Source of the DNA: Escherichia virus TH57
Sequence record: MT446422.1
Reading direction: 5' to 3' (one strand)
DNA: 64,000 nucleotides
In this document: positions 1 through 64,000 of the stretch, piece by piece
How the letters are laid out: every line of letters starts with the position of its first letter
Numbering within the stretch: the stretch's first letter is position 1
Translations under genes and position numbers: made by a program
Notes under the pieces: model-generated
Told to the model about the DNA's origin: nothing
What the model saw: only the letters and a program-made list of their open reading frames with translations
Databases searched by the model: none

Positions 1-44
1 CATCTTAATTACAAGCGTTACGCCTGTCAACTAAATCACGATAA

Positions 45-66
45 CAAAAAACCCCCTTTCGGGGGC
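45..66 (-). terminator. Rho-independent terminator downstream of the methyltransferase gene
   Basis: Plus-strand A-run followed by CCCCC-TTTC-GGGGG hairpin; on the minus strand this reads as hairpin plus T-run just after the ORF ending at 108. Confidence 0.5.
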
Positions 67-107
67 GGGTCATAGTCAACCGCTTTAAACCAGCTTGCCG
101 TTGCAAG

Positions 108-809
108 TCAGAGATCGTCGAACGAGCTAATCCAGACTCTACGATCTTCCTGGAAGGCAGGCAAGCGCGGCGCACCTAATTCACGCAGACGGTCGCGGTG
201 GATAGCCAGCACCGGCGGCGCGCCTTCTTCATTGCGGCGGTGGAAATGACGTGAGAAGATCAGCAGCGACGAGGCGAACCCGGACGACTGAGGTTTCACA
301 CCGTTGGCCCACACCGGCAACTGGAAGGTGATGCGCCCTTTGATATTGAAAATGCAGTCTGCAGGGAAGTCGGATAACTCGTCAGGCCACCAGCTTTCGC
401 TAGGGGCGTGCTTCGTCAGCAGGCAGATATTTGCGCCGTTGTCGCGCTCCTCCTTCACCTTCGCCATGATATTCAACATCCCGGTGTACGGCTCATCGTC
501 ATGCTCAAACGGACGGCTGTACGGTGGGTTGCCGTAACACCATGCGCCAGCGCCACCGTATTTCAGGGAGTCGCCATGCCAGTCCTGCACCAGCGCGTTG
601 TTTGCCTGGCTGTAGTAGTGGTCGCATTTGGAGTTCTGCCCGTCGGTAAACAGGTCCAGCGCGAACCGGCTTCCGTTGGTAACGAACGCCTCGATGCCAC
701 AAAACTCCAGGTCAGGCGTGCGCCACTGGTCCCCGATCTCTTTGAGGTCGTGAAAGTCCTGCATCTTAATGTCGATCAGCTTTTCCAGGTATGGATTCAT
801 CCGGCTCAT
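108..809 (-). CDS. DNA N6-adenine methyltransferase, phage Dam-like family
   Basis: Track ORF 108..854; NPPY catalytic motif (CYGNPPYS) plus WRTPDLEF and SKCDHYY blocks typical of phage Dam-type MTases; start moved to internal Met (residue 16) that overlaps the stop of the upstream ORF; GC-rich unlike the phage backbone. Confidence 0.55.
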   Translation of the reverse strand: MSRMNPYLEKLIDIKMQDFHDLKEIGDQWRTPDLEFCGIEAFVTNGSRFALDLFTDGQNSKCDHYYSQANNALVQDWHGDSLKYGGAGAWCYGNPPYSRPFEHDDEPYTGMLNIMAKVKEERDNGANICLLTKHAPSESWWPDELSDFPADCIFNIKGRITFQLPVWANGVKPQSSGFASSLLIFSRHFHRRNEEGAPPVLAIHRDRLRELGAPRLPAFQEDRRVWISSFDDL

Positions 810-1051
810 TGACCACCTGCCAGTTTTGCAAGGCGCTCCTCTAACTGCCACCATTCCTGTTTACGGGCATCCGCGCCGCACTGCATGATGTCCACCCGGC
901 ACGGCAGTTTGGTGAGCGTCACAAAGATGCGATTCTCATCGCTGCCGCCTTTGCGGATGATGGCGGTCTGTGCGGCCCACGCCAAAGTGAGCGTCGGGTG
1001 GTTCTTAACCTTGTGCTCGATGCGCTCGCGGAAAGTGATGAAGTTCCCCAT
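806..1051 (-). CDS. hypothetical protein (GC-rich module, coupled to the methyltransferase)
   Basis: 81-aa ORF, same strand and same GC-rich composition, stop overlaps the downstream MTase start; no recognisable motif. Confidence 0.35.
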   Translation of the reverse strand: MGNFITFRERIEHKVKNHPTLTLAWAAQTAIIRKGGSDENRIFVTLTKLPCRVDIMQCGADARKQEWWQLEERLAKLAGGQ

Positions 1052-1068
1052 TAATCTGTTACCCCGTA

Positions 1069-1629
1069 TTGCTTTTTAAGGTCGTCGAGTGCGATCTGCA
1101 GCAGTTGCATCTGGTAGACCGCCTCCCCGTTTTTTTCGAAAAGCTTAGTGATAAGTACACTCTCAAAGAATTAACGTTAATATTCATGTCAAACCTGGTC
1201 GCGAACCAGGATGCATGGATAGGCGATATAAGTGATGCCGATGCTCTGATATTTTATAGGGAATACATCGGCAGACTTAAAAGAATTAGACAAGTATACG
1301 AAGATGATATAAAGAATATCTATTACTTCAGTAAGAAAGTCGAAGTCAAATCGCTTCAAGAGATTTTCGAGTATAATACTAAAGTGAATACAAGTTATAT
1401 TTTCAAACTTCTCCAATCGAATGTTATCTCATTTGAAACGTTTTGTTTGCTTGATTCATTTTTAGATATTATAAATAAACATGATGAACAGACTAACGAC
1501 TTGGTTTGGGAAAAGTATTCAACCAAACTAAATGCCTATAAGAAAATCTTAAATATCGATTCTCTTGAAGCTCGTAAATTGTTCATCGAGACCGTTAAAA
1601 ACTGTCAAATAACGCTTCAAGCACTTTGA
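1069..1629 (+). CDS. 59: gene 59 helicase-loader homolog, N-terminally truncated; possible pseudogene
   Basis: Immediately upstream of gene 32 on the same strand as in T4; AT-rich phage-like sequence and gp59-like sequence (KLSDKYTLKELTLIF, SNLVANQDAWIGDISDADALIFYREYIGRL, as recalled from T4 gp59, not database-checked) begin only at ~1120; track ORF starts with TTG at 1069 inside GC-rich DNA, first ATG at 1186; at most 186 aa versus 217 aa in T4. Confidence 0.5.
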   Translation: MLFKVVECDLQQLHLVDRLPVFFEKLSDKYTLKELTLIFMSNLVANQDAWIGDISDADALIFYREYIGRLKRIRQVYEDDIKNIYYFSKKVEVKSLQEIFEYNTKVNTSYIFKLLQSNVISFETFCLLDSFLDIINKHDEQTNDLVWEKYSTKLNAYKKILNIDSLEARKLFIETVKNCQITLQAL

Positions 1630-1637
1630 AGTATAAT
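1613..1637 (+). promoter_or_regulatory. T4-type middle promoter for gene 32 (MotA-box variant CGCTTCA, 12 nt, TATAAT)
   Basis: MotA-box-like CGCTTCA followed 12 nt later by TATAAT, ~55 nt upstream of the gene 32 ATG, inside the 3' end of gene 59. Confidence 0.5.
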
Positions 1638-1689
1638 TAATACGTAATCAAAACAACTGCTAAAAATCAAATAATCTAAGGAAAATCAT

Positions 1690-2601
1690 ATGTCTATGTT
1701 TAAACGTAAAAACCCTGCTGACCTGGCTGCTTCCCTTAACGCTCTGAAAGGTGGTTCTGGTTTCTCTTCTGACGATAAAAAAGAATGGAAACTGAAAGAT
1801 ACTGATGGCGTCGGTTCTGCGGTTATTCGTTTCCTGCCTTCCAAAAATGAAGAAAATCCATCTCCGTTCATCAAGCTCGTTAATCACGGCTTTAAAAATG
1901 GCGGTCAATGGTATATTGAAAACTGTACTTCTACCCACGGCGATTATGAAAACTGCCCTGTGTGTGCGTACATGAATAAGAATGACCTGTACAACACAAA
2001 CGAATCCGAATATCGTAAACTGAAGCGTAATACTTCTTACTGGGCTAACATCCTGGTCATTAAAGACCCTGCTGTTCCGTCTAACGAAGGTCAAGTATTT
2101 AAATATCGCTTCGGCAAGAAAATCATGGACAAAATTAACCAGATGGTTGAAGTCGATGTTGATATGGGCGAAACAGCTATTGATGTAACTTGTCCTTTTG
2201 AAGGTGCAAACTTTGTACTGAAATCTAAACTGGTTTCCGGTTATAAAAACTACGATGATTCCAAATTCATGAACCAGTCTGAAATCGCTGGTATCAATGA
2301 TGAAGCATTCCAGAAAAAACTTTGGGACGAAATGTCTGACCTGAATGAATTGCTGGTGTTTAAATCCCTTGAAGAGAATCAGAAGAAATTCTCTAAAGTA
2401 ATGGGTACAGCTGCTCTTGGTGGTGCTGCTTCTAAAGCCGCTGCACAAGCTGATAAACTGGGCGCTGACCTGGACGATTTTGATAAAGATATGGAAGACT
2501 TCACTTCCAGCAAACCTGCTAAGTCTGAACGCACTGCGACTGCTCCAAGCACTCCAGAGCCTTCTGATGATGGTCTTGACGACCTGCTGGCTGGCCTTTA
2601 A
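1690..2601 (+). CDS. 32: single-stranded DNA-binding protein gp32
   Basis: 303 aa; N-terminus [61 protein letters not shown] and acidic Asp/Ser-rich C-terminus closely match T4 gp32; strong SD AAGGAAA. Confidence 0.95.
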
Positions 2602-2606
2602 TATAA

Positions 2607-2630
2607 GGGACCTTAGGGTCCCTTTTTTAT
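2607..2630 (+). terminator. Rho-independent terminator after gene 32
   Basis: GGGACC-TTAG-GGTCCC hairpin followed by a T-run. Confidence 0.7.
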
Positions 2631-2643
2631 TTTCAAAAAGTAG

Positions 2644-2672
2644 TGTACAAGTCCTTTGAGCTAAGGCATAAT
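2644..2672 (+). promoter_or_regulatory. T4-type early (sigma70-like) promoter
   Basis: TGTACA, 17 nt, CATAAT; the -10 and downstream leader are nearly identical to the copy at 20986-21034. Confidence 0.55.
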
Positions 2673-2715
2673 GATTCCATACTGAGTTACACGATAAACA
2701 ACTGAGGAAATTAAA

Positions 2716-3084
2716 ATGATGGAAACTGGTAAATTTTATACATTAGACCCTGCTGCCAAAAAACAATTCATCGCTGGTAGCCCTGATGACAATTCGCGCA
2801 TGGTCAAGCTGATGGAACAGCATGGCAGTTCCTTCAAAGTCCTGGATATGTGCTTTATTGATGGCGATTATTTTGTTGAAAAAGTTGAAATGAAAGATGG
2901 TACCATCTTGGATAGTATGGATGATGCTGATGAGTACTTTGAACTCGCTGAATGGGAATTCCGCCACTTCCTGGAAGTTGATGAAGATGCTCCTGTTGTT
3001 GACACGCAAACCATTCATGTGCAGGTTAATCACAAAAATGCTGCTGAAGTCATTGCCTTGATTAAAGCTACCTTTGGAATTTAA
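2716..3084 (+). CDS. hypothetical early protein (paralog family with 3404..3766 and 17128..17670)
   Basis: 122-aa ORF with SD GAGGAAA; shares N-terminal GKFY...AKKQFIAG and C-terminal DDYFEL...EEEF motifs with 3404..3766. Confidence 0.5.
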   Translation: MMETGKFYTLDPAAKKQFIAGSPDDNSRMVKLMEQHGSSFKVLDMCFIDGDYFVEKVEMKDGTILDSMDDADEYFELAEWEFRHFLEVDEDAPVVDTQTIHVQVNHKNAAEVIALIKATFGI

Positions 3085-3085
3085 T

Positions 3086-3340
3086 ATGACTAAAGATGAT
3101 TTCCTGGATGCAGTAGAAAAAGCCAGCGAACAGTTTGAAGTGATGGGTGTACGTGTCCATAAAGACCGAAATTACGGACTTGATGTTCAAACGTATTCTC
3201 TATGGCTTGTAGGCGAGCATAGTCTTGTAACCACTTTAGTTATGGGTGTAGATACTTATCCTTTGTTAGTCAAGTTCAGAAGTCTGGAAAAAGCTACTAA
3301 AGAAATGACCAAACTTGGTAAATGGCTCGACAAAATTTAA
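3086..3340 (+). CDS. hypothetical early protein
   Basis: Track ORF 3074..3340 begins at TTG; first ATG at 3086 (MTKDDF). Confidence 0.4.
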   Translation: MTKDDFLDAVEKASEQFEVMGVRVHKDRNYGLDVQTYSLWLVGEHSLVTTLVMGVDTYPLLVKFRSLEKATKEMTKLGKWLDKI

Positions 3341-3403
3341 AAAGTTGTTTGCACTATCTTTAAACATGATATTATACCTATCAAAACAAATGAGGAAATT
3401 AAA

Positions 3404-3766
3404 ATGGAAATCGGCAAAAAATATGAGTTCAATCCAAATCGTATTAAATCTTTCATTGATAATAGTTCATCGAATGCTAGTATGGTTGACATCATCCAAG
3501 AAAATGGTGGTTGGTTTGAAGTTAAATCAATATCAAGGGCAGACGGTCTTGATTATGTAACCGAAATCATTTGCGCTAACGGTGCAATCTATAATGATGA
3601 TGGTATGGGTGATGATTATTTTGAACTTAGTGAAGAAGAGTTTTATTGCTTCCGAGAATACTCCAGTTATACAAAAACACCTTCAGGAGCGGTTTCTATT
3701 AATTGTGTTGTAGATGCTAATAACGTCGACCAAATCATTGAACTTCTGCAAAAAGCTTTCAAATAA
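3404..3766 (+). CDS. hypothetical early protein (paralog of 2716..3084)
   Basis: 120-aa ORF, SD GAGGAAA; shares motifs with 2716..3084. Confidence 0.5.
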   Translation: MEIGKKYEFNPNRIKSFIDNSSSNASMVDIIQENGGWFEVKSISRADGLDYVTEIICANGAIYNDDGMGDDYFELSEEEFYCFREYSSYTKTPSGAVSINCVVDANNVDQIIELLQKAFK

Positions 3767-3769
3767 CAG

Positions 3770-3805
3770 TTTACAAAGGGTCTATGGTTGAGATATTATA
3801 GACCT
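3770..3805 (+). promoter_or_regulatory. T4-type early promoter with dyad symmetry across the -10
   Basis: TTTACA, ~17 nt, ATATTA/TATTAT; inverted repeat GGTCTAT...ATAGACC flanks the -10. Confidence 0.45.
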
Positions 3806-3828
3806 ATCAACTACCTGAGGAAAATAAA

Positions 3829-4056
3829 ATGGCTAAAGTTAATATTGATATTGTTGATTTTGAATACACTTACGAAGTTATCCGTAATCGTTATCCTTCT
3901 TTGAGTATGACTTATATTAAAGATACCCAATTCTTCAGTATCCAAATTGAAATCCAAGGTCCTCTTGAAGACCTTACTCGTTTTATGACTGACGAGTATT
4001 GTGATGGTATGCATGTTGAAGATGCTGAATTTTATATGGGCTTAATCCAAAAATAA
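3829..4056 (+). CDS. hypothetical early protein
   Basis: 75-aa ORF with SD GAGGAAAA 7 nt upstream. Confidence 0.45.
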
Positions 4057-4058
4057 AT

Positions 4059-4093
4059 GTTTACAACAGGCTATGGTAATGATACTATAGCCT
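4059..4093 (+). promoter_or_regulatory. T4-type early promoter with dyad symmetry across the -10
   Basis: GTTTACA, 17 nt, TACTAT; inverted repeat AGGCTAT...ATAGCCT. Confidence 0.45.
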
Positions 4094-4114
4094 TACCAAC
4101 TTGAGGAGAATAAA

Positions 4115-4354
4115 ATGAAATTACAACGTGAGAGCATCAAAGATTCAGAAGTTAAAGGTAAATGGTACTTCACAATCCAGGGTAACAATCCAGAAGCTCT
4201 GGAAAAAGCTGAAGAAACTTTGTGTGCAATGGGTTGGAAAGATGAGTGTGATGGTTGTCCTCTTTATGAAGATGGTAGCTCATCTGGTTTCTGGATTCAT
4301 CACTCTGACGTTGACCAATTTAAAGCTGACTGGAAAGTCGCTAAGAAAGCGTGA
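4115..4354 (+). CDS. hypothetical early protein (Cys-containing, 79 aa)
   Basis: ORF with SD GAGGAGAA. Confidence 0.45.
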   Translation: MKLQRESIKDSEVKGKWYFTIQGNNPEALEKAEETLCAMGWKDECDGCPLYEDGSSSGFWIHHSDVDQFKADWKVAKKA

Positions 4355-4364
4355 GGAAAATAAT

Positions 4365-4724
4365 ATGTCCGACATTCATGTAACCGGAATTACCCAAGTA
4401 AGAATTCATTGCCAACTTAAAACTGCACCCGGGATGGCTTATATTAATTTATCACATGACCTAGATTCTCGCGAAAGTCTGTTAACTGGTGTAATTACGT
4501 TTTACACTGGAATCGGCGGAAACGAATTTACTGTAGGCGAGATTGTTGGTCATAAATTAAAAGTTCAGAAGAACGTGTTAGAACTTTTTAATGACCTTTA
4601 TGATGATAGCGATGAAGTTTTTGATGAAATCACACAAGCAGTTAACAAAGGAATGGTAACTTTAGTTAAAATGATTAACTCTATTGGATATGCTCCTGAC
4701 CCTTTTCGATGGGAGATAATATAA
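4365..4724 (+). CDS. hypothetical early protein
   Basis: Track ORF 4128..4724; start placed at Met 80 (MSDIHV), which has SD GAGGAAAA. Confidence 0.45.
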   Translation: MSDIHVTGITQVRIHCQLKTAPGMAYINLSHDLDSRESLLTGVITFYTGIGGNEFTVGEIVGHKLKVQKNVLELFNDLYDDSDEVFDEITQAVNKGMVTLVKMINSIGYAPDPFRWEII

Positions 4725-4816
4725 TTTTTGTATTTGAGTTTATGAATGATGAATTCTATTATGCAATGCTTTAAAAATTGTATAGTCTTGATTTAAATGA
4801 ATTTGAGGAAAATATA

Positions 4817-5154
4817 ATGCTTACTGAATACACTTGCTTTGCTAAAGATGATGCACATCCTGAACTGATTCTTGAAGTTAAGGTTAATACGCTTGAACAA
4901 AAATTTGATTGGAGCCTTTACATCTATCCTAAAAATATTATTGATGGTCCACAGAAATATACGCTTAATGACAAGTGCATTAGTGGTATCATTGGATATG
5001 GTACAAGTGGAAGCAAGTATTCATTAGAAGATATTCGTCAATCTCGTTGTGCGGTATCATATTTTGATACAGATATAATTAAACATCTTTATAAATTGGT
5101 TCTTGATATTCGCAAAGATTTTACTGCCATCAAAAAGGCAACTAAGGAATTAAA

Positions 5155-5158
<4 letters not shown>
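4817..5158 (+). CDS. hypothetical early protein
   Basis: Track ORF 4778..5158 begins at TTG; ATG at 4817 follows SD GAGGAAAA. Confidence 0.45.
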
Positions 5159-6817
<1,659 letters not shown>

Positions 6818-6878
6818 TGAAAATTCAAATTGCCGGTGTTATATTTTTGGTCGTAATGGTCGGGCTTAACTTCCTACT

Positions 6879-7178
6879 ATGAAAGCCTGTCGGGTTGTTA
6901 ACAAATATCAATCCGACTTTGATGTGAATATTCAACGGGGTACCATGTGGGGGAACCCATATAAAGATGGTACCCGAGAAGAAAACATAAAGAACTTTAA
7001 AGAATATTTCATAGCAAAGATTAAATCGGGTGAAATCAAAAGAGAACACCTTGAAACCCTTCGCGGAATGCGATTAGCTTGTACATGCAAACCAAAAGCA
7101 TGTCATGGGGATATCATCGCTCTGGTCGTTAACAAACTTTTCAAAGACACCTTTTCGCTCGAGGATTTGGGCGCATAA
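6879..7178 (+). CDS. conserved small protein, DUF4326-like
   Basis: 99 aa; WGNPY ... LACTCKPKACHGDII pattern resembles the DUF4326 family; between td and nrdA. Confidence 0.4.
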   Translation: MKACRVVNKYQSDFDVNIQRGTMWGNPYKDGTREENIKNFKEYFIAKIKSGEIKREHLETLRGMRLACTCKPKACHGDIIALVVNKLFKDTFSLEDLGA

Positions 7179-7187
7179 ATACGATTC

Positions 7188-7222
7188 CGCTTCAGGGTCA
7201 TGTGTTATTATAAGCATGACCC
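7188..7222 (+). promoter_or_regulatory. MotA-box-like middle promoter overlapping a perfect 8-bp hairpin upstream of nrdA
   Basis: CGCTTCA then ~11 nt then TATTAT; inverted repeat GGGTCATG ... CATGACCC (8-bp stem, 12-nt loop) spans the -10. Confidence 0.4.
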
Positions 7223-7243
7223 CATTTTATAACAGAGGAAAAC

Positions 7244-9499
7244 ATGCAAGTACAAAAAAGTAGTGGCGTATCTCAAGATTTTGATGGCCAGAAAATTATT
7301 AAAGTTCTTTCCTGGTCATGCGAAGGAACCAATATCGACCCGTATGAATTATACGAAACAATCAAACCACATCTGCGCGATGGTATGACTACTCGCGATA
7401 TTCAGACGGTTATCATCAAAGTGTCTGCTGGACTTATCTCGGTTGAAGAACCAGATTACCAATACGTTGCGGCGAAGGCTACGATGTTTGCTCTGCGTAA
7501 AGATGTTTATGGCCAGTTCGAGCCACGTTCTTTTATTGACCAGATTTCTTATTGTGTCAATGAAGGCAAATATGACCCGGAGCTGTTGTCAAGCTACTCG
7601 GCTGAAGAGATTACTTACCTGGAATCTCGTATCAAGCACGAACGTGATTTTGACCTGACTTATGCAGGCGCGATGCAGTTGAAAGAGAAATACCTGGTTA
7701 AAGATAAAACCACTGGGAAAATCTATGAGACTCCGCAGTTCGCTATCATGGCCATCGGCATGGCACTGCATCAGGATGAACCAACGGACCGTCTGAAGCA
7801 CGTTTGTCGTTTTTATGATGCAGTATCCACGCAGCAGATTTCGTTGCCCACACCTATCATGGCGGGCGCCAGAACACCTACCCGACAGTTCAGTTCATGC
7901 GTGGTTATCGAAGCTGCTGACTCCCTGAAGTCAATTAATAAGACTGCTAATTCAATCATCGAATATATCAGTAAGCGTGCAGGTATCGGTATCAACGTTG
8001 GCATGATTCGTGCTGAAGGTTCGAAAATTGGTATGGGTGAAGTCAAGCATACTGGTGTTATTCCGTTCTGGAAACATTTCCAAACGGCTGTTAAATCCTG
8101 TTCACAAGGTGGAATCCGTGGCGGCGCTGCTACTGCTTATTATCCTATTTGGCATTTGGAAGTTGAAAATTTACTCGTTCTGAAGAACAACAAAGGCGTT
8201 GAAGAAAACCGTATCAGGCATATGGACTATGGTGTCCAGTTGAATAACCTGATGATGGAACGACTGGCCAAGAATGATTACATCACTCTGTTTAGTCCAC
8301 ACGAAGCTGGCGGTGAATTGTATTATTCATATTTTGATAACCCGGATAAATTCCGTGAGTTATATGAAGCCTTAGAAAAAGACCCATCAGTTCGTAAGAA
8401 ACGTATCAAAGCAAAAGATGTATTTGAATTATTCATGACCGAACGTTCCGGTACAGCCAGGGTTTATCCACAATTCGTTGATAACGTGAATGACTATACT
8501 CCGTTCATCCGCGATAAGGCTCCGATTCGTCAATCAAACCTTTGCTGCGAAATTGCAATCCCGACTACTGATGTGAACAGCGAAGACGCTGAAATCGGAT
8601 TGTGCACATTGTCTGCATTTGTTCTGGATAGTTTTGACTGGCAGGACCAAGATAAGATTAACGAGCTAGCCGAAGTTCAAGTTCGTGCTCTTGACAACCT
8701 GTTGGACTATCAGGGTTATCCGGTTAAAGAAGCTCTGAAAGCCAAAAAACGCCGCAACCTGGGTGTTGGGGTTACTAACTATGCTGCATGGCTGGCAAGC
8801 AATTTCGCTTCCTACGCTGATGCAAACGATTTAACGCATGAACTGTTCGAGAGATTACAATATGGCCTTATCCGAGCATCAATCAAGCTCGCCAAAGAAA
8901 AAGGACCTTGCGAATATTATTCAGACACTCGTTGGGCTCGAGGCGAATTACCTATCGACTGGTACAATAAAAAGATTGACCAAATCGCAGCTCCAAACTA
9001 CGTTTGTGACTGGGCGCAGTTGCGGGAAGACCTGGTTGAACATGGCATCCGTAATAGCACATTATCAGCACTTATGCCTTGTGAGTCATCTTCCCAAGTT
9101 TCTAACAGTACAAACGGTATCGAACCTCCGCGTGGACCAGTCTCTATTAAAGAGTCAAAAGAGGGTTCCTTTAATCAAGTCGTGCCCAATATTGAGCACA
9201 ATAAAGGATTGTACGATTACGCATGGGTGTTAGCTAAGCAGGGTAACAAACCTTATCTGACCCAAGTCGCGATTATGTTGAAATGGATTTGTCAGTCAGC
9301 ATCGGCGAATACGTATTATGACCCGCAGAATTATCCGAAAGGAAAAGTTCCGATGTCAGTTATGCTTGACGACTTGATGTACTTCTGGTATTTTGGTGGA
9401 AAAAACCTTTATTATCATAACACTAGAGATGGTTCCGGTACAGACGATTACGAAATCGAAGCTCCTAAAGCAGAAGACTGCTCCGCCTGTAAACTTTGA
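7244..9499 (+). CDS. nrdA: ribonucleoside-diphosphate reductase, alpha (large) subunit
   Basis: 751 aa; class I RNR large-subunit active-site motifs (NLCCEI, ALMPCESSS) and C-terminal Cys pair. Confidence 0.95.
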   Translation: MQVQKSSGVSQDFDGQKIIKVLSWSCEGTNIDPYELYETIKPHLRDGMTTRDIQTVIIKVSAGLISVEEPDYQYVAAKATMFALRKDVYGQFEPRSFIDQISYCVNEGKYDPELLSSYSAEEITYLESRIKHERDFDLTYAGAMQLKEKYLVKDKTTGKIYETPQFAIMAIGMALHQDEPTDRLKHVCRFYDAVSTQQISLPTPIMAGARTPTRQFSSCVVIEAADSLKSINKTANSIIEYISKRAGIGINVGMIRAEGSKIGMGEVKHTGVIPFWKHFQTAVKSCSQGGIRGGAATAYYPIWHLEVENLLVLKNNKGVEENRIRHMDYGVQLNNLMMERLAKNDYITLFSPHEAGGELYYSYFDNPDKFRELYEALEKDPSVRKKRIKAKDVFELFMTERSGTARVYPQFVDNVNDYTPFIRDKAPIRQSNLCCEIAIPTTDVNSEDAEIGLCTLSAFVLDSFDWQDQDKINELAEVQVRALDNLLDYQGYPVKEALKAKKRRNLGVGVTNYAAWLASNFASYADANDLTHELFERLQYGLIRASIKLAKEKGPCEYYSDTRWARGELPIDWYNKKIDQIAAPNYVCDWAQLREDLVEHGIRNSTLSALMPCESSSQVSNSTNGIEPPRGPVSIKESKEGSFNQVVPNIEHNKGLYDYAWVLAKQGNKPYLTQVAIMLKWICQSASANTYYDPQNYPKGKVPMSVMLDDLMYFWYFGGKNLYYHNTRDGSGTDDYEIEAPKAEDCSACKL

Positions 9500-9537
9500 T
9501 ATAATTATGCTCATGGATGAGCTATTGAGGAAATAAA

Positions 9538-10716
9538 ATGAGTACAGTTTTTAATACCACTCCGGTGGATGTTTTAGCCGAGCCTATGTTTTTTGGTTCA
9601 GGATTGGGGATTGCCCGTTATGATATCCAGCGTCATAAAGTTTTCGAAGAATTAACAGAAAAGCAATTATCATTCTTCTGGCGTCCAGAGGAAGTAAACC
9701 TGATGATGGACGGAGCCCAATTTAATAAGCTTCCTGAACATCAACAAAATATTTTTACCAACAACCTGAAATACCAATCACTTCTGGATAGTATCCAGGG
9801 TCGTGCTCCAGCTGCAGCATTAGCCGCATTAGTTTCTGACCCAAGTCTTGATACATGGATTCAGACCTGGACATTCAGCGAGACAATTCACTCTCGTTCT
9901 TATACGCACATAATGCGAAATCTTTATACGGACCCGGCGAAGGTATTCGACGAAATCCTGTTAGATGATGCAATCATGAAGCGCGCAGAATCCATCGGTC
10001 ATTACTATGATGATGTTCTGAATAAAACTCGTCAATGGCAAAACCAGATTGCTTTTGTTGAACTGGCCAAAGAAACTCCCGAAGCGGACGAACGTTTGGA
10101 ACGAGCTATCAAACAAGAATCTATCGCCAAACGAGCATTGATGAAGTCTCTTTATCTCTGCCTGCATGTCATTAATGCCCTGGAAGCCATTCGTTTTTAT
10201 GTATCTTTTGCTTGTACTTTCAACTTCCATAAGAACATGGAAATCATGGAAGGCAATGCGAAGATAATGAAGTTCATCGCCCGTGATGAACAGCTCCACC
10301 TTAAGGGGACTCAATATATTCTTCGTCAGTTGCAGACTGGTACCGACGGTGACGAATGGGTTAAAATCGCACATGAATGTGAAGCAGAAGCCGCAGCCAT
10401 TTTCATGGAAGTTAATCGCCAGGAAAAAGAATGGGCCGTGCATCTGTTTAAAGATGGTGGACTTCCTGGGTTGAGCGTCGAGATTCTTAACCGGTTCATC
10501 GATTACCTGACGGTTTCTCGTATGAAGCAATGCGGTCTCCCGTGTGAAATCGTGTTAGAATCTACTAAGCACCCGATTCCATGGATTCGCGAATATCTTA
10601 ACTCTGATAATGTGCAATCAGCACCGCAAGAAGTTGAGTTGTCTGCTTACCTGGTAGCCCAGATTGACAATGACGTCGATGAGAACGTTCTTGCTGGTTT
10701 CCGTAAATATCTATAA
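9538..10716 (+). CDS. nrdB: ribonucleoside-diphosphate reductase, beta (small) subunit (uninterrupted, no intron)
   Basis: 392 aa; R2-type sequence with di-iron ligands (ETIHSRSY, ALEAIRFYVSFA, RDEQLH); continuous ORF. Confidence 0.95.
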   Translation: MSTVFNTTPVDVLAEPMFFGSGLGIARYDIQRHKVFEELTEKQLSFFWRPEEVNLMMDGAQFNKLPEHQQNIFTNNLKYQSLLDSIQGRAPAAALAALVSDPSLDTWIQTWTFSETIHSRSYTHIMRNLYTDPAKVFDEILLDDAIMKRAESIGHYYDDVLNKTRQWQNQIAFVELAKETPEADERLERAIKQESIAKRALMKSLYLCLHVINALEAIRFYVSFACTFNFHKNMEIMEGNAKIMKFIARDEQLHLKGTQYILRQLQTGTDGDEWVKIAHECEAEAAAIFMEVNRQEKEWAVHLFKDGGLPGLSVEILNRFIDYLTVSRMKQCGLPCEIVLESTKHPIPWIREYLNSDNVQSAPQEVELSAYLVAQIDNDVDENVLAGFRKYL

Positions 10717-10721
10717 GGAAA

Positions 10722-10738
10722 GGGCTTCGGCCCTTTTT
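10722..10738 (+). terminator. Rho-independent terminator after nrdB
   Basis: GGGCTTCGGCCC hairpin followed by TTTTT. Confidence 0.6.
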
Positions 10739-10742
10739 GTCT

Positions 10743-11153
10743 ATGAAACAAATCGCTGACGAATACAGTTTTATAAAATACGCGGAGTTGGAGTTAGTCG
10801 ATGGTAAAATCCCTATCCTTACTCTCGCAAACAAGAAAAATGTTATCTATGCTATTTCAGTTGATGATGAACTAGTGTATATTGGTAAGACGAACAACCT
10901 TAAGAAGCGTATCAACTATTACCGGACTGCAATTAACCGAATCGAACAGACGAGTGATTCAAACAAATCCCGGATGATACATGAAGCTTTACAAGAAGGC
11001 AAAAAGGTGGTATTCTATGCACGACAATGTTTCAATCTGTCAATGACCAATGAGCTTGGCACGATGTCAGTCGAAACTATGTCTCTGGAAGAGCCGATGT
11101 TCATCAAGCTTTTTAATCCCCCGTGGAATTACCAACATAAGGTGAAGAAATGA
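10743..11153 (+). CDS. denA: endonuclease II (GIY-YIG family)
   Basis: 136 aa from ATG at 10743 (MKQIADEY); GIY-YIG-like VIYAISVDDELVYIGKTNNLKKRINYY; FYARQCFNLSMTNELGT and KLFNPPWN match T4 DenA; position after nrdB as in T4. Confidence 0.8.
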   Translation: MKQIADEYSFIKYAELELVDGKIPILTLANKKNVIYAISVDDELVYIGKTNNLKKRINYYRTAINRIEQTSDSNKSRMIHEALQEGKKVVFYARQCFNLSMTNELGTMSVETMSLEEPMFIKLFNPPWNYQHKVKK

Positions 11154-12286
11154 TTGAATTATATGACAACTTAATGAAGCTGTGCGCCGAATCTGAAAAA
11201 GGTAAGTTTTTCTATACTGATTTCGTTTCTCCATTTGAAACTAAGTTCCGCATCTTTAGCTATAACTATGCTTCCTATAGTGATTGGCTACTGGATGATG
11301 CACTTGAATGTCGCGGCATTATGTTTGAAATGGATGACAATGGCCCAGTTCGCATTGCGGCCCGTCCTATGGAAAAATTCTTTAATCTGGGTGAGAACCC
11401 AATGACCATGGACCTTAACCTTGATGAAGTTGTCCTGGTTACTGCAAAAGCTGATGGTAGTTTGGTTTCCACTTATATGGACCAGACCAATATCGCCTTT
11501 AAATCCAAAGGGTCAATCAAAAGCTCACAAGCTGCAGAAGCTCTGCAGGTGTTTAAACAACCTCATCGTGAAGCGTTCAGGGCGCGTGTGACTGAAATCA
11601 CTGAAGCTGGATATACTTGCAATATGGAATATGTTGCACCAACCAATCGCATTGTTCTTCCTTATCAGGAACGTGACCTGATTTTGCTGAACGTTCGTCA
11701 TAATGAAACTGGTGAATATATTCCTTATCCTGAATTGTTCAAAGATGCTGCGCTCCGTCCTTTCCTGGTTGAAGCATATGACCCGGCGAGCATTGAGAAT
11801 GTTCGTGGTATGAAAGAGATTGAAGGCTTCGTCTATGAGCTGGCGAGTGGTCAGAAGTTCAAGATGAAAACAGAATGGTATTGTGCTCTACATCATACCA
11901 AAGACTCCATTAATAATAATGAGCGACTGTTTGAGGTTGTTGTTGCTGGCGGGGCTGATGATGTTATTGCCATGTTTACTGGCGATGATTACGCTCGTGA
12001 AAAAGTTAATGCCTTTACCATTGTACATCTGGATTATCTGTCCAACACTCTTGGACTGTTGCTTGATGCACAAAAACAGTTAGCAGGAAAAGACCGTCGC
12101 GAGTTTGCGATTAAAGGTCAAGAGTTGTGTAAACCATACCCGGGATTGTTCTCCGTATTAATGAACACCTATCAACGCCCACAGGAAACTGAACAAACGA
12201 TTGCTCAAATCAATAAAGTTTTCCTTAAAAATCATAAACTTTACATTCCGTTGGACTACCAGGCGGAAGTAATCCTTCCTGAATAA
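11150..12286 (+). CDS. rnlA: RNA ligase 1
   Basis: 378 aa; FRIFSYNYASYSDWLLDDALECRGIMFEMDDNGPVRIAARPMEKFFNL and lysine nucleotidyl-transferase motif TAKADGSLVSTY match T4 Rnl1 (gene 63). Confidence 0.9.
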   Translation: MIELYDNLMKLCAESEKGKFFYTDFVSPFETKFRIFSYNYASYSDWLLDDALECRGIMFEMDDNGPVRIAARPMEKFFNLGENPMTMDLNLDEVVLVTAKADGSLVSTYMDQTNIAFKSKGSIKSSQAAEALQVFKQPHREAFRARVTEITEAGYTCNMEYVAPTNRIVLPYQERDLILLNVRHNETGEYIPYPELFKDAALRPFLVEAYDPASIENVRGMKEIEGFVYELASGQKFKMKTEWYCALHHTKDSINNNERLFEVVVAGGADDVIAMFTGDDYAREKVNAFTIVHLDYLSNTLGLLLDAQKQLAGKDRREFAIKGQELCKPYPGLFSVLMNTYQRPQETEQTIAQINKVFLKNHKLYIPLDYQAEVILPE

Positions 12287-12296
12287 TAAAAAGGGG

Positions 12297-12325
12297 TGTA
12301 CAAGCCCCTCCTTTCTATACATAAT
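12297..12325 (+). promoter_or_regulatory. T4-type early promoter
   Basis: TGTACA, 17 nt, CATAAT; the first ATG of the downstream track ORF lies inside the -10, so the CDS start was moved to 12357. Confidence 0.5.
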
Positions 12326-12356
12326 GGTTCCATCAACTACTGATGAGGACCAAAAC

Positions 12357-12590
12357 ATGTTAAACTTAATTACAAATGACAGAGTTACACAGGCATATGG
12401 TGACAGAAATGATGGAATCTATGTCTACAAGGGAGACCGCCGGATTGGTTTCATTACTGACCTGAAGGCCAAATTGTTAAAAGAATTGAAAGCCCAAACA
12501 AGTGATTCTGGGTTTAGAGCAAGAGCCAAAAAGAAAGATGAGCGCCTGGGTGCCAACTCTTTTGGTCCTAGAGGTTACAACCGCTACTAA
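12357..12590 (+). CDS. hypothetical protein, stand-alone paralog of the N-terminal domain of the following alc-like gene
   Basis: 77 aa from Met 12 (SD GAGGA); YGDRNDGIYVYKGDRRIGFITDLKAKL parallels YGDRHDGIYVYKGTKKIGLMTDLRKKL in 12604..13107. Confidence 0.4.
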   Translation: MLNLITNDRVTQAYGDRNDGIYVYKGDRRIGFITDLKAKLLKELKAQTSDSGFRARAKKKDERLGANSFGPRGYNRY

Positions 12591-12603
12591 TGAGGAAAAT
12601 ATT

Positions 12604-13107
12604 ATGGATATGCAACTGATTTCAAACGAAATGATTGTCAATGAATATGGTGACCGCCATGACGGAATTTATGTCTATAAAGGGACCAAGAAAATTGGTC
12701 TCATGACTGACCTGCGGAAAAAACTCGCCTCCAATAAAAAGTTGAAGGCGAAACAAAAAGAATATCGTGATAAAAAATCAGAAGAGCGGAAAGAAGCACT
12801 GCATGAATCTGTTCCTGAAATGGTTGACTTCTTAAAGAACCATTTGGTTAAATATGATGCAGAAGTGTTCATTAACCAGACCCAACCTAATGTACATATC
12901 AATGGATGTGTTTGTTATGTTGTGGTTGAACCCCTGACACTTCAACACCGCCTGGGGATTAAACACCCAGTGTTAACCCAGGATGATATGGCGGATGAAG
13001 TTGGTAATCAGTTCCGCATTTCAGCGTCTGACAGTACAAATCACATCCTCCTGAATGGTTTATCCCAGGATGATATTGTTGAGGTAATCATCAAGTTATG
13101 CAAATAA
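12604..13107 (+). CDS. alc: putative Alc (host-transcription inhibitor) homolog
   Basis: 167 aa, same length as T4 Alc by memory, and sits between rnlA and pseT as in T4; assignment by synteny and size only. Confidence 0.4.
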   Translation: MDMQLISNEMIVNEYGDRHDGIYVYKGTKKIGLMTDLRKKLASNKKLKAKQKEYRDKKSEERKEALHESVPEMVDFLKNHLVKYDAEVFINQTQPNVHINGCVCYVVVEPLTLQHRLGIKHPVLTQDDMADEVGNQFRISASDSTNHILLNGLSQDDIVEVIIKLCK

Positions 13108-13451
13108 GTAATCTCACCGCAGGGCTTATGCTAGCCCTGGTAGTAACTGCTGGTAGTGGTTTCTATCTAAAAGCAAAAGTAGATAATCTCAAGACAGCGG
13201 TGGCGGAAGTCACCAAAGTTGCAGAAGATAATGCGAAAAATCTGCAATCAGTAAAAGACCAGATTAATCAAATTAATCTCCTTGACCAGGAGCGTCAGGA
13301 ATATGTTGAACTTCTGCAGAAGGAAAATGATAAACTCCGTGCGGATGCAAAACGTACTAAGGTTGTGGCAGCGAAGCCTAAATTAGTTGAAAAACAGATT
13401 AATCAGTCCTTTGATAAGTTTGCCCAGGACTTCCAGGAGCTCACCAAATGA
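13098..13451 (+). CDS. i-spanin (Rz-like inner-membrane spanin, pseT.3-like)
   Basis: 117 aa; N-terminal transmembrane helix LTAGLMLALVVTAGSGFYL followed by a charged coiled-coil domain; start overlaps upstream stop. Confidence 0.6.
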   Translation: MQISNLTAGLMLALVVTAGSGFYLKAKVDNLKTAVAEVTKVAEDNAKNLQSVKDQINQINLLDQERQEYVELLQKENDKLRADAKRTKVVAAKPKLVEKQINQSFDKFAQDFQELTK

Positions 13452-13738
13452 TGAAATCTATCATGGCAGTATGTTTGGCTATTGGGCTCGTTTCATGTGC
13501 CCAGAAGCCCGTTGTGGAGCCCACAATCCAAGTTCATCCTAATTGGCCTGTTGCATTGGCTGATTACAAGCAGCAATGGGAAGTGAGGGTAATTGATGGC
13601 CAGGCCTGGGTTGGTATGCCTTTTGAAGCATCGCAAGAATTTAGAATCTGGCTGAACGATGTAAAAAGGTATGTACATGACCAAAAAGGTATGTTATGTT
13701 ATTATCGTTCTGAACTAAAAGAGGAGCGTTGCAAATGA
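13448..13738 (+). CDS. o-spanin (Rz1-like outer-membrane lipoprotein, pseT.2-like)
   Basis: 96 aa; signal peptide with lipobox LVSC; ATGATGA overlap with the i-spanin gene. Confidence 0.6.
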   Translation: MMKSIMAVCLAIGLVSCAQKPVVEPTIQVHPNWPVALADYKQQWEVRVIDGQAWVGMPFEASQEFRIWLNDVKRYVHDQKGMLCYYRSELKEERCK

Positions 13739-13843
13739 TTGAGGCGTGTACTGACGGATGGGATATCTTTCGATTTGGTGCTGCATGTTTTTGTTTTGGA
13801 ATCGTGTTTAGCATGTGCATGCATGGTATTTTTGGAAAGTAGT

Positions 13844-13871
13844 GTACAAACTCATGGGAGCAGAGTATAAT
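13844..13871 (+). promoter_or_regulatory. T4-type early promoter
   Basis: TGTACA, 16 nt, TATAAT. Confidence 0.5.
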
Positions 13872-13905
13872 GCTCCTACGGATTATAAAATTTGAGGAAA
13901 TGACT

Positions 13906-14384
13906 ATGACTTTACGTGATAACAGTTTTGTGGCTAAGCCTGAATACATTTCAAGTATTAAATCTCCTGTATTACAAAAGCTCTTAAAATTAGGGTCCTG
14001 CGCAAGTACACCGATTGAAAAGAAAGCCACTTTCAATTATACTTGGACTAATATAAATGGCATTGATGTAATAAAACAGGTAACTTTTTATGCTCCGGGT
14101 GCTATTGAGCCTTCGCAGATTATTAATCTTGAGGAATACCAATATGTTCCACTTCAATATTGGTATCGTATGATGCTCCCTGTGTGGGAATACCCTGAAT
14201 TCATTGAAGAGTACAATGAAAAAGAACGTATTCGCGAGCTAGTAAAAAGTTTTGAATATGCAGCTAAACGCCATGGTCAAATGCAAGCTGCCGCTACACT
14301 TGGTGATGTTTCTGAAAGCGCAGCTTATGAAACTGGTAAAATCCTTAAAACTTGTCGCGAAGAACTTTATAAGGAGCTTGGTGT

Positions 14385-14388
<4 letters not shown>
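13906..14388 (+). CDS. hypothetical protein
   Basis: Track ORF 13870..14388; first ATG lies in the promoter -10; start placed at Met 13 after SD GAGGAAA. Confidence 0.45.
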
Positions 14389-16249
<1,861 letters not shown>

Positions 16250-16275
16250 TGTATGTCCTCTTTGGTGATATACTA

Positions 16276-16283
16276 TATTTATA
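16276..16283 (-). promoter_or_regulatory. T4 late promoter (TATAAATA) for the HNH gene
   Basis: Minus-strand TATAAATA ~25 nt upstream of the HNH ATG, followed by SD AAAGAGGA. Confidence 0.5.
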
Positions 16284-16310
16284 CTCAAGTAGTGGAGATG
16301 TGGAAAACCT

Positions 16311-16508
16311 ATGAATAATATCGAAAAGATTTTTCGTACAATCGAAGAGATTGAAAAACGTTACGAATACTTTTTCAGTGTATGGCCTTTAACTGACGGA
16401 CGTATTGGCCTAGATGTAATGGACTACAAAGATGAAGACAAGGTCGATGGCGGTATTTTTAAATCCGCGCCGGAACTCCTTGCCTTCTTGGAAGAACATT
16501 ATGTATAA
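16311..16508 (+). CDS. hypothetical protein
   Basis: 65-aa ORF. Confidence 0.35.
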   Translation: MNNIEKIFRTIEEIEKRYEYFFSVWPLTDGRIGLDVMDYKDEDKVDGGIFKSAPELLAFLEEHYV

Positions 16509-16716
16509 CAAACATCATGAAATTGAAGAAGAAGCTTATAAAGAGCTTCAGAAACTGGTAGGGCAAAATATGTCTCCTGCTCTTATCAACAACCTGGCTG
16601 CACTGCGTAATGACATCAACGAACGGTACAAGGGCGAATATTATGTTGAATTCGTTCCGCTGACTGAAGTCATTGACCGATTTATCGTTAATGTCAGGGT
16701 GCATACCGTCCATTAA
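16501..16716 (+). CDS. hypothetical protein
   Basis: Track ORF 16432..16716; ATG at 16501 overlaps the stop of the upstream ORF. Confidence 0.35.
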   Translation: MYNKHHEIEEEAYKELQKLVGQNMSPALINNLAALRNDINERYKGEYYVEFVPLTEVIDRFIVNVRVHTVH

Positions 16717-16741
16717 CGCTTTAAAAATTTTATGGTATAAT
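16717..16741 (+). promoter_or_regulatory. MotA-box-like middle promoter
   Basis: CGCTTTA, 12 nt, TATAAT, then GGGGTCTAGGTCC resembling the conserved GGTTCTAGACCC element. Confidence 0.45.
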
Positions 16742-16788
16742 GGGGTCTAGGTCCTTTGGATAATCCCAATAACTAAGCGAGAAAAGAA

Positions 16789-17067
16789 ATGTTTCCTACA
16801 TATTCTGAAATTGTTAAAGTAGTTTTTAGTCAGATTTTATCTGATTATCTATACGAAAGCGTCGACGTGTCGACTGAACTAAAAGTACACGGTCGTTTGT
16901 CTGCTATTCTGGAAATCATGTTCCCGGATGCAGTTGATGCAATCACTGTCCAACTCACGTCTGGTGCAGCATTCGCAATTGTTCCGTTTAAAATTGATGG
17001 AGCCACTTTGACCGTTTCGTGCAAGGTTGACTTCCAAAATCAAACTGCAATTGCAGAAGCAATTTAA
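16789..17067 (+). CDS. hypothetical protein
   Basis: 92-aa ORF downstream of the middle promoter. Confidence 0.4.
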   Translation: MFPTYSEIVKVVFSQILSDYLYESVDVSTELKVHGRLSAILEIMFPDAVDAITVQLTSGAAFAIVPFKIDGATLTVSCKVDFQNQTAIAEAI

Positions 17068-17069
17068 GT

Positions 17070-17098
17070 GTTTACTTTCACCACGGATGGTGTATAAT
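17070..17098 (+). promoter_or_regulatory. T4-type early promoter
   Basis: GTTTAC, 17 nt, TATAAT. Confidence 0.5.
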
Positions 17099-17127
17099 GA
17101 ATTTCATCGACACATGAGGAAAACAAA

Positions 17128-17670
17128 ATGAGTAATTTCTTTGAAGAAGGCAAGTTTTACAAATTTGTATCTGAAAATGCCAAAAAACAATTTATTGCCG
17201 GAGGCTGGGCAGCTAATTACCAAATTGCTGGATACATCGGTATGACTCCGTTTGAAGTTAAGATTTTACCTGATAATGTTAGCGGCGGTAAAAAAGTTTG
17301 TGAGATTCGTTTGATTGATGAAAATGATTTTGTGGATTTGGCAAAAATATCTGGCACACAGAACAGGCATCATGGAGCAATATTTGTTTCCAATGGTCCT
17401 TTGTCAGATGAATTTGAATATTTCATCCAGGTAGAAGTTGGTGTTAAGCCAGAAGTTGAGCCTGTACCAGCGAAACTTGCATCAGTTTGGAAATTGCTTG
17501 TGGTTAAAAATGGCAAGATTGAGATTAACTCTCGTCATACGTCAAAAGAATACGCGGAAGGCGAAGCCGAGCGTTTGTTAAACCGCGGTACTGCAGAAGA
17601 TTGTTATATTATCAAAGGTGATATCACAAAAGCTTCTATCGTTAAACAAGTAAAACAGGAGACAATCTGA
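17128..17670 (+). CDS. hypothetical protein (N-terminus paralogous to 2716..3084)
   Basis: 180 aa; N-terminal EEGKFYKFVSENAKKQFIAGG matches the GKFY...AKKQFIAG motif of 2716..3084; SD GAGGAAAA. Confidence 0.45.
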   Translation: MSNFFEEGKFYKFVSENAKKQFIAGGWAANYQIAGYIGMTPFEVKILPDNVSGGKKVCEIRLIDENDFVDLAKISGTQNRHHGAIFVSNGPLSDEFEYFIQVEVGVKPEVEPVPAKLASVWKLLVVKNGKIEINSRHTSKEYAEGEAERLLNRGTAEDCYIIKGDITKASIVKQVKQETI

Positions 17671-17903
17671 TGCTTAGCGAAACCCCAATTACTGTTGAAG
17701 AGTTCCACGAAAAAGTGAAGTCATTTGCTCAAGAGATGATTAACCGAGTATCGCAGCGATTCCCTGATGCGACTCTGAAAGTTATTCAGGAATCTGCACG
17801 CAGTTTTATGATTGTCATTAATCCAAAAAATGGTGACCAGTTTACCCAACTGAAATTGGGTTCTGATGGTCTGGTTGAAGCGCAGCGAGTGTACATTCAA
17901 TGA
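17670..17903 (+). CDS. hypothetical protein
   Basis: 77-aa ORF, ATGA-type coupling to upstream gene. Confidence 0.4.
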   Translation: MLSETPITVEEFHEKVKSFAQEMINRVSQRFPDATLKVIQESARSFMIVINPKNGDQFTQLKLGSDGLVEAQRVYIQ

Positions 17904-18235
17904 TGAATTTAATGGATATTTTCCAGGAAGCACTTAAAAATGATTTGGGTGACCATCGTAAGTTGGACCCAGAAACAACTGCATTTATCAAAGTAACGCT
18001 TGCGAATGATGCTCTGTTTAAAAGTATTCACCCAAGTAATTATGATGCGGTTGTTATTACAGAAGCTCCTGTAGAAATTGGTGAGCGAATGTTTGGGGTG
18101 ATTTTTGATGATAAGAAAAAACGCTTCAAAGATGGTGATAGTATAATTACAACACATGTTAAGAGCATTACTAAATTGCGACATGAATTATATCGTGTTG
18201 AAACTATTAAAACCAATTATCTCGTGGTGATGTAA
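17900..18235 (+). CDS. hypothetical protein
   Basis: 111-aa ORF with coupled start/stop. Confidence 0.4.
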   Translation: MMNLMDIFQEALKNDLGDHRKLDPETTAFIKVTLANDALFKSIHPSNYDAVVITEAPVEIGERMFGVIFDDKKKRFKDGDSIITTHVKSITKLRHELYRVETIKTNYLVVM

Positions 18236-18817
18236 ATGAAACCAACTACTGTTCTGCAAATAGCATACCTTGTATCTCAAGAATCAAAATGTTGCTCCTG
18301 GAAAGTGGGAGCTGTTATTGAAAAGAATGGTCGCATTATTTCTACAGGGTATAATGGTTCCCCTGCAGGTGGGGTTAACTGTTGCGAGCATGCAGAGGAG
18401 CAAGGTTGGTTACTGAATAAACCTAAACCTGTTCTCGTCCCTGGTCATAAGCCAGAATGTGTGAGATTCAGTAAGGTTGACCGTTTTGTATTGGCGAAAG
18501 CTCATCGTGAAGAACATTCTGCATGGTCAAAGAACAACGAAATCCATGCTGAGCTTAATGCGATTCTGTTCGCAGCAAGGATGGGTTCGTCAATTGAAGG
18601 CGCTACTATGTATGTGACGCTTTCTCCTTGCCCTGACTGTGCAAAGGCAATTTCTCAATCAGGAATCAAGAAATTGGTTTACTGTGAAACGTATGATAAG
18701 AATATTCCTGGTTGGGATGATATCCTGAAGAATGCAGGAATTGAGGTGTTCAATGTGCCTAAGCGTAGTCTAGACAAATTGAACTGGGAAAACATTAACG
18801 AATTTTGTGGTGAATAA
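18236..18817 (+). CDS. cd: dCMP deaminase
   Basis: 193 aa; zinc-binding deaminase motifs HAELNA and SPCPDCA; same length as T4 Cd. Confidence 0.9.
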   Translation: MKPTTVLQIAYLVSQESKCCSWKVGAVIEKNGRIISTGYNGSPAGGVNCCEHAEEQGWLLNKPKPVLVPGHKPECVRFSKVDRFVLAKAHREEHSAWSKNNEIHAELNAILFAARMGSSIEGATMYVTLSPCPDCAKAISQSGIKKLVYCETYDKNIPGWDDILKNAGIEVFNVPKRSLDKLNWENINEFCGE

Positions 18818-19050
18818 TGAAATTTCGTCTAGTTAAGTTTTCAGGTCTGAACTCAAAAGGTGAAAACCTGGTAGCCTATTCAGTAGAATATAAAAAGTAC
18901 TTTTTCTCTCGTTGGAAATCGTACTATAAATCCGAGTGGGTTCGCCCCGAAATGAACTATAAAACGGTGCCTATTCTTGAAAATTGTCATAGCCTATTAA
19001 GAGCTCTAAAAGAGCGTAATGCAACAACCATTAAAACTGTTTTGGAATAA
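18817..19050 (+). CDS. hypothetical protein
   Basis: 77-aa ORF coupled to cd. Confidence 0.4.
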   Translation: MKFRLVKFSGLNSKGENLVAYSVEYKKYFFSRWKSYYKSEWVRPEMNYKTVPILENCHSLLRALKERNATTIKTVLE

Positions 19051-19052
19051 TT

Positions 19053-19352
19053 ATGATTTTAACTGAACAAGAAACAATTCGTCTCCGTGAAAAAGTCAAG
19101 ACTATTTTGTCTGTTGGTTTTCACGAAGTTCTGTTTGAAAAAGCAGATGGTAGCATCCGTCGTATGACTTGCACTCGCGACCTGGACCTGCTGCCGTATA
19201 AAGAAACCCAGGCCCCTGGTCCAGAAGCTCATAAAGAACCAGTTAGCTATATCCGGGTATTTGATACCAAGCTTAATGAATGGCGTTCATTCTGTTTCAA
19301 TAAATTGATTTCCGTGAATGGACTGCAGACCGAGACTCTGCTTGTCCTTTAA
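19053..19352 (+). CDS. hypothetical protein
   Basis: 99-aa ORF. Confidence 0.4.
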   Translation: MILTEQETIRLREKVKTILSVGFHEVLFEKADGSIRRMTCTRDLDLLPYKETQAPGPEAHKEPVSYIRVFDTKLNEWRSFCFNKLISVNGLQTETLLVL

Positions 19353-19377
19353 TGCTTCAAACGGTGCGTGTTATTAT
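19353..19377 (+). promoter_or_regulatory. T4-type middle promoter for gene 31 (MotA box TGCTTCA)
   Basis: AATGCTTCA, 12 nt, TATTAT immediately upstream of gene 31. Confidence 0.5.
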
Positions 19378-19383
19378 TAATAC

Positions 19384-19731
19384 ATGACCAAACAACATGG
19401 ATTAAATATGGAATTACCAATTAAAGCAGTAGGTGAATATATTATTTTGGTTTCTGAGCCAAAGCAAGCTGGCGATGAAGAAACTACGGCATCAGGTATC
19501 GTTATCGGAAAACTCCATCAGGGTGAAATCCCAGAGATGTGTGAAGTATTTTCGATTGGCCCAGATGTTCCTGAAGGTTTCTGTGAAGTAGGTGATTTGA
19601 CTCCTCTTCCGGTTGGCAAGATTGCAAACGTTCCACATCCTCTGGTTGCTCTGGGACTTAAGCAGGCTAAAGAAGTTAAGCAGAAATTTGTGACCTGTCA
19701 TTATAAAGCTGTTCCTTGTCTTTATAAGTAA
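19384..19731 (+). CDS. 31: co-chaperonin gp31 (GroES analogue)
   Basis: [67 protein letters not shown] match T4 gp31. Confidence 0.9.
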
Positions 19732-19740
19732 AATTAGCGT

Positions 19741-19748
19741 TATAAATA
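19741..19748 (+). promoter_or_regulatory. T4 late promoter (TATAAATA)
   Basis: Plus-strand TATAAATA; the first ATG of the track ORF at 19754 is too close to be translated from it, supporting the downstream start. Confidence 0.4.
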
Positions 19749-19888
19749 ATAATATGGATTGGCTGCCGGACCAGTTAGTTACCCGGAGAATCCTAAACGG
19801 TGGACTACAACTGAGAGACTTGCCGAAAGGAAGTGAAATTCAGAAGAACGTGTCCACCAAATATTCACCTCATATTGAGGCTTCTAAA

Positions 19889-20143
19889 ATGTCTTTAAAC
19901 AAACAATTACAACACGCTCTTGAACTGCAACGCACTGCATGGAATAACGGTCACGAAAACTACGGCGCATCTATTGATGTTGAAGCCGAAGCACTGGAAA
20001 TTCTGCAGTATTTCAAACATCTTAACCCGGTACAAACCGACCTTCGCGCTGTACTCGAAGCTAAAGATGAATTGAAATATGCTAAGCCGCTGGCATCTGC
20101 TGCGCGTAAAGCTGTTCGACATTTTGTCGTTACTCTGAAGTAA
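19889..20143 (+). CDS. rIII: putative rIII lysis-inhibition accessory protein
   Basis: 84 aa from Met 46 of track ORF 19754..20143; size and position next to gene 31 fit T4 rIII; synteny and size only. Confidence 0.4.
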   Translation: MSLNKQLQHALELQRTAWNNGHENYGASIDVEAEALEILQYFKHLNPVQTDLRAVLEAKDELKYAKPLASAARKAVRHFVVTLK

Positions 20144-20389
20144 GTTTTAGGTGATTCGCTACCTTAAGTGCGGCTAGAAAATCGAGGAGCCGTCGAACTG
20201 TCTGATTAATGATTTGCGAATCATTATAGTTTTAAGACCCCGGCAGTTTTATGGTGTACCTCTTGAATGTGAATGATGACGGGTTTATGGTTATCCTGGT
20301 CGTTAAATATCCAAAAACCTATGTTCCCTTCGAGGGCTTGCGCAGGCAATGTCAATAAGTCCTGCATTCTATTTTAAAGAGAATTTAAT

Positions 20390-20551
20390 ATGGCTAAGAA
20401 AGAAGTTAAAGTTGTTGATGGCTCCTCCAAACGCGCTGGTTACAAGCGTGCGTCCAACAAGCGAATCAATCAGGTGACTGATAAACTTCAGGCTCGTGCT
20501 CGTGCGGTATTGCGTGCCGATGCAGCTTGCTTTGGTAAGCCGAAAGCATAA
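20390..20551 (+). CDS. small basic protein (53 aa), hypothetical
   Basis: Read from sequence: MAKKEVKVVDGSSKRAGYKRASNKR...; below the track size cutoff; followed at once by a strong terminator; SD weak. Confidence 0.3.
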   Translation: MAKKEVKVVDGSSKRAGYKRASNKRINQVTDKLQARARAVLRADAACFGKPKA

Positions 20552-20556
20552 GTTCA

Positions 20557-20581
20557 GGGGCTCTTCGGAGCCCTTTTTTTT
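20557..20581 (+). terminator. Rho-independent terminator
   Basis: GGGCTC-TTCG-GAGCCC hairpin plus 8-T run. Confidence 0.65.
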
Positions 20582-20594
20582 CTAGGAAAATATT

Positions 20595-20951
20595 ATGAAC
20601 GATAGATACAATCACACGTTTACTACACCGCGTGGAGCATCGTATGCAGCGCCTGGTCTGGAGCCATACAATGCAATTCCGGAACATCATCCTGCTGCAT
20701 ATGTTCCACCAAGCCCTCCGATATACACACCACCTGCGAAACCGTATGACGATGCAATTTATCTTGTCGCTTTCTTAAGTGAAGCTGGTACACAAGACCG
20801 GGGCTGTCAACGTTCTGGTTTGCTTACTGAACTGGAAGCACATAAACGCGCCAGAGAATGGATTGAGACAAATCCAAAGGGTGAAGCTATTGTAATGAAA
20901 GCCAAAAACTTCTATACAGCTGAAGTAACCCATAAAATAATTATCAAATGA
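20595..20951 (+). CDS. hypothetical protein (Pro-rich N-terminal half)
   Basis: 118-aa ORF between two terminators. Confidence 0.4.
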   Translation: MNDRYNHTFTTPRGASYAAPGLEPYNAIPEHHPAAYVPPSPPIYTPPAKPYDDAIYLVAFLSEAGTQDRGCQRSGLLTELEAHKRAREWIETNPKGEAIVMKAKNFYTAEVTHKIIIK

Positions 20952-20976
20952 CTCCTTCGGGAGTCTTTTTTTTTTT
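20950..20976 (+). terminator. Rho-independent terminator
   Basis: GACTCC-TTCG-GGAGTC hairpin plus 11-T run. Confidence 0.7.
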
Positions 20977-20985
20977 CATAAAAGG

Positions 20986-21014
20986 TGTACAACAGGATTT
21001 GCCCAGTGCATAAT
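20986..21014 (+). promoter_or_regulatory. T4-type early promoter (second copy of the 2644-2672 cassette)
   Basis: TGTACA, 17 nt, CATAAT; 27-nt block GCATAATGATTCCATACTGAGTTACAC identical to 2666-2692. Confidence 0.55.
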
Positions 21015-21055
21015 GATTCCATACTGAGTTACACAATAAAACACTGGAGAATAAA

Positions 21056-21424
21056 ATGAAAATCAATCTTAACTCATACATCAAAGGTAAAGACCACGAC
21101 GGTTACAAAGCCATTGAAACTAAAGAGATGCAATGGCACTTGTATAAAGAACAGTTTGAATTTGTTGGTTGCATGACTCCTGAAGGTCCTTCTGATGACT
21201 TCTCTTGGAAAATTATGGTAACAAACTTTTTTACTGGTGATACCTACGAACTGAAAACTATCATAACCGGTAAGATTCGTTGTAAGACCTATGAAGATGA
21301 AGAAACTGGTTATTCTGAAGATGTTACATGGTATCAAAATGGTCGCAATACTGCTGATGATTTGATTGAAAAAATGAAAGCTAAGGGTGAATTAAATTTA
21401 GATAATTGGATTAAAGTCGCATAA
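21056..21424 (+). CDS. hypothetical protein
   Basis: 122-aa ORF, SD GGAGAA. Confidence 0.4.
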   Translation: MKINLNSYIKGKDHDGYKAIETKEMQWHLYKEQFEFVGCMTPEGPSDDFSWKIMVTNFFTGDTYELKTIITGKIRCKTYEDEETGYSEDVTWYQNGRNTADDLIEKMKAKGELNLDNWIKVA

Positions 21425-21428
21425 AACA

Positions 21429-21468
21429 GTTTACTTTGGTACAGGTTATGATATTATAGACCTGTACC
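21429..21468 (+). promoter_or_regulatory. T4-type early promoter with 9-bp perfect inverted repeat across the -10
   Basis: GTTTAC, 17 nt, TATTAT; GGTACAGGT ... ACCTGTACC flank the -10. Confidence 0.45.
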
Positions 21469-21495
21469 AACAAATGAAAACAACTGGAGAATAAA

Positions 21496-21861
21496 ATGAA
21501 CTACATCAACTTTGAACGCAAATATGTTTCTATCAGTGCAGTTGGTTCTAACGAGTATATGAGCTTATGGGAACATAAAAATGGTTCGGTATGTGAAATT
21601 GACCATTGGGTTTCTCCTGATTATGTTTATATGCGATTTGAAAATGGTATCACCCTTTCAATCACTAAAGAAGGTTCTACTTTTAAAATCGCGTTAGATG
21701 ATGATTTCCGTGAACGTGATTTAGGAACTCATCCTTGCTGGAATGGTGTTAATCGCAAGCTTCTGGTTAAAACTTGGATTCGTCACATCCTGAGCAATAA
21801 AGCAAAACCTGAACACCTGGAAGCAATCTTTGATGTAGTTCTTAATGAATTTGATATCTAA
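21496..21861 (+). CDS. hypothetical protein
   Basis: 121-aa ORF, SD GGAGAA. Confidence 0.4.
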   Translation: MNYINFERKYVSISAVGSNEYMSLWEHKNGSVCEIDHWVSPDYVYMRFENGITLSITKEGSTFKIALDDDFRERDLGTHPCWNGVNRKLLVKTWIRHILSNKAKPEHLEAIFDVVLNEFDI

Positions 21862-21899
21862 TCTTAAATGGGGGCGAAAGCCCCTTTGAGGAAAATACT

Positions 21900-22187
21900 A
21901 TGTTTATGACTACTTACTTTGATACACGTAAAAATTTCTGTGAAGTTGTTTTCTCTAAAAAAGGCCCTAATGTTCCTGCTGGGTGTGAACCAACACGCGA
22001 TTCCATTAAGAACTATGTTGATGTAGTTTGTCCACTAGAATTCAGGACTGTTAATGGACGCGATACTCTGGCAATCACCAAGCTTAGACGCGACATTGAT
22101 ATTGACCCAATTGCTGCGCGGGAAATTAATTCATCTGATATTAATGGTAAAAATGTTAAATCACGCGGTTTCCTGACGAGGTTCTAA
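21900..22187 (+). CDS. hypothetical protein
   Basis: 95-aa ORF, SD GAGGAAAA. Confidence 0.4.
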   Translation: MFMTTYFDTRKNFCEVVFSKKGPNVPAGCEPTRDSIKNYVDVVCPLEFRTVNGRDTLAITKLRRDIDIDPIAAREINSSDINGKNVKSRGFLTRF

Positions 22188-22381
22188 TGAAATTATTCTT
22201 ATCACAAACTGTTCAGTTAAAAGGTGTGGGTATTCCTGGAATGATTTCAAAGGTCCTGCCTGCTTTTAAATTCGGGGGTATTGTAATTAAAGAAGCGTAT
22301 TTAGTCTTGTGGGTTGATGGAACTGAAGACCTTCGCATGGGTGGTGAGTTGTCTGTAATCAAATGTTTAAAGCGAGGCTAA
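22187..22381 (+). CDS. hypothetical protein
   Basis: 64-aa ORF with overlapping stop/start. Confidence 0.35.
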   Translation: MKLFLSQTVQLKGVGIPGMISKVLPAFKFGGIVIKEAYLVLWVDGTEDLRMGGELSVIKCLKRG

Positions 22382-22382
22382 T

Positions 22383-22595
22383 ATGTTTAAGAAATTGATT
22401 CAGAAGATTTTGGGCACAGAAATGGTTGAAGTGACTTATCGCGTGACCGACGTAAGTCCATGGGCCCGAAATATTGAACCATATACTAAAACAATTAAAA
22501 TGCTGAAATCTGACGGCGGATTATCTATTAAAGACCGTCTACCTGGTTATGGTCATTGGGCTGATGTAGAGATTATCAGTGTCAAAGATATTTAA
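22383..22595 (+). CDS. hypothetical 70-aa protein, tandem paralog A
   Basis: MFKKLIQKILGTEMVEVTYRVTD...SIKDRLPGYGHW...IISVKDI parallels the next ORF. Confidence 0.45.
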   Translation: MFKKLIQKILGTEMVEVTYRVTDVSPWARNIEPYTKTIKMLKSDGGLSIKDRLPGYGHWADVEIISVKDI

Positions 22596-22604
22596 GGAAC
22601 CTTC

Positions 22605-22817
22605 ATGATTAATAAATTATTTAAAAAGCTGTTTGGCTTGGAAATGGTTGAAGTGACTTATCGTGTTATTGATTTATCACCGCCATATGCTTGCGATGAA
22701 GATGCTATTAAAACTGTTGTTATGCGAAAAACATATCGCGGGCGGTCAATTAAAGAAAGATTGCCAGACCATGGCATGTGGTATGCAACCAAGATTATCA
22801 GTGTCAAAGATGTCTGA
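22605..22817 (+). CDS. hypothetical 70-aa protein, tandem paralog B
   Basis: MINKLFKKLFGLEMVEVTYRVID...SIKERLPDHGMW...IISVKDV. Confidence 0.45.
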   Translation: MINKLFKKLFGLEMVEVTYRVIDLSPPYACDEDAIKTVVMRKTYRGRSIKERLPDHGMWYATKIISVKDV

Positions 22818-23268
22818 GTTAGAAATCAGAAGTAATTTTCCGTGGCCATCATGTGCATTAAGTAACTTTGCTAAATGGCCTTTTGTTATGGAGGGTATCC
22901 AGTTTGGAGGTCTTGAAGGCTTCCTACAAGGATGCAAGGTGAGAAATGTTGAACAACAAAAACGTATATTTGGGATGTCCGGATTGGCCGCCCAGCAAAG
23001 TGGAAGAGCTTATGCAAGAGCTGCGGACCGTGGGACGCTTTTCTGGTGTGGAATTCCCTTTTCAAGATACTCTACAGCATGGAAAGAGTTGTATACAAAT
23101 GCATATTTTGAAGCAGCGCTCCAAAACAGAGGGTTTCGCGATGCGTTACAATCCACAAAAGGCAAAGTTTTAAAGCATTCGATGGCAAGTCACCTTACTG
23201 TTCATGATACAATATTGACTGAACAAGAATTTATTGACATACTTAACCAATTGAGAGATGCATTATGA
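22810..23268 (+). CDS. NADAR-like (YbiA-like) domain protein, candidate ADP-ribose/N-glycoside hydrolase
   Basis: 152 aa from Met 50 of track ORF 22663..23268; LSNFAKWPF, EGFLQGCK and YFEAALQNRGFRDALQST resemble YbiA/NADAR blocks as recalled; start overlaps upstream stop. Confidence 0.45.
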   Translation: MSELEIRSNFPWPSCALSNFAKWPFVMEGIQFGGLEGFLQGCKVRNVEQQKRIFGMSGLAAQQSGRAYARAADRGTLFWCGIPFSRYSTAWKELYTNAYFEAALQNRGFRDALQSTKGKVLKHSMASHLTVHDTILTEQEFIDILNQLRDAL

Positions 23269-24089
23269 AACCCGTTATTTTAACAGATATTGATGGCGTA
23301 TGTTTGTCATGGCAGTCTGGCTTGCCTTATTTCGCTCAAAAATATAATTTACCCCTGGAACACATCCTTAAGATGATTCAGGATGAAAAATTTGTGACCC
23401 CTGGTAAACTTTTCAATTGTGATGAAGAGTTAGGCGCGCAGTTAATTGAAAAATATAACTGTTCGGACTTTATTCGCTATTTGTCTCCTTATGCGGATGC
23501 ATTAAGGGTTATTAATAACATTAAAGAGCAATATGATTTTGTGGCTGTTACAGCACTGGGTGATTCTATTGATGCTCGCCTGAATCGTCAATTCAACCTG
23601 AATGCTTTGTTCCCTGGGGCATTTAAAGAAGTGATGATGTGTGGTCATACAGCCTCTAAAGAGGAGTTATTTCAGAAGGCAAAAGACAAATATAATGTCA
23701 TTTGTTATATTGATGACCTTGCGCACCATTGCGACCATGCGAGTGAAATTCTTGAGGTTCCTGTTTATTGGATGGCCCGCGGCGAACGTGATGCTATTCC
23801 TAAAACAGCTTCCAAAGTTTTTAATTGGGACGATGTTGCTGGACAGCTTAAACTGAAACACAAAGATGAACCGGTCAAACCAGAATTCACCCCAGATGAA
23901 CTCCGTAAACTGGAAGAGCTGTTTCGTGAAACTCGCCGTCTTCAACAACAAATGCAACAAGGCTGGCAACCAGGTCAACCATGGACTCCTGGTTATAATC
24001 CAGCATATCCATATCAATATGGCCAGCGTGTGGGTACTGGTATTGAATATTGGTACAATCAACCGACCGGTGGCCAAGGGGGTAATTGA
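23265..24089 (+). CDS. HAD-superfamily phosphatase-like protein with Gln/Pro/Tyr-rich C-terminal tail
   Basis: 274 aa; N-terminal HAD motif I ILTDIDGV; C-terminal low-complexity QQQMQQGWQPGQPWTPGYNPAYPYQYGQ; ATGA overlap with NADAR-like gene. Confidence 0.45.
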   Translation: MKPVILTDIDGVCLSWQSGLPYFAQKYNLPLEHILKMIQDEKFVTPGKLFNCDEELGAQLIEKYNCSDFIRYLSPYADALRVINNIKEQYDFVAVTALGDSIDARLNRQFNLNALFPGAFKEVMMCGHTASKEELFQKAKDKYNVICYIDDLAHHCDHASEILEVPVYWMARGERDAIPKTASKVFNWDDVAGQLKLKHKDEPVKPEFTPDELRKLEELFRETRRLQQQMQQGWQPGQPWTPGYNPAYPYQYGQRVGTGIEYWYNQPTGGQGGN

Positions 24090-24367
24090 TGTTTGTCGTT
24101 CATACTATTTCTGATTATGGTCCTACTACTACCATGGATTATGGCCATGTTAATCAGTTTATTCGTCATGTGAATCATGATTACTCGTTTGATATTAACC
24201 CAGCCAAAGACCATCCGGTTTGGCGTGAATGCGTTGAGCAAGGGTTTATCTATGTTCACTTTATGTCTAAGTTTAAACCAGATGGGCGAATGAGATTTGT
24301 GTTCTCTTATCATAAGCGTCTGGATTTGCTTTTGGAAGATGTGGCATATAATAGAGCCAACGACTAA
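24086..24367 (+). CDS. hypothetical protein
   Basis: 93-aa ORF coupled between the HAD-like gene and ligase. Confidence 0.4.
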   Translation: MMFVVHTISDYGPTTTMDYGHVNQFIRHVNHDYSFDINPAKDHPVWRECVEQGFIYVHFMSKFKPDGRMRFVFSYHKRLDLLLEDVAYNRAND

Positions 24368-24370
24368 GAG

Positions 24371-25918
24371 GTGATTATGATTTTAGATATTTTAAATGAA
24401 ATTGCTGCAACCGATTCCACTAAAGAGAAACAAGCTATCCTGGAATCGTATTCTGACAATGAAACCCTTAAACGCGTGTATCGTTTGACATATTCCAAAG
24501 GCATCCAGTTCTATATCAAGAAATGGCCAAAACCTGGGACAACGACTCAAAGCTTTGGTATGTTGAATATCGATGATATGCTTGACTTTATCGAATTTAC
24601 ATTGGCCTCTCGCAAATTGACAGGTAATGCTGCAATCGAGGAATTATCTGGCTATATTGCTGATGGTAAAAAAGCAGATGTTGAAGTTCTTCGCCGTGTG
24701 ATGATGCGTGACCTGGAATGCGGGGCATCCGTATCAATTGCAAATAAGGTTTGGAAAGGTTTAATTCCTGAACAACCGCAGATGCTTGCTTCTTCCTATG
24801 ATGAAGCCGGTATTGCCAAGAACATTAAGTTCCCGGCCTTTGCGCAATTGAAAGCCGACGGTGCTCGGTGTTTTGCAGAAGTTCGTGGCGATGAGTTGGA
24901 TGATGTTCGATTGTTATCCCGAGCTGGCAACGAATACCTCAAGCTTGACCTCCTTAAAAAGGAATTAATTGAAGCCACCCGTGAAGCGCGTGAGAGACAC
25001 CCTGAGGGCGTTTTAATTGATGGTGAGTTAGTATACCATGAACAGAAAGTAGCTCCCCAGAATGACGGTTTGGGCTTCCTTTTTGACGATATGCCTGAGC
25101 TTAGCAAGGCAAAAGAATTCGAGGAATTCGCGGAATCAAGAACCTTTTCAAATGGTCTGGCAAACAAATCATTGAAAGGAACTATTTCTGCAGCAGAAGC
25201 TTCTTGCATGAAATTCCAGGTTTGGGATTATGTTCCGCTGATTGAAGTCTATTCTGATGTTAAGATTCTCAATCCGTTGAAATACGATGTGCGTTTTGCT
25301 GTTCTGGAAAAAATGATTGCAGATAACGTGGTGCTGCACGGTTTTGACCGCATGATTCTGATTGAAAACCATGTTGTTAACAATCTCGATGAAGCGAAGG
25401 TTATCTATAAGAAATATGTGGATGAAGGTCTTGAAGGTATTATCCTTAAGAACATGGCATCGATTTGGGAAAACAAGCGCTCCAAGAACTTGTACAAGTT
25501 CAAAGAAGTAATTGACATTGCAATGGAAATCATTGGATATTACGAGCACGATAAAGACCCGAATAAGATTGGCGGTGTTGTGCTTCGTTCTTCTTGTGGT
25601 AAGATTACGAATAACTGTGGTTCTGGTTTTAAAGACACAACTCAAGTCAAAGATAAGAAAACCAAAAAATGGGTTACTATTCCGATTGAGAAGCGTCATG
25701 AAATGGACCGTGAAGCCTTGATGGTTAAAGCTCGTAAAGGTGAATTGGTTGGAATGATTGCTGACTGTGAATGTAATGGTTGGGTGACTTCCGAGACTCG
25801 TAAAGATAATACGGTTGCATTGTTCCTGCCGATTATCAAAGGGTTCCGTTTCGATAAAGACCATGCAGACACATTCGAAGATGTATTTGGCGACTGGTCA
25901 AAGACTGGGTTAAAATAA
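24371..25918 (+). CDS. 30: ATP-dependent DNA ligase
   Basis: 515 aa; ILNEIAATDSTKEKQAILE, adenylation motif FAQLKADGARCFAEV, VLIDGELV, GLEGIILK; long stretches match T4 gp30. Confidence 0.95.
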   Translation: MIMILDILNEIAATDSTKEKQAILESYSDNETLKRVYRLTYSKGIQFYIKKWPKPGTTTQSFGMLNIDDMLDFIEFTLASRKLTGNAAIEELSGYIADGKKADVEVLRRVMMRDLECGASVSIANKVWKGLIPEQPQMLASSYDEAGIAKNIKFPAFAQLKADGARCFAEVRGDELDDVRLLSRAGNEYLKLDLLKKELIEATREARERHPEGVLIDGELVYHEQKVAPQNDGLGFLFDDMPELSKAKEFEEFAESRTFSNGLANKSLKGTISAAEASCMKFQVWDYVPLIEVYSDVKILNPLKYDVRFAVLEKMIADNVVLHGFDRMILIENHVVNNLDEAKVIYKKYVDEGLEGIILKNMASIWENKRSKNLYKFKEVIDIAMEIIGYYEHDKDPNKIGGVVLRSSCGKITNNCGSGFKDTTQVKDKKTKKWVTIPIEKRHEMDREALMVKARKGELVGMIADCECNGWVTSETRKDNTVALFLPIIKGFRFDKDHADTFEDVFGDWSKTGLK

Positions 25919-25923
25919 CAAAA

Positions 25924-25941
25924 GGGCTTCGGCCCTTTTTT
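25924..25941 (+). terminator. Rho-independent terminator after ligase
   Basis: GGGCTTCGGCCC hairpin plus TTTTTT. Confidence 0.65.
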
Positions 25942-25943
25942 AG

Positions 25944-25951
25944 TATAAATA
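25944..25951 (+). promoter_or_regulatory. T4 late promoter (TATAAATA) for alt
   Basis: Plus-strand TATAAATA ~25 nt upstream of the alt ATG. Confidence 0.5.
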
Positions 25952-25976
25952 CATAATATTTTATAAGGAACCTATT

Positions 25977-28037
25977 ATGTCTGAACAATTAAATGAACTC
26001 TTTGACAAATATATCGAAGCCTTCGGTTATCCTGTCATTAATATGAATCCAAAATACAAGGTCCCGCAGGTTTGGCAATTCGGTGTTCCTGGGACCAATT
26101 CTCTTATGGCCCGTTTGATGCAATTCACGGGCAAAGAAACAGTTAAACAATATAAACGTGGCGATGCAATTGCCGAGGTATTCCTGTTATCCGGGACTTC
26201 ACACGGCCACGCTGTTCCTCTGAAGGGTGGTCTAGGTGAAAAACCTCTTGACGCGATTAACCTGATTTTTGTTACAGTCTGGGAAAGCATTAAACTAGGT
26301 AAACCTGATGTAGTCTTGTTCCGTTTCCCATCCAAAAAGATGAAAGGACAAGACCAAGCTGTTATTCGTATTATGAATCGACTGATTCAAATGAAAACCA
26401 GCGGGCGTTATCATGTTCTTCCGAATGCTTCTGGCCTCGGTAAAAAGAACGCTTATGTAATTATGTACAAAAAGGGTGTTGACCTGCTTTCGGTTGATGG
26501 TATGCCACCAGTCCCTGAGAAATATCAAAAAGTTGAAACTAAAGTTGGCGATGTATTCACCAATAAAGATACAGGCGCGCAAGTCTCCAAACAAGAAATC
26601 GCAGCCGAAGTTCTGATTGACGCAGCAAACAAAAAGACCGATGCGGCTGTTGCACAGAAAACAAAAATCAGCCGCCGAGCTATTGCACAAGCCCAGTACG
26701 CTCCAAGTGATTCCGTGCCAGAAGGTTGGGACGAAATTGATGCAGAAGCTGCTAAGTTTAGTCGACCGGCTACAGCAGAACTTATTGATGATTATGAAGA
26801 ACTGGAAATTTTTGTTCGACCTTCCGAAACGAATACTATGGCTCGTATGCGCGCAGCAGATACGGCTATGCGTGCAAATGGTGTTTGGAAAGAAGAAATT
26901 CGTGTTGAAGACTCCGACCCAATTTTTAACCGTATGCATCGCGAACTTAAACGTGCCCCAGTTGGTAGTATGAAGCAGATGCAGATTTTTGCCGAATCAT
27001 GTGCAGAGATTCTTAACCTTCGCAAAGCCGCATTTATCGAAAGAAAAATGAATGATGCTCCTCCTAACCTGGATGCAGCCACTTATGCAGCCACGCTCTG
27101 GGAAGAAGAATACACAAGCGCCATTCGTGTTGCAGTTAAAGACTTTGCAGAAGAAGCATCAGAAAATACTCTTAATTTCACAGCAGGGTATACTGACAAC
27201 CGTTTCCATTATGGCCAGCGTGAAGCAATTGCAGATTATTGTGGAGCCAACTATGTCGATATTAATAATTATTTGATGGGTAATTATTATGAAGAAGACG
27301 CCGAATTCCTAAATCTAGACAGAGTTGTCGAAACAATTAAGGAATTGGATTCGGCCTTTGAAATTGGACATAAGTTGCCACCTAATACAACTCTTTGGCG
27401 TGGTCAATATTTAAACGTTCCTACATTTAATAAAATTAAACAGTCGAAATTATTTTATTTTAGGAACTATGTATCAACATCATTTAAACCAATTATCTTT
27501 GGTGGCTGGGTGGCGAACGTTGCTATGGCCGCAGTTCATCAGGACTATCGCGACGGGACATCTTTCCAGGCTGATGACGAAATTGTTTTACCAAATATCC
27601 CAGGTGCAAACCCGGACAACGCAATGATTCATGTCGGTTGGAAAATTTCTGGGGCAGACTTAATTAACGTAATTGTTCCTGGGGAATTGTCAGGCAACCC
27701 ATCCGAGCAGGAAGTTATTCTTCCACGTGGAACTGTAGTTAAGATTACCAAAATTACGGATGCTTCGTATAAAGGAAACGCGAACGTCAAAATGCTGGAA
27801 GCTGATATCCAGACCACTGACCAACTGGATGAAAATGCAGTTATCTATGATGGTGATGTGTTGATGGAAACTGGTGAGCTTGTCGTTTATCAGGGCGAGG
27901 AATCAGAAGAGCCAGTAGAATCTGTTGACTTTGCATCGTTTGCATCCTCCGGGGTGACGAAGAAAGTCAATCAAGGTCTTGGTATTCTTGCTAGTTGTAT
28001 TAATTTGGAAGCTATTCCTCCTAAATTCCTTTCGTAG
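25977..28037 (+). CDS. alt: ADP-ribosyltransferase Alt (virion-packaged, modifies host RNA polymerase)
   Basis: 686 aa; ART-type motifs (NYVSTSF with STS, EQEVILPRG with catalytic Glu); position after ligase as in T4. Confidence 0.8.
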   Translation: MSEQLNELFDKYIEAFGYPVINMNPKYKVPQVWQFGVPGTNSLMARLMQFTGKETVKQYKRGDAIAEVFLLSGTSHGHAVPLKGGLGEKPLDAINLIFVTVWESIKLGKPDVVLFRFPSKKMKGQDQAVIRIMNRLIQMKTSGRYHVLPNASGLGKKNAYVIMYKKGVDLLSVDGMPPVPEKYQKVETKVGDVFTNKDTGAQVSKQEIAAEVLIDAANKKTDAAVAQKTKISRRAIAQAQYAPSDSVPEGWDEIDAEAAKFSRPATAELIDDYEELEIFVRPSETNTMARMRAADTAMRANGVWKEEIRVEDSDPIFNRMHRELKRAPVGSMKQMQIFAESCAEILNLRKAAFIERKMNDAPPNLDAATYAATLWEEEYTSAIRVAVKDFAEEASENTLNFTAGYTDNRFHYGQREAIADYCGANYVDINNYLMGNYYEEDAEFLNLDRVVETIKELDSAFEIGHKLPPNTTLWRGQYLNVPTFNKIKQSKLFYFRNYVSTSFKPIIFGGWVANVAMAAVHQDYRDGTSFQADDEIVLPNIPGANPDNAMIHVGWKISGADLINVIVPGELSGNPSEQEVILPRGTVVKITKITDASYKGNANVKMLEADIQTTDQLDENAVIYDGDVLMETGELVVYQGEESEEPVESVDFASFASSGVTKKVNQGLGILASCINLEAIPPKFLS

Positions 28038-28041
28038 GGGG

Positions 28042-28070
28042 TTTACAAGCACAAGGAAGTGCGATACAAT
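28042..28070 (+). promoter_or_regulatory. T4-type early promoter
   Basis: TTTACA, 17 nt, TACAAT. Confidence 0.45.
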
Positions 28071-28101
28071 GTTCATATTAATTGCACATGAGGAAAACAA
28101 A

Positions 28102-28392
28102 ATGAAATCATCTTTTCGCTTTAATGGCCAGGAACTGGTAGTTGAGAATGTTATCCCGGCTTCAGAAGAGTTTGACAGCGCAGTGGGTAATGAATTACGC
28201 CGTGTATTTGGTGAAGATAAGAAGTTTGACCTTCGCCCTGTTGAAAACTTTGTAAATTCTGAACAAACAGAAAATATTTTTAATGGCGTAGTAACTGGAC
28301 AACTTGAATCTGAAGCACCAATTGCAATTACAGTATTTGCTAAGAAAGAAGCTGTAATGACTGCAGCAGGTTTCATTTCATTCCGCAAATAA
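28102..28392 (+). CDS. hypothetical protein
   Basis: Track ORF 27979..28392 overlaps the alt 3' end; start placed at Met 42 after SD GAGGAAAA. Confidence 0.4.
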   Translation: MKSSFRFNGQELVVENVIPASEEFDSAVGNELRRVFGEDKKFDLRPVENFVNSEQTENIFNGVVTGQLESEAPIAITVFAKKEAVMTAAGFISFRK

Positions 28393-28418
28393 AAAAGGGA
28401 CCTTCGGGTCCCTTTTTT
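28391..28418. terminator. Bidirectional hairpin terminator between the early block and gene 54
   Basis: A-run, GGGACC-TTCG-GGTCCC, T-run; stem identical to the hairpins at 2607 and 40363. Confidence 0.7.
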
Positions 28419-28419
28419 A

Positions 28420-29379
28420 TTATAATATACGTTGACTTCCACCAGAGAGTGTTCTCCCAGAACCAGTAAACGTATTGTATAGACTTGTTAATCCAGATTG
28501 AGCACCAGACAAGCGACTCAATTTGGCAACTTCTGCGTTCAAGTTGTTATCTGAACTAATACCAGATACACCTTTAATAACCTTATCTTCCAACCATTCC
28601 AATGCTGCAGCTCTTCCCACCGCACCAGTTGACATAACGCGATAAGCAAAAGTCACATCAAATGTAGCTATCTGATTATCCCCTTCATAGCTCAATTCAG
28701 GCGCTGATACACTTACAGGAACACAACCAGTTAACATAACAACCGTATGCGGCAATCCGTTACGTGAGTGCAGGTTAACCTGAATATCAGCTTCAACGTC
28801 TTCAGGCAAAGCCCTTAGCTGGGTAACTGGGTCCTGTACAGAGTTAACCCAATCGTTAAATGCTCTGAAGTTCCCTGCCTCTGAATCCATTCTAAAGCTC
28901 AATACCAACGGAGAATATTCTCTCCCTGTTATCTTGATATTTGGCGCATTATGGTTAAGGTCCATTTCGTAGTTCAATGTGTTATCCGGAAGCTTAACAG
29001 AGTGAACTAATAGACCAGCCGTTGGATAAGCCATATTAAAGAAATCAAGCAGGTAAGTACCAACCTCAAATTCACCTAATAATGATTGCACAACACGGTT
29101 ACTCATTGCACCGATAAGATATTTGCTTATCCCTGATTTACGAATAAGCTTTTGTGTTCCGGCAGTAACAAGAGTTGTTATCCCTTGAGTTAAGTCGCCT
29201 TGCGTTAAACCAAACCAATCTGAGTTAACAGGAAGGTTGCTAAATAATGCTCCGCCAAACTGGTCCAGAAGATTCTGAGATTTGGAGGAAGGTGTGGTCG
29301 CGAAGACCACACTAAAAAGGTTATTCCTTTGTAAGTCGATATTAATCGCCTGCGTTTGGAATTCTTGTAAAGTAAACAT
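28420..29379 (-). CDS. 54: baseplate tail-tube initiator gp54
   Basis: 319 aa; extended match to T4 gp54 (NIDLQRNNLFSVVFATTPSSKSQNLLDQFGG, DIQVNLHSRNGLPHT). Confidence 0.9.
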   Translation of the reverse strand: MFTLQEFQTQAINIDLQRNNLFSVVFATTPSSKSQNLLDQFGGALFSNLPVNSDWFGLTQGDLTQGITTLVTAGTQKLIRKSGISKYLIGAMSNRVVQSLLGEFEVGTYLLDFFNMAYPTAGLLVHSVKLPDNTLNYEMDLNHNAPNIKITGREYSPLVLSFRMDSEAGNFRAFNDWVNSVQDPVTQLRALPEDVEADIQVNLHSRNGLPHTVVMLTGCVPVSVSAPELSYEGDNQIATFDVTFAYRVMSTGAVGRAAALEWLEDKVIKGVSGISSDNNLNAEVAKLSRLSGAQSGLTSLYNTFTGSGRTLSGGSQRIL

Positions 29380-30473
29380 TAGAAACCCTCCGCATATAAC
29401 GAGCCACGGTTAAGCGTAATGATTTCACGGAAAGTGATTTCAAGCACAAAAGTCGATGGTAGGTTAGGAGCAATAGCTAATCCACCGAAATGACCATCCG
29501 GCGATTTGTCAAATCGTATGCTCTGAATCTGACACGGCCCAAATAGCTCCCCACGGCCATCATACGAGCTTGTATCGCCAAAGTTGCGGATATACCAAAT
29601 GGTAGGGTTAGAGACCACCAGAACGTTCGTTAGGAAGCTTGTTATCTCTTCACCGAGCAACTTGCCGTCAAAGTTATCGATTGCTTCCTTTTTGAAGGTG
29701 GATTTATACCATGTATCGATTTTTTCTTTCAGCTCGGAAGCAAACGAACTTTTACCAGTTTCCCCATAGGAGTAATAGTTAAAAATCTCGTATATCTTCA
29801 CTATCTGGATTAAGTCCTGGGCTGAACGTGGAGTCATTTCCCATGTGTAAACTTTTGTCCTGTTATCTGGGCCAGCGTACATGCTTCTTGCCGTTGTGTA
29901 AATCTGCTCGCCGTGGTCGGCCATTACACCGTTTGTAACCGATTCGAGCGCACCGAAAACTGCAGTCGATGCGATATTACTAAGAATACCAGTAGCTGAG
30001 CCACCGCCTTTCGTAATAAGAGATTCGCCAACATCATTGAATCGATGCGATACGGATTCTACATCAGACTTCGAACGAGGCAACAGGATATTTGCAACAG
30101 CGTTCGAATCAAAACTTTTGCCACTTGAGCCTGAACCGATTAATTTCGATTTAGCAAAAGAGGTTAAACTTTTAACTGGGTTAAATGAAGCACCATTGGA
30201 AACGTTCTTTAATGAAGTCAATTGGCTTGACCGGTCTGAGCGTAATTCCGGAGATGTTCTTGAACTGAAATTGTATGCCGTGAATAACAGACCATTCTTA
30301 TAAAGGTCATTAACTCGCATATCATCTGAAGAATCATTACCGGAAGCTCGTTCTGCTGGATATTGCGCCACAATAGTAGCTTGAGTCTGGGCAGCTTTTG
30401 ACTGCCCAGCGGAGGTCTTAGAACCTCCGTTAAATAAACCCGCAATATCAATATCGAGTTCTTTTACTTTCAT
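29379..30473 (-). CDS. 48: baseplate tail-tube cap gp48
   Basis: 364 aa, same size and position as T4 gp48. Confidence 0.85.
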   Translation of the reverse strand: MKVKELDIDIAGLFNGGSKTSAGQSKAAQTQATIVAQYPAERASGNDSSDDMRVNDLYKNGLLFTAYNFSSRTSPELRSDRSSQLTSLKNVSNGASFNPVKSLTSFAKSKLIGSGSSGKSFDSNAVANILLPRSKSDVESVSHRFNDVGESLITKGGGSATGILSNIASTAVFGALESVTNGVMADHGEQIYTTARSMYAGPDNRTKVYTWEMTPRSAQDLIQIVKIYEIFNYYSYGETGKSSFASELKEKIDTWYKSTFKKEAIDNFDGKLLGEEITSFLTNVLVVSNPTIWYIRNFGDTSSYDGRGELFGPCQIQSIRFDKSPDGHFGGLAIAPNLPSTFVLEITFREIITLNRGSLYAEGF

Positions 30474-30481
30474 GTTATTCC

Positions 30482-32227
30482 TTAGTTAATTCGGGTAGCC
30501 TGTCTCATGCCAGGGGCAGGGGTTGAACTTTGAGGAGGCATATTGTATTGCGTCCTGGAAGTCTTCTGGATATTATTGACCGTGTTAATTTGGGCCTGAG
30601 CTGGTACATCCTTGTATTTATTTTCTTTGGCCTTCATGCCTTCATCGACCTTCGCGGCTTGTTGCGCATCCGGAGAAGTCTTAACATCAGGTGGTTTAAC
30701 CTTCGGCTCGTCTTTAAACTTCTCAAGAGACTTATCGAGTTTTTCCAACAGGGCGCGGATATTCAAGTCTTTCGGAGCTCCACCTTTCGCCATAGCAGGG
30801 TCAGCTAATTGTTTTTCAATGTTAGCTCTCATTTCCAGGGCATTCTTTTTATCGGTTGCGTCTGGCTTCATTAGGTTGTCGGCAGTTTGGGTCAAACGAA
30901 TAATATCAGCCTGTGCTTTGTCACGCTTCTTGAAATAGTCCAGACGTTCTTCTTCCGGAAGGTCTCTGAAGCTTGTGTCAATACCACCCGCGCGAAGCTG
31001 GTCGGCTTGTTCCTTGGTAAGGTTACCATATTTTTCGGCTTGATTAATTAGTTCAGGTTTATCCTTATACTTCTTATTCATCTTCTCTGCAGCTTCCATT
31101 GCTTCGGCCGAACGTTTGTCATGATATTTTGCTATCTTGGTTTGGTCTTCATCATCCAAAGTTGCCCCTGTATTTTGCTGATAAGACATCAAAGCCGAGG
31201 CTTCCACATTATCTGCCAGGTCACCCATTCCCGGGATTTTGCTTAAGATAGCTGAAATCAGTTTCGAAATCCCAAGCATAAGAAGTTGAGCCATGTTCTT
31301 CGTTAAGTTGACCATTCCACGAATAATAGCTTCAGCTAATCCTAACCAGTTCCTTTCACTAAACATCGCTTCAGCGTTCTTAGCCCAAGTCATTAGTCCT
31401 TCGAGCAACGGCCCCCATTCTTTGAACTTATCATTAAATTCGGCCCATCCTTTTTCGAATTGTTTCATGAAATATTGGAAGTAAACTCGTATCGCATCGA
31501 TACCGAATACCAACAACAATAATCCACCAACAAGCTTGGCTGCTTCGGCTGCTGCCGTAATTGTATATTTGAACAACATCCCGGAGATTCGGTCAGCTAC
31601 AGAAATCGATGCCTTAAATCCTTTTTCGGTTATCTTCGAAAGGGTGTCAAGCTTATCGCCAAGTGACCAGGTATTAGTCTCTTTGCCTTCTGCATCGTTT
31701 TTTGGTTGTTCTGGTTCCGGAATGAAGTCAGCGTCGGGCTTTTGTTCTTCTGGTGGTATGAGCTCTGGAACGCTCGCTGTGGGCTTATTCTCTTCAGGCT
31801 CTGGTAGTGCATCCTCTACAGGTTTAAGGCTTTCAGAACCAGCCACAGGAGACGTGACGCCTAGTTTACCACTTATCATTGCGCTGAGTTTGTCGAGCTT
31901 ATCCGAGAGAATATCCGTGAGGTTTTTAATCCCTTGTTGAGTCTTCTCTGTGGCTTCGGCCGTCAGTTCGACCCCGGCACTGATATCCTGGAGGACTCCA
32001 TTATTGGTCTGGATATTCTCGATAATCTGATTACTCTTATCCTCAATAGTTTCCGACACAAGTTCGGTGGCTGCTTGTGTATTTGTAAGAGTTGTATTCA
32101 GATTAGATAATTCATCATTCTGTTCAGCAGAGAGGGCTTCCGCCCTCCTTTGTGGTGCTAATTCTTCGATAAGCTTTTTATTCGGTCCACCGCGTCTGAA
32201 GCTCGTTTGTTCGGAGTTCTTATTCAT
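30482..32227 (-). CDS. 29: baseplate hub subunit / tail length determinator gp29
   Basis: 581 aa, tape-measure-like coiled-coil/low-complexity composition; synteny 48-29-28-27. Confidence 0.8.
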   Translation of the reverse strand: MNKNSEQTSFRRGGPNKKLIEELAPQRRAEALSAEQNDELSNLNTTLTNTQAATELVSETIEDKSNQIIENIQTNNGVLQDISAGVELTAEATEKTQQGIKNLTDILSDKLDKLSAMISGKLGVTSPVAGSESLKPVEDALPEPEENKPTASVPELIPPEEQKPDADFIPEPEQPKNDAEGKETNTWSLGDKLDTLSKITEKGFKASISVADRISGMLFKYTITAAAEAAKLVGGLLLLVFGIDAIRVYFQYFMKQFEKGWAEFNDKFKEWGPLLEGLMTWAKNAEAMFSERNWLGLAEAIIRGMVNLTKNMAQLLMLGISKLISAILSKIPGMGDLADNVEASALMSYQQNTGATLDDEDQTKIAKYHDKRSAEAMEAAEKMNKKYKDKPELINQAEKYGNLTKEQADQLRAGGIDTSFRDLPEEERLDYFKKRDKAQADIIRLTQTADNLMKPDATDKKNALEMRANIEKQLADPAMAKGGAPKDLNIRALLEKLDKSLEKFKDEPKVKPPDVKTSPDAQQAAKVDEGMKAKENKYKDVPAQAQINTVNNIQKTSRTQYNMPPQSSTPAPGMRQATRIN

Positions 32228-32738
32228 TTAGGAGTTCCATTATTTTCAGTAACCCCTTAACAGGACCATTCGGACCCGGGATTGCTAATGTGCTTGTGAT
32301 ATCGTCTGCCCACTTAGCAACAAAAGCAGGCATATCCAGAAAGTCTGGAACGTCGTCCCCGAGATAAAGAGTCTCCAGAAGATTGTCAACTGGTCCAAAT
32401 TCTTCATACGGTTTATTAGAGCGGAATTTAAATGTCTTTCCTTGATAAGAGAATTCAAGGCGCTGGCAGATATAAACATCATCCAGCTTATATGTAAACC
32501 CATTAATCTCGCGTTTGTCTTTTAGCTTACCATTAAATTCCAGGAGGTGTAAAGATACAAAGTCGGATTCAGCTGCTGTAAGATTAGGGAATATCGATTG
32601 CATAATCTTTCTTAATGCAGCGTAAGGGTTAGGCTCGTTTTTAATCAGATTGTGATGCTTAAGCCCAAGCTTAGGAACGTGAATCTCTTTATCACCCAGC
32701 TGTATTTTCTTCGTCGGCAGAATTAGTTTTAAGTTCAT
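32220..32738 (-). CDS. 28: baseplate distal hub subunit gp28
   Basis: Track ORF 32220..32780; start placed at Met 15 (MNLKLIL) to limit overlap with gene 27; synteny. Confidence 0.65.
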
Positions 32739-33861
32739 TTTTAACCTTCGGTGGTTCTTCAACTTCGATAGGCTTACCATTGGTAAACATATAGAGGTTT
32801 GTAATTGATGTATTGTTACTCACTTCATGAATAACTTCGTCTACGTAAAAATCATATTTGAATTGGTTTTTTGGGTCATAAAAATTTATCTTATCGCCCG
32901 GAGTTAATTCAAAGTTCCCGTATGTTTTGCAATGTGCGTAACCATCATATTGAGACATGGTTATCAATCGCTGTGCTTCCTCGAAACCATTTCGATATGT
33001 ATAATCCGAATAGCCGCCTGAACGAGATACCAGAATGCTGTTTTGTCCTTCACCAAAAGTTATTCTGGTTGCATTCTTGTCAAGGAACGAGTGCGCATAA
33101 ACGGTCGCGTTTTCATATGGTTTTCTCGTGTGCTGGTTCGCCTTTGTTAACCATTCAAAATCGAAGGCCAACGGGGTCTCGAGGTTTTGTACAAACTGCC
33201 CAACCAATCGAGGTTCACCTACCACGAAATTAATCGGCTCTTGTGTAGTTAACCATTCATAATCCTGGATACTTATGCCGTCAATATCTTGCCATACAAA
33301 TACAAATTTATCAGATTCAACAGCAAGCCCAACTTCCCTGATGAATTCCATATACTGGCTCATCGAATCGCACCATGGAACATTAGGAGCATAAACGTTT
33401 ATACCGTTTATCGGAGGGGCAAGCAAAGGTCTGTCCTGATAAATTACCCCGGTCATTTCGACTAATGTTTCTTGTACACTCGGATAAAACATGCGGCTGA
33501 ATTTCAGGTCTTCGATTTCATGAATCGGTGCCAGCTGAATTGTAATTATGTTATCACCCTTTGAATCCACGGAAACAGCAAAGTGTTTACTCCCGTATAT
33601 TCTGGATTGGGTTCGGTCTGAGTTGGCATTCTTAACGGAGACCTGTATAATTTGCTCGCCGTTCATTTTTGTATGTAAGTTCTTTGTGTCGTAGAATTGC
33701 AACAGACCTTCGTTTCTTCCGTAAAGGGAATCGCGCATAGTCATTGTTGTAAATGTTGCAGCTAGTTCTACAAAACGGTGTTCGAGCCAGGCATCATAAT
33801 CTTCGTAAAGGCGTATGCTGATATTAGGAAAGCCTTCACGCTGCATAGATTTAGCTGTCAT
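32692..33861 (-). CDS. 27: baseplate hub subunit gp27
   Basis: 389 aa; [41 protein letters not shown] match T4 gp27. Confidence 0.9.
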
Positions 33862-34610
33862 TTTTTCAAGTCCTTCTCAACTAACGATAAAGCAATACCT
33901 CGTTCGATAGGAATCATATGCATGATGCTATCCAGCGAATATTGATTCTTTACCAGCAAGTGGTTAATTTGGTAAAATACAAAGACTTCATCCGGGTTAA
34001 GGATAAGCTTAAAGACGTCAAGCAGGTCGGTGTATTCGGTTTTGTGTTTTTCGCAGCAACCATATGTAAATGGAATATAAACTGAATGCATTTTCTTAAG
34101 GAGCTCTTCGAGACTCTCTATATCAATTGCGTCAATAACCTGCATCTTCGTTTCTTCAGGAAGGTCTTCCCAATTGTATTTTTGTTCTGAGTCTTCGACA
34201 GTCTGGATGGTGTTTAGAACAAGCTCCGACTTATCTTTATATTCCACTTCGGGGAACTTAAATTGTATTTTTATCCCCGCGGTTTCCATTGTTGGATTTG
34301 TCAATGGGCCTTGGCTCATATTAAACAAAGTCTGCTTTGTCTTTTTACATTTTTGACATTCGAACGCTACCGGGACTTTTGTCTTACCGATAGAGGAAGT
34401 GAATACCTTCAAGAATATGTATGGCCTCCATGCTTTCGGATACTCTCCAAAATAATCTTCCAACAGTTCGTCTAATAATTGTTTTTGTTCTTCGACGGGT
34501 TTGTTGTTCATGTCGTTTCGCACAAGCAGTAAATCACGGTAATCAGCGACTGTAAACGGTTTGAAACGATGAACTCCGTCTGGCATTTCGCATCTTACGA
34601 TATTGGCCAT
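33858..34610 (-). CDS. 51: baseplate hub assembly catalyst gp51
   Basis: 250 aa; Cys-rich (CQKCKK, CCEKH); same size and position as T4 gp51. Confidence 0.8.
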
Positions 34611-34634
34611 AGAATCCCCTTTTATCTTTATTGA

Positions 34635-34646
34635 TATTTATAAATA
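34635..34646. promoter_or_regulatory. Overlapping divergent T4 late promoters for genes 51 and 26
   Basis: TATTTATAAATA reads TATAAATA on both strands (34635-34642 minus, 34639-34646 plus). Confidence 0.5.
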
Positions 34647-34663
34647 CAGTAAAGGAGCAAATT

Positions 34664-35287
34664 ATGACTTATGAATTTATTGTCCAAATTAAAAATAAAA
34701 CTATAAATTGTAGGGCTTTTACCTTGCGCGAATACAAAGATTTGCTTCAGGCAAAATTAGAAAAGCGTATGGAACCTGCAATAATTGAACTGCTTAATAA
34801 ATGCACTGATGCTAAAGGGTTAAACAAACAGGAAGCCGAGCTGCTTCTTATTAATCTCTGGGCAAATAGCCTCGGAGCTGTTAACGTCGAGCATACATGG
34901 GTATGTGAGTGCGGAAAGGAACAAGATATTCCTGTGACTATAAGTCGTGCAAGCATCGTGGATGAGTCTGAAGTTATTCGTGATTTCGGGGCATTTAAAA
35001 TTAAATTTCGTTATCCTGGACTGTTTGAAGACGGTGATAAAGGAAAAATGATTGCTTGTTGTATTGAATATATTATCACGGAAGGCGGTGAGCGCATCGT
35101 TGTTGATGACTTAAATGAAGCCGAAATCGAGGACCTGTACAATGCAATTACCCTCGATGATATAAATGCACTAACGGAAGAACTTCTCAAGCCACAGGTC
35201 CAAATGGCTATTCCTATCTCTTGCGAGTGTGGAGCGCATTCTGTCCATGTAATTAAGGGGCTTAAAGAATTCTTTAAGTTTATGTAA
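34664..35287 (+). CDS. 26: baseplate hub subunit gp26
   Basis: Track ORF 34631..35287; start at Met 12 after SD AAAGGAG; synteny with 51 and 25. Confidence 0.75.
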   Translation: MTYEFIVQIKNKTINCRAFTLREYKDLLQAKLEKRMEPAIIELLNKCTDAKGLNKQEAELLLINLWANSLGAVNVEHTWVCECGKEQDIPVTISRASIVDESEVIRDFGAFKIKFRYPGLFEDGDKGKMIACCIEYIITEGGERIVVDDLNEAEIEDLYNAITLDDINALTEELLKPQVQMAIPISCECGAHSVHVIKGLKEFFKFM

Positions 35288-35677
35288 ATGAATATAAACA
35301 AAATGTATAGCGATGTGTCTCCTGACTTGTCAATGAGTTGGGATAAAGACGTTGCTAAAGTAACCGGTGCAAGGTCTGTTAAGAACAGTCTTCTGGGTAT
35401 AATCACCACAAGAAAAGGGTCAAGGCCTTTTATGCCTGAATTTGGATGTGATATAAGTAATCAGCTTTTTGAGAATATCACACCATTAATCACAGATACC
35501 ATTAAACGCAACATCGTCTCCGCGGTGCGGAACTTCGAACCAAGGATAAGCAATTTACAGGTTGCAGTTGTCCCTATGTATGATGATAACTCCATTATCG
35601 TAACGGTTCAGTTTAGCATTGTTGATGACCCTGACACCCTCGAACAAATCAGGATTCAGTTAAGTCAAAACGGTTAA
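35288..35677 (+). CDS. 25: baseplate wedge subunit gp25
   Basis: 129 aa; LLGIITTRKGSRPFMPEFGCD matches T4 gp25. Confidence 0.9.
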   Translation: MNINKMYSDVSPDLSMSWDKDVAKVTGARSVKNSLLGIITTRKGSRPFMPEFGCDISNQLFENITPLITDTIKRNIVSAVRNFEPRISNLQVAVVPMYDDNSIIVTVQFSIVDDPDTLEQIRIQLSQNG

Positions 35678-35702
35678 TGCTTTAATTTTATGGCTGTATA
35701 AT
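35678..35702 (+). promoter_or_regulatory. T4-type middle promoter for uvsY (MotA box TGCTTTA)
   Basis: AATGCTTTA, 12 nt, TATAAT, followed by conserved GGTTCTAGACCC; starts right after the gene 25 stop. Confidence 0.6.
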
Positions 35703-35730
35703 GGTTCTAGACCCTTACATTGGATACATT

Positions 35731-36165
35731 ATGAAAACAGAGATTGAATATAAGTTAGAAGTCTTTCAGGATGAGTTAGATGCAGATTTAAAAATTGATG
35801 GTACTCAACTTCAATATGAAACACAAAACAACGTTTTGTTGCATAGCAAATGGTTGAGATTGTATACCAACTGCAAGAAAGAAATAATGCGTCTTGAGAT
35901 TCAGAAGAAAACTGCACTGAAAAAACGGCTAGACCATTATACAGGAAGGGGTGACCCAGGGGAAGAAGTATGCATGGATGTATACGAGAAGTCAGAATTG
36001 AAAACAGTCATGGCCGCAGATTCAAACATACTGAAGATTGATACTTCAATTCAGTATTGGGCACTACTCCAGGACTTCTGTAGCGCTGCATTAGATGGTG
36101 TTAAGTCACGAAGTTTCGCACTTAAACATATGTTAGAAATAAGACAATTCGAGGCAGGCAAGTAA
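35731..36165 (+). CDS. uvsY: recombination mediator UvsY
   Basis: Start at Met 11 of track ORF 35701..36165; KKTALKKRLDHYTGRGD, VDTSIQYW, C-terminal IRQFEAGK match T4 UvsY. Confidence 0.9.
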   Translation: MKTEIEYKLEVFQDELDADLKIDGTQLQYETQNNVLLHSKWLRLYTNCKKEIMRLEIQKKTALKKRLDHYTGRGDPGEEVCMDVYEKSELKTVMAADSNILKIDTSIQYWALLQDFCSAALDGVKSRSFALKHMLEIRQFEAGK

Positions 36166-36398
36166 TGCGATATTCTATCGACGATGCGTTTAACCAAGAC
36201 GAAGAGTTCGAAGAAGAAATTAAGTATATGATGAAGGAATGGAAATTGAATCGCGCAGATATTCGTATCTGCGCTGACCACCCTTGTGGTGAAGATGTTA
36301 TCTATGTTAAAGGTAAATTTGCAGGATACATCGATGATGCGTTCTATTCTCACAATATGGGGATAGATACCGGTATGAGATACTTTAAGGAAAATTAA
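36165..36398 (+). CDS. hypothetical protein (uvsY.-1-like)
   Basis: 77-aa ORF overlapping the uvsY stop. Confidence 0.45.
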   Translation: MRYSIDDAFNQDEEFEEEIKYMMKEWKLNRADIRICADHPCGEDVIYVKGKFAGYIDDAFYSHNMGIDTGMRYFKEN

Positions 36399-36509
36399 AT
36401 GAAAAATATTAGTAAGATTCTCGACGAGATGGTTATCTCTGCAAACCGAATAACTGAAATTGTTAATGAGATGAAAGCTCGTGCTGCTATTATGAAGAGC
36501 ACTAAATAG
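36399..36509 (+). CDS. small hypothetical protein (36 aa, uvsY.-2-like)
   Basis: ATG directly after the upstream stop; below the track cutoff. Confidence 0.3.
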   Translation: MKNISKILDEMVISANRITEIVNEMKARAAIMKSTK

Positions 36510-36537
36510 ATATGTAAGTTTAACTGAGGAGACAATC

Positions 36538-36705
36538 ATGTCAGATAAGATTTGTGTTGTCTGTAAAACTCCAATCGATTCTGCATTGGTTGTGGATACA
36601 GACCAAGGTCCGGTGCATCCGGGCGCCTGTTATAATTATGTTCAGAGTTTGCCAGTTACGGAAAATACAGAAGAGCAACTGAACGAGACCCAACTTTTAA
36701 TTTAG
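36538..36705 (+). CDS. small Cys-containing hypothetical protein (55 aa)
   Basis: SD GAGGAGA; MSDKICVVCKTPID...; followed by terminator; below the track cutoff. Confidence 0.3.
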   Translation: MSDKICVVCKTPIDSALVVDTDQGPVHPGACYNYVQSLPVTENTEEQLNETQLLI

Positions 36706-36732
36706 CTAGTGTTGTTAACCATTTTTGGTTTT

Positions 36733-36760
36733 GCCCCTTCCTTTTGGTTGGGGCCTTTTT
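36733..36760 (+). terminator. Rho-independent terminator after the uvsY operon
   Basis: GCCCC ... GGGGC stem followed by CTTTTTA. Confidence 0.45.
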
Positions 36761-36762
36761 AT

Positions 36763-36990
36763 TTAGAAATCTTCGTCTTCGTCGTCGTCCATATCCTCAA
36801 GCTCGGCGCGTTTACCGGCAAGAGCATCACGAACACTGATATCATCGGAATCTTTTAGTTCAGCTTCTTTGCTGCGTTTTTTATAATAGCCTTCCAACTC
36901 CTTCAGACCGTCCATGGTCTGACAGGAACCAATCTTAGCCATAAAGCCTTCAATTGATGCTTCGTACATAATTTCTTCAAAGGATTTCAT
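36763..36990 (-). CDS. UvsW.1 small acidic protein
   Basis: 75 aa with acidic C-terminus (DMDDDEDEDF), immediately downstream of uvsW. Confidence 0.6.
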   Translation of the reverse strand: MKSFEEIMYEASIEGFMAKIGSCQTMDGLKELEGYYKKRSKEAELKDSDDISVRDALAGKRAELEDMDDDEDEDF

Positions 36991-38489
36991 TATATTTCCA
37001 CCTGTTTAATTACATAATTGAATTGTTCGTCTGCATATCGTTGTATGCGTTCAAGACCATGCTTTAGAGCAAAGTTCAAATGAACATATTTCTTTTTAGC
37101 ATTTGCTGATTTAGGTTTAACACCCATATCATCAACGATATCAAAAACGTTTGCGGTCGATTTAGATTCATGTTTTCGAAGCACACGGCCAATTGTCTGG
37201 AGTACAATTACCTTTGATTTGACCGGGTGAGCGAAAATAATATGATGAAGGTTTTTAACGGAAATCCCCGTCGAGAATACACCATATGAAGCTACAACAA
37301 TAATTCCCTTTCCATTCTCTGCCATGACCTTCAGAGCATTACGGGTTTCGGTATCAACTTCCCCGGAAACATAATACACTTTCTCATGACCAGCTTCCTT
37401 AAGCATTTCAAACATCGATTTGCCATGCTCGATATTCTTAAACATCAAAAAGACGTTTTCATCTTTTTTAGCAAGCTTGAGAGCAAGATTTGTTACCCAT
37501 TTATTTCGGCGTGTAGCTTTTGTAATTACCTTAATTTCATCCTGATAAGTTTTACCTTTCATTTTAACGGTAAATTCATCAGGATAACGAAGGAAAATAC
37601 TATTTATTTTAAGGTCAGTAACCTGACCGTCTTCCATCAATTTAGATGTTGATACTGGTTTAAAGATATCACCAAACAGACCCATATATTGCATAAGGTT
37701 GGCTTTGCCGTCACGGAGTGAGCCTGACAGACCAAATTTAAACATACAATTCGTAAGGCCTTCGATAACCGTCGAAATTGATTTACCTGTAGCCATGTGA
37801 CATTCGTCATTCATAAACTGGCCGAACTGTTCAAACCATTCTTTAGGTTGTTTTACAGCCGTCTGATAAGTCGATACATAAATCATCGCATCAGAATCGC
37901 GTTTAGTCCCGGAACGAATACCCAGACAAGCTTCACGAGGGAAAAGCCGATAATCAACAAAGTCATTAATCATCTGGTCAACAAGCGCGGTTGTAGGAAC
38001 AAGGATAAGCACCTTGCCTTCATAGTTCTCGAGATAATATCGCGCCAGAAGCGCCTGGATGAGGCTTTTACCCGCAGACGTAGGTAAGTTCAGAATCTTT
38101 CTTCTGTTGACCAGACCATCATATACGGCGTCAGATTGATACCAATGGGGCGTTATCTTAGTATTGCCTGAATAGATTTCTTTTGACTCGACCCATTTGT
38201 CGAATTCTTCGCGAGAGATTTCTTCTTTCTCGGTGATTTGTGGGTCAATCCAGAATGAATAGCCAAACTGGTCAGCGAACTTTTTAATTTGATTAACCAA
38301 ACCGTATGGTAATTTACGATTGTAATCCAGGAGGCGGATTCGTCCGTCCCAAACTCCCTGCTTGAATTTTGGATTGAAGCGATAGTTTTCAGCTTCGAAG
38401 CTGAAGTAATCACGGAGTTCGTAGAAGATTCCATCTTCACATTCAACATGCACGTGACTAAAATTTAGAAAGTTGATTTTAATATCCAT
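36990..38489 (-). CDS. uvsW: DNA/RNA helicase UvsW (SF2)
   Basis: Start at Met 14 of track ORF; Walker A LPTSAGKS, DEAH-like NDECH, helicase motif VI; synteny. Confidence 0.85.
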   Translation of the reverse strand: MDIKINFLNFSHVHVECEDGIFYELRDYFSFEAENYRFNPKFKQGVWDGRIRLLDYNRKLPYGLVNQIKKFADQFGYSFWIDPQITEKEEISREEFDKWVESKEIYSGNTKITPHWYQSDAVYDGLVNRRKILNLPTSAGKSLIQALLARYYLENYEGKVLILVPTTALVDQMINDFVDYRLFPREACLGIRSGTKRDSDAMIYVSTYQTAVKQPKEWFEQFGQFMNDECHMATGKSISTVIEGLTNCMFKFGLSGSLRDGKANLMQYMGLFGDIFKPVSTSKLMEDGQVTDLKINSIFLRYPDEFTVKMKGKTYQDEIKVITKATRRNKWVTNLALKLAKKDENVFLMFKNIEHGKSMFEMLKEAGHEKVYYVSGEVDTETRNALKVMAENGKGIIVVASYGVFSTGISVKNLHHIIFAHPVKSKVIVLQTIGRVLRKHESKSTANVFDIVDDMGVKPKSANAKKKYVHLNFALKHGLERIQRYADEQFNYVIKQVEI

Positions 38490-38517
38490 GATGATTCCAA
38501 GGTAATAAATATATCTA

Positions 38518-38525
38518 TATTTATA
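38518..38525 (-). promoter_or_regulatory. T4 late promoter (TATAAATA) for uvsW
   Basis: Minus-strand TATAAATA ~30 nt upstream of the uvsW ATG. Confidence 0.45.
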
Positions 38526-38543
38526 CACTAACCGAGGTTCATC

Positions 38544-39212
38544 ATGATTGACAAGAACTACATTGAGGAAATTCGTGTCCTCGAGAAAAAAGAAGCCAAA
38601 GAAAAATTAGCCGAATACGCAGCATCACTTGGCGTTGATGTTAAGAAAACAAAAACCTTTGATAATATGTTGGCTGACCTGGAAGCAGGACTTAAAGCAT
38701 TTGCTGACATGCCTATGCCTGATGATAATGAAGGCCTGAGCATCACTGACCTTATCGATGCCGACGATGAATTATCTGGTGCTAAATTCGAAGGGGATGA
38801 GTCCGCTAAAGAAGAAGCCAAACTATTATTTGATGCTCCAACCGAAGTAAAGGTTGAAGTTGTAGAAATCGAAAAACCTGCAACAGTTTTGGTTGAAGAA
38901 GATGTTCCCTTTGTCGAAGAGAAATTCAAAGAGGCTGTAGCCAAGGTTATCGAATCTGAAAAACCTGTATTTGCTCTGCCAAAAAACTTTAGTCCAAATC
39001 TTATGCTTATTGGCAAGAACCCTGGATTCTGTACTGTCCCATGGTGGATTTATCAGTGGATTGCCGAGACTCCAGATTGGAAAGAACGTCCAACTGCTTT
39101 CCCACATCCCACCGCACACCAAACTCTATTCAGTTTGATTTATTACATCAATCGTAATGGGTCTGTTCTAGTAAGAGAAACTCGTAACTCATCTTTTGTC
39201 ACTTTAAAATAA
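38544..39212 (+). CDS. inh: putative Inh (prohead protease inhibitor), acidic protein
   Basis: 222 aa, acidic; immediately upstream of hoc as in T4; synteny and size only. Confidence 0.45.
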   Translation: MIDKNYIEEIRVLEKKEAKEKLAEYAASLGVDVKKTKTFDNMLADLEAGLKAFADMPMPDDNEGLSITDLIDADDELSGAKFEGDESAKEEAKLLFDAPTEVKVEVVEIEKPATVLVEEDVPFVEEKFKEAVAKVIESEKPVFALPKNFSPNLMLIGKNPGFCTVPWWIYQWIAETPDWKERPTAFPHPTAHQTLFSLIYYINRNGSVLVRETRNSSFVTLK

Positions 39213-39221
39213 GGGTTTATT

Positions 39222-40355
39222 ATGGCTTATACCGTAGATATTGCTCCTTTGGCGGCCACAGCCGTTATTGGAGCAACAACCAATTTCACTGCGACCGGTT
39301 CCGGTGCTGCAGCTGAAGGTACCGAATCATTTGTTTGGACCGTTGATGGCGTTCCTCAATCTTCTGTGACTGCTGCAATGGATTATGTTGCTGTTGGTCC
39401 AGCAGGCAGTAAGACTATTAAAGTTGTTGCAACTACCACTCCGGCAGACGGCGAACCAGAAACTGCTGAGGCTGAGACAACTTTAACTATCCAGAATAAA
39501 ACAATGCCGGCAATCACGCTGACTTTAGACCCAGCCTCTGTTACTAAAGAAATAGGACAATCTCAAGTTGTTACAGCTAATATTAGCGGGCAACCAGATG
39601 GAGCGTCCGCTTCTTATGTATGGAAACGAAATGCTGACGTAATCCCAGGGCAAACTGGTAAAACAATCACCATCACCGAATCGGCTGAAGCAAATTATAC
39701 ATTGAACTGTGAAGTTACTGTTTCAGCAACAGATTATGATAATGGCACCGCAACTAAAAGCGCAGTAGTTACCTTTGTTAAGAAAACTATGTCAGGTGTT
39801 TCTGTTACATTAACCCCAGAATCAATTAATGTTCCGGAAGGTACCCCGGCTTCTTTTAAAGCGGATGTAGTCGGCGCACCTAGTGGAGCTACTTTTGCCT
39901 ATTCTTGGAAGAAAGATGGTTCTCCTGTAGTTGGCACCACGGATACTCTAGCAATCGACACAAGCACCGAAGGTTCCCAGGTTATTGAAGTTTCTGTTGT
40001 GGTTTCGGCGACTGATTATGACCCGGCGACTGTCACAAAAACCGGTAATGTAACAGTCACGGCTAAAGTCGCACCAGTTCCAGATGGCGAATTACCTTAT
40101 GTTCATCCATTGCCGGTACGTAATTCAGCTTATATCTGGTGTGGTTGGTGGGTTATGGATGAAATTCAGAAAATGGCTCTTGCCGGGCAAGACTGGAAAA
40201 CCGATGCCCCAGATAGCCCATATTATTTGCACCGATACACACTTCAAAAAATGATTACCGACTATCCAGAGGTTGATGTACAAGAATCTCGTAATGGTCG
40301 AATTATTCATCGCACCGCTTTAGAAGCTGGTATTATATACGATTACGTTTATTAA
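39222..40355 (+). CDS. hoc: highly immunogenic outer capsid protein Hoc (Ig-like repeats)
   Basis: 377 aa; repeated Ig-like modules; C-terminal capsid-binding region ELPYVHPLPVRNSAYIWCGWWVMDEIQKM matches T4 Hoc. Confidence 0.85.
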   Translation: MAYTVDIAPLAATAVIGATTNFTATGSGAAAEGTESFVWTVDGVPQSSVTAAMDYVAVGPAGSKTIKVVATTTPADGEPETAEAETTLTIQNKTMPAITLTLDPASVTKEIGQSQVVTANISGQPDGASASYVWKRNADVIPGQTGKTITITESAEANYTLNCEVTVSATDYDNGTATKSAVVTFVKKTMSGVSVTLTPESINVPEGTPASFKADVVGAPSGATFAYSWKKDGSPVVGTTDTLAIDTSTEGSQVIEVSVVVSATDYDPATVTKTGNVTVTAKVAPVPDGELPYVHPLPVRNSAYIWCGWWVMDEIQKMALAGQDWKTDAPDSPYYLHRYTLQKMITDYPEVDVQESRNGRIIHRTALEAGIIYDYVY

Positions 40356-40362
40356 TTAAAAA

Positions 40363-40387
40363 GGGACCTTCGGGTCCCTTTATTTTT
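40363..40387 (+). terminator. Rho-independent terminator after hoc
   Basis: GGGACC-TTCG-GGTCCC hairpin plus T-run. Confidence 0.7.
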
Positions 40388-40474
40388 ATGGTACTGAGCA
40401 AACGTTGCCTGGGCCCCTTTCTCCGGTAAGTCCTTGTGGCCACCATAACAATTGTTCATCTGGCATAAAAACAT

Positions 40475-40504
40475 GTTTACAAGTTAAAAATTCCATGTTA
40501 AGAT
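40475..40504 (+). promoter_or_regulatory. T4-type early promoter
   Basis: GTTTACA, 17 nt, TAAGAT. Confidence 0.4.
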
Positions 40505-40521
40505 AGCTTCACCAACTCAAC

Positions 40522-40725
40522 ATGAGAATCATTATGGATAAGGTTAAAGTACATTTTCTGCATGAATCTGGTATGACATTTATTGAAATCGCCAAGGTAT
40601 TAGGCGGGACTGCTAAAGAGATGGCAAAAGCCTGGGTTGATGTAGAACAAGCCAAAGCTAAATTTAAAGCGAAAGAAAAGATTGTTTATCGTAAACGTTT
40701 GAATAACAAAAAGGTGAAGAAATGA
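40522..40725 (+). CDS. hypothetical small basic protein
   Basis: 67-aa ORF with Lys-rich C-terminus. Confidence 0.4.
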   Translation: MRIIMDKVKVHFLHESGMTFIEIAKVLGGTAKEMAKAWVDVEQAKAKFKAKEKIVYRKRLNNKKVKK

Positions 40726-40985
40726 CATTTGCAGAAGAACTACGCCAAATAGCCAAAGAGTCACAAGATAAAGTTGCAAATGACTTTATTGCTATATTTC
40801 GCAAAGTGGCTATTGCCGCTGCCGAGAATGGCAAAGATGCTGTTAATATGGCAGTTTCTGAAAAAGAGTATGAAGAAGGAAACCGCGCAAAGATATCTGA
40901 ATTTCTGCGGGCAGAAAAATTTACATCATTTACCTGGAATTATGACTGGCAAGAAGCCAAGCCAATGCTGTATGTAAAATTCTGA
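40722..40985 (+). CDS. hypothetical protein
   Basis: 87-aa ORF with ATGA overlap to upstream gene. Confidence 0.4.
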   Translation: MTFAEELRQIAKESQDKVANDFIAIFRKVAIAAAENGKDAVNMAVSEKEYEEGNRAKISEFLRAEKFTSFTWNYDWQEAKPMLYVKF

Positions 40986-40992
40986 CCCTTTT

Positions 40993-41018
40993 TGCTTCAA
41001 ATAAAAATGCGGTATAAT
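40993..41018 (+). promoter_or_regulatory. T4-type middle promoter (MotA box TGCTTCA) upstream of rnlB
   Basis: TTTGCTTCA, 13 nt, TATAAT, followed by conserved GGTTCTAGACCC. Confidence 0.55.
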
Positions 41019-41114
41019 GGTTCTAGACCCTTTGTGACTATTAATTCCTTTCAGAGAAAGAAAGTATAGTGGGTCTAATTTATAATGATATTTATAACAT
41101 CAAAGTGAGAGATT

Positions 41115-42122
41115 ATGTTTAAAAAATACAACAGCCTTGAAAATCACTATAACAACAAGTTCATTGAAAAGATTCGTCTACAAGGCTTCACCAGCGGTGA
41201 ATGGGTAGCTCGTGAAAAGATTCATGGTACCAACTTTTCACTAATCATTGAACAAGACAATGTGACATGTGCGAAACGCACTGGACCTATCCTGCCTGCA
41301 GAAGATTTCTATGGATATGAAATTGTATTAAAGAACTATGCAGATTCTATTAAATCTGTACAGAAACTTTTGCAGGATATTAATTACCAGTCATATCAGA
41401 TTTATGGCGAGTTTGCTGGTACAGGTATTCAGAAGAATGTTGATTACGGTGATAAAGATTTTTATGTATTTGATATCCGCGTTACTAAGGAAGATGGCTC
41501 TGAATCCGTCCTGACTGACACACTTATGGAAGCCTTCTGCATTATTCATAAGTTTAAAGTTGCTCCGCGCCTGGCTACCGGAAGCTTTGAAGACCTTATT
41601 AAGCTCCCTAATGACCTGGATTCTGTGGTCCCTGATTACAATTTTACAGTGGATAACGCAGGATTGACTACAGCAAATACCACTGATTTTGATGCAAAGG
41701 TGGAAGGTAAAGTATTCACTGCTGAAGGATTTGTATTAAAACCTGATGTCCCTGCCTGGTTACCTAACGGCGAGCGTGTAGCGATTAAATGTAAGAACTC
41801 TAAATTCAGTGAAAAGAAAAAGTCTGATAAGCCTATTAAGGCTGCTGTTGTGTTGTCCCAGGAAGACCTGGATATTTTATGGAAGTTCACTGATTATGTG
41901 ACTGTTAACCGCATCAATAATGTTATCAGTAAGATTGGGGAAGTATCGCCGAAGGATTTTGGGAAGGTAATGGGTTTGACTGTCCAGGATATCCTGGAAG
42001 AAGCGGGTCGTGAAGGCCTTGAATTAACCCAGACGGAAAATCCTGTTGAAGTTAAAAAGCAACTTATCGCAAATGTAAGAGAAACATTAAGACATGTTTG
42101 GATTGCATTAATTAGTGAATAA
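41115..42122 (+). CDS. rnlB: RNA ligase 2
   Basis: 335 aa; [19 protein letters not shown], nucleotidyl-transferase lysine motif [30 protein letters not shown] match T4 Rnl2. Confidence 0.9.
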
Positions 42123-42150
42123 AAAGGGCCGCAAGGCCCTTATTCTTTTT
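42121..42150. terminator. Bidirectional hairpin terminator between rnlB and the gene 24 paralog
   Basis: A-run, GGGCC-GCAA-GGCCC, T-rich run. Confidence 0.6.
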
Positions 42151-43423
42151 CCAGTGGTGGAAGTTTAACACCAAGATAAGAACTCAATTGGCTTTGGTTG
42201 GCCATCTTATCCATATCAGCTCCATCAATAATGCGAGCTTCTTTATCATCTTTAGCAACCGTGTAAGGGTTCGCTGTCAATGCATAACGAGCTAACAGTG
42301 CAACCGTAGGCTGTAAGCTTTCAGGGTCAACAATAACCTTGAATTCCCCAACCGAGGTATCACCCTCATCATCAACTTCGCTAAGCCCTTCCGTATAAGG
42401 CGCATAATACAAAGATGCGACCGTCTGACCCTCGCCCATATCCGCATTTACACCAACAATAACATAATCGCATGGACTATTCATATCTGCATAAAGAGGC
42501 AAACCGTTCTTCAGAACACCATAGGCCAATTCATCCTGGTCTTCCTTTTTCTCAACCCAACCAGAAGCGGCTAAAATAGCTGCACAACGGGAAGAAGCAA
42601 CCGCATATGTACCAGCAAACGAAGTCTGACGTTGAACTGCAGAATTCATTTCACACATATAATAATACAGGGTTCGTGCGCGGTCCTGTGCGTTATCATA
42701 TTTCGGGTCAGTGAGATTCAACACACCTTTTTCAGAAACACCTTGGACCTTGAAGCGGGAACTAACAGTAATAAGGGATTGCAATACATCCTTATTAATT
42801 TCCTCTGCCATTTGAATGCCGAGAATATTATCGATGAAGTCTGTTGCATCGAAACCGTTTGCTTCCAGGTCCTGGGCAAGCTCGACAGTTAAAGAAGTTT
42901 TCAACTTTCTGGATTTAACTTCAGTCTGCCATTTATCGATACGGAAACCAGCTTCAGCAATTTCAGGATGCCCCTTTTCAAATTTATCAGTGAAAGCAGC
43001 ATCTGACATCATTCTTATATGTCCAGCAGCAATGGCTTCAGAAATAACTTCACCTAAATCAGTTTCGAGTGTCCCGGCAAAGGGAGAAGCTTCCAGAACT
43101 TTGAATACAACGCTTTCAAACTGAAACATATCGCCGACTGCATAAGCTTCGTCTTTGTTCGTAAATTCTGGGATATTCTTACGCTCGAACATACCAATCT
43201 GGCCCGCGAATGTTGCTCCACCGAGATAAGTCATTTTATCATCTGGGTTCAGAACACGAACACCATACAGCGCTGCAACAGGCTGGGTAGTTTTCTGTTC
43301 GGCCACGAGTGCTTTAAAAATTCGTTTATTCGTAGCCTGGGTATAAGAAAGCAAATTAGGACGGGCGACCTGGTTGGCCGCCGTTAATGTTGATTCATGA
43401 ATTAGTGCATTAATCTTTTGCAT
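42140..43423 (-). CDS. capsid vertex protein gp24 paralog (divergent second copy)
   Basis: 427 aa, gp23/gp24 fold family; shares blocks with the adjacent copy (KSRKLKT.LTVELAQD.EANGF, EINKDVLQSLITVS, YAPYTEGL, LARYALTANPYTVAKDDKEARIID) but is more diverged from T4 gp24. Confidence 0.75.
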   Translation of the reverse strand: MQKINALIHESTLTAANQVARPNLLSYTQATNKRIFKALVAEQKTTQPVAALYGVRVLNPDDKMTYLGGATFAGQIGMFERKNIPEFTNKDEAYAVGDMFQFESVVFKVLEASPFAGTLETDLGEVISEAIAAGHIRMMSDAAFTDKFEKGHPEIAEAGFRIDKWQTEVKSRKLKTSLTVELAQDLEANGFDATDFIDNILGIQMAEEINKDVLQSLITVSSRFKVQGVSEKGVLNLTDPKYDNAQDRARTLYYYMCEMNSAVQRQTSFAGTYAVASSRCAAILAASGWVEKKEDQDELAYGVLKNGLPLYADMNSPCDYVIVGVNADMGEGQTVASLYYAPYTEGLSEVDDEGDTSVGEFKVIVDPESLQPTVALLARYALTANPYTVAKDDKEARIIDGADMDKMANQSQLSSYLGVKLPPLEKE

Positions 43424-44704
43424 TTACGCCTCATAAATGATTGGCGGAAGTTTAACACCGAGCAGATAAGACATGTTGCTCTGACCGGCCATTAAATCCA
43501 TATTGGTTGCATCGATAATACGAGCTTCTTTATCGTCTTTAGCAACGGTGTAAGGGTTGGCTGAAAGTGCATATCGAACCATCAAGGAGATAGATGGCTG
43601 CAAGCTGTCTGGGTCCACAATGACCTTAAACGCACCTACGTGTTCTTCATCATCTAAGTCCAGGCCTTCGGTATAAGGAGCATAGAAGATTGAGCCTACG
43701 ACTTCGTTTCCGCCGTAATTTTCTTTAACGCCAACGGTTACATAATCCAATGGACTGTTAACATCACAGAATACAGGGAGGCCATTAATCAAATAACCGT
43801 ACGCTGTTTCAGGAAGCCATTGTTCATCTTCTGGTTTATGTTTCAGCCACCCAGAACCGGCCAGCATAGCAGCAACACGGCTAGAGGCAACAACAAAGGT
43901 ACCGGAATAAGATGTAGTTTTCTGAATTTCGGAGTTCATTTCGCAAACCAGTTCATACAGTTTACGTGCGCCTTCTGGAGCTGCATCATATGTTAAATCG
44001 ATGGTGCCATTGTCAGAAACGCCAGTTACTTTATAACGCTTGGAAACGGTAATAAGAGACTGAAGAACATCTTTGTTAATTTCATCTGCCATAATAGTAG
44101 CAAGCAGGTCTTCCAGGAAAGCAGGAGCATTAAAGCCATTTGCTTCCATATCCTGAGCAAGTTCAACAGTTAATGCAGTTTTCAATTTACGGGATTTAAC
44201 AGGAGCATTCCATTTATTAACCTGGAATACAGCATTGCTAATTTCAACATCACCGGCTTCGAATTTTTCGGTGTGTGCAGCATCAGGAACTAAACGAATA
44301 GTCGATGCAATAAGACCTTCTTGCAGAACATCAGATAACACTGTTTCTGTGGTCGATGCAAATGGATTATCAACCAGAGCTTTATAAACGATATTCTGGA
44401 ATTTAATGTATCCGCCTTTAGCTACGGCCTGAGTTGGGGTTGTAAATTCCGGAATAGTTGTACGGTCTTTTGAACCAACTTCACCACCATAAGTAGCACC
44501 AGTCTGGAAACTGAATTCATTATCAGGAGTAAGATATTTAACACCGTACAGAGCCGCAACTGGCTGGTTAGTACGTTGTTCAGCGATAATATCGCGGTAA
44601 ATCAATTTGGTTGTAGCACGGGTCAAAGCAACAAGATTCGGGCGGCCCAAGGAGTTGCTGGTAGTAATAGTTGACTCGCGCAGTAATTTGTTAATCTTTG
44701 CCAT
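43424..44704 (-). CDS. 24: capsid vertex protein gp24
   Basis: Start at Met 14 (MAKINKLLRES as in T4); close match to T4 gp24 throughout. Confidence 0.9.
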   Translation of the reverse strand: MAKINKLLRESTITTSNSLGRPNLVALTRATTKLIYRDIIAEQRTNQPVAALYGVKYLTPDNEFSFQTGATYGGEVGSKDRTTIPEFTTPTQAVAKGGYIKFQNIVYKALVDNPFASTTETVLSDVLQEGLIASTIRLVPDAAHTEKFEAGDVEISNAVFQVNKWNAPVKSRKLKTALTVELAQDMEANGFNAPAFLEDLLATIMADEINKDVLQSLITVSKRYKVTGVSDNGTIDLTYDAAPEGARKLYELVCEMNSEIQKTTSYSGTFVVASSRVAAMLAGSGWLKHKPEDEQWLPETAYGYLINGLPVFCDVNSPLDYVTVGVKENYGGNEVVGSIFYAPYTEGLDLDDEEHVGAFKVIVDPDSLQPSISLMVRYALSANPYTVAKDDKEARIIDATNMDLMAGQSNMSYLLGVKLPPIIYEA

Positions 44705-44744
44705 TTGCGCTTTCCTTTTGTGATATACTTTATTTATTCCCAAT

Positions 44745-44769
44745 AAAAAAGGGACTCCGAAGAGTCCCT
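44745..44769 (-). terminator. Rho-independent terminator downstream of gene 23
   Basis: Plus-strand A-run then GGGACTC ... GAGTCCC; on the minus strand hairpin plus T-run. Confidence 0.6.
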
Positions 44770-44784
44770 GAAATTTATTAAGGA

Positions 44785-46344
44785 TTAAATTCCCTTAACA
44801 TATACACGTCTAAAGTAACCGTTCAAGCCGAGGCTGTTAACGATGTCCGGCATGCCGTTCTGAATGCGCTTGGTCGGAGCCTGAGCAGCAGGGTCAGCAA
44901 ACGGGTTGATACCGATACCGTAACGGGTTTTGAAGCCCATAACCGGCTGGAAGTTTTTCGGGTCAGAGCCACGCAGCGGGGTCAGTGCAACATATGGTGC
45001 GTAGTAGATACCAGCATCCATTTCGTTAGCGCCTTTGTAACCGATGGTGAAATAGTCTGCACGAGCATACTGGTCGATATAGACACGGTATTTGCCACCC
45101 AGAACACCGGCGAACACAGCTTTAGTGGTATCAACGTTGAAACCTTTACCCAGACCCTGAGCAGCATAACTAACAGAAGTATCAACAGCAGCCAGTACGT
45201 TAACTACGTTACGGGAAGCGATGATGAAGTTACCTGCACCACGACCGGTCTGACGAGCGATTTCAGCGGCTTCTTTATCAATCTGGAACAGTAAAGCTTT
45301 GAAGCTTTCACCAGCCCAACGAGCACCACGGATATCAATCGGGTCCTGGAAGTCAAACACACCAGCTTTAGCGCCAACGGTGTTGGTCATACCAGATTTA
45401 CCAACCTGTGCGGAGTAGTTAATCCAATCGATAACTTCACGGTTGATTTCCAACATAATTTCGGTAGCCAGAATACCACTCAATTCGGCATCAGCATCCA
45501 TACCGTGAACAGCACGCAGGTCCTGTGCCAATTCGATAGAGTAGCTTGCTTTCAGCTGGCGAGATTTAGCTTCGATAACTTGTTTATCGATACGGAAGCC
45601 CATTTCGTTCCACGGGTTATCAGAGGAACCGTTAAAACCTTCTTGAAGTTCGGCGATAGAGGTAGCCATACCTTCAGCCAGTTCAGCCAGTTTGCCAGCT
45701 TCGAGCAGTTTGGTAACTTCAGCATCCAGTTTAGCAGCGTCAGTAGCGCCAGCATCAACGGTTACAGCTTCAACAGCCTGGAAGTGCGCGGAACCGGTTG
45801 CTTCGAAGAAGTGAGAATAAATTTTACCAACTTCCAGAACTTTGCTTGCAGCCAGAGCTTCAAAAGTCTGAGCAGCGCCCTGACCAGAGAACATAGCGTT
45901 CGGAGCATACATCGGGTGGAAAGCTTCTTTAGCACCGGCAGCTACAGGGTCTTTACCGTAAACTGCGCGCAGGGCAAATACCTGGCCAGTCGGGTTGTTC
46001 AGAGGCTGTACGCCACAAATATCAAACGCAATCAGATGCGGGATAGCACGACGAACCATGCCCATAACTGCCGGCCCAATCTGAGTTACTGCACCAGAGG
46101 TCTGGCCAGCAGCGATATTGGTAGCATCATAACCATGGTCACCACCGATTTCAGCTTCGGTCAAGAAAGAACCAAATGCTTCGGAGATTTTTTCGTCACG
46201 ATATTCAGGAGCGGTTAGAATATCTTGTTCCTGGTTTTCAAAGATTTTAGCGATGATAGCTTGTTTGGAAGCACCAACGATTTCCGGAAGAGCTTCGTTT
46301 TCCAACAGAGCGGACCATTTTTGAACTAATGCATTCTTTTTCAT
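44785..46344 (-). CDS. 23: major capsid protein gp23
   Basis: 519 aa; extended match to T4 gp23; locally higher GC and biased codon use typical of a highly expressed gene. Confidence 0.95.
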   Translation of the reverse strand: MKKNALVQKWSALLENEALPEIVGASKQAIIAKIFENQEQDILTAPEYRDEKISEAFGSFLTEAEIGGDHGYDATNIAAGQTSGAVTQIGPAVMGMVRRAIPHLIAFDICGVQPLNNPTGQVFALRAVYGKDPVAAGAKEAFHPMYAPNAMFSGQGAAQTFEALAASKVLEVGKIYSHFFEATGSAHFQAVEAVTVDAGATDAAKLDAEVTKLLEAGKLAELAEGMATSIAELQEGFNGSSDNPWNEMGFRIDKQVIEAKSRQLKASYSIELAQDLRAVHGMDADAELSGILATEIMLEINREVIDWINYSAQVGKSGMTNTVGAKAGVFDFQDPIDIRGARWAGESFKALLFQIDKEAAEIARQTGRGAGNFIIASRNVVNVLAAVDTSVSYAAQGLGKGFNVDTTKAVFAGVLGGKYRVYIDQYARADYFTIGYKGANEMDAGIYYAPYVALTPLRGSDPKNFQPVMGFKTRYGIGINPFADPAAQAPTKRIQNGMPDIVNSLGLNGYFRRVYVKGI

Positions 46345-46365
46345 GTGTTGTATAACCTTATTAAA

Positions 46366-47184
46366 TTAAGAAATTCGTGATGCTGCGAGAGCAGACAAGT
46401 CCGCAAAGGACAGGGTAGGCTTGGTGCCTTTTTCTTCAACTGCTTCTGAAATGTAATTCAGTGCCGCAGCATCGTCTACATTTTTATTTATAGCGGCTTC
46501 GGTGATTGGTTTGTCGGTGGCTTCTACCTGACCTTTAACCATTTCAACGATAGCGCCAATTTTGGTACCGAATGCATCAGAGTATTCCATGCCTTCTACC
46601 AGAGAACCAACTTTTTCTTTTTGAGATTCAGTCAGGTCTTTAGTCGCTTCAGTCAACGCAACTTCACGTTGGACATAATTGATATAAGCATCACGCTTAG
46701 CAACTTCTTCGAACAGATTAGCGGTTTCTTCTTTCTGTTCAGCCAGTTCTTCCTGCATTTCTGCAACAACATCAACAGATTCTTCTGGAACAACAACGTT
46801 GTGCTCAACGAACAGTTCTTTCATGCCGGTGAACATGGATTCGAACAGGTCGGCTTTAATGCCACGGTCGACAGCCAGTTTATTTTCAGCGAGCCATTCT
46901 TTAGCAACGTGGTCCAGGAATTTAGCTGCAGATTCTTTCAGTTTTTTCTCTGCTTTTTCGTCGGCTTCTTCTTTATTCTTTTCGACTTCTTCTTCAGCTT
47001 TTTCAGCGATGGCGTGAATGTGAGATTCTGCCAGTTTGATGGCGTGTTGCTTGACGGTAGCTTCGAATACAGTGCCGAAGGTAGCTTTCGCTTCCGGGGA
47101 CAAATTAACTGATTCGAAAATACTATCAAGAGCAACGGAAGCATCGATATTCTGAGCTTCAGAAATGAGTTGTTCTTTAAGCAT
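46366..47184 (-). CDS. 22: prohead core scaffold protein gp22
   Basis: 272 aa, highly charged Glu/Lys/Ala-rich helical composition; synteny. Confidence 0.85.
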   Translation of the reverse strand: MLKEQLISEAQNIDASVALDSIFESVNLSPEAKATFGTVFEATVKQHAIKLAESHIHAIAEKAEEEVEKNKEEADEKAEKKLKESAAKFLDHVAKEWLAENKLAVDRGIKADLFESMFTGMKELFVEHNVVVPEESVDVVAEMQEELAEQKEETANLFEEVAKRDAYINYVQREVALTEATKDLTESQKEKVGSLVEGMEYSDAFGTKIGAIVEMVKGQVEATDKPITEAAINKNVDDAAALNYISEAVEEKGTKPTLSFADLSALAASRIS

Positions 47185-47213
47185 TTTGTAGTCCTGTTGT
47201 TAAGATATACATT

Positions 47214-47221
47214 TATTTATA
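47214..47221 (-). promoter_or_regulatory. T4 late promoter (TATAAATA) for gene 22
   Basis: Minus-strand TATAAATA overlapping the gene 21 stop. Confidence 0.5.
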
Positions 47222-47855
47222 ACGTCTTTAAAGCCTCTGCGAGAGCCATAAAGGCGTCATCGGCACTGGTATCGGCAACTGCCGTTTGTGATTCTGTAAT
47301 CTGCTTTGGTTTGACCCAAGCGTCCGGAGCACTTGGCCCCCATACTGCATCTACTCCAACCGTCAATTTAAAACCTTCATTAACGATGCTATAACCTTTT
47401 GCTGATTTAGTCAGGGAACCAAGTCCACGACTAGATACACCAGGAATCCAACCTGCTCTTATATTCGCAGCAAGTTTATCACCTGGGCCATGGTCGCCTT
47501 CGATAATACGCGCGCGGCCATATACATCATTACCTTTCCACCACATGTCCTCGATAATAATTGCCGCCTGCATAGGGTCAACGTTTGCACGAGGTGGATG
47601 GTTTAATTCTCCAAGAGACTGTTTGGTTTCAACCTGTTCGGCGATATAGTCCGCAACGGCTTTTTCCAAAATATGTTTAGGATAAAGTCGTTTATTACGG
47701 TTAACAACTTCAGCTTGTAGGAAAATACCTTCAATATAAAGTCCTGGCTTTAAACCGCTGCTGGAACCATCATGAGATTCCAACATCGGTACACCATCTT
47801 TAATTTCGCCCGGTTGACCCCAGTGTTCAATTAGTAACTCTGGTTTCTGTTCCAT
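47217..47855 (-). CDS. 21: prohead core protease gp21
   Basis: 212 aa; near-identical blocks to T4 gp21 (LLIEHWGQPGEI, GLYIEGIFLQAEVVNRNKRLYPK, GDHGPGDKLAANIRAGWIPGVSSRGLGS). Confidence 0.95.
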   Translation of the reverse strand: MEQKPELLIEHWGQPGEIKDGVPMLESHDGSSSGLKPGLYIEGIFLQAEVVNRNKRLYPKHILEKAVADYIAEQVETKQSLGELNHPPRANVDPMQAAIIIEDMWWKGNDVYGRARIIEGDHGPGDKLAANIRAGWIPGVSSRGLGSLTKSAKGYSIVNEGFKLTVGVDAVWGPSAPDAWVKPKQITESQTAVADTSADDAFMALAEALKTL

Positions 47856-48283
47856 TAATCAAGTCCGAATGCTTTACGCTTAGCTCGAGCTTTTTTGCGC
47901 TTGCGCTCTGCTCTGATTTGCGTAGATGGGTTTGCTCTTTTCGTTTTAGTAGCCAGACGGGCAATTTGACGACGTTTAGCTTTAGAAAGACCAGTTGTTT
48001 GGAAAGCATTACGCTTACGAGTAGCTAGGTCTTTTGTGCGGGTTAGCTCACCGCGAGACGATACATGTTTAACGATAAATTCGTTAAGCTGAACACCTTC
48101 ATTCAGTGCACCGATAACCGTTGCTTTTTCGTATTCACCGGCTGCAAACATGTTTTCTACAATAATATTTATATCGTCTTTTTCTAAGGCTTCAGATAAT
48201 GAATCAAATTGTCCCTGAGCTTCTTCGGAAACACTTTCGATGTTTTCAAGAGTTAATTCGTAATCATCAGGGATAATAAACAT
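47855..48283 (-). CDS. 68: prohead core protein gp68
   Basis: 142 aa with basic C-terminus; synteny. Confidence 0.7.
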
Positions 48284-48543
48284 TATTCATCGTCCTCATC
48301 TTCATCTTCATCATCGTCGCCTTCGTCAGCGTCATCAGATTCTTTTTTGTCTTTCTTTTCTTCTTTGCCTTCGTCCTTGTTTTCATCTTCTTTAGGCTCT
48401 TCACCTTCAATCATGATGGAACGTGCAATTTCAATCTTACGTTCTTCAATCAAACTACCGCATACTGGGCCAATGTTTTCAGCAAAATATTTGCGAACGG
48501 CTACGAGGTCGTTTGATTTAATGGCTTCAAATAAATCATCCAT
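48283..48543 (-). CDS. 67: prohead core protein gp67 (acidic tail)
   Basis: 86 aa, C-terminal Asp/Glu run; synteny. Confidence 0.7.
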
Positions 48544-50117
48544 TAGAAATCCTCTTCTTCTTCTTCAGGGTTTTGGAAACGAGCCTCTTTGGACTCCAAT
48601 TCAATTTGCTTAGCTTCTTGATTAATTTCTTCATCAGACATCTGGAGGAAATCCTTCATAGCCGTTTGATGCGAAATATATTTACCGATAAACGGTTCAG
48701 CCATCGTTAGCATATTGATTCTGCGTTCCATGATTTCTGCGTCTTTCATTTCGGTGAAATAGCTATCACGGTTGAACGTAACTTTAATATTATTTAGTTC
48801 CTTTTCCCATTCCTCTTCTGAAATAATTTTTTTCAGGATAAGGTTGGTTTTAAGTGGGTCGAGGAAAACTTCTTCAAATTTATTCTGTAGCTGCCTAATC
48901 CATTTAGAGAAATTCAATTCATCGCGAGTAATTGTCGCGCCCGCATCAAACATAACACCACTGTTTTGGTCATTAGGGATACGAGATAATGGAATTCGGA
49001 GAGCTTGATATAGGTTGTTCTTAAACCAACGAACATCGTCCATATCCGACATGCCTTGTGCACCCGGGAGAGTGTCAACTTCGGTGACAGCTTTACCATC
49101 ACGACGTTGCAACCAATAGTCTTCTGTCATTGACATGTTGTGCTGTTGGTTTTTGATTTTACCCGTGGTTGCATCATATACGACACGGTTTTTCATCGTG
49201 TTCATAATATGTTGCATATGCGCTGCTGCTTTACGAGACGGCATATTCCCAGTATCGATATAAAAGACTCGGCGGTCTGGAGCACGAGTTATACGATAAA
49301 TGACTAAAGCATCTTCTAATAGTTTTAATTGGTTTGCAGGTTTAATTGCTCGTTGTAAGTATCCGATGATATTCTTGCCACAGCAATCAAGTAATCCAGA
49401 ATGCGCATATACAATCGCCGCACGAGGAATTTTTATTTTAGTACCTGCTTCATATATACGACCATCGGCACAATAACTTTCATGGCCAGTATCGTATACA
49501 AAATATTCTCTGTAACCGTCGACAATTTTTGTACCATTTTCCATGCGTGTAACGATTTCACGGATGAACTGGATTTGTCTTGGGTCGAGGCGACGAAGTT
49601 CTTGAACTCCATCTTTAAGTTTTGCTGGGTTGATAATTTTGTGGAAGAAAATTCGAGAATCCACATACCAACGTTTAAAGTGGTCAGAACCTTTACGCTC
49701 GAAATTAAGAAGGTTATTAACTTCCGCGAATTCTTCAAGGATTCGGTCTTTAATTTTCTGACTAAATTCGGTAGCATCAAGATTAAGAGCTACAACATCT
49801 TTACCGTCTTCAAAAACGATAGCATCAGACACAATTTCTTGCACCGCGTTATCAACTTCATAATTATTTAGTAAGTTGCGGTAGGTGTCAATTAATTCCC
49901 TGGTATTTTTTACTTCAGGTTCATTACTCCCGAACATCTGTTGCATCAATGCATTATACGGGACGTTTTGTTCTTGTGACTCAATTTCGCGAGCCCCATC
50001 GTCAAACTTCGGCCCGGTCATTGACTCTAAATTATTTTTTTCTTGTTGCTTATATTCTTGTTCATCTTCTTTAGCCCAAGGCTTAAGAAAATTTAGTATT
50101 GTGTTAAAACCTGCCAT
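48543..50117 (-). CDS. 20: portal vertex protein gp20
   Basis: 524 aa; same length and position as T4 gp20. Confidence 0.9.
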
Positions 50118-50164
50118 TAGAGTCTCCGAAGTTTGGGAAATGAGGCCGAAGCCTCATAATAACT

Positions 50165-50172
50165 TTATTTAT
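50165..50172 (-). promoter_or_regulatory. T4 late promoter (TATAAATA) for gene 20
   Basis: Minus-strand TATAAATA ~48 nt upstream of the gene 20 ATG, with GAGGCTTCGGCCTC hairpin in the leader. Confidence 0.45.
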
Positions 50173-50174
50173 AC

Positions 50175-50666
50175 TTATTCCCACCAGTCAATTGCGAACG
50201 TAGTTTCGAATGTCTCAATCTCATTATTCGAATCCCAATCCATCTGGACTTCACCAACGTTAGTTGGCCACATGCCGGTGATAACAACTTCTTTCGTAAC
50301 GGTCTTGCCATCACGATGGAACTGGCGAACAGTAGCGGTTTTCTTATAATCAGCAGGAGCTGCACCGGTAATTTCGTTGGTCATACCGTGACACATATTT
50401 TGCCAATCAACAATTGCTTGACGAACTTTATGGGCATCGTCGTTATAAATCGTAATAGTCCAGTCATCAAATGTACGGTCTCCCGCAACGTTGATTTTAC
50501 GGTTCATGTAACCAACTGGTACTTTTTCTACAATGCCTGCTGGCATCGGTGCAGCTTTGCAATGGAAAGCAAAGTTTTTACCCAGGAATGGGATTTCGAC
50601 TTCGAACAGGTTAGGGCGAGCAAAGTCACCGGATTCGAAAGCGCGTGTGATATCGGTCAACTCCAT
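50175..50666 (-). CDS. 19: tail tube protein gp19
   Basis: Start at Met 18 (MELTDITRAFESGDFARPNLF); close match to T4 gp19. Confidence 0.9.
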   Translation of the reverse strand: MELTDITRAFESGDFARPNLFEVEIPFLGKNFAFHCKAAPMPAGIVEKVPVGYMNRKINVAGDRTFDDWTITIYNDDAHKVRQAIVDWQNMCHGMTNEITGAAPADYKKTATVRQFHRDGKTVTKEVVITGMWPTNVGEVQMDWDSNNEIETFETTFAIDWWE

Positions 50667-50718
50667 TAAGGAATCCTCTTTATAGACACAGGTCGCACGT
50701 ACGCGTCCCTGGTGCATG

Positions 50719-50726
50719 TATTTATA
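50719..50726 (-). promoter_or_regulatory. T4 late promoter (TATAAATA) for gene 19
   Basis: Minus-strand TATAAATA ~55 nt upstream of the chosen gene 19 start. Confidence 0.45.
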
Positions 50727-50801
50727 CTAGGTAATATGATTCATCAATAAATGTATTTAGGTCGCTGGGGGAGCTCTGAGGAGTCCGTAGAACCGATGAT
50801 A

Positions 50802-50827
50802 TGCTTTTATTTATAGCATTGTATAAT
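50802..50827 (+). promoter_or_regulatory. Middle-promoter-like element on the plus strand (antisense to the HNH gene); also reads as a minus-strand late promoter
   Basis: ATGCTTTT, 13 nt, TATAAT, then GGTTCTACGG resembling the conserved element; the same bases contain TATAAATA on the minus strand (50808-50815). Confidence 0.35.
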
Positions 50828-50861
50828 GGTTCTACGGTTTACTGCTTAATTACATTTACTG

Positions 50862-51467
50862 TCAGGATAATATATCCCATAAGTCAATACTATTTGATTT
50901 TCCTTTGGACCTATTAGATTCCCAAGTGACTATTTCTAAATTGTTGAGCGAAGCGATAACAGTCTCTGGTATATGATTATAAAATCCATACGCAATAGAA
51001 ACTTTATGGTCAAGTTGGTATGCACCTTCTTCCCCACATTTTCCTATCTTATCTGCATTTTCCCATGTTGACCAAATATTCTTTAGATGTTTTGCTCTTG
51101 TCAATGCATGAACACGTTGAGCGTACAAATAGAATTCACGCTTATTGCCTTTCCAGCTATGATGTTTTTCACCACGTTGCCATGGTCTTGGCACACCGCC
51201 TTGTGCAATAACATTCTTTTGTCCAATATCTTTTCTTGAACACGCCTTACATAAATGTTTATCAACGCGACGAAGCAACTGAATCCCTCGCTCAAAATGT
51301 ATCCCACATTCATCACAGGAACACTCAATCTTTTTATTACTATTATCTGGCATTTGTTCAACTGGAACAGAAATCACATCATGGTATGTTAGAGGTTTAC
51401 CTAAGTATTCGCTCCACCACTTTGCATGATTTCGTATTTGAACTTCAACAAATTTAGAAATAATCAC
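50862..51467 (-). CDS. HNH endonuclease-like protein with N-terminal Cys cluster
   Basis: 201 aa; zinc-finger-like CSCDECG ... CKACSRK; C-terminal HNH motif QLDHKVSIAYGF ... NLEIVTWESNRSKG; between genes 18 and 19. Confidence 0.6.
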   Translation of the reverse strand: MIISKFVEVQIRNHAKWWSEYLGKPLTYHDVISVPVEQMPDNSNKKIECSCDECGIHFERGIQLLRRVDKHLCKACSRKDIGQKNVIAQGGVPRPWQRGEKHHSWKGNKREFYLYAQRVHALTRAKHLKNIWSTWENADKIGKCGEEGAYQLDHKVSIAYGFYNHIPETVIASLNNLEIVTWESNRSKGKSNSIDLWDILS

Positions 51468-51534
51468 TTGTAAATCCTTGCGCGTATTTATATCATACGC
51501 GCATTATAACCCAAGTTAAATCAGAAGTAAAGTC

Positions 51535-53514
51535 TTATTGCACCCCAATCAGCTCATCAAAATCTGCACCAGTGCTAGTGGCTACGAAATTAAGCTGTAT
51601 ATAGTTAATACTGCGAGCGGGTTTATAATAAATGCTAGCAACAAACTCATTTCGGTCAATAACCGATGGGGTGTTGTTAGTAGTATCACAAACCACACGA
51701 CCTTCATAAATGCCACCGAGTGCACGAATACCATCCAAGTATTGAGAAGTTTCCATACGGAATGATGCACGAGTGAAGTTATCGTTAAGCTCAAACAGTT
51801 TATATTTGGATGCGTCACCGATATTTTTCTTCAGCATATTCGTAAGACGACGAACGTTAATATGGTCCATCGGAGATGGAACTTTAGTTGCAGTCTTATC
51901 ACCGTACAGAACAAAACCATCGCCACCTGCGAAACCAACAACCGGGTTGATAGCTTCCTGATACATACGGTCACGTTGGGTCTGACGTGGTTCGATTGCC
52001 AATTTCAGAACGTTCAGAATCTGACCACGGTTATAACCGGCTGGAGACATCCAAGGCTGAGAAATATCATCAGTACGAGCACACAGACCAGCCATATCAG
52101 CTGCCAGAGGAACCCAACGGTTCACGTCGTTATATTTATCATACTGATATTTATAGTTGCCATCAATGGCAGCATAAGTCGTGCTGATATTCATGTTATC
52201 AGTATCGAATGCACCGCTACCTGTACGCCAATCAATCAGGTTATCCACTGCACGGGTCAGAGGAACATTAACCAACAGGCCTTTCGGCGGGGAGATAAAT
52301 GCCAGGCAATCCTGACGTTCGTCAGCGATAGAAACTACGTGCTTCTGAACAGTGGAAGCAGTCGCATCACCTTCACCAGCTACTGCGCCAGCGATAAGCA
52401 GGTTAATATGCAGTGCTTCACGGTCAGCAAACAGGTCCCAACCTTGCATCAAATCACCAGCAGTAACCTGGTCGTTTGCAGAAATACCGCCCATCAGATT
52501 GATGATGCCTGCAAAGCCTTTTGGCCAGTTCAGAGAAGTCGCATAGATGTAATTGGAAGTACCTTTTGCAAAGTAGTCGTCCAGATAAATGTTGTTGCCG
52601 TAAACGTCTTTATCGCCTTCTTTAGTTGACAGAACAACGTTTTCAACGATAGCACCATCACGACGAACGATGATTGCATACTGGTCGTCAGACTGTGGTC
52701 CGTAGTTAAACACCGCACGAGCTACAGAAGCACGGGAACCGCCGCCTGGATAAATATCCAGCATCTTCGAAGCGCCAGCATCATAAGCAGCTTTGGAAAC
52801 GATTTCAACTTCGAGAGTCGAGCCGATTTCACCAGGATAAAGAGCAACAACACCTGGCATTGCATATTTCTGTAGGGAAGCCTGGAATTCCAGAGAGGTA
52901 ATAGCTTCTTCACTATTTTCCGCTTCGGTCAACAGGATACCAGAATCGGTAACAATTTTCCCGAGGGTAATCGTACCAGACACACCTGAAGAAGTGGTTA
53001 GGATTTCAGCAGTCCAAGCCGGGCCTAAAGCAGGATACTGGTTTACAGATTTTGCAAAGGCAATAATTTTGTCAGACGGAATGAAGACCGCAAGGATTTT
53101 CCCGTCAACGTCAACCTTGGTGATACGGCCAGCAGTTTCAACAACAGTCTGGTTGTGTTTAACCTGGATAACGTCACCGACTGCATAGTTAGAACCTGCA
53201 GTAGCGATTGTACTTTCGATGTTCCCTGCTACCGGGGATGCGTTTTTAGCAAATTCACGGTTAACAACACGAACGGTGCGCAGGTCATTACCATATTGAA
53301 GGAAATTCATTCCACTCATAAAGTAGTCAGCCGTAATATTGTTCGGGCCACCAAACAAATCGACAAGTTCCACTTCGTTTGTAATTTGAGTTACCTGGAA
53401 AGCTGGGCCCCACTGGAATTTACCAACCAGCGCCGCACGACCCGTCGCGTTACGAACAACAGTGCTTTGGACCGTTGTTTCTTTGAGCTCAATGCCCGGG
53501 GATAATAAAGCCAT
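51535..53514 (-). CDS. 18: tail sheath protein gp18
   Basis: 659 aa; close match to T4 gp18 over its whole length. Confidence 0.95.
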   Translation of the reverse strand: MALLSPGIELKETTVQSTVVRNATGRAALVGKFQWGPAFQVTQITNEVELVDLFGGPNNITADYFMSGMNFLQYGNDLRTVRVVNREFAKNASPVAGNIESTIATAGSNYAVGDVIQVKHNQTVVETAGRITKVDVDGKILAVFIPSDKIIAFAKSVNQYPALGPAWTAEILTTSSGVSGTITLGKIVTDSGILLTEAENSEEAITSLEFQASLQKYAMPGVVALYPGEIGSTLEVEIVSKAAYDAGASKMLDIYPGGGSRASVARAVFNYGPQSDDQYAIIVRRDGAIVENVVLSTKEGDKDVYGNNIYLDDYFAKGTSNYIYATSLNWPKGFAGIINLMGGISANDQVTAGDLMQGWDLFADREALHINLLIAGAVAGEGDATASTVQKHVVSIADERQDCLAFISPPKGLLVNVPLTRAVDNLIDWRTGSGAFDTDNMNISTTYAAIDGNYKYQYDKYNDVNRWVPLAADMAGLCARTDDISQPWMSPAGYNRGQILNVLKLAIEPRQTQRDRMYQEAINPVVGFAGGDGFVLYGDKTATKVPSPMDHINVRRLTNMLKKNIGDASKYKLFELNDNFTRASFRMETSQYLDGIRALGGIYEGRVVCDTTNNTPSVIDRNEFVASIYYKPARSINYIQLNFVATSTGADFDELIGVQ

Positions 53515-53543
53515 TTTGAGTCCTCTAATAGTTTGCTTTACTT

Positions 53544-55850
<2,307 letters not shown>

Positions 55851-55854
<4 letters not shown>

Positions 55855-56726
55855 AATGATACCCTATTTTTTCTTGGAGCTGGAGGTGCTGGGTCAACCG
55901 GTACAGGAATATCCTGCGAATAGGTTTGAACAGATTCGCCTTGCCAGTCTTCTTGGTCGACGTCTCGTGGAACGGCTTCCGAGTCAACAGATTCGAAATT
56001 ACCTTCCGGTGCAAGCTCTCTGGAATTTGCAAAGAAGTCAAGATAGATAGTACGGATTTCCCCGGCTACTTCCTTGACCGGTGGATATAACCAACCGTTA
56101 ACTTCGAACATAATGGACCATTCGAGTCTACGACGAGTCATTGCATCACCTTCAATTTGCTCATCCATTGCTATGGACTGCAATACAATTCTTATATCAC
56201 GTTCGAACGTAATTTCATTCGTATAAAGTTCTGTGATAGTTGTATTAAAATGTGGCTGGAAGTAAGGCATGATTTGTTCAATAATCTGGAACATATCATC
56301 TTGATGCCTTGTATATATTCCAAGCTCGAAAATCATTTTGACCGGTACAGGAGAATATTGAGATATCTGCTTGCGAGGGTCGTTATTAGCAAATCGCGCC
56401 TGTGTGTGATTCTGGAGAGCCGTTTTATATTGCCCGTTATACATCAAGTCAACCATATGCAGGTTCATACGGGGCAATACGGTCTCGATTTTAGCCTTCT
56501 GAGCAGCACGTTCTTGTGGTGACATGTCAGGAGTCGGTGTATTCTGAATAGCGGTCCATTTTCCAAGCTGCATCATGAATTTTTCTTTTGAAGCATAAGA
56601 AATAGGGACCTTAATATATTTAAGTCCAGTGTCTTCTCTGGTTCTGGCCACTTGTACATGGGAAAATAAATCGCCCATTAAAACGATATAGCGACGCAGA
56701 GACGAATTATAAAAATGCCCAAACAA
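55851..56726 (-). CDS. 15: tail sheath stabiliser / tail completion protein gp15
   Basis: 291 aa; [22 protein letters not shown] match T4 gp15. Confidence 0.85.
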
Positions 56727-56769
56727 AGTAACCTCCAGACGCCCAGTTCGGGCGCATTAATAAATGTAT

Positions 56770-57555
56770 TTATTCATCAAAGAAACTATCGTCAAAGCTG
56801 TCCTGTTTTGCTTTAGGTGGAGCCTCAAGACCACGACCATTCTGCACAAAATACGGTTTAACATATTCAGCTGCTTCTGCGTTAATCTCATTGGATTCAG
56901 CATAAGGGATATCGCTGATATCTGTAAGACCATCGATATTGTGGATTGGTTGCAAATCGAGCTCACTGAATTCTGGAATATTAATACCTTCATTTCGTTG
57001 CAATTCAGGTTTAAGCTCTTCCCCGGAGTAAATGTATTTGCTCGCAGTGATTTTACGAATGGCGTTTTGGCCTACCTGATAGAATGGGTCATAAGGTTGC
57101 ACCCATGTTATTTCAAACAGGCTGTTATCGAGAGGGAAATAAATCAAATCCCCGGCAATAGGTTCAGTTCCGTTGCATTGATGTTTAAACAGGTTAGGGT
57201 TAATCGATATTGTAATTTCATCGTTCACAGTCATACCGAATTTACTAAAGATAGAACCATCACCCTGATATGCATCAAACGTATCCAGATATCCAGCAAA
57301 TTTCCATGCTTTATCAAATTTACTCTGGAGGTCTTCACCGAATAACAAATCAGGTTTAACGAATTGTCTTGGGATATAATAGAGAGACATCCCACGCATC
57401 TGAATACTTTCAGCAACGATAGCATCAGCTAAAGTCTGGGTATTTTCATGATGCATAAAGTTTACATAAGGGTTCAATATCTCTGTAGCATTAGTATTGT
57501 CATACCCGGTCCCGTCTTCGAGCCGGGCGAATAATCTTGAGTCATAAGTAGCCAT
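56770..57555 (-). CDS. 14: neck protein gp14
   Basis: 261 aa; synteny 13-14-15. Confidence 0.8.
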
Positions 57556-58493
57556 TAGCCCACCAATATAGGAGTCGGTGCATCCAGCAGGTCAAGTTCT
57601 TCGCGGAGACGTTCTTTTTCCATGCGAGCTTCTTCGATTAAACGGACACCATCAACCGTGGTACCACCTGGCATCATCATCCCTTGGTGTTTAGCCAATA
57701 CGTTGCCGTTAACTTCCTTAACGAGCGCCGTGGCATAGTCTTTCACCCAACGGTTATTGTATGCACCATCTTGAAGACCAAGGTCCTCACCGGCTCTCAT
57801 ACCGCTTATTCTGCGCGCAGGGTTATCCCACTGCGCACCAGCATTCCATGGATTTGAACAATCACCGGAAGCATAGCCGTAACCTGCAGTATTGCTGGCC
57901 ATTGCATCAACACCATTAAAGGATTTGGTGTAAACTTCAATTACAATCACATCTCCCTGACGGAAGTTGCCCATAATTTTAAGTTGTTCAGTATCGTCGT
58001 TATACCAGTAATCGGGAAGCGGAACCATCAAGTCTTGCATCATTGAACGATATTGCATAAGCTGTGTAAAATAACCAAGGTCTGCCCCAAAAGCATTTGG
58101 GCCAAAGCTATTACATGAACTTCCCATCCCACCATTAATTCCGGCGAGTCCCAGAACAAAATCCGTAAACCATGGATATGTTGCTTGACCGTCCATCGAA
58201 GTTAATGAACCGACGTTAGTACGAATAATCTGTGTTACTGCAAAAATATTACGTCCTTTTAAATCGAAAACACCATCACGGAATTTCTGTTGTGAAACTT
58301 CATCATGACCGATATAAAAAGCCTGATATCCTTTGTTATAACCATTATAATGATATTCGCCATATAATTCTAATGCACGCTGGATGCAATCATAAACCTG
58401 TTCGGTCGTGACTTCGATATTCGTGATTGGAGCACCAAGACGACGAAGGATTGCATCTTTTAATTGTTTTGGGTTGTATGATTCAGTTGCCAT
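57555..58493 (-). CDS. 13: neck protein gp13
   Basis: 312 aa; synteny. Confidence 0.8.
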
Positions 58494-58511
58494 ATGTTTT
58501 CCTCTTTACTG

Positions 58512-58519
58512 TATTTATA
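58512..58519 (-). promoter_or_regulatory. T4 late promoter (TATAAATA) for gene 13
   Basis: Minus-strand TATAAATA ~20 nt upstream of the gene 13 ATG. Confidence 0.5.
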
Positions 58520-58521
58520 CG

Positions 58522-58544
58522 AAAAAAGGGCCGAAGCCCTTTTG
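58522..58544. terminator. Hairpin terminator downstream of wac
   Basis: A-run, GGGCCGAAGCCC, T-run; reads as hairpin plus T-run on the minus strand after wac. Confidence 0.6.
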
Positions 58545-60122
58545 TTATGGTCCAACAGTCACGAATGTCGACAAAAGAACCCATGCATTATCAACGAGCA
58601 CATAAGGGAGTCCGTCAGCCGTAGGAGCAACAGGAGGCCTTTTGGCGAGTTCTGTTTCTAAGGCTAATACTTTACCTTCAAGTTCAGTTATCTTCGTCTC
58701 GGCTTCATCGGTGCGCGTTTCGATACCATCCACACGCAATGTCAGAGCAGATACATCACCACCTACGATTTCGGCCCAAGCACCGTCACGGCGACCATAT
58801 ATCTTCGTATCAGATGGAGCGTCACTAAGCTTAGTCGGCATTTCATTGGCCAGACCTTCGACAGTCGGGAGAATACCTTTTTCAGCAACAGTCGAACCGT
58901 TTGGGTTAGTTCCGTCGATTTGTGATTTAATCGTTAGGATAGAACCTTTGATACCTGACTGATTGTTACCGATTTCAGCCTGAATATCCTGAATGGCCGC
59001 GGCATTTGCGCGACTAGAAGTTTCGACTTCACGCATACGCGGAATCAAGGAAGTTGGTGCAGGGCTATCGCTAATACCTACTGCAACGTTAAGGGCAACA
59101 ACTTGTCCCTGCAAACCGCTGCTTGTATTTTCCCCGATAACAACACGAACACCTGTCATATCGTCGCGCAACGTTTTTAGACGTCCATTAATTGAAGTAG
59201 GTTCGGCATCGGTACCAATATCAGTTTCAACCTTTGACAATCTTGTATTCATACCAGATGTGGTATTTTCTAAATTTGTTGCCTTGGTTTCCAGAGTCCC
59301 GACACGGTTTGCGATACTTTGACCTTGACCAAAACCAATTGCAGTTTTGATATTCCCTATGTCAGTTTCATTGGTTCCGGCTTTAGCTTCAACCGCAGTT
59401 AAACGAGTATAAACAGGAGATTTACCAATACCTTCTGTACGCGGACCTAATTCTTCGCGTATCTCATTTAATTTAATCGTGAGACCACCCACATCAGAAT
59501 CATTGTAATTTTCCTCGAGAATAGTAAGACGACGTTGCGTGGTTGCAATTGCTGTACTGTTATCGATGATAATACGTTTCATCCCGGTGGCATCATTGGT
59601 TTCGCCTTCAGGCAACGGGTCGCCATTGATATCTTGGTTTGCATAATGACCCATTTCACGCTTAATACGGTTAATATTGGCACGAACGGTCAAATATGGT
59701 CCATCTTCCAGCGGGTTATAATAACCAACATCTTCCTGTAATTCACCGAGATTTGTGCCGGTATCAAGTAAAGCAATATCAGTTTCGGCTAAACCAGTTT
59801 GGAGGTCAACAATATTTTTACGGTTGGTTTCAATCTGTTGAATAACGCTTGCATCAGTGGAAATCTCCAGAGCTTCTTTAATCTGGTTAACACTATCGAC
59901 TATTTCGTTTACTTTGTCCTTAGTGGTCGTGTCATTCTTTTCCAGAGTTTCAACGTTGGTCTGTACGCCCAAAGCGGCGGCATTAAGGGCACCATCGTGC
60001 CCGTATTTGGTAGTGGCTGCAGTTAAGCAATCACCGTTGCGAATCCATTCAATTCGTTTCTGGTCAGCTTCTGGTACACCATCGACAAACGGAAGATTTG
60101 CTAATTCTAATTTGTTAATCAT
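58545..60122 (-). CDS. wac: fibritin (whisker) protein Wac
   Basis: 525 aa, extended coiled-coil segments; C-terminal foldon-like DGLPYVLVDNAWVLLSTF. Confidence 0.85.
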   Translation of the reverse strand: MINKLELANLPFVDGVPEADQKRIEWIRNGDCLTAATTKYGHDGALNAAALGVQTNVETLEKNDTTTKDKVNEIVDSVNQIKEALEISTDASVIQQIETNRKNIVDLQTGLAETDIALLDTGTNLGELQEDVGYYNPLEDGPYLTVRANINRIKREMGHYANQDINGDPLPEGETNDATGMKRIIIDNSTAIATTQRRLTILEENYNDSDVGGLTIKLNEIREELGPRTEGIGKSPVYTRLTAVEAKAGTNETDIGNIKTAIGFGQGQSIANRVGTLETKATNLENTTSGMNTRLSKVETDIGTDAEPTSINGRLKTLRDDMTGVRVVIGENTSSGLQGQVVALNVAVGISDSPAPTSLIPRMREVETSSRANAAAIQDIQAEIGNNQSGIKGSILTIKSQIDGTNPNGSTVAEKGILPTVEGLANEMPTKLSDAPSDTKIYGRRDGAWAEIVGGDVSALTLRVDGIETRTDEAETKITELEGKVLALETELAKRPPVAPTADGLPYVLVDNAWVLLSTFVTVGP

Positions 60123-60131
60123 TTTTATTCC

Positions 60132-61667
60132 TTATCTGACCTTAATAATAAAAAGAATGGACATGGACCATGGGCGGCTTTCATTACCTATCAGACCTTC
60201 GCTGTTTAATGTAGTTCGAGAATCACGGCTACCAGCGCTATCGATTTCATAACCTTCGTTCGTAAAATAAGAACGGTTATCCCAGTCCAAACCTTTACGA
60301 GTGCCTGCATAGTTTGAACGAACTGTGTTACCAAATGCACCAGCATTATCATGTTCACCAAAACCACCGGCGTGCTTGTGGAAACGGAGTTGTTGCGCCT
60401 GTACTGTACCGTGACCATATGAACCAACACCTTGACCCAATTTAGGTTTTTGTTTGGAATCATTTCCCTTGGCGTTTCTTATATTAATGTTTGTTTCCCA
60501 TTCCTTCATAGCCCCATCGTTAGAACTGTTGGAACCACGAGGAAACAATCCACGAAAATCTGGCTTATTGCCAGTTGCGCCCCATTTACTACCAACGACA
60601 TTTCGGAAACCAGCATCACCGACATTACCACCGTCACAAATTTCCCAACCAGAAGGAATATTACCAGTTTGGCCACCCCACATAATAATAGTTCCGATTG
60701 GCACACTATCTTTTAGTTCGTTACGGGTTACAACATCCTGACCATTTCTGCGTAAAGTTCCATTAACGTTAAGAGTTCCATTAATTGTACCGCCACCAGT
60801 CGAAATGACGTTTGCATTATATGCAAGAGCTGTATTGCCATCACCTGAGCCAACAGTAGTGGTCAGTTTGACAATGCCAAGTCGTCCGGTATTACCAGTT
60901 TTTGCCTGAAGAGCTTGTGGAGTAATTGCTTTTGTTGCATCCGTACCTGTAATTGCTTCAGCACTGGAAGCCAATTGGACCAACCCTCGGCGGGAGGCAT
61001 TTGCAGTCAATGAAATAAGTCCAAGTGGAGAAACTGCCACACCGTTATTCATTGCACCAGCTTGAACCTCGGCCGGGGTTGCAATTTTAACAATCCCCTG
61101 TACAGTGGTTGTTGCTGCGCTATAAGTTGGAAGAGCTGCAGTTGCTGCACCGATGGCCAATGAAACCTTCAAAGGAGTCATGGCCGTTGTATCATCTGTT
61201 CCTGCTAGAGCTGCGGCTTGAGTCGAAATCTTAATTACACCATTACGGTCTTCTGTAGAAGTGCGGGTATTAAATGTATTATCAATAGAAGCTTTAAGAC
61301 TTGATGGAACAATAGCTGCATCGGTTACTGTACCATCAATAGCTTCTGCATCGGTTGCGTAACGGGTAATTCCGACAACAGTCTCTGTGGCCTGGGTTGG
61401 AATACTCAAACGAGCTTTAAGAGTTTCGGGGGTTACCGCAGTGTTATTGCCTATGCCATCAATAACTTCTTGTTCGGTCGCCAGGCGAATAATACCTGGT
61501 ACTGCAACCGTAGATTCTGGGATAAATCCATCAATAGCAATAGGAGCCAAAGCTCCCAATGCTTCCTGAACATTTGTTACTGACGGAGGAAATGAAGTTC
61601 CCGTTGGGTCAAATGTTTTATATTCGGATTTATCGCTAATATGTTTTAGCGTGTTAGTCGTTGTCAT
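60132..61667 (-). CDS. 12: short tail fibre protein gp12
   Basis: 511 aa; FDPTGTSFPP, LATEQEVIDG, C-terminal HKHAGGFGE...GNTVRSNYAGTRKGLDWDNRSYFTNEGYEID match T4 gp12. Confidence 0.9.
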   Translation of the reverse strand: MTTTNTLKHISDKSEYKTFDPTGTSFPPSVTNVQEALGALAPIAIDGFIPESTVAVPGIIRLATEQEVIDGIGNNTAVTPETLKARLSIPTQATETVVGITRYATDAEAIDGTVTDAAIVPSSLKASIDNTFNTRTSTEDRNGVIKISTQAAALAGTDDTTAMTPLKVSLAIGAATAALPTYSAATTTVQGIVKIATPAEVQAGAMNNGVAVSPLGLISLTANASRRGLVQLASSAEAITGTDATKAITPQALQAKTGNTGRLGIVKLTTTVGSGDGNTALAYNANVISTGGGTINGTLNVNGTLRRNGQDVVTRNELKDSVPIGTIIMWGGQTGNIPSGWEICDGGNVGDAGFRNVVGSKWGATGNKPDFRGLFPRGSNSSNDGAMKEWETNINIRNAKGNDSKQKPKLGQGVGSYGHGTVQAQQLRFHKHAGGFGEHDNAGAFGNTVRSNYAGTRKGLDWDNRSYFTNEGYEIDSAGSRDSRTTLNSEGLIGNESRPWSMSILFIIKVR

Positions 61668-62350
61668 TAGTAGACTCGCTTATAGTAGTAAAGAGATGTT
61701 GGACCATTAACCGAACCACCTTGCAAGGTTACATCTTGTGCGCCAAGATATTCCCATTGTCCATACCCGGCACGTGGTTGTTGAACAATAGTTTGTTCCA
61801 TAACGCAACCATATTGGGATTTGGTTTCAAATATATGATTCTGATAGTCGTTATATGTAATATTTAATATAGACTGGTCCAGTGCATCAATTGATGTTTC
61901 CGCAAGAATAAGACCTTGTGAAATCGCAGTCAAAAGAACATCATTGACCTTCGATGCAACCAGCACGCTTGAGTCACCAACAATAACTTCTACCGGGAAA
62001 CCGAATACTTTAATAAGCACGGTTGCGCCAAGAGTTTCACCAGAAATAGACCCAGTGAACTTAATTTTATCAGACTGACTAATAAATCCAGGGGCGGTAT
62101 TCTCATGACGAGTAATTATCGAACCAACAGGAAGTTCAGCACGAAATGCAATATCATCAATTGCACTTTGGACTGTTGGATAGAATACACCATCATTTGT
62201 CTGGTTAGCAGACGGACCACCGATATAGCGGTTACCCGCTACAGCAGTGGAATCAGTAGTTGTATAATCAAACTGGAGGTAACCAGCATGGCGAGATATT
62301 ACACTCGCCTTTTTATTTGTCAACGTAGTCATTATGCAATCCTTACCCAA
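61667..62350 (-). CDS. 11: baseplate wedge / tail pin protein gp11
   Basis: 227 aa; synteny between 10 and 12. Confidence 0.8.
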   Translation of the reverse strand: MGKDCIMTTLTNKKASVISRHAGYLQFDYTTTDSTAVAGNRYIGGPSANQTNDGVFYPTVQSAIDDIAFRAELPVGSIITRHENTAPGFISQSDKIKFTGSISGETLGATVLIKVFGFPVEVIVGDSSVLVASKVNDVLLTAISQGLILAETSIDALDQSILNITYNDYQNHIFETKSQYGCVMEQTIVQQPRAGYGQWEYLGAQDVTLQGGSVNGPTSLYYYKRVY

Positions 62351-64000
62351 CGGTAAACAATCAAATATGGAGGAAGTATATCTATTGGCTGTGCCAGTGG
62401 GTCAAGAGCTTCATTAATAGTCGCATAATCTTCGCGATAGTTCGTATAAGCCGGACCTTGTGCATCTGGGTCAATCTGACAACCACCAACAATAATTGGG
62501 CCAGTTGCATCAGCTACTAATACTTTTTCATCGGTCTGAATTTTAGGAATATTGGTTGGTTTAATGTGAATTTGTACATTACCCCCAGTACCCCCTGCAG
62601 TTGCCTGTGGAACACCAGAAGAATCCAGGTCGTTATTGTTCGTATGGAAGTTCGAGGCTGGGTCAGCAGACCAACCAATCAAAACACGCTCTTCAAGGCG
62701 CTTCCATGTTCCCATACCCATATATGTTGCAGGGTTATTTGGGTTGGTCGTGTTCTCGTAAATTGTGCCAATTGGATGGAACATATTAAAGAGAATCGAA
62801 ACAGCAGATGGTTTAATTTCGCTTGGGTCAACCGGTTCCAGGTTAGGAGCAAATGGATTATCATAATCCGTAATTCTTATATCGCCGGTGATTGAAACTT
62901 CTGGACCTTGAGAAACATAAATGTTATTTGTTTCATCTGTAATTTCGTCAAGAGTCATTGTGGTACCGATATCGTTATTGTACCAAACTATGGACAGAAT
63001 ATCACCATCTTCAAATGTACGAGCAAACTCAAAAGATTCGATGCGGTTATTTTCATCAAAGGTTGTTATATAATCTTCTTTCGATTTGGCCCATTGGCCA
63101 CCATTATCTGTACACTCTTCTGCAGTTTCACCATTAGCACCTTCGCAGGTATAAGCTGGATAGTTTGCAGTTCCTGCTTCGTGTTGTAATATGCTGTTGA
63201 TATAAACTTCACATGCGTTCGGGTTAATCGGACTGCTCGGAGATACCGCCAGTTCAGTAACCATAAATGTGTGCTTAGTAGACAAATCAGCTACAATCAA
63301 AGAACCTTCAACCGGGGTTTCAAGAGTAAATTTCGAATCACGAATTTGAACATCTCGACGGTTATAAGAACTACGATACTGAGCAATACCATCGTTGAAT
63401 GTTCTGACAATGACTGTATCACCAGCAGCACAAGGCATACGTAAACGAATATTGCGACCGTCAAGGGATACAATTTCACCAGCTGCTGCACCAGGCGAAC
63501 CAAATTCAGCATTATCAGGGTCAAAAATATCATCTTTACCATAAAACAGGTCGTTACCACGGTGTTTAACTTCGAGGCTAGCAATGTTATAAGGACGACC
63601 ATTAAACACGTCCAGGAAGTCCGTTTGGCCTTCTGTTGCAATGAATTGCTGAGTCTCAACGGTTGCTACATCGTTATTTGAAATCTTGTCAATCTGTTTG
63701 TTGTCAATATATTCCCAACGACCAGGAGAACAATAAACCAGTTCGATATCCGCTAGGTTACGACGAATAACAACAGGGTCAGGAGAACCTTTCATTGTGT
63801 CACCGACAGCCGGAACAATCGTCACCGGGGAGACTTGCCATGTTGCAAATACATCACGCAAACGAATAACGTAATTATATTCGGCTGGTGTTCCTTTAGG
63901 GAGTTTAACAGTAATCATACCATTTGAGGTATTCACTGCATAGCTACGACCCATAACAGCTTCCAGGGTTGTGCCGTCGGCTACTGACCATGTTTTCCAT
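62332..64000 (-). CDS. 10: baseplate wedge / tail pin protein gp10, partial (5' end beyond the window)
   Basis: Track ORF 62332..63954; the frame stays open from 63954 to the window edge, so the N-terminus is probably outside the window (T4 gp10 is ~600 aa). Confidence 0.8.
   Translation of the reverse strand, partial: WKTWSVADGTTLEAVMGRSYAVNTSNGMITVKLPKGTPAEYNYVIRLRDVFATWQVSPVTIVPAVGDTMKGSPDPVVIRRNLADIELVYCSPGRWEYIDNKQIDKISNNDVATVETQQFIATEGQTDFLDVFNGRPYNIASLEVKHRGNDLFYGKDDIFDPDNAEFGSPGAAAGEIVSLDGRNIRLRMPCAAGDTVIVRTFNDGIAQYRSSYNRRDVQIRDSKFTLETPVEGSLIVADLSTKHTFMVTELAVSPSSPINPNACEVYINSILQHEAGTANYPAYTCEGANGETAEECTDNGGQWAKSKEDYITTFDENNRIESFEFARTFEDGDILSIVWYNNDIGTTMTLDEITDETNNIYVSQGPEVSITGDIRITDYDNPFAPNLEPVDPSEIKPSAVSILFNMFHPIGTIYENTTNPNNPATYMGMGTWKRLEERVLIGWSADPASNFHTNNNDLDSSGVPQATAGGTGGNVQIHIKPTNIPKIQTDEKVLVADATGPIIVGGCQIDPDAQGPAYTNYREDYATINEALDPLAQPIDILPPYLIVYRWVRIA

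Follow-up and report, generated by a model that had tools for sequence, protein, structure and literature searches.

A Dam-family methyltransferase operon at the left edge of the Escherichia virus TH57 record MT446422.1 probably belongs to a siphophage fragment fused artefactually to a T4-like genome

The window analysed here (64,000 nucleotides of record MT446422.1, Escherichia virus TH57) consists of two parts of different phage lineage that meet at one exactly placed junction; a gene is truncated on each side of it, and the same T4-like strain exists elsewhere without it. We consider it very probable that two co-sequenced genomes of different phages have been fused artefactually in the window, and we infer that the join was made in vitro or in silico and not in a cell. 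Positions 1-1130 are an internal stretch of a JS26-like Casjensviridae siphophage genome of ~60 kb and carry that phage's own Dam operon, in which the Dam gene is preceded by the end of a gp41 homolog and an 81-aa gene and followed by a terminator. Positions 1131-64000 derive from a Gaprivervirus (T4-like) coliphage. Both genomes are interrupted within a gene at the T-run (1130-1136) where they meet; a chimeric read, a template switch during library preparation, or an assembly mis-join or concatenation would have brought them together. The methyltransferase is not a gene of the T4-like phage. The features on which this reading is based are listed in Table 1.

Table 1. Features of the window, from left to right.
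Feature	Position	Strand	Evidence
Foreign segment	1..1130		Colinear homology to JS26 and two uncultured relatives; GC 56.4%; 6 GATC
Intrinsic-terminator-like hairpin (GCCCCCGAAAGGGGGT), T-run at 41-50	51..66	-	Consensus scan
Putative phage Dam-family N6-adenine DNA methyltransferase, 233 aa, JS26 gp43 homolog	108..809	-	PF05869, TIGR01712, PHROG 111
81-aa gene, JS26 gp42 homolog	806..1051	-	ORF and sequence; same-place 81-aa gene in JS26 and SRR25474832_609100
JS26 gp41 homolog (102 aa), last 25 codons and stop only, cut at the junction	1051..1128	-	Minus-strand reading compared with JS26
Junction, run of 7 T	1130..1136		Siphophage homology up to 1130-1134, T4-like identity from 1131
3' part of gene 59 (helicase loader), residues 58-222 of 222	1131..1629	+	Pfam, PHROG 269, comparison with native gp59
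Ordinary Gaprivervirus (T4-like) colinear segment, gp59 through gp10	1131..64000		Corresponds to SRR11772948_87, 80,183->17,314
Gene 32 (ssDNA-binding protein), first intact T4-like gene	1690..2601	+	Anchor for finding the same strain elsewhere

The first-pass annotation had described the first ~1.1 kb as GC-rich (~55-60%), set it against ~38% GC for the remainder of the window, and placed the switch inside gene 59 at ~1120. Recomputation confirmed that composition is not uniform, with 56.4% GC at positions 1-1130 versus 41.2% at 1131-64000; the lower figure needs correction, as 38% is true of 1130-3000 only. The GC content of the left segment lies 5.8 SD above that of equal-sized windows taken elsewhere in the stretch (z = 5.8), the highest of which reaches 49.6%. 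The maximum-likelihood change point in composition falls at 1129 and the break in homology at 1130/1131, inside gene 59 as proposed. Third-position GC follows the same division, at 0.74 for the Dam gene and 0.73 for the 81-aa gene versus 0.36-0.39 for gp59 and gp32. The composition of the segment therefore shows no amelioration.

Throughout its length, the left segment is colinear with siphophage DNA. Positions 1-1134 align with 19720-20857 of Serratia phage JS26 at 80.8% DNA identity and with Logan contig SRR25474832_609100 at 80.4%, and positions 1-1051 align with the IMG/VR contig UViG_3300011525_000002 at 78.6%. The order 102-aa gene, 81-aa gene, Dam is common to JS26 and SRR25474832_609100, and the IMG/VR contig contains this gene set too, with an additional gene separating the gp41 homolog from the 81-aa gene. 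In JS26 (Casjensviridae, Dunedinvirus), the gp41-gp42-gp43 block at 19492-20749 is alike in order, sizes and couplings (a 102-aa product, an 81-aa product and a Dam of ~235 aa); it is likewise followed by an intergenic hairpin and then the next gene, its GC content is similar, and the GATC density of the phage is normal. Unlike its JS26 counterpart, the ~80% identical block in the window breaks off within gp41 and continues as T4-like DNA. Judged from these alignments, positions 1-1130 are assigned to the genome of an unsampled JS26-like (Casjensviridae, Dunedinvirus-like) siphophage; given an identity to JS26 of only ~80%, the donor would be an unsampled species or genus-level relative. Because siphophage homology reaches the first base of the window, the supposed module has no visible left boundary.

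The gene content read from the left segment in the first-pass annotation, namely a minus-strand phage Dam-family N6-adenine methyltransferase with an NPPY motif, coupled to an 81-aa ORF and provided with its own terminator, was upheld. The predicted methyltransferase exceeds both curated cut-offs, matching Pfam PF05869 'Dam' at E 2.6e-28 (99.2 bits, cut-off 28.1) and the NCBIfam equivalog TIGR01712 phage_N6A_met at 101.6 bits (cut-off 97.05), and it also matches PHROG 111 DNA methyltransferase. Catalytic motif IV, (D/N)PP(Y/F), is present as NPPY at residues 94-97 of 233. Amino acid identity is 87% to JS26 gp43 and 86% to the best match among 5.8 billion protein clusters, and PF05869 is carried by all 109 of the Dam homologs found at E<=1e-10. 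On this basis, the product is classed as a member of the phage Dam family PF05869 / TIGR01712, with which it shares a small size (~230 aa), a phage-borne location, the NPPY motif and an orphan state, no cognate nuclease adjoining it. Among the characterised members of this family are the Dams of phages T1, HP1 and VT2-Sa/933W, which are specific for GATC. In its native siphophage the enzyme would methylate adenine, probably in GATC to judge by its family, and so protect GATC-rich phage DNA. The searchable library yielded nothing relevant on the specificity of PF05869, and a PDB sequence search with the Dam returned no relative with a solved structure.

The 81-aa gene overlaps the Dam start by ATGA, as JS26 gp42 and gp43 do, and the two genes are predicted to be translationally coupled; the 81-aa product had zero matches in Pfam, PHROG and NCBIfam. 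Upstream, the TAA of the gp41-homolog tail overlaps the ATG of the 81-aa gene (TAATG). Read on the minus strand, this tail is GEAVYQMQLLQIALDDLKKQYGVTD, compared with ...HGEAVYQMQLLQIELDKLKKQYGVE in JS26 gp41. The hairpin, located 42 nt downstream of the Dam stop, has a 6-bp stem (5 G-C pairs) on the minus strand at 66->51, followed by TTTTTGTTAT, and an identical hairpin is found in UViG_3300011525_000002.

The first-pass annotation had also raised an assembly chimera with host or prophage DNA, and here it was right in kind and wrong about the partner, which is a JS26-like phage and not a host or lambdoid prophage. A bacterial host or prophage, in place of a second free phage, as the source of the segment is very unlikely, even though bacterial chromosomes and prophages also carry PF05869 Dams (Shewanella, Morganella, Providencia and Salmonella, at 38-46% identity) and the GC content would suit Enterobacterales such as Serratia or Klebsiella. 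At DNA level the nearest relatives (78-81%) comprise a Casjensviridae phage of virulent type and contigs of phage size that share the gene order, and the IMG/VR relatives of the Dam all lie on contigs of 25-63 kb, four of the five being ~60 kb and none T4-sized. An E. coli host or prophage origin of positions 1-1140 was rejected, as megablast found nothing matching in 5,426 complete E. coli genomes. PLSDB contributed a single weak match (88 bp at 77%, in an Enterobacter hormaechei plasmid record), and a conserved 30-mer was absent from the 100,044 species representative genomes of GTDB.

To the right of the junction, the window is colinear with Gaprivervirus genomes (Shigella phage SP18; Escherichia phages ECML-359, P896, TH54 and VR20/25/26), which share the order gp59, gp32, frd, td, nrdAB ... 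gp23 ... gp18 ... gp10. SP18, VR20/25/26, P896 and TH54 are the best phage matches, and colinearity with ECML-359 is maintained at 93-97% apart from small indels. The similarity thus places positions 1131-64000 within Gaprivervirus (Straboviridae, Tevenvirinae). In reverse complement, positions 1131-64000 are identical to the Logan contig SRR11772948_87 (95,886 bp), with 0 mismatches and 0 gaps in the 47,884 nt compared (1131-13084, 15977-38037 and 50132-64000) and a coordinate span equal to the length of the window's T4-like part. Since other relatives are only 93-98% identical, this contig is taken to represent the same strain. It passes the junction point into a native 222-aa gp59 and continues through gp33, dsbA, rnh and gp34-37. 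Unlike the window, it and the Gaprivervirus genomes have the full 222-aa gp59 after gp33, dsbA and rnh, and lack the GC-rich piece. The exact 303-aa gene 32 product was found on 23 contigs, with gp33 and a full gp59 upstream in all eight of the places shown.

The junction itself is abrupt. Compared with SRR11772948_87, the window matches perfectly rightwards from 1131 and falls to 20.5% identity, the random level, over the 200 nt to the left. T4-like homology begins 170 nt into the 669-nt gene 59, so that the gene lacks its first 56 codons and 2 nt of codon 57, replaced by the siphophage segment. In keeping with this, Pfam T4_Gp59_N is matched only at profile positions 44-93 of 93 while T4_Gp59_C is matched in full, and the match of the gp59 remnant to PHROG 269 covers profile positions 52-210 of 211. 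The gene on the other side is truncated as well, with 25 of the ~102 codons of the gp41 homolog left. Chimeric contigs and reads from mixed-phage or metagenomic sequencing have the same character: lineage, composition and oligonucleotide signature switch within one base, the gene on either flank is incomplete, no other sequence has the junction, and an independent assembly follows the native path.

We searched for the junction or its products in INPHARED phages, complete E. coli genomes, PLSDB, IMG/VR, JGI metagenomes, GTDB genomes and a 153-billion-gene index. The junction occurs in 0 of 91 related phage records and in 0 of the public contigs searched. The junction 54-mer was not found in IMG/VR, and the 30-mer ending at the junction is absent from JGI metagenomes and GTDB genomes. 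A conserved 33-mer to the left of the junction retrieved from IMG/VR only a 78.6% relative, in which the native continuation follows. In exact look-ups, which included the 153-billion-gene index, the Dam (as 233 and 248 aa) and the 81-aa protein proved unrecorded, and so did the gp59 ORFs of the chimera, at 186 and 147 aa.

As to how the join arose, microhomology at the junction amounts to at most a few bases (the T-run, possibly TTTCGA in both parental lineages), and the two sides visibly share neither a long repeat there nor a k-mer of the length that a de Bruijn-graph mis-join would need. Remnants of Nextera and TruSeq adapters are absent from the window as a whole and from the junction. 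With no adapter and no long shared repeat, a chimeric molecule or read accounts for the join better than a graph error at a repeat would. The HindIII (1141-1146) and BstBI (1135-1140) sites that adjoin the join suggested an origin by cloning or from a linker, which was rejected because the T4-like parent has both sites natively. The parental siphophage was found in no assembly of run SRR11772948; hence, it is by inference that both phages are placed together in one sample.

The same T-run and possible TTTCGA microhomology would suit illegitimate recombination in vivo just as well. A recombinant that is real but defective, produced by a microhomology-mediated illegitimate join in gene 59 when a Gaprivervirus and a Casjensviridae siphophage co-infected one cell, and sequenced as a minority species of a mixed infection or lysate, is nevertheless unlikely. 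The absence of an adapter or linker at the join speaks for it, as does the possible presence of the microhomology in both parental lineages. However, the independent assembly of the identical strain keeps the native gp59 path, the recombinant gp59 would be without its N-terminal domain, and a second occurrence was found nowhere in the databases searched. The hosts probably differ too, as the left piece, at 56% GC, has relatives among Serratia, Klebsiella and Aeromonas phages while the right belongs to a coliphage lineage, and the join would bring six GATC sites into a lineage that tolerates none. If true, such a recombinant would be a snapshot of DNA exchange between families, in which a GATC-rich Dam operon entered a lineage purged of every GATC.

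In the 62,870 bp of the T4-like part, 0 GATC are observed versus 217 expected, and the window's six GATC sites are confined to the foreign piece, at 113-1093. Every Gaprivervirus sequence fetched likewise has 0 GATC (~193 kb were counted for the window, ECML-359 and SP18 alone). This lineage-wide absence, noticed in passing, deserves a look of its own; for JS98/SP18-type phages, the searchable library yielded no relevant account of such a void. It had been stated in the first-pass annotation that T4-like phages have their own, unrelated Dam elsewhere. For T4 itself this is correct, in that BLASTP between T4 Dam and the window Dam gave no significant similarity (best E 0.24); the window Dam is unrelated in sequence to E. 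coli Dam as well. For Gaprivervirus it does not hold at the syntenic place of the T4-type dam, where gp56 and gp61 of SP18 are only ~390 bp apart, and T4 Dam as a query found zero matches in the window or in any Gaprivervirus locus examined.

These observations also bear on the reading originally favoured, in which the segment is a functional, horizontally acquired Dam cassette with an anti-restriction role, stable in the T4-like genome. The Dam ORF is intact with its catalytic NPPY, shows coupling to the gene upstream and is followed by a terminator, and T-even genomes do acquire foreign modules in hyperplastic regions. Even so, we regard this reading as extremely improbable. What the window contains is a colinear siphophage fragment that is cut mid-gene and replaces the start of gp59. 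No intact T4-like gene bounds it, gp33 not being seen, and truncation of the upstream siphophage gene leaves the operon without its promoter-proximal part. The segment is missing from the identical strain SRR11772948_87 and from all 91 related records matched, its composition is completely unameliorated, and its six GATC stand in a lineage with none. If GATC-specific like the characterised members of its family, the Dam would be without a target in a 0-GATC genome. Of the marks of a resident cassette, we found neither an intact T4-like right flank, nor presence in the same strain or lineage, nor a complete donor unit or adaptation to the recipient.

Accepting the cassette reading would wrongly credit the T-even accessory pool with a Dam of a second family and would suggest gene flow between families. 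Recognising an artefactual chimera instead flags the record for correction, as its gp59 call is truncated and at least 1.1 kb come from another phage. The left piece samples an undescribed JS26-like siphophage that is only ~80% identical to anything public. For the Gapriverviruses, the GATC void together with the lack of a T4-type dam at the syntenic site constitutes a sharp, testable signature of selection against GATC.

The first 1,130 bases of the window have a G+C content of 56.4%, versus 41.2% in the remaining 62,870 bases, and the richest equal-sized window outside this left piece reaches only 49.6% (z = 5.8 for the left piece). GC3 is 0.73-0.74 for the dam and 81-aa genes on the left versus 0.36-0.39 for gp59 and gp32, and with a two-segment likelihood scan the switch falls at 1129, beside the break in gp59. 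Hence, the GC-rich segment of about 1.1 kb that the first-pass annotation had described, with a switch inside gene 59 near 1120, held on recomputation of composition and codon use, although its figure of about 38% for the rest did not.

From base 1131 onwards, the sequence is 95-97% identical to Gaprivervirus coliphages (ECML-359, P896, TH54, SP18, VR20/25/26); their matches all start at query base 1131 and none extends over the left piece. In a local comparison, 1131-64000 is colinear with ECML-359 with only small indels, its gene order being 59, 32, frd, td, nrdA/B, pseT, cd, 31, 30, alt and the baseplate hub genes, followed by uvsY, uvsW, 24-20, 19-13, wac, 12, 11, up to gene 10. Two stretches of about 680 bp are missing in ECML-359. 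The first (15631-16310), overlapped by an ORF in which a NUMOD3 motif was recognised, probably represents the insertion of a freestanding homing endonuclease; the second (50857-51534) holds an ORF that is called as a gene in Logan contig SRR11772948_87. In SP18 and several relatives, gp59 and gp32 are separated by the segG homing endonuclease (3481-4119 of SP18 locus L002), whereas in the window just a 60-bp intergenic spacer lies between them (1629-1690). The region most divergent from ECML-359, wac/gp12 at 58710-61025, is either uncovered or 68-71% identical, which is typical receptor-binding mosaicism.

At the join, genes on both sides are broken. About 77 codons of the gp41 homolog are absent, and gp59, on the plus strand, begins at residue 58; the match to Pfam T4_Gp59_N starts only at profile position 44 of 93, and that to PHROG 269 at 52 of 211. 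A 186-aa ORF in the mechanical ORF list, with TTG at 1069, was rejected as a natural protein, its first 21 residues being read-through antisense to the siphophage gene. Right of the join, the window is identical to its T4-like parent; left of it, identity to the native upstream T4-like sequence is 20.5%, equal to random. The string TTTCGA occurs near the join in both parental lineages, and microhomology there may range from 1 to about 6-10 nt. HindIII and BstBI sites beside the join were rejected as foreign sequence, both being native to the T4-like parent, and no adapter remnant was found at the join. The junction, and likewise the conserved 30-mer beside it, is absent from IMG/VR, JGI metagenome contigs and GTDB genomes, and no record searched contains the exact chimeric gp59 products, Dam (from either start) or 81-aa protein.

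Features of the window at and around the join and in the T4-like part
Feature	Position	Strand	Remark
Terminator-like G+C-rich hairpin and T-run	66->41	minus	42 nt past Dam stop
Phage Dam ORF, 233 aa	108-809	minus	PF05869, TIGR01712 and PHROG 111 matches
81-aa ORF	806-1051	minus	ATGA overlap with Dam start
gp41 homolog remnant	1051-1128	minus	last 25 residues, GEAVYQMQLLQIALDDLKKQYGVTD then stop; JS26 ends ...HGEAVYQMQLLQIELDKLKKQYGVE then stop
Junction, run of seven T	1130-1136		identity switch to T4-like parent
241-aa ORF, NUMOD3 motif (E 1.6e-4)	15524-16249	minus	overlaps insertion relative to ECML-359
201-aa ORF, no Pfam match	50862-51467	minus	between gp18 and gp19

A gp32 protein identical to that of the window was found on 23 contigs read. 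In all eight places shown, rnh, dsbA, gp33 and a full 222-aa gp59 lie upstream of it, with gp34 also visible in seven. The strain-specific FRD2 paralog (2719-3084) and gp12 short tail fibre, each found on only two contigs, point to the same one, SRR11772948_87 (95,886 bp). This contig equals the window at 1131-13084, 15977-38037 and 50132-64000, with 0 mismatches and 0 gaps in 47,884 nt compared; the matched interval runs from contig base 80,183 to 17,314 and covers 62,870 nt, exactly the length of the T4-like part of the window, which leaves no net indel between the two. Past the junction point it extends 15.7 kb through native gp59, gp33, dsbA, rnh and gp34-37.

The left piece belongs elsewhere. 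Serratia phage JS26, a Casjensviridae siphophage with a genome of 64 kb, aligns end to end with 1-1134 at 80.8% and has gp41 (102 aa), gp42 (81 aa), gp43 (235 aa, Dam), an intergenic gap and gp44 at the homologous region. Logan contig SRR25474832_609100 (80.4% DNA identity) has the same gene order, and IMG/VR UViG_3300011525_000002 (63.5 kb, 78.6%) has the same genes with one additional before the gp41 homolog. All five IMG/VR relatives of the Dam lie on contigs of 25-63 kb, four of about 60 kb and none T4-sized. The best identity anywhere is 80.8% for DNA (JS26) and 86-87% for the Dam protein. Judged by sequence likeness, the donor is an unsampled siphophage, and its 56% GC and relatives hint at a host of the Serratia, Klebsiella or Enterobacter type and not at E. 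coli. A host or prophage partner had been proposed as a fallback; a search of 5,426 complete E. coli genomes gave no match to the left piece, and PLSDB yielded nothing beyond one weak 88-bp match. Given the JS26-like relatives, fusion to host or prophage DNA is very unlikely, and only the chimeric part of that fallback stands.

The simplest account, and one we hold with considerable confidence, is a chimera of two phages sequenced together: an internal siphophage fragment would have been fused to an arbitrary position in the T4-like genome, through a chimeric molecule or read or during assembly. That the sample contained a real, though defective, recombinant molecule is improbable. The GC-rich Dam segment is not a real feature of the T4-like genome.

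The Dam operon itself was read correctly at first pass as a minus-strand Dam-family methyltransferase with NPPY (residues 94-97), coupled to the 81-aa ORF and followed by its own terminator. The Dam product matches Pfam PF05869 'Dam' (E 2.6e-28), lies above the equivalog cut-off of NCBIfam TIGR01712 'phage N-6-adenine-methyltransferase' and matches PHROG 111; the nearest protein in 5.8 billion clusters shares 86% identity with it. It is an ordinary further member of a known family, from an unsampled JS26-like phage. Family membership and gene order suggest that gp41-gp42-Dam most likely forms an early or middle operon in the native siphophage, terminated at the hairpin; in that phage, Dam would shield the GATC-rich phage DNA from restriction by modifying it. 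RefSeq names JS26 gp43 (L001, the JS26 locus, 4109-4816) and its Klebsiella and Aeromonas phage relatives 'phosphoadenosine phosphosulfate reductase'; the GenBank originals of the same entries read N-6-adenine methyltransferase. Because the window Dam covers only positions 285-462 of the 495 in the PAPS-reductase-named PHROG 33262, the label was probably carried over from proteins in which PAPS reductase and Dam are fused, and it misnames the stand-alone Dam.

The T4-like part (1131-64000) has no GATC, against 217.5 expected under a Markov model, and no other 4-mer is so depleted (next lowest observed/expected ratio, 0.65); the window's six GATC sites all fall within 113-1093. GATC is likewise absent from 99.5 kb of ECML-359, 31 kb of SP18 (about 193 kb with the window) and every other Gaprivervirus locus fetched. 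JS26-like phages are near expectation (55/64, 66/78 and 67/79 observed/expected). Characterised PF05869 Dams (T1, HP1, VT2) are GATC-specific; if this one is too, the T4-like genome would offer it no site to protect. The reading initially preferred, in which the segment is a stable and functional anti-restriction cassette belonging to the T4-like phage, is hardly credible: the foreign piece bears a site wholly eliminated in the recipient lineage, gp59 and the donor operon are truncated, and the identical strain lacks the segment.

T4-like phages had been credited with a Dam of their own, which fails for the Gaprivervirus sequence fetched (for SP18, the parts outside 30-143 kb): it contains neither a T4-type nor a PF05869 Dam. 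SP18 has no dam at the T4-syntenic place, gp56 and gp61 being about 390 bp apart (record 15616-16007; 7617-8008 of SP18 locus L030, versus 16785-17935 of T4 locus L029). Such a lack is consistent with the absence of GATC targets from the genome. The interval from uvsX to imm holds segA, beta-gt and gene 42 (dCMP hydroxymethylase) in T4 (L029 22386-26624) and just two hypothetical genes of 176 and 47 aa in SP18 (L030 13867-16027).

We found no report of the Gaprivervirus void in the searchable literature. It could possibly stem from selection imposed by a host system directed at GATC (MutH/Dam, DpnI/DpnII-like restriction) or, alternatively, from a phage nuclease that leaves DNA lacking GATC uncut. 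The void is characteristic of the Gaprivervirus lineage, and depletion is graded over the T-even genera, from T4 (37/101 observed/expected) through RB69 (Mosigvirus, 23/82) and JS98 (Dhakavirus, 6/84) to its completion in Gaprivervirus; this is the item worth passing on.

Follow-up and report, generated by a model that had tools for sequence, protein, structure and literature searches.

A truncated gene 59 in the sequence record of Escherichia virus TH57: a probable technical join of two unrelated phage genomes

Gene 59 of bacteriophage T4 encodes gp59, a two-domain helical protein whose role is to recognize branched DNA and to place the gp41 helicase on DNA coated with gp32 (PMC3012046). The gp59 of Gaprivervirus phages aligns to the T4 protein (PDB 1C1K) without gaps over residues 1-216 (E=1.5e-107), so that residue numbers transfer directly from one protein to the other. 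The surroundings of the gene in T-even phages are also known as a site of mobile insertions. Indeed, SP18 and several of its relatives carry segG between genes 59 and 32.

Here, we describe how this locus appears in 64,000 nucleotides of Escherichia virus TH57 (record MT446422.1), the whole stretch being called the window below. A sequence-only reading had proposed that gene 59 is truncated at its 5' side by a GC-rich insertion. We consider instead, with a probability of about 0.85, that the window spans a non-biological junction of two unrelated phage genomes. JS26-like siphovirus (Casjensviridae) sequence would end at position 1130 and Gaprivervirus sequence would start at position 1131, by chance inside gene 59; the join would most likely have been made when the sequence record itself was made. 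The features on which the discussion bears are collected in Table 1.

Table 1. Features at and around the junction (positions refer to the window).
Feature	Position	Strand	Description or basis
JS26-like (Casjensviridae, Dunedinvirus-like) genome segment	1..1130		56% GC, reaches the left edge of the window
Intrinsic-terminator-like hairpin and T-run, downstream of the methylase gene	51..66	-	Terminator scan: GCCCCCGAAAGGGGGT then TTTTTGTTAT
Dam-like DNA N6-adenine methyltransferase, JS26 gp43 homologue	108..809	-	233 aa from the ATG at 809
81-aa protein, JS26 gp42 homologue	806..1051	-	ORF list; synteny, same length as JS26 gp42
JS26 gp41 homologue, 3' remnant	1051..1130	-	Last 25 codons and stop; first ~77 codons and promoter side missing
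Breakpoint between the two genomes	1130..1131		Essentially blunt, 0-4 nt of possible microhomology in a T-run
Chimeric open frame	1069..1629	+	186 aa, TTG start; 21 codons of foreign DNA, then gp59 codons 58-222 and stop
Gene 59 remnant	1132..1629	+	Residues 58-222 and stop; second half of N-domain and complete C-domain
Gene 32 promoter-like motifs in the 3' part of gene 59	1446..1477	+	Read directly from the sequence
Gene 32 (gp32)	1690..2601	+	Exact protein on 23 public contigs; Pfam PF08804

The open frame upstream of gene 32 is made of two unequal parts. An alignment with the gp59 of ECML-359 and SP18, 222 aa in length, pairs residues 22-186 of the frame with gp59 residues 58-222, from F58 to the C-terminus (165 residues); residues 1-21 of the frame are unrelated to gp59. 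Thus, the earlier description of a 5'-truncated gene that keeps about 165 C-terminal residues is borne out: the first 57 residues are absent. The abrupt start of the gp59-like sequence is also real, but it had been placed at about 1120, whereas homology to T4-like DNA begins exactly at 1131. The N-terminal fork-binding domain had been thought to be missing or replaced by foreign sequence. This is correct for residues 1-57, about half of the domain; the other half remains. Indeed, the frame covers only positions 44-93 of the 93 positions of the Pfam profile T4_Gp59_N (PF08993); the gp59 of an intact relative covers positions 1-93 and has both domains complete. The profile T4_Gp59_C (PF08994) is complete in the frame (positions 1-108 of 109, E=1.2e-39). 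The alignment to gp59 homologues, a check that had been set beforehand, hence gave the expected picture, as the full N-domain is not in the frame and no equally short homologues with the same upstream sequence were found among the contigs examined.

As for expression, the frame has three in-frame starts, TTG 1069, TTG 1105 (codon 13), and ATG 1186, and not only the first and the last of these, as had been stated; the product starting at ATG 1186 would have 147 aa. Reading the sequence by eye, no Shine-Dalgarno sequence is visible at any of the three. A scan of positions 1..1800 for promoters outside the T4 early, middle, and late types found no plus-strand sigma-70-like promoter. Exact look-up in a large protein collection returned no record of the 186-aa chimeric product or of the 147-aa product, and within the window there is no further copy of the gp59 N-terminus or of genes 33, dsbA, and rnh.

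To the right of the junction, positions 1131..64000 (41% GC) belong to a Gaprivervirus (T4-like) genome that is collinear with ECML-359, with identities mostly of 93-97%. The run of genes comprises 59, 32, frd, td, nrdA/B, alt, baseplate and head genes, and neck and tail genes. Within the 3' part of gene 59, a MotA-box-like TTTGCTTGA (1446-1454) is followed, after a 12-nt spacer, by the -10 element TATTAT (1467-1472), and a late-promoter-like TATAAATA (1470-1477) overlaps this element; the consensus forms used for comparison are those of middle and late promoters in T4. The promoter region of gene 32 had been called intact, rightly so, since from 1131 on the sequence is base-for-base the same as in a strain with an intact gene 59. 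For that very reason the remark is uninformative for the window, and the intact motifs are nothing special to it.

To the left, the first 1,130 bases are collinear with positions 19724-20857 of Serratia phage JS26, with 80.8% identity in a single blastn alignment of 1,147 columns that covers window positions 1-1134. All the features on this side, namely the terminator, the methylase gene, the 81-aa gene, and the gp41 remnant, lie on the minus strand and point away from the T4-like genes. The methylase matches Pfam PF05869 (Dam, E=2.6e-28) and PHROG 111 (DNA methyltransferase, E=5e-43), in synteny with JS26 gp43. The 81-aa protein has no match to a Pfam or PHROG family; an 83% identical protein occurs in IMGVR_UViG_3300011525_000002, in which the gene beside the gp42 homologue differs. 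Finally, the translation of the gp41 remnant (...GEAVYQMQLLQIALDDLKKQYGVTD, then the stop) matches the C-terminus of JS26 gp41 (...HGEAVYQMQLLQIELDKLKKQYGVE, then the stop).

Because of its simple collinearity with JS26 and its run to the window edge, this DNA appears to be a slice of a genome rather than a cassette. Its identity of 81% to JS26 further suggests that the source is a distinct species that has not been sampled. No near match to 1..1130 is found among 50,697 phage records. A 25-mer scan for a left-hand parent closer than JS26 gave IMGVR_UViG_3300011525_000002 only, which is no closer, and exact look-up of the 81-aa protein and of the 233-aa methylase in the large protein collection returned no record. 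An E. coli prophage origin was also considered and was rejected, as none of 5,426 complete E. coli genomes gave a match. Coming back to the GC-rich insertion proposed earlier, the step in composition is confirmed (56.4% GC in 1..1130 vs. 41.2% in 1131..64000), but the insertion is not: one boundary is visible, and the GC-rich DNA reaches the left edge of the window.

The naming of the methylase homologues deserves a comment. In JS26 and in several Klebsiella and Aeromonas phages, RefSeq calls this protein "phosphoadenosine phosphosulfate reductase," while the window protein is a Dam or DNA methyltransferase according to Pfam and PHROG. PHROG 33262 matches the window methylase at positions 285-462 of PHROG 33262 only. 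The reductase name has probably spread from fused two-domain proteins.

At the junction itself, the window reads CCCCGT followed directly by TTTTTTCGAAAAG (at greater length, ...GACCGCCTCCCCGT followed by TTTTTTCGAAAAGC...). JS26 and the IMG/VR relative both have CCGTGTTTC across this point, and the base of the left parent at the join is deduced from these two relatives, each at about 80% identity to the left part of the window. The intact T4-like strain has AAGTATTTTTTCGAAAAG, also given as ...GATAAGTATTTTTTCGAAAAGC.... Base 1131 falls in codon 57 of gene 59. Two genes are interrupted here: gene 59 loses its first 57 codons, and the JS26 gp41 homologue, of 102 codons, loses about 77. Their remnants stand head-to-head, each devoid of its own 5' end and promoter side. 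No direct or inverted repeats flank 1130/1131, and neither a target-site duplication nor terminal repeats are seen at the one boundary that is visible. Exact scans of IMG/VR, of the JGI metagenome contigs, and of the GTDB genomes did not return the 34-nt junction sequence. Hence, with no flanking repeats, no mobility gene in view, and two genes cut to head-to-head remnants, the join looks like a random joining of two genomes and not like the insertion of a cassette.

The decisive result comes from the comparison with Logan contig SRR11772948_87 (95,886 bp), which is 100.000% identical to the window, with 0 mismatches and 0 gaps, over the segments 1131-19499, 15977-38037, and 48545-64000 aligned by local megablast (about 52 kb of 62.9 kb). 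Exact look-ups with gp32, NrdA, Alt, fibritin, and a frd.2 paralogue all returned this same contig; a literature look-up of the accession SRR11772948 gave no paper. At the break point the contig simply continues, supplying the missing 5' 170 nt of gene 59; it thereby encodes an intact 222-aa gp59, which is the same as the window frame from residue 58 on; upstream of gene 59 it carries genes 33, dsbA, and rnh, and genes 34-37. More generally, a full-length gp59 (217 or 222 aa) is found in every examined contig that has an identical gp32 or an identical 84-aa neighbor and that reaches gene 59, and all of these contigs show the order rnh-dsbA-33-59-32. In the window, gene 32 does lie downstream of the gene 59 remnant; upstream are JS26-like genes on the opposite strand, and the canonical 33-59-32 context is not found.

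These observations also bear on what the sequence-only reading had made of the truncation. None of its biological inferences, be it an insertion in the genome of a phage, an N-terminus of chimeric origin, or an altered mode of helicase loading, finds support, since the identical strain has an intact gene 59 and a JS26-like gene is cut at the same point. A full-length gp59 encoded elsewhere, which was to be checked for, is not in the window; a complete protein of 222 aa is present in the contig of the identical strain.

We favor a technical join because gene 59 is whole when the identical T4-like phage is assembled independently. The two sequences would have been joined outside any cell, in vitro or in silico. 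Candidate routes would be a chimeric read or ligation product entering the assembly, a scaffolding error, or the end-to-end concatenation of contigs or records. The phage itself would have a normal 222-aa gp59 and would load the gp41 helicase as usual. The truncation of gp59 is then most probably a property of this sequence record and not of a replicating phage. Given a technical junction, no visible ribosome binding site at the three starts, and no plus-strand sigma-70-like promoter upstream, ORF 1069..1629 is most likely a frame that is open by chance, and no shortened helicase loader would be expressed from it. Some points nevertheless count against a technical join. The window sequence is uninterrupted at the break and carries no N-run or comparable sign of a scaffold gap, and a misjoin in a k-mer graph would need a much longer shared sequence than the join offers. 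The large protein collection has no entry for the JS26-like proteins and thus gives no sign that the two phages were sequenced together. Moreover, phage-infected cells do carry out illegitimate recombination that needs little or no microhomology.

A real and very recent event of this last kind has therefore to be weighed. A viable Gaprivervirus would have taken up a Casjensviridae block, with its Dam-like methylase, in gene 59, leaving either a pseudogene or a loader with an altered N-terminus. The continuous sequence across the break would be accounted for, and so would the intact gene 32 promoter region and downstream genes. T4-type genomes are indeed mosaic, and the 59-32-frd region tolerates insertions, as illustrated by segG and by the variable number of frd.2 and frd.3 genes. 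However, the identical strain has an intact locus with 0 differences over about 52 kb, which would require an extremely recent event. The foreign gene at the break is cut as well, and the foreign genes point away from the T4-like ones. No second junction is visible in the window, and the junction is on no other contig in IMG/VR, in the JGI metagenomes, or in GTDB. The recombinant would have to tolerate the loss of half of the gp59 N-domain; in T4, gp59 is needed for normal recombination-dependent replication. Gene 33 and its neighbors would be lost from their position if no further junction follows shortly to the left. Finally, T-even phages degrade unmodified cytosine-containing DNA, and a siphovirus segment of 56% GC would have had to survive this degradation. 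Altogether, we hold such a recombinant to be improbable. The same judgment, expressed somewhat more strictly, applies to a replicating Gaprivervirus that has just captured at least 1.1 kb of Casjensviridae DNA by end joining in gene 59 and that grows with half of its fork-binding domain lost or with no gp59 at all, which we regard as quite improbable. If it were true, helicase loading would be independent of the gp59 N-domain, and gene flow would connect an unrelated phage of 56% GC with a T-even phage that modifies its cytosine.

The chimeric DNA might also be real and yet not heritable, that is, a dead-end molecule that arose in a mixed infection or a mixed lysate and was packaged, or carried along, before being sequenced. 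The disruption of both genes at the break and the blunt join are what random end joining predicts; two unrelated phages would have to be present in one sample. On the other hand, there is no evidence of a shared host; the nearest relative of the left part infects Serratia, and those of the right part infect Escherichia or Shigella. Molecules of this kind are rare, and one would not normally expect them to dominate an assembly path; by sequence alone, they are indistinguishable from a ligation chimera of the library. A dead-end molecule thus seems highly improbable.

That a shortened gp59, started at ATG 1186 (147 aa), TTG 1069, or TTG 1105, works as a helicase loader or gp32 partner made of the C-domain only is hardly credible: T4_Gp59_C is kept complete (E~1e-39) and the frame is open, but no ribosome binding site or upstream plus-strand promoter is visible, the cut at residue 58 splits the helical N-domain (profile positions 44-93 are left) and makes folding unlikely, no homologue of such a length occurs among the contigs examined, and neither short product is on record. 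As to an insertion of the transposon, homing, or integrase type, it is rejected, for there are no boundary repeats and the visible 1,130 nt hold no endonuclease, transposase, or integrase gene according to Pfam and PHROG.

Besides the junction, several features of the Gaprivervirus part were noted. Between genes 32 and frd, at 2716-3766 (+), there are two FRD2-family paralogues (2716..3084 and 3404..3766). The number and the order of frd.2 and frd.3 vary among otherwise near-identical relatives, and this interval is therefore a local hot spot of gene shuffling. A 254-aa homing endonuclease (15524-16288, minus strand; PHROG 655, E=1e-63, with a NUMOD3 motif) is encoded on the strand opposite to its neighbors, just downstream of a pseT-like gene. 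It fills 15630-16311, which is a gap in ECML-359, and is also present on the identical Logan contig. Between the tail sheath (gp18) and tail tube (gp19) genes, an ORF of 201 aa (50862-51467, minus strand) is missing in ECML-359 (gap 50856-51535). It matches PHROG 5104, of unknown function (E=6e-77), with a faint likeness to endonuclease VII, and could represent a further mobile insert.

Two tandem paralogues of 427 and 439 aa (42140-43423 and 43424-44743, both on the minus strand) adjoin the 519-aa major capsid gene 23 (44785-46344, minus strand). Each matches Pfam Gp23 at about 1e-97, and their DNA sequences are about 65% identical to each other. The pair is a duplicated gene for a gp24-type vertex protein; the same pair of sequences is present, unannotated, in ECML-359. 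Lastly, the region 58709-63960, with fibritin, the short-tail-fibre (gp12) region, and beyond, is 68-71% identical to ECML-359 or unaligned, the rest of the window being at 93-97%. Compared with ECML-359, an exchange of the receptor-binding and whisker genes has apparently taken place.

If the join is an artefact, its value is one of quality control only. The record should be split at 1130/1131 before annotation, taxonomy, or host assignment, because the first 1,130 bases, and presumably also the DNA to their left, would come from another phage. Nor should the annotation present ORF 1069..1629 as a variant helicase loader. Were the join real, it would add a rare documented case of DNA passing between a T-even phage and a siphovirus, together with a natural knockout of the gp59 N-domain; the intact gene of the identical strain makes this unlikely.

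The locus can finally be set against the systems that it most resembles. Compared with T4 gp59, residues 58-222 in the window are those of a normal Gaprivervirus gp59, and gene 32 follows downstream as in all relatives; the window copy differs in being devoid of the first 57 residues (N-domain profile positions 1-43) and of genes 33, dsbA, and rnh upstream. With respect to JS26 gp41-gp43, the gene order and orientation in 1..1130 are the same (terminator, methylase, 81-aa gene, gp41 3' end), and the difference lies in the reduction of the gp41 homologue to its last 25 codons. Insertions of the segG type concern the same hot-spot region of T-even phages. In contrast with the window, they sit between intact genes and encode a homing endonuclease, whereas here the break is inside gene 59 and the visible 1.1 kb has no endonuclease gene. 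Chimeric contigs and concatenated records, like the window, show a single abrupt switch of homology and composition, genes broken on both sides, no recombination-site features, and a junction that is missing from an independent assembly of the same genome; the window differs from them in having neither a long shared k-mer nor an N-spacer. There is no new biological feature at this locus, which is an ordinary Gaprivervirus gp59 gene cut by a junction missing from an independent assembly.

Follow-up and report, generated by a model that had tools for sequence, protein, structure and literature searches.

A Short, Selected Partial Paralog of Alc, with a Basic Tail of Its Own, Encoded Directly Upstream of alc in Gaprivervirus Phages

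Introduction

Why would a phage that carries a complete alc gene keep, directly upstream of it, a second gene that codes for the N-terminal part of the same protein? Alc acts on elongating RNA polymerase (RNAP) on dC-containing DNA, by a mechanism that has been described as unknown, and terminates transcription on such DNA but not on modified DNA, for which the RNAP β subunit (paf site) is needed (PMC2988021, PMC2939025). The rpoB paf mutations R368H/C and P345S/P372L block Alc (PMC2988021, PMC2939025), and the published paf mutations put the contact of Alc on the β subunit (PMC2939025). A search of the literature for a map of the Alc regions that contact RNAP, or for a structure of Alc, found none.

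The question arises from a stretch of 64,000 nucleotides of Escherichia virus TH57 (hereafter, the window). An earlier note on this DNA had proposed that a 167-aa protein in the alc position and the 77-aa ORF immediately upstream share their N-terminal segment, and that the short ORF, with an early promoter and a Shine–Dalgarno (SD) sequence of its own, is a stand-alone domain copy that could act as a competitor or regulator.

The gene pair is already present in public annotation, so it does not constitute a new observation. In the GenBank record of Shigella phage SP18 (2010), the two genes are named alcb and alca, and alcb is described as “similar to N-terminal region of bacteriophage JS98 Alc”. 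SP18 alcb (ADO19581.1), VR7ORF243c (ADR32618.1), and PHROG 17715 represent the same gene as the short ORF of TH57, with 95–96% identity and the same position. Public records on the short gene are limited to a similarity note or to “hypothetical protein”, and no paper discussing it was found in a literature search for alcb and VR7ORF243c. What appears to be new is described below, namely the evidence of selection, the distant orthologs that share the tail motif, the model of a duplication, and the way in which promoter and hairpin are arranged.

The alc Region of TH57

The DNA of the window is 99.3% identical to that of Escherichia virus TH54, and 93–98% identical to that of approximately 30 further phages from the group of SP18, VR7, VR20, and VR26; the window belongs to the genus of that group, Gaprivervirus. 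Its locus order follows the T4 arrangement, 63-alc-pseT.3-pseT.2-...-pseT, plus one extra small gene. The 167-aa gene occupies the alc position of T4, between rnlA (gp63) and pseT.3/pseT.2, and upstream of pseT (Table 1), an order also found in SP18, VR7, and G28. Its product matches Pfam PF17527 (“Phage ALC protein”) from end to end, with residues 1–166 on profile positions 1–176 of 177 (E = 6.5e-49, 166.4 bits, cut-off 25), which bears out its earlier identification as Alc. Neither an Rfam search of positions 11,000–14,500 nor an NCBIfam search with the 77-aa and the 167-aa proteins returned any match.

Table 1. Features of the alc region of TH57, in window coordinates.
Feature	Position	Strand	Evidence and remarks
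rnlA (gp63, RNA ligase 1)	11150-12286	+	Pfam T4_Rnl1_C E=2.6e-41, RNA_lig_T4_1 E=8.5e-24; PHROG 562; upstream neighbor fixing synteny
Terminator-like hairpin after rnlA (AGGGGTGTACAAGCCCCT, then CCTTTCT)	12292-12309	+	Overlaps the -35 hexamer; conserved across the genus
Promoter-like sigma-70 site TGTACA-17-CATAAT	12297-12325	+	9/12 matches; a lone such site is weak evidence
RNA hairpin, -10 box/discriminator region paired with short-ORF SD and AUG	12319-12360	+	MFE -13.2 kcal/mol, z=-3.4; 0/200 shuffles as stable
Putative duplication copy 1 (alc 5'UTR from about the -10 box, and recognizable 5' coding part)	12320-12501	+	
Short-ORF Shine–Dalgarno GAGGA	12345-12349	+	Sequence; 7 nt ahead of ATG
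Short Alc paralog (“alcB”, 77 aa, pI 10.05, net charge +7.5)	12357-12590	+	PHROG 17715 E=7e-53 over 1-77/77; Pfam ALC E=1.8e-10
Alc-type N-terminal arm, codons 1-45	12357-12491	+	Predicted helix 7-14, hairpin 22-25/28-32, helix start 33-; AF2 pLDDT ~90 over 11-45
Basic tail, codons 46-77, ending in RLGANSFGPRGYNRY	12492-12587	+	dN/dS 0.040; motif kept in L016/L017/L018 orthologs
Putative duplication copy 2	12567-12756	+	The short ORF ends, with its last ~7 codons and stop, in the 5'UTR part of this copy; contains the alc SD
alc Shine–Dalgarno GAGGA	12592-12596	+	1 nt past the short-ORF stop (TAA 12588-12590); region unstructured, folding z=+0.3
alc (167 aa; inhibitor/terminator of host transcription)	12604-13107	+	Pfam ALC; PHROG 1253 E=1.6e-73
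pseT.3/pseT.2 spanin pair	13098-13738	+	PHROG 739 E=2.2e-36, PHROG 812 E=6.7e-40; downstream neighbors fixing synteny
pseT	14702-15610	+	

A Partial Paralog of Alc

Both ORFs lie where the earlier note had placed them, and the relationship between their N-terminal segments is seen at the protein and at the DNA level. In a single BLASTP comparison, the 77-aa and 167-aa products share 31 of 64 residues (48%, E = 4e-17), and the short protein also matches PF17527 (E = 1.8e-10, 41.1 bits, cut-off 25), although only over profile positions 3–62 of 177. At the DNA level, positions 12337–12501 and 12584–12756 form a repeat with a local alignment score of 89, versus 22 ± 3 for shuffled sequences, a similarity far removed from the chance level.

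Like T4 Alc (alc/unf), the short protein has an N-terminal arm, in which all six positions that are invariant among Alc proteins (I, G, D, G, I, G) are retained. Unlike T4 Alc, it lacks two thirds of the protein, the long helix being largely missing and the conserved C-terminal α/β domain entirely so. It ends at residue 77, and its residues 46–77 cannot be aligned to Alc, where this basic tail is absent. Because the C-terminal domain is missing, the short protein represents a partial paralog rather than a functional equivalent of Alc. The possibility of a recent intragenomic copy was rejected, given that the short arm is 53% identical to the Alc of its own genome but 60% identical to T4-type Alc.

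The AF2 model of Alc, built with 21 Alc sequences, is confident (pLDDT 92) and predicts a helix (residues 8–15), a β-hairpin (23–33), a very long helix (34–80), and an α/β domain (87–166). The first helix, the β-hairpin, and the start of the second helix are predicted in both proteins. For the short protein, confidence in the second helix ends near residue 48, the pLDDT is 46–51 from residue 51 on, with residues 67–77 below 50, and the last third of the tail is probably disordered according to this model. Alc is approximately neutral overall, with an acidic C-terminal domain and a long helix rich in lysine and glutamate, whereas the short protein is strongly basic.

The residues conserved in the C-terminal α/β domain of Alc are F89, N91, Q94–V97, Y105, P110, G118–I119, and H147, with a FINxTQPNVH core. 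No significant match among solved structures was obtained by sequence or profile searches for Alc, its family, or the short family. Comparison of this domain with the C-terminal “double-wing” DNA-binding domain of T4 MotA (PDB 5jlt) yielded low scores and 10–13% sequence identity; the Alc domain is acidic, and the comparison concerns a part of Alc that is absent from the short paralog. The C-terminal domain of Alc, whose modeled fold may be weakly similar to that of the MotA domain, may be the part of the protein that reads the DNA.

Selection on the Short Gene

The gene pair was extracted from the TH57 window and from 13 other Gaprivervirus genomes, and dN/dS was calculated by the Nei–Gojobori method. 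The search for the short paralog in related phages, which the earlier note had recommended, found it intact, with 77 codons, in 14 of the 14 loci. Its dN/dS is 0.105 over the whole ORF, the values for alc, pseT.3, and pseT.2 being 0.106, 0.096, and 0.167, respectively, and it is 0.040 for codons 46–77, the tail that does not align with Alc. The whole ORF has undergone 17 synonymous versus 6 non-synonymous changes (binomial test against the neutral expectation, P = 2e-7), and the tail 12 versus 2 (P = 1.7e-6). The changes in the tail include a two-step CGG<->AGA exchange that preserves Arg72, as well as a TAA<->TGA exchange of the stop codon.

This pattern of substitutions indicates that the short ORF undergoes translation and that selection acts on its protein product. 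The earlier interpretation thus holds as far as a real, selected gene is concerned, and the truncated paralogy to Alc is confirmed, but the gene is more than a bare domain copy, since residues 46–77 form a distinct basic tail that is more constrained than the rest.

Within the genus, the N-terminal allele classes of Alc and the haplotypes of the short ORF recombine freely (L013), so nothing points to a co-adaptation of particular alleles. Gene conversion between the paralogs was rejected as the source of the two N-terminal allele classes of Alc, because the short ORF is equidistant from both (0.72–0.73 vs. 0.69 DNA identity).

Distribution and Age of the Short Gene

Among GenBank phages, the short gene together with a full alc is found only in approximately 34 Gaprivervirus records, with a single exception, Tequatrovirus G28. 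A 62-position profile of the N-terminal part was searched against 1.84 billion representative proteins and produced 18 matches, all of them Alc-sized or short/fragments. None of these 18 matches has the arm fused to other domains, and there is consequently no independent sign that the arm is a portable docking module.

Two uncultured lineages, one represented by contig L016 and the other by contigs L017 and L018, carry orthologs of the short gene; sequence data for these lineages are filed under Logan SRR24146912 and SRR9703290 and under ENA ERZ27239205. The metagenomic contig L016 encodes P0030 (78 aa) between rnlA and alc, next to an Alc 77% identical to that of the TH57 window, whereas L017 and L018 encode a 77-aa ortholog in the same place, with an Alc that is 75% identical by BLASTP. 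With respect to the TH57 window, the proteins of these lineages show identities of 54–57% (RnlA), 56% (PseT), 47–51% (short protein), and 76–77% (Alc). The divergence of the short protein is therefore similar to that of its neighbors, which means that it evolves at the pace of the neighborhood and that Alc is the unusually conserved member. Despite their low overall identity, the orthologs keep their length, their position, and their C-terminal motif.

In the next Alc lineage out (63% identity; L019–L021), rnlA is directly followed by alc without the short gene, and the short gene has always been found beside a full alc. Judging from this distribution, the simplest reading would be one old duplication at the base of the clade that has been retained since. 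A second candidate for a stand-alone arm, P0033 (61 aa), was rejected, as it is the 5' half of an alc gene split by a frameshift (61 + 111 aa) in one contig.

The exception, Tequatrovirus vB_EcoM-G28, encodes a 63-aa fragment (YP_010069786.1) that also corresponds to the N-terminal part of Alc, lies between rnlA and a full alc, and has arisen by tandem duplication. This duplication of 351 bp is 100% identical and comprises the 3' end of rnlA, the intergenic promoter, and the first 48 codons of alc, while the tail of the fragment is an out-of-frame read of the 3' end of rnlA. It is either recent or an assembly artefact, and it is independent of the one in TH57. In contrast to this fragment, which is known from one record only, the short gene of TH57 is old, diverged (48% identical to its own Alc), and selected, and it holds a conserved tail.

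These data bear on whether the short ORF could be a functionless, decaying remnant of a duplication or of recombination between alc alleles. The identical and evidently recent G28 duplication illustrates that remnants do arise at this locus. However, the ORF is intact in every genome examined, it is constrained as described above, and its length is unchanged in lineages where rnlA has fallen to 54–57% identity, so the selection analysis effectively refutes this reading.

Probable Origin by Tandem Duplication

The alignment of the DNA repeat starts 20 nt 5' of each ATG, meaning that both SD regions (CTACTGATGAGGA and CTACTAATGAGGA) are part of it. The start-to-start distance between the short gene and alc is 247, 247, and 244 nt in the three lineages, and the short ORF has its last seven residues and its stop encoded in the final 30 nt or so ahead of the alc ATG. 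In the TH57 window, the approximately 30 nt that precede the short-ORF ATG and those that precede the alc ATG can be aligned (GGTTCCATCAACTACTGATGAGGA vs. GGTTACAACCGCTACTAATGAGGA). The support for this alignment between the UTR and the tail is p = 0.001 in the TH57 window and 0.05 in L017, and it is not significant in L016.

This arrangement suggests an old tandem duplication of approximately 247 nt, whose unit would have reached from near the -10 box of the alc promoter as far as codon 70 or so. According to this model, the short ORF would end where it runs into the 5'UTR of the second copy, and the upstream copy would have been kept as a separate gene in which the Alc arm is fused to a new, strongly basic tail.

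Putative Promoter, Hairpin, and Translation Signals

Ahead of the short ORF, the sequence GGTGTACAAGCCCCTC...CATAAT can be aligned to GCTGTTTACAAGTCCCTC...TATAAT, the early promoter that precedes alc in Tequatrovirus G28 and is close to the consensus (11/12 matches). Promoter-like sites with a 17-nt spacer are found at the same relative position in the TH57 window, G28, L016, and L017, those of the TH57 window, L016, and L017 matching the consensus at 9 of 12 positions. By this alignment, the putative promoter of the short gene is the ancestral alc early promoter, orthologous to that of T4-type alc and now serving both genes. Regarding the early promoter and SD that had been attributed to the short ORF, both signals are present, but the promoter would not belong to this gene alone.

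No promoter-like site was found directly ahead of the full-length alc in the lineages that carry the short gene. The alc start lies 13 nt past the stop of the short ORF in the TH57 window and 10–13 nt past it across the three lineages, in all of which the stop falls on or beside the alc SD (TAAtGAGGA, TGAGGA). Given the missing promoter and the 13-nt gap, the two genes seem to form a single operon and not a pair with a promoter each.

The start of the short ORF is predicted to be sequestered in an RNA hairpin (Table 1). Equivalent hairpins involving the SD and AUG are predicted for L016 (z = -7.2) and L017 (z = -7.0), and also upstream of alc in G28 (z = -4.7), while the alc initiation region in the lineages with the short gene is unstructured (z = +0.3 to +0.9). 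The hypothesis of a structured alc initiation region in need of upstream translation was rejected on the basis of these values, together with one of z = -0.13.

In the T4 genes e, soc, and I-TevI, the ribosome-binding site is hidden by a hairpin on long transcripts and freed on those that start at a promoter within the hairpin. Resembling these genes, the SD and AUG of the short ORF are predicted to pair with the -10/discriminator region of its own putative promoter in three lineages, and the alc gene of the T4-type phage G28 exhibits the same -10/SD pairing design. Unlike the classic T4 cases, which involve late or middle promoters, the site of the short gene looks like an early sigma-70 promoter. 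Transcripts starting approximately 7 nt past the -10 box, near position 12332, would be devoid of the 5' arm of the hairpin and hence translatable, whereas on read-through transcripts from rnlA the short-ORF start would be hidden in the hairpin. We infer that the short protein is made only from transcripts of the proximal promoter, together with Alc. The short gene would have inherited the ancestral control region of alc, leaving alc in second place in the operon, with a start that is open at all times.

The same arrangement has a bearing on a possible role in cis, in which ribosomes translating the short ORF would be handed on to the alc start, 13 nt further on, and the peptide would be of no importance in itself. 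Such a role would fit with a stop that, in each of the three lineages, overlaps or adjoins the alc SD, 10–13 nt ahead of the alc start, and with an alc gene devoid of a promoter-like site of its own. It is at odds with the constraint at the amino-acid level, including the two-step Arg-to-Arg change, and with the conservation of length and motifs at 47–51% identity. Moreover, the alc initiation region is unstructured and has a good SD, for which coupling should be unnecessary. A role in cis is therefore considered highly improbable.

The Conserved Arm and the Basic Tail

Across the three lineages, the conserved residues of the arm are N3, L4, I5, Y14, G15, D19, I21, Y22, K25, G26, R29, G31, F32, D35, L36, and K42, followed by a conserved GF pair at positions 52–53. 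The tail ends in a motif defined here from the alignment of the short family, R[LH]GxNSFGPxxxN[KR][FY], which in the TH57 window reads RLGANSFGPRGYNRY. Residues R63, G65, N67, S68, F69, G70, P71, and N75 are invariant in the tail of the three lineages. Conservation of the tail could indicate a function unrelated to Alc.

Possible Functions of the Short Protein

Since the short protein has all the invariant residues of the arm but not the α/β domain, it is expected to dock on the same partner as the arm of Alc. The reading favored here, tentatively and with a probability of roughly 0.4, is that the Alc arm constitutes a docking element, most likely for RNAP, and that the short protein takes this site and modulates the shut-off of host transcription. 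This proposal is founded on the conservation of the arm in both proteins, the strict linkage to alc, the apparent co-transcription of both genes, and the possible, weak MotA-like fold of the C-terminal domain that is missing. A protein devoid of this domain would tune the Alc-dependent shut-off by competing with Alc. Alternatively, it would work alongside Alc, with its basic tail on nucleic acid. The basic tail could touch nucleic acid or a second surface.

Another partner would be Alc itself, with both proteins forming a hetero-oligomer through the arm and helix, and with the short protein acting either as a stoichiometric partner or as an antagonist, much as a dominant-negative subunit would. 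Common to both proteins are the arm and the beginning of the very long helix (residues 34–80 of Alc), a helix that might serve as an oligomerization element. Furthermore, the genes are adjacent in an apparent operon, the stop on the alc SD would fit with coupled and roughly stoichiometric synthesis, and the short gene has never been seen without a neighboring full alc. However, the lysine/glutamate-rich helix of Alc resembles a single stable helix more than a hydrophobic coiled coil, and the helix of the short protein is confident to approximately residue 48 only. In addition, no report of Alc oligomerization was found in the literature, and the N-terminal allele classes of Alc and the haplotypes of the short ORF are not strictly linked. 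Taken together, an interaction of this type is regarded as unlikely.

A new job unrelated to Alc, such as binding of nucleic acid through the tail, or a role as a decoy or anti-defense factor, would reduce the arm to a mere scaffold. This explanation, which is likewise judged unlikely, draws on the fact that the tail is the most constrained part of the protein (dN/dS 0.04) and holds a terminal motif that is absent from Alc, on the very basic character of the short protein (pI 10.05, +7.5) compared to the approximately neutral Alc, and on the evolution of the short protein at the pace of its neighbors (47–51% identity), with Alc being unusually conserved (76–77%). Nevertheless, all the invariant residues of the arm have been kept while rnlA fell to 54–57% identity, suggesting that the original contact of the arm is still in use, and the strict linkage to alc also argues against an unrelated function.

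Possible Relation to the DNA Chemistry of Gapriverviruses

According to two comparative studies, Gapriverviruses have kept alc, denB, denA, and dCTPase, and have no recognizable dCMP hydroxymethylase (PMC8056088, PMC12115623). SP18 has neither gene 42 nor beta-gt at the usual place, which lies between uvsX and imm, and its annotation lists no alpha-gt. The DNA of VR7 is reported to contain modified, non-glycosylated cytosines (PMC6326788). A further reading, which we consider very unlikely, is that Alc and its short paralog might form a two-component Alc system that evolved with the changed DNA chemistry, in which the short protein would retune or restrain Alc at the RNAP, and the differently modified DNA of the phage itself would thereby be spared termination.

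Implications

The short gene is confined to one genus and two uncultured lineages, and in a pair that was already annotated it amounts to a useful lead rather than a surprise. It nonetheless offers concrete, testable elements, namely the tail motif and the hairpin embedded in the promoter. How the RNAP of E. coli is brought to terminate on cytosine DNA, and not on modified phage DNA, has been a puzzle of Alc since 1993. As a naturally separated and selected copy of the Alc arm, the short gene would provide a ready-made tool for finding out with which of its halves Alc docks and with which it reads the DNA.

Allele Classes in the 5' Part of alc

Within the genus (loci L001-L014), the first ~180 nt of alc (window 12604-12783, codons 1-60) fall into two allele classes, exemplified at the N-terminus by MDMQ...NEYGDRH...GTKKIGLM vs MNMQ...DVYGDRH...GSKNVGFL. 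DNA identity between these classes is only 81-85%, against 95-100% for the short ORF alongside and the 3' part of alc. In this segment pS is 0.34 and dN/dS 0.11. The split looks like an import or a long-maintained allele rather than the outcome of positive selection; gene conversion from the short paralog was also considered and rejected.

Disrupted and Duplicated Copies

Among the copies of the short ORF seen, the sole disrupted one is the protein-search match P0002 (75 aa, ENA, one contig), a variant that matches the product of the window exactly through residue 55 and then continues in another reading frame (…GFRALFWSPGLQPLLMRKILWICN), which implies that this one assembly carries a tail deletion. 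For alc itself, a one-base frameshift inside the long helix splits the gene into ORFs of 61 aa (the arm) and 111 aa (the C-domain) in a single contig from a distant uncultured T4-like phage (L022, Logan SRR10769897, 2894-3431); sequencing error, pseudogene and truly divided gene are all possible readings.

Tequatrovirus vB_EcoM-G28 (L006) carries a perfect 351-bp tandem duplication (1933-2283 and 2284-2634), seen in the NC_054916.1 record alone. The repeat unit runs from the 3' end of rnlA through the promoter of alc into that gene, of which it includes 48 codons, and its duplication creates ORFs for a 63-aa Alc N-fragment and a 41-aa rnlA-tail. Either the duplication happened recently or the assembly introduced it.

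Gene Content of SP18 and Annotation of the Locus

In SP18 (L015, GQ981382.1 10000-45000), gene 42 and beta-gt are absent between uvsX and imm, no alpha-gt is found near gp47-gp55, and the gp56 dCTPase is retained. This gene content agrees with published statements that Gapriverviruses are devoid of a known hmC synthase. The same genome holds a second a/b gene pair, the tandem soca/socb paralogs.

The annotation of the locus is inconsistent among public records (L011, L009, L007/L008, and MW598459). Product names are off by one gene in phage 212 (L011, PQ765507.1), where the label "endonuclease" falls on rnlA and "RNA ligase" on the short ORF; EAWsc9 (L009, PQ341120.1) presents the short ORF as a "PRC domain-containing protein". 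Starts also vary: two records begin alc at an upstream GTG within the short ORF (189 aa), and vB_EcoM_RZ (MW598459) begins the short ORF at an ATG at 12324 (88 aa), which falls within the -10 box.

Gene Packing and Promoter-Embedded Hairpins

The end of alc overlaps the start of the i-spanin-like pseT.3 by 10 nt (window 13098-13107), and pseT.3 overlaps pseT.2 by 4 nt, so the run from the short ORF to the spanin pair is tightly packed; on this arrangement, these genes are probably co-translated.

At four loci, the promoter -10 box is paired with the Shine-Dalgarno (SD) sequence and start codon of the driven gene in strong hairpins.

Hairpins that enclose the SD and start codon, with the gene driven
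Locus	Coordinates	Strand	Gene driven
Window	12319-12360	+	short ORF
L016 (uncultured lineage)	1012-1049		short ORF
L017 (uncultured lineage)	2719-2758		short ORF
L006 (T4-type phage)	2089-2139		alc

We know of no earlier description of such a -10/SD hairpin for alc. Three lineages have the short ORF behind it, and one T4-type phage has alc there; the pairing suggests that translation at the loci bearing these hairpins is promoter-specific.

Follow-up and report, generated by a model that had tools for sequence, protein, structure and literature searches.

What lies between genes rIII and 30.9 of a T4-like coliphage, in an interval that carries no annotation in the T4 reference genome, is the question raised by positions 20144-20389 of the window, by which we mean the whole stretch of DNA analysed here, 64,000 nt of Escherichia virus TH57 (MT446422.1). 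As a sequence-only reading had noted, no ORF of 60 aa or more overlaps this spacer on either strand. By a six-frame count, 20144-20465 (322 nt) is the longest stretch of the window outside such ORFs, which together leave 3.5% of the 64 kb uncovered. The same reading described the spacer as more GC-rich than its surroundings, which does not hold, since its GC content (0.402) falls below the window mean (0.414) and at the 38th percentile among 246-nt windows (for comparison, local 15-25 kb mean, 0.397; rIII, 0.435; 30.9, 0.488). It also offered three interpretations, namely a structured noncoding RNA, a long regulatory leader and a decayed gene remnant.

The spacer is bounded by conserved genes on the plus strand. 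Upstream lies an 84-aa homologue of the lysis-inhibition accessory protein rIII (19889-20143), annotated as rIII at the match in T4 and its relatives and recovered in 35 relatives in IMG/VR; the ORF called mechanically from 19754 is an over-extended rIII, and a late-promoter motif (TATAAATA, 19741-19748) stands upstream of the gene. Downstream, the 53-aa Lys/Arg-rich ORF at 20390-20551, to which the sequence-only reading had drawn attention, is a real and conserved gene, the homologue of gp30.9 (PHROG 1427; profile match over residues 1-53, E = 2.9e-26). The SKRAGYKR motif of its product recurs in 36 related loci, and 30.9 is the next conserved gene downstream of rIII in 36 of 37 loci; a Pfam search assigned the product to no family and found no ToxN domain in it. 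The terminator noticed behind this gene was also found, at 20556-20581 on the plus strand, with an 8-bp stem AGGGGCTC/GAGCCCTT (20556-20575, 5 GC pairs), a TTCG loop and the T run TTTTTT, and the ATK47 record has a terminator annotated at the equivalent position. It would close a transcription unit made up of rIII, an RNA block and 30.9.

That the spacer is a decayed or unrecognised protein gene is scarcely credible. ORFs of 34-47 aa are present (20251-20358 and 20273-20377 on the plus strand, 20224-20367 on the minus strand), and some depositors have annotated hypothetical proteins across the spacer, but in close relatives these short frames are broken by 1-nt indels (GACGGG vs GACGAGG, CCTGGTC vs CCTGTC, CCAAAAACC vs CCAAAACC) and by insertions of 50-160 nt at 20271 that fall inside the candidate ORFs, and substitutions are compensatory across helices, not codon-periodic. 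No frameshifted gene spans the spacer, and the idea of a gene remnant finds no support. The proposal of a structured noncoding RNA, in turn, gained support: the spacer is conserved above its flanking genes (91% identity to T4, against 82% for rIII and 67% for 30.9), reaching 95% once the first 40 nt are left out (95.2% for modules A-E, described below), and its helices keep compensatory pairing. Both hairpins picked out earlier, TAATGATT-TGCG-AATCATTA at 20207-20226 and CCCT-TCG-AGGG at 20326-20336, are present and belong to the minimum-free-energy (MFE) fold. The folding energy of the spacer shows no excess stability over shuffled sequence (z = -0.28 for the plus strand and -0.39 for the minus strand), so that the structural evidence is covariation, not folding energy, and invariant G-U pairs place the RNA on the plus strand. 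ARAGORN detected no tRNA or tmRNA, and a literature search found no usable T4 transcript maps for the rIII-30.9 spacer.

The decisive feature, overlooked by the sequence-only reading, is that the first 36-40 nt are, judged by sequence, a copy of a ToxI antitoxin RNA. A single ToxI-like unit (pseudo-ToxI), AGGTGATTCGCTACCTTAAGTGCGGCTAGAAAATC, occupies 20149-20183 on the plus strand and matches tandem repeats upstream of toxN on plasmids. Within the whole spacer, only the first ~44 nt match E. coli genomes, in 53 of 5,426 complete genomes, and 72 of the 76 match places are plasmids; a search of 28 Gb of E. coli genomes gives the unit match an E value of 2e-3, and a local set gives 3.6e-8. The matches in pMB9_2 and pU90-1 are 36-37-nt tandem repeats directly upstream of toxin genes annotated as ToxN/AbiQ. 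The unit is identical to the pMB9_2 repeat at 33 of 36 positions, to repeat 3 of pU90-1 at 25 of 25, and to the annotated pseudo-ToxI of phage phiTE over 25 of 25 consecutive bases. The toxin of pMB9_2 is the solved E. coli ToxN (PDB 7D8O, E = 3e-113) and is close to P. atrosepticum ToxN (PDB 2XD0). An Rfam covariance-model scan, a check that had been proposed for this region, reported nothing in 20144-20389 at E <= 10 and nothing at gathering score in the whole window; Rfam was also silent at E <= 0.1 on the genuine plasmid ToxI repeats of pMB9_2, so its silence is uninformative about ToxI.

Compared with ToxI, the window unit carries the compensating pair of changes U9C and A25G, a loop reduced from UUU to UU and one additional 3' A, which correspond to mutation groups 2, 3 and 5 of phiTE. 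Singly or combined, these groups leave a single cloned ToxI repeat fully antitoxic (Blower et al., PMC3475682), whereas it was the group 4 change, at C27/U28, that inactivated the phiTE version (PMC3475682). In the alignment, C27 and U28 are kept in the window (C20174, T20175), where phiTE has G and A. Measured against these mutational data, the unit keeps every position known to matter, and the published mutagenesis predicts the window variant to be active (PMC3475682).

The unit also keeps the base pairs of the antitoxin fold. Unit alignment and pair counts place pseudoknot helix 1 at 20150-20153 with 20160-20163 and helix 2 at 20157-20159 with 20170-20172 (plus strand), both derived from the sequence and the literature-named pair U9-A25, not from the crystal structure. 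All 7 pseudoknot pairs can form in the window, and paired cells in the two helices amount to 96.8% across 9 units and 95.9% across 14, falling to 32-74% when the partners are slid. Depending on the phage, pair 9-25 is U-A, C-G or A-U, and pair 10-24 is A-U in T4. The layout agrees with the published ToxI pattern (PMC3401426), and the core as tested is built from stems 1a/1b and 2a/2b, with 2a and 1b separated by a short loop and 1b and 2b by a longer one.

On its 3' side the unit carries a ToxN-type motif, AA|AU, at 20179-20182 (plus strand); this flank, GAAAAUCG, contains AAAU as do the flanks in pU90-1 and phiTE, and does not conform to GAA|AU, the strict site for the E. coli toxin of solved structure. 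An AAAU site is missing from the 5' side, UAAGUUUUAGG (tail GUUUU, 20144-20148), which leaves ToxN unable to produce the natural AUUC/AUUU overhang by trimming there. Binding depends more on the 3' than on the 5' overhang, E. coli ToxIN systems fall into at least 5 clusters that differ in overhang specificity (PMC8860590), and precursor ToxI neutralises ToxN as processed ToxI does (PMC5086642). The spacer holds no direct repeat of the unit, and the layout of a toxIN locus, with tandem repeats, a terminator hairpin and toxN, is absent from it. [quoted passage not shown] When T-even phages shut off host transcription, ToxN is freed and phage RNA is cut. We consider it fairly probable that the spacer is a block of RNA modules opening with a ToxI mimic, by which the phage most likely keeps ToxIN off. 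The spacer RNA would be transcribed on the plus strand within the rIII-30.9 message, ending at the 20556 terminator; the phage-made unit would take up the ToxI-type pseudoknot and be cleaved by ToxN at its 3' AA|AU motif. It would then occupy ToxN as ToxI does, so that the toxin would stay inhibited and infection would proceed.

Among 111 matching phage records, 73 carry the unit over at least 80% of its length and 60 are at least 95% identical to that of the window. In the 40 of these 111 records that are listed, the window-type unit is 94-100% conserved and is annotated only in phiTE. TH54, VR5, VR7, VR26, APCEc01, moskry and ATK47 are examples of phages with a unit of the window type. One complete, unannotated ToxI-like unit occurs in each of Salmonella phage 7-11, Kuravirus XT32, the T5-like phage Kenya-K36, Vibrio phage JSF10, Acinetobacter phage PhT2 and Yersinia phage TG1, and our literature search found no published description of such solitary phage units. 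DU_PP_I holds three repeats in its interval between tRNA-Gly and tRNA-Gln, the same slot in which phage muut carries a copy of the whole spacer. T2, T4 and T6 have a diverged unit (68% identical to that of the window in the T4 comparison) with an A4-G13 mismatch in helix 1, for which no cognate was matched in E. coli genomes. Mimicry of a type I-F CRISPR repeat was considered for this locus and rejected: the T4 version shares a 9-nt stretch (TTCACTGCC) with the repeat, but it has no Cas6f stem (CUGCC/GGCAG), and the variant in the window has moved away from the repeat with its ToxI pairing intact.

The T-even phages T2, T4 and T6 are strongly restricted by plasmid-borne E. coli toxIN, and RB69 is the least restricted of the four (PMC9391042). 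RB69 lacks a ToxI unit, with a clean 38-nt presence/absence difference from the window, so the unit cannot lie behind its lower toxIN sensitivity. Across the four phages, presence of the unit is no guide to resistance, which the authors credit to TifA (PMC9391042). The same clean difference would suit a rival explanation that we regard as rather unlikely, in which the unit is an inactive recombination scar from a toxIN plasmid and the spacer a cis-acting UTR for the processing, stability and translation of the rIII/30.9 mRNA. A microhomology, AAATC.AGG, with the junction of the toxI repeats hints that the unit arose by recombination, the T4 copy is diverged in a phage that is toxIN-sensitive, and the unit has no 5' ToxN site. 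A scar would decay, however, whereas in independent lineages exactly one unit has stayed intact, and its pseudoknot shows compensatory changes; the high conservation and coverage given above, and the retention of all positions known to matter, likewise argue against inactivity. The part of this explanation that concerns the UTR is taken up with the modules that follow the unit.

These modules, A, D and E, make up ~200 nt of covariation-supported folded phage RNA of no known family. Module A is an 88-nt compound hairpin (20181-20268, plus strand) defined by RNAalifold, covariation and the MFE fold, the last of which has identical helices. Its closing stem P1 (20184-20187 with 20259-20262) is followed by P2, P3 and an asymmetric internal loop, UAGUUUUAAGACCCC, and its apical hairpin P4 (20207-20214 with 20219-20226, loop TGCG) is the first of the two hairpins noted earlier. 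RNAalifold gives 24 pairs, 6 of them with double changes; 99.0% of cells are paired, against 25-63% with slid partners, and the covariation score is matched by 0 of 500 shuffles. In alignment A2, the invariant G-U pairs that fix the strand are 9-84 and 15-78. A viral-contig scan with the module A pattern ATCGRGGAGCYRTCGA, gap, GTCTGAT gave 12 matches and a metagenome scan with GGAGCYRTCGA, gap, TTTTAYGGTGYRCC gave 7; they are T4-like contigs or muut-like contigs with a transferred copy, and two short metagenome contigs with module A also show the T-even rIII-30.9 context.

Module D (20270-20319, plus strand) is a 6-bp hairpin, supported by covariation and near-constant in the Tevenvirinae rIII-30.9 spacer. 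Its stem (20278-20283 with 20295-20301) encloses an 11-nt loop, UUUAUGGUUAU, and is flanked by a 5' AUGAU and a conserved 3' tail, GUUAAAUAUCCAAAAAC, with a second AAAU. Pairs 10-32 and 11-31 alternate between A-U, U-A, G-C and C-G, 90.5% of cells are paired and 0 of 500 shuffles reach the score. The window contains one copy (62.8 bits; runner-up, 14.7 bits). A scan of 28 sources gave one copy in each of 22, which amounts to 22 of the 23 Tevenvirinae spacers or horizontally transferred copies of them, and no copy in the T4 tRNA region, toxIN plasmids, phiTE or DU_PP_I. Two further pairings were examined and discarded: one between the 5' end of the spacer and the module D tail, whose registers differ between the window and T4, and trans-acting seed pairing, as nothing else in the window matches the reverse complement of either the module D tail or the module A loop.

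Between A and D, a cassette junction at 20271-20272 is marked by the alignment and by a BLAST split at query positions 127/130. Relatives gain or lose modules at fixed junctions, and the cargo of this one in close relatives is module C, a ~57-nt hairpin related to D, or module B, a pseudoknotted RNA of ~150-160 nt; insert lengths are 6, 50-57 or 150-159 nt, and the window and T4 have neither B nor C. The recombination-prone character of this junction and of the ToxI slot could speak for a DNA-level element, that is, a replication origin, recombination hotspot or homing site, as could the annotation, in one record (ATK47), of an 'ori type 2 repeat' close to where 30.9 starts. We nevertheless consider such an element very improbable, since on the opposite strand the invariant G-U pairs would turn into A-C mismatches, favouring a single-stranded plus-strand RNA, and the window has no iterons or repeats, module D occurring once. 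The ATK47 repeat is a 10-nt automatic feature, on which we rejected the origin. Known T4 replication origins lie elsewhere.

Module E (20323-20365, plus strand) comprises two hairpins of the MFE fold whose covariation was read by eye in the alignment. E1, the second hairpin noted earlier (CCCT-TCG-AGGG, 20326-20336), is followed by CUUGCG and varies from CCC/GGG to GCC/GGC in one relative (L036), while E2 pairs GCAGG (20342-20346) with CCTGC (20361-20365) across a 14-nt loop and becomes ACTGG/CCAGT in two others (L028, L031). Downstream, in the translation-initiation region of 30.9 (20366-20389, plus strand), the MFE fold contains a hairpin of AUUCU (20366-20370) with AGAAU (20380-20384) that pairs with the Shine-Dalgarno purines AAGAG (20377-20381); its T4 counterpart is AUUUUC/GAGAAU. 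This predicted hairpin may sequester the Shine-Dalgarno sequence of 30.9, and the earlier suggestion of a long regulatory leader thus survives for the last ~25 nt only.

A cis-acting UTR would account for this last hairpin and for the fact that module D and E1 almost always adjoin 30.9 in relatives. Modules A and D, and also the whole block, have nevertheless been captured in tRNA arrays of Vequintavirinae and Justusliebigvirus, phages without rIII and 30.9, so the value of the block is independent of those genes; such arrays are also where other phages harbour solitary ToxI units. Under the preferred reading of a ToxI mimic heading an RNA block, our working view is that A, D, E1 and E2 may be further stable or processed RNAs in one exchangeable RNA slot, and that only the final hairpin would act in cis, on 30.9 translation. 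Copying from a bacterial antitoxin or small RNA was rejected for A, D and E, as BLAST at E <= 1 matched them to none of 72,556 plasmids and none of 5,426 E. coli genomes, and nothing was found beside 80 toxN loci, a set mostly of Firmicutes and cyanobacteria and weak for enterobacteria; nothing ties these modules to defence.

The block might instead encode small, stable RNAs that serve housekeeping or the takeover of the host and have no part in defence, like T4 rnaC/rnaD, its likeness to ToxI being incidental to the main function. Its very high conservation would fit, as would the terminal stems that close modules A and B as in processed stable RNAs, and elsewhere the block adjoins tRNA-like RNAs and T4 rnaD homologues in tRNA arrays. 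We judge this distinctly unlikely, because the ToxI match is specific and far beyond chance, no Rfam family is found, the best BLAST matches to rnaC/rnaD span only 10-16 nt (E >= 0.78), and accessory modules vary among near-identical phages, which is more typical of counter-defence cargo. A wider proposal, which we hold to be doubtful, is that the T-even spacer, including that of T4, is an exchangeable RNA-only counter-defence island. The ToxI mimic would then be one inhibitor among several, modules A and D in the window and B and C in relatives each blocking or diverting a different host RNase or RNA-dependent defence, and the cassettes would spread between phage families via tRNA-array slots, where the long-unexplained rnaC/rnaD-type RNAs of T4 also sit.

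Type III antitoxin RNA mimicry has so far been represented by one laboratory case, phiTE, effective only after selected repeat expansion. Here, an intact and apparently active-type ToxI unit is fixed in natural T-even-like coliphages, and solitary units are also found in at least 6 other phage groups. The unit may explain, in a way open to direct test, why therapeutic and model coliphages differ in toxIN sensitivity, and it provides a candidate function for part of a spacer left unannotated in the T4 reference. Modules A, D and E, together with module B, which is widespread, are flagged as folded phage RNAs without a known family.

Among the closest known systems is the pseudo-ToxI of phiTE, which is likewise a phage-borne, noncoding and intergenic copy of a ToxI repeat (PMC3475682), shares the U9C/A25G, UU and extra-A variants, and is proposed to act, as the window unit would, by RNA mimicry of the antitoxin. 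In contrast to the window, phiTE has 1.5 DNA repeats, not one full pseudoknot, with the inactivating C27G/U28A; its wild type is ToxIN-sensitive, and protection sets in only once the repeats number 4.5-5.5 (PMC3475682). The window has one full core with C27/U28 and no tandem repeat from which to expand, in a different phage family with a different host, and its unit sits between two genes of what would be one mRNA, with further RNA modules behind it, whereas that of phiTE lies in a tRNA region.

The E. coli and P. atrosepticum ToxI RNAs (PDB 7D8O, 2XDB) have the same unit, helices, contact bases and 3' A-rich ToxN site. A genuine toxI, however, consists of 3-5.6 tandem repeats under a promoter of its own, with a terminator and toxN downstream, while the window has a single unit in a phage promoter context and neither toxN nor a 5' cleavage site. 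TifA, a protein made by T4-like phages, the group to which the window belongs, also inhibits ToxN (PMC9391042, PMC10853763); it is encoded at another locus, and the unit would provide a second, RNA-based route. Like the window modules, rnaC/rnaD (T4 species 1 and 2) are small folded phage RNAs without a protein product, and rnaD homologues adjoin ToxI-like cassettes in UPEC06 and phiTE; they differ in lying in the T4 tRNA cluster, not in the rIII-30.9 spacer, and in having no detectable similarity to any window module. In the solitary-repeat RNA anti-CRISPRs (Racr), an orphan repeat RNA copy in a phage diverts a host defence protein. The logic proposed here is the same, applied to another defence system through another RNA.

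The window phage is a T4-like coliphage whose nearest record is Escherichia virus TH54 (99.4% identity in the spacer region), and its + strand carries dCMP deaminase (18236-18817), gp31 (19384-19731), rIII (19889-20143, from a T4-type start at 19889, the ORF listed from 19754 being over-extended), the spacer (20144-20389), a 53-aa homologue of T4 gp30.9 (20390-20551) and an intrinsic terminator (20556-20575). The T4 reference record has no annotated feature between rIII and 30.9. The sequence-only reading described a spacer without any ORF of at least 60 aa, two hairpins, a small basic ORF and a terminator, all of which are present; the spacer is the longest gap of its kind in a window covered to 96.5% by ORFs. 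The claim that it is GC-richer than its surroundings fails (GC 0.402 vs a window mean of 0.414), and its folding energy is unremarkable (z = -0.28). The next-largest gaps lacking an ORF of at least 60 aa lie at 36540-36762 (223 nt) and 40356-40521 (166 nt). Elsewhere, the 157-nt gp31-rIII interval (19732-19888) holds a late-promoter motif, TATAAATA, at 19741-19748, and the adjacent 70-aa ORFs 22383-22595 and 22605-22817 are clear paralogues, both containing EMVEVTYRV and ending in IISVKD; the pair is a tandem duplication.

Conservation in related phages, which the same reading had named as a check, was confirmed by BLAST matches to about 800 phage records. Identity to T4 reaches 91% in the spacer, against 82% in rIII and 67% in 30.9, and rises to 95.2% once the first ~40 nt are set aside; being better conserved than its neighbor genes, the spacer is therefore under selection of its own. 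A protein-coding role is ruled out, since the spacers of relatives are separated by single-base indels and carry insertions of 50-160 nt at one fixed point, after GAATGT (20271), which falls within every short spacer ORF.

Searched against complete E. coli genomes, the spacer gave matches confined to its first ~44 nt, at 76 places in 53 genomes, 72 of them plasmid-borne, while its other 209 nt matched neither these genomes nor 72,556 plasmids. In pMB9_2 and pU90-1, the matches are 36-37-nt tandem repeats directly upstream of annotated type III ToxN/AbiQ toxin genes; these repeats are arrays of ToxI, the RNA antitoxin of the ToxIN system, in which ToxN is the toxin RNase. The pMB9_2 toxin is the E. 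coli ToxN of solved structure (PDB 7D8O), to which the P. atrosepticum protein (PDB 2XD0) is close. The window holds a single copy, AGGTGATTCGCTACCTTAAGTGCGGCTAGAAAATC (20149-20183), identical to the plasmid repeat at 33 of 36 positions and matching the pseudo-ToxI annotated in phage phiTE over an unbroken run of 25 bases. We consider it secure that 20149-20183 is a ToxI-type unit.

Relative to ToxI, the unit differs by U9C with A25G, which alter both sides of one pair, by deletion of one loop U, and by one additional 3' A. Groups 2, 3, and 5 of Blower et al. are exactly these changes, which were harmless to a single cloned repeat, singly or combined, whereas C27G or U28A destroyed activity (PMC3475682); C27 and U28 are both retained in the window. 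In sets of 9 and of 14 units drawn from plasmids and phages, 96-97% of cells in the two pseudoknot helices are paired, compared with 32-74% in slid controls, with pair 9-25 occurring as U-A, C-G, and A-U and pair 10-24 being A-U in T4. The helix and loop layout agrees with the published ToxI pattern (PMC3401426). The AA|AU ToxN site is present in the 3' flank, GAAAAUCG, and missing from the 5' flank, which counts against activity; the missing site weighs less because binding is reported to be dominated by the 3' overhang (PMC8860590) and ToxN to be neutralized by precursor ToxI as well (PMC5086642). T-even phages are restricted by E. coli toxIN (PMC9391042, PMC8860590), and ToxI decays fast, with a half-life of 3.2-4 min at full length and 13 min as processed single repeats (PMC5772629), making a phage-made antitoxin supply a plausible countermeasure to ToxIN. 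We consider it a well-grounded inference, and rather probable, that 20149-20183 would neutralize ToxN during infection.

This reading has limits among the phages of published phenotype. T4, T2, and their relatives carry a diverged unit (68% identical, one helix 1 pair broken) for which no cognate was found in E. coli genomes, and RB69 is devoid of any ToxI unit, its spacer beginning GTAAGT-AAATCGAGG. Plasmid-borne toxIN restricts T2, T4, and T6, with RB69 the least restricted of the four (PMC9391042). The sensitivities of these diverged-unit or unit-less phages are therefore explained by TifA, the T4-like protein inhibitor of ToxN, and not by a ToxI-like RNA. Phages with and without the unit are separated by a clean 38-nt indel at GTAAGT^AAATCGAGG (window 20141-20190 vs RB69 L073 7590-7610, - strand). 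The retained AAATC.AGG resembles a toxI repeat junction and could possibly have served as microhomology for acquisition.

The window-type unit is matched along 80% or more of its length in 73 phage records, chiefly Gaprivervirus and Mosigvirus, and in Klebsiella T4-like phages the same spacer holds a ToxI unit nearer the plasmid sequence. One intact, unannotated unit was found in each of Salmonella phage 7-11 (AAAU on either side, terminator after), Kuravirus XT32, T5-like Kenya-K36, Vibrio phage JSF10, and Acinetobacter phage PhT2 (the last three between tRNA genes), and Yersinia phage TG1; these six units lie in records L154 (~706-745), L155 (~700-745), L156 (701-745), L159 (601-640), L158 (~601-640) and L157 (601-636). 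In Pectobacterium phage DU_PP_I, tRNA-Gly and tRNA-Gln flank three near-perfect repeats (L072 801-905). Our literature search found no description of such ToxI-like phage units outside phiTE.

Downstream of the unit, modules A, D, and E are very probably real RNA structures. Module A (20181-20268, +) forms a 24-pair compound hairpin with double changes at 6 of the pairs, 99% of cells paired (slid controls 25-63%), and a covariation score reached by no shuffle; its invariant G-U pairs identify the + strand as the RNA. In a Salmonella T4-like phage, its inner two thirds are swapped for a short loop and the outer helices are kept. Module D (20270-20319, +) consists of a 6-bp hairpin, its loop UUUAUGGUUAU and a tail, GUUAAAUAUCCAAAAAC; two of the hairpin pairs change type among lineages. 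Its covariance model finds one copy in the window. Of the 23 scanned spacers of Tevenvirinae, horizontally transferred copies included, 22 hold one copy, and the other sources scanned (the T4 tRNA region, the toxIN plasmids, phiTE and DU_PP_I) gave none. Hairpins E1 and E2 covary by eye in the alignment, and the last spacer hairpin is predicted to pair with the 30.9 Shine-Dalgarno bases. In relatives, the A-D junction accommodates either of two inserts, the ~57-nt D-like hairpin named module C or module B (~150 nt; L005 ~520-675, L029 ~1870-2010), a closing stem with a covarying loop-helix pseudoknot (CGATGG/CCATCG with TATACA/TGTATA). Module B, absent from the window and without an Rfam family, is >91% identical in most of 407 T4-like records from Klebsiella, Enterobacter, Serratia, Edwardsiella, and also E. 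coli carriers.

The modules also move between phages. In phage muut (Justusliebigvirus), an entire T4-type spacer is flanked by tRNA-Gly and tRNA-Gln; after the spacer comes a fusion of the 30.9 start codon to the final 26 codons of rIII. Relative to T4, this copy (L002 3009-3335) appears circularly permuted, running from spacer through 30.9 RBS and ATG and the rIII codons to TAATTTAT again, which suggests capture via a circular or tandem intermediate. Two Vequintavirinae phages carry modules A and D, ~80% identical, followed by a tRNA-like RNA, tRNA-Met, and an rnaD homologue (rnaD being the T4 species 2 stable RNA). Transfer to muut and Vequintavirinae therefore indicates that the modules are valuable away from rIII and 30.9. 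The tRNA-like sequence of Vequintavirinae phage UPEC06 (L003 3164-3242), straight after module D, scores 35.8 bits as Rfam tRNA with no ARAGORN call, and has related copies in Felixounavirus-type and Klebsiella phages, annotated 'tRNA-OTHER' in two records. Homologues of rnaD adjoin ToxI-like or A+D cassettes in two Vequintavirinae phages, UPEC06 (L003 ~3340-3440) and phiTE (L071 ~1060-1180); the T4 sequence lies at L043 3054-3172 (-). The window unit belongs with the known phage RNA antitoxin mimics, and the locus that holds it may be a broader RNA cassette site.

Follow-up and report, generated by a model that had tools for sequence, protein, structure and literature searches.

The window analysed here is a stretch of 64,000 nucleotides from Escherichia virus TH57 (MT446422.1), a T4-like phage of the genus Gaprivervirus, the SP18/VR7 group. 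Two places in it, one between gene 32 and frd.2 (copy A) and one in front of gene 30.8 (copy B), carry the same succession of hairpin, early-type promoter and leader. The question raised by this arrangement is whether it records a single duplication or membership in a larger class of regulatory elements, and what keeps a short block just past the -10 hexamer invariant. As developed below, each copy is very likely a regulatory cassette of the kind described in T4-like phages as the promoter-early stem-loop (PeSL) element. The best local matches are TH54 at the B locus (99.3%) and ECML-359 at the A locus (97.5%); since the two loci have different best matches, the genome is a mosaic which is absent as such from the phage collection.

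Sequence and layout of the two copies

In each copy a hairpin with its T-run is followed by an A-rich tract, the sequence TGTACA-17-CATAAT, a leader, an SD and an ATG (Table 1). The preliminary description of this DNA had reported an identical 27-nt block in two copies, each preceded by a hairpin terminator and followed by an unrelated gene, and both copies were found where it had placed them. The block, GCATAATGATTCCATACTGAGTTACAC, is present exactly at 2666-2692 and 21008-21034, which is twice in the window against an expected count of 0. No other match with up to 3 mismatches was found on either strand of the window, a scan that allowed up to 8 mismatches returned the same two sites and no others, and 100 dinucleotide shuffles produced 0 matches. 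When the copies are compared element by element, they are identical at 6/6 positions of the -35 hexamer TGTACA, at 6 of the 17 positions of the spacer, at 6/6 positions of the -10 hexamer CATAAT, and at 20/20 positions of the 20 nt that follow, so that the identity is not confined to the hexamers. Beyond these 20 nt the A-rich leaders are alike, with small indels, as far as the SD and ATG, and the ungapped repeat as a whole is 44 nt long at 89% identity. The leader, which had been put at ~45 nt, comes to ~35-37 nt if the start is taken ~7 nt past the -10.

The tract 5' of the -35 reads TTTTTTATTTTCAAAAAGTAG in copy A and T11-CATAAAAGG in copy B. Both putative terminators, the hairpin at 2605-2624 (8 bp, then T-rich) and that at 20950-20965 (6 bp, UUCG loop, T11), pass a terminator scan; both persist in predicted folds, the copy B hairpin being kept in the MFE and centroid folds. 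In T4-type middle promoters a MotA box, (a/t)(a/t)TGCTT(t/c)a, with its centre near -30, replaces the -35; the spacer of neither copy contains TGCTT, and the genuine MotA-box sites of the window differ in appearance from both. The proteins encoded behind the two copies, both of 122 aa, give a BLASTP E value of 2.4 and belong to different Pfam families (PF03197 FRD2 and PF06019 Phage_30_8), and paralogy of the downstream genes was on these grounds rejected as the source of the identity. A host origin or mimicry of the cassette was rejected as well, a blastn comparison with 5,426 E. coli genomes having returned no match.

Table 1. Positions of the two cassettes, the genes next to them and related elements in the window
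Feature	Position	Strand	Basis or remark
Gene 32	1690-2601		
Copy A stem-loop AAGGGACCTTAGGGTCCCTT and TTTTATTTTCAAAAAGTAG (T-run, A/T-rich tract)	2605..2643	+	directly 3' of gene 32 stop
Copy A promoter TGTACA-17-CATAAT	2644..2672	+	sequence
Copy A 27-nt identical block; core 2679-2689	2666..2692	+	sequence match
Copy A rest of leader, SD GAGGA (2704-2708), frd.2b ATG	2693..2718	+	sequence
frd.2b, 122 aa, PF03197 FRD2, behind copy A	2716..3084	+	Pfam
Early promoter 3348-3375, then frd.2a paralog (3404-3766)	within 3348..4118	+	neighbouring cassette-bounded module
Early promoter 3770-3799, then frd.3 (3829-4056)	within 3348..4118	+	neighbouring cassette-bounded module
Early promoter 4060-4088, then frd.1 (from 4115)	within 3348..4118	+	neighbouring cassette-bounded module
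Diverged relative: stem-loop GGGG-TGTACA-AGCCCCT over -35, 17 nt, CATAATGGTTCCATCAACTACTGAT (second leader type), SD, ATG	12292..12358	+	
First stem-loop and T8 after gene 30.9	20556..20583	+	left edge of 30.6A insertion; counterpart of single hairpin in phages without 30.6A
Accessory gene 30.6A, 118 aa; own SD, no own promoter	20595..20951	+	found in some relatives only
Copy B stem-loop GACTCCTTCGGGAGTC (6 bp, UUCG loop) and T11; predicted terminator/attenuator	20950..20976	+	directly after 30.6A stop
Copy B promoter: A-rich CATAAAAGG, -35 TGTACA 20986-20991, 17-nt spacer, -10 CATAAT 21009-21014	20977..21014	+	
Copy B 27-nt block; core ATACTGAGTTA 21021-21031; predicted start A 21021	21008..21034	+	
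Copy B rest of leader, A-rich, SD GGAG (21046-21049), gene 30.8 ATG (21056-21058)	21035..21058	+	
Gene 30.8, 122 aa, PF06019 Phage_30_8, behind copy B	21056..21424	+	Pfam

A family of about twelve cassettes

An exact-match scan of IMG/VR with GCATAATGATTCCATACTGAGTTACAC found 5 occurrences in VR26, 4 in VR20 and 4 in VR25, in five gene contexts. A scan with the 14-mer CCATACTGAGTTAC was discarded, since it returned mostly chance matches on unrelated contigs and only the three VR phages were informative. The comparison is based on one complete relative genome, that of VR26, and a dozen loci. A mismatch-tolerant scan of this genome detected 12 copies, all on the early-transcribed strand. The 11-mer core of the block, ATACTGAGTTA, has 12 occurrences in VR26, where 0.08 would be expected, and each of them is followed by an SD and ATG. 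The layout of the family is T[GT]TAC[AT]-17-[CT]ATAAT-G[AT]T[TC]CC-ATACTGAGTTA-C..-SD-ATG, and the genes served in VR26 are the ORF ahead of motA, srd, frd.2, 30.8, nrdC.8, the ORF after gene 41, an ORF between g23 and g24, and three consecutive small ORFs at 65.5-66.6 kb which have one cassette each.

These cassettes belong to a wider set. VR26 has ~33 early-promoter-like cassettes, roughly a third of which carry the conserved leader of the window copies (type I), and another 8-9 of which carry a second conserved leader, C[CT]ATCAACTAC (type II); ~10 early-promoter cassettes are present in the window at 1-28 kb. Every Gaprivervirus in the phage collection has 10-13 places that match a 49-nt consensus. 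Between 1 and 4 such places are present in Dhakavirus IME341, Morganella phage MP1 and a few further phages, with an intact core (CCCATACTGAGTTAAC) and different flanks. The two window stretches are thus members of a family of ~12 copies per Gaprivervirus genome and not a one-off duplication.

Gene gain, loss and reordering at the cassettes

Full-length 30.6A is found in only five phage records. Of 12 orthologous loci, those of the window, SP18 and phage 212 alone have the gene, and it is present in TH54 and C6 besides. In phages that lack it the order is 30.9, one hairpin with T-run, the same promoter and leader, and 30.8; in the window the order is 30.9, hairpin 1 with T8, SD and 30.6A, hairpin 2 with T11, promoter, and 30.8. 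Because two units of hairpin and T-run flank 30.6A, the variable module is bounded by the stem-loop/T-run part of the cassette, and since it is bounded by these and not by two promoters, its insertion needs only terminator homology, unless an old gene was deleted instead; this counts against the PeSL reading of that event. Hairpin 2 of copy B is identical to the single hairpin of the 30.9-30.8 spacer of T4. In Mosigvirus JN02 a homolog of the C-terminal half of 30.6A lies in another slot, downstream of 30.7. In P479 the B copy reads ACATAAT...GTTACCAAAT, with variants typical of other paralogs, and this indicates an ectopic (paralog-type) conversion tract.

As a separate observation, the 19 nt between the 30.9 hairpin and 30.6A contain an SD and no promoter. 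Expression of 30.6A would then have to come from read-through of the 30.9 hairpin, which would imply that this hairpin attenuates rather than fully terminates transcription.

At the A locus the interval from gene 32 to frd.2b is 400-700 bp longer in most relatives. The gene-32 hairpin and promoter of SP18, CJ20 and VR25 are the same as those of the window base for base up to CATAATGATTCCAT (window 2667-2680), past which their leader becomes CAACT[AG]CTGAT...; in the window and in VR26 the leader runs on as ACTGAGTTACAC... and the gene is frd.2b. The gene-32-proximal promoter would drive frd.2a in SP18 and CJ20 and another paralog in VR25. The switch in sequence falls between the -10 and the SD. 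The modules, each of which has its own early promoter at its start (3348, 3770 and 4060 in the window), are also permuted: the order is g32, frd.2b, 254, frd.2a, frd.3, frd.1 in the window and g32, frd.2a, frd.3, frd.2b, 254 in CJ20, and the window order is permuted with respect to SP18 as well. The diverged cassette at 12292-12358 has the leader type of the gene-32-proximal cassette of SP18 and CJ20. It may be added that the FRD2-family (PF03197) paralogs frd.2b and frd.2a stand in the window in the order opposite to that of CJ20 and SP18, and that the first slot of VR25 is occupied by a third, shorter FRD2 paralog of 85 aa.

A third site of variation is found in VR26, where a type I cassette and an ORF (the gp250 module) are inserted after GTGATATACTTTATTTA between g23 and g24, and the window is without the module. 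In both VR26 and VR7 a cassette with a 93-aa ORF lies on the opposite strand between these late genes (VR26 104780-105126); at 44737-44785 the window has the left flank GTGATATACTTTATTTA as in VR26, yet only a hairpin there.

With the 30.6A indel at copy B and the permutation of frd.2 modules at copy A, both window copies lie at places of gain, loss or reordering of small accessory genes, in line with the modular gene shuffling invoked in the preliminary description. The two copies are not each other's recombination partners, since they lie 18.3 kb apart with gene 31, nrdAB and td between them and recombination between them would probably be lethal.

Relation to known PeSL elements

A PeSL is defined by a sigma-70-type early promoter with A/T-rich sequence upstream of it, a stem-loop for which five positions with respect to the promoter are distinguished, and a 3' SD and ATG; such elements are repeated in hyperplastic regions and are associated with indels between close relatives (PMC2839356, PMC4122927). 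For the PeSLs of RB49 and phi1, promoter activity, terminator activity and the formation of mini-circles were shown, and the crossovers of the RB49 mini-circles were mapped to the interval from the -10 to the SD/ATG (Arbiol et al. 2010, PMC2839356). The window cassettes have an early promoter of ~17-bp spacing (2644-2672 and 20986-21014), an A/T-rich tract 5' of the -35 in both copies, a predicted stable stem-loop able, by its sequence, to terminate or attenuate (2605-2624 and 20950-20965), and an SD and start codon at the 3' end (GAGGA...ATG at 2704-2718 and GGAG...ATG at 21046-21058). They are repeated across the genome, mainly among small non-essential early genes, and indels or replacements have their breakpoints within the element (30.6A, the frd.2 permutation and leader switch, and gp250). 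A fit to the PeSL definition at the level of sequence is supported on every point, and the description of the cassettes as PeSL-like appears sound with respect to their architecture, their multi-copy family, their location in variable regions and the breakpoints within the cassette at both copies.

The RB49/phi1 PeSLs (PMC2839356) share with the window cassettes the composite build of stem-loop, A/T tract, sigma-70-type promoter and 3' SD and ATG, the repetition in hyperplastic regions, where they flank genes that differ between close relatives, and the interval from the -10 to the SD/ATG in which their crossovers and the leader switch of the A locus fall. They also share a varying position of the stem-loop, which in the present family and in neighbouring promoters lies 5' of the -35 (copies A and B), covers the -35 (window 12292 and VR26 65548) or brackets the -10 (window 3770, 4060, 13843 and 21430, and VR26 169077, 46203 and 45615). 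At these last three VR26 sites the conserved block has its reverse complement in the spacer. RB49 differs in its promoter (TTGACA-17-TATAAT), in its G(n)/C(n) stems and in genus, and the invariant block of 11-20 nt right after the -10 in the Gaprivervirus family is absent from the descriptions in the PeSL papers.

The PeSLs of T4 and PST (Comeau et al. 2014, PMC4122927) have the consensus TTTACW-N17-TAYWAT, to which each window hexamer has one mismatch (5/6 and 5/6), and a stem-loop just upstream; the -35 of the orthologs in VR7 and VR26 is TTTACA. At orthologous positions T4 has cassettes of hairpin and promoter after gene 32, before 30.8 and before motA.1, of which the one downstream of gene 32 and the one upstream of motA have near-identical sequences; VR26 has type I cassettes at both of these loci. 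T4 early promoters have consensus regions beyond the hexamers (Hinton 2010, PMC2988021). The sequence past the -10 in T4 is TACTAT followed by ACAACTATCAACTAC, unlike that of the window cassettes, and the core ATACTGAGTTA is absent from the 50 kb of T4 that were examined. Since the T4 cassettes are alike among themselves and lack ATACTGAGTTA, each lineage has its own homogenised cassette. The same layout, in nearly the same sequence (GGTGTACA-17-CATAATGATCCCATACTGAGTTAAC), is found in Morganella phage vB_MmoM_MP1 (NC_031020, genus Gualtarvirus), at 4 places only; there the motif is the depositors' MEME-derived annotation of a putative promoter, with an annotated rho-independent terminator upstream. 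A search of the literature available to the analysis found no description of these promoters in VR7 or Gaprivervirus. The cassettes are a lineage-specific form of the PeSL phenomenon already described, and they extend PeSL-type mobile regulatory cassettes to the Gaprivervirus lineage.

Proposed mechanism

By analogy with the RB49/phi1 PeSLs and the T4 early promoters that have been tested, the cassettes would have both promoter and terminator activity. The hairpin would act as an intrinsic terminator or attenuator which ends the upstream transcription unit, and the A/T-rich tract with TGTACA-17-CATAAT would form a sigma-70-type early promoter, from which transcripts are predicted to start at A21021 and A2679. 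The promoter-anchored block would cover the discriminator and the first ~14 transcribed bases, to be followed by an A-rich unstructured leader, the SD and the ATG. Such a cassette would give the small gene downstream its own immediate-early expression, insulated from its neighbours. With ~12 near-identical copies in the same orientation, present also in co-infecting relatives, short homology tracts would be available, and recombination within them could insert, delete or reorder promoter-plus-gene modules without loss of expression.

The loci described here offer clean natural examples of the process, in the form of one gene-32-proximal promoter with different genes in different isolates, permuted modules and a conversion tract. 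They speak for the idea that T4-like phages use portable promoter/terminator units to exchange small accessory genes while expression is kept, and they are relevant to the turnover of host-range and anti-defence genes and to the annotation and engineering of therapeutic coliphages.

Nature of the conserved block

The preliminary description had suggested that the leader may also be a shared translational operator. In VR26 the core ATACTGAGTTA lies 6 nt past the -10 in 12/12 copies and 18-34 nt from the ATG, it overlaps the SD in none of them, and the leaders between block and SD fall into different subfamilies. A structured leader RNA was rejected, because the leaders fold no better than shuffles (z of -0.01 and -0.43), as was membership in a known RNA family, a search of Rfam 15 at gathering score over window 1-29000 having given 0 matches. 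Since the core is fixed relative to the -10, variable relative to the ATG, unstructured and without a match in Rfam, the block is a part of the promoter rather than of the ribosome-binding site, and the suggestion of a translational operator is accordingly disfavoured. The translational operators of T4 (the RegA sites and the gene 32 operator) likewise consist of sequence that several early mRNAs have in common in their 5' UTRs, but they overlap the SD/AUG or form a defined structure, whereas the block of the window is anchored to the -10 and unstructured, and shows neither overlap with the SD/AUG nor a fixed position or structure relative to it.

More generally, the block could be an RNA element in a common 5' UTR, to which a RegA-like repressor, an RNase or an sRNA binds and so co-regulates translation. 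We consider this improbable in view of the register just described, the divergence of the leader subfamilies, the lack of structure and of Rfam matches, and the SD of copy A, which is GAGG and not GGAG. On the other side, the block would be transcribed if the predicted start holds, it does not vary among 12 paralogs whose coding sequences are unrelated and is conserved in three genera, the GGAG SD of most members is the RegB cleavage motif known from T4, and an RNA signal at the 5' end, at a constant distance from the start, is still conceivable.

The explanation that we favour for the invariance is that the block is an initial transcribed sequence optimised for a very tightly bound promoter, with conversion among copies contributing to its uniformity. 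A C-A at -1/+1 would place the invariant stretch at +1 to +11, and +11 is the RNA length at which polymerase escapes the promoter. T4's own sequence past the -10, the near-identity of its cassettes and the TATAAT-GGTTCTAGACCC of MotA-box promoters are consistent with this explanation. A second, overlapping promoter, TTGACC-16-CATACT, was also considered and dropped, its putative -35 being good in only 3-4 of the 12 copies.

The block might instead be a DNA site for a phage protein, either a repressor that shuts off a regulon of ~12 immediate-early genes, or else a nuclease or recombinase acting on cassette junctions. Its conservation is sharp-edged and perfect (11/11 in 12 paralogs) next to a spacer that is free to vary, and extends across genera; it is present on about a third of early promoters only, as expected of a regulon; and the leader switch of the A locus lies inside it, after CATAATGATTCCAT. 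We nonetheless regard such a site as quite improbable: there is no dyad symmetry in the block, the copies are linked to neither a candidate binding protein nor an endonuclease gene next to them, and other promoter classes too have their own sequence past the -10, CTATCAACTAC in an early type and GGTTCTAGACCC at MotA-box promoters, which points to a general promoter-proximal constraint rather than to a special operator.

A further possibility is that the identity is a mere by-product of recent copying by a one-off duplication or gene conversion and that the block is under no selection. Across 12 orthologous B loci the hexamers are kept, and variable sites make up 5/47 of block and leader, 5/17 of the spacer and 29/124 of third codon positions. 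The difference between 5/47 and 29/124 is in the direction expected of extra constraint and not significant (Fisher p=0.085), so that the test is weak, a point in favour of mere copying. Conversion between paralogs does occur, as the P479 variant indicates, and the same loci hold another, lineage-specific cassette in T4, as they would under concerted evolution. Copying without selection is nevertheless extremely improbable, given that the core is invariant in twelve contexts per genome with unrelated spacers and genes, that the same core is present in Dhakavirus IME341 and Morganella phage MP1 despite different flanks, and that conversion tracts are unlikely to stop at the same base in every copy.

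While the spacer beside it drifts, the block stays conserved, both among the ~12 paralogs of a genome and across three Straboviridae genera. That CC-ATACTGAGTTA is a distinct sequence-specific signal, beyond a strong promoter and recombination homology, whether as an RNA tag, a DNA operator or a crossover point, is in our estimation unlikely. If it were so, CC-ATACTGAGTTA would be a 5' mRNA tag or DNA operator defining a co-regulated set of ~12 immediate-early genes that includes srd, the gene ahead of motA, 30.8 and frd.2, or alternatively the preferred crossover point of a dedicated cassette-exchange mechanism. As an optimised initial transcribed sequence, anchored to the promoter, invariant and lineage-specific, the block may provide a small lead on what makes these very strong promoters work.

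Other promoters, repeats and hairpins in the window

Three middle promoters of the MotA-box type (TGCTT, 12-13 nt, TATAAT) are present on the + strand at 35647-35720, 40963-41040 and 50772-50850. They have the same sequence past the -10, TATAATGGTTCTA, followed in two of them by GACCCTT, so that early cassettes are not the only promoters with a conserved initial transcribed sequence specific to their class. Two different genes are preceded by the same 21-nt SD/start region, CACATGAGGAAAACAAAATGA, at 17111-17131 and 28085-28105; each has its own early promoter in front (17071 and 28042), and the pair forms another shared leader subfamily.

The inverted repeats which bracket the -10 are GGGTCTAT...ATAGACC at 3770-3815, AGGCTAT...ATAGCCT at 4060-4100, GGAGC...GCTCC at 13843-13885 and, upstream of 30.7, an 11-bp pair TTGGTACAGGT...ACCTGTACCAA at 21430-21475, of which T4 (record position 129917) and Mosigvirus JN02 have conserved counterparts. 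Both arms of these repeats would be present in read-through transcripts only.

Two pairs of adjacent similar genes were also found. Tandem gp24 (capsid vertex) paralogs, annotated in VR26 as capsid vertex proteins I and II, lie on the - strand at 42140-43423 and 43424-44743 and share a 198-nt stretch at 74% identity. The adjacent 70-aa ORFs at 22383-22595 and 22605-22817 are 79% identical over their first 62 nt, and look like a tandem duplication in the 30.4/30.5 region.

Near-identical terminator hairpins GGGACCTTCGGGTCCC, with A- and T-runs on their two sides, occur at 2598-2633, 28388-28423 and 40354-40389, and another near-identical pair, AAAGGGCTTCGGCCCTTT, at 10713-10747 and 25915-25949. 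The stem-loop parts are themselves repeated families, and could provide homology for recombination, as at the 30.6A insertion.
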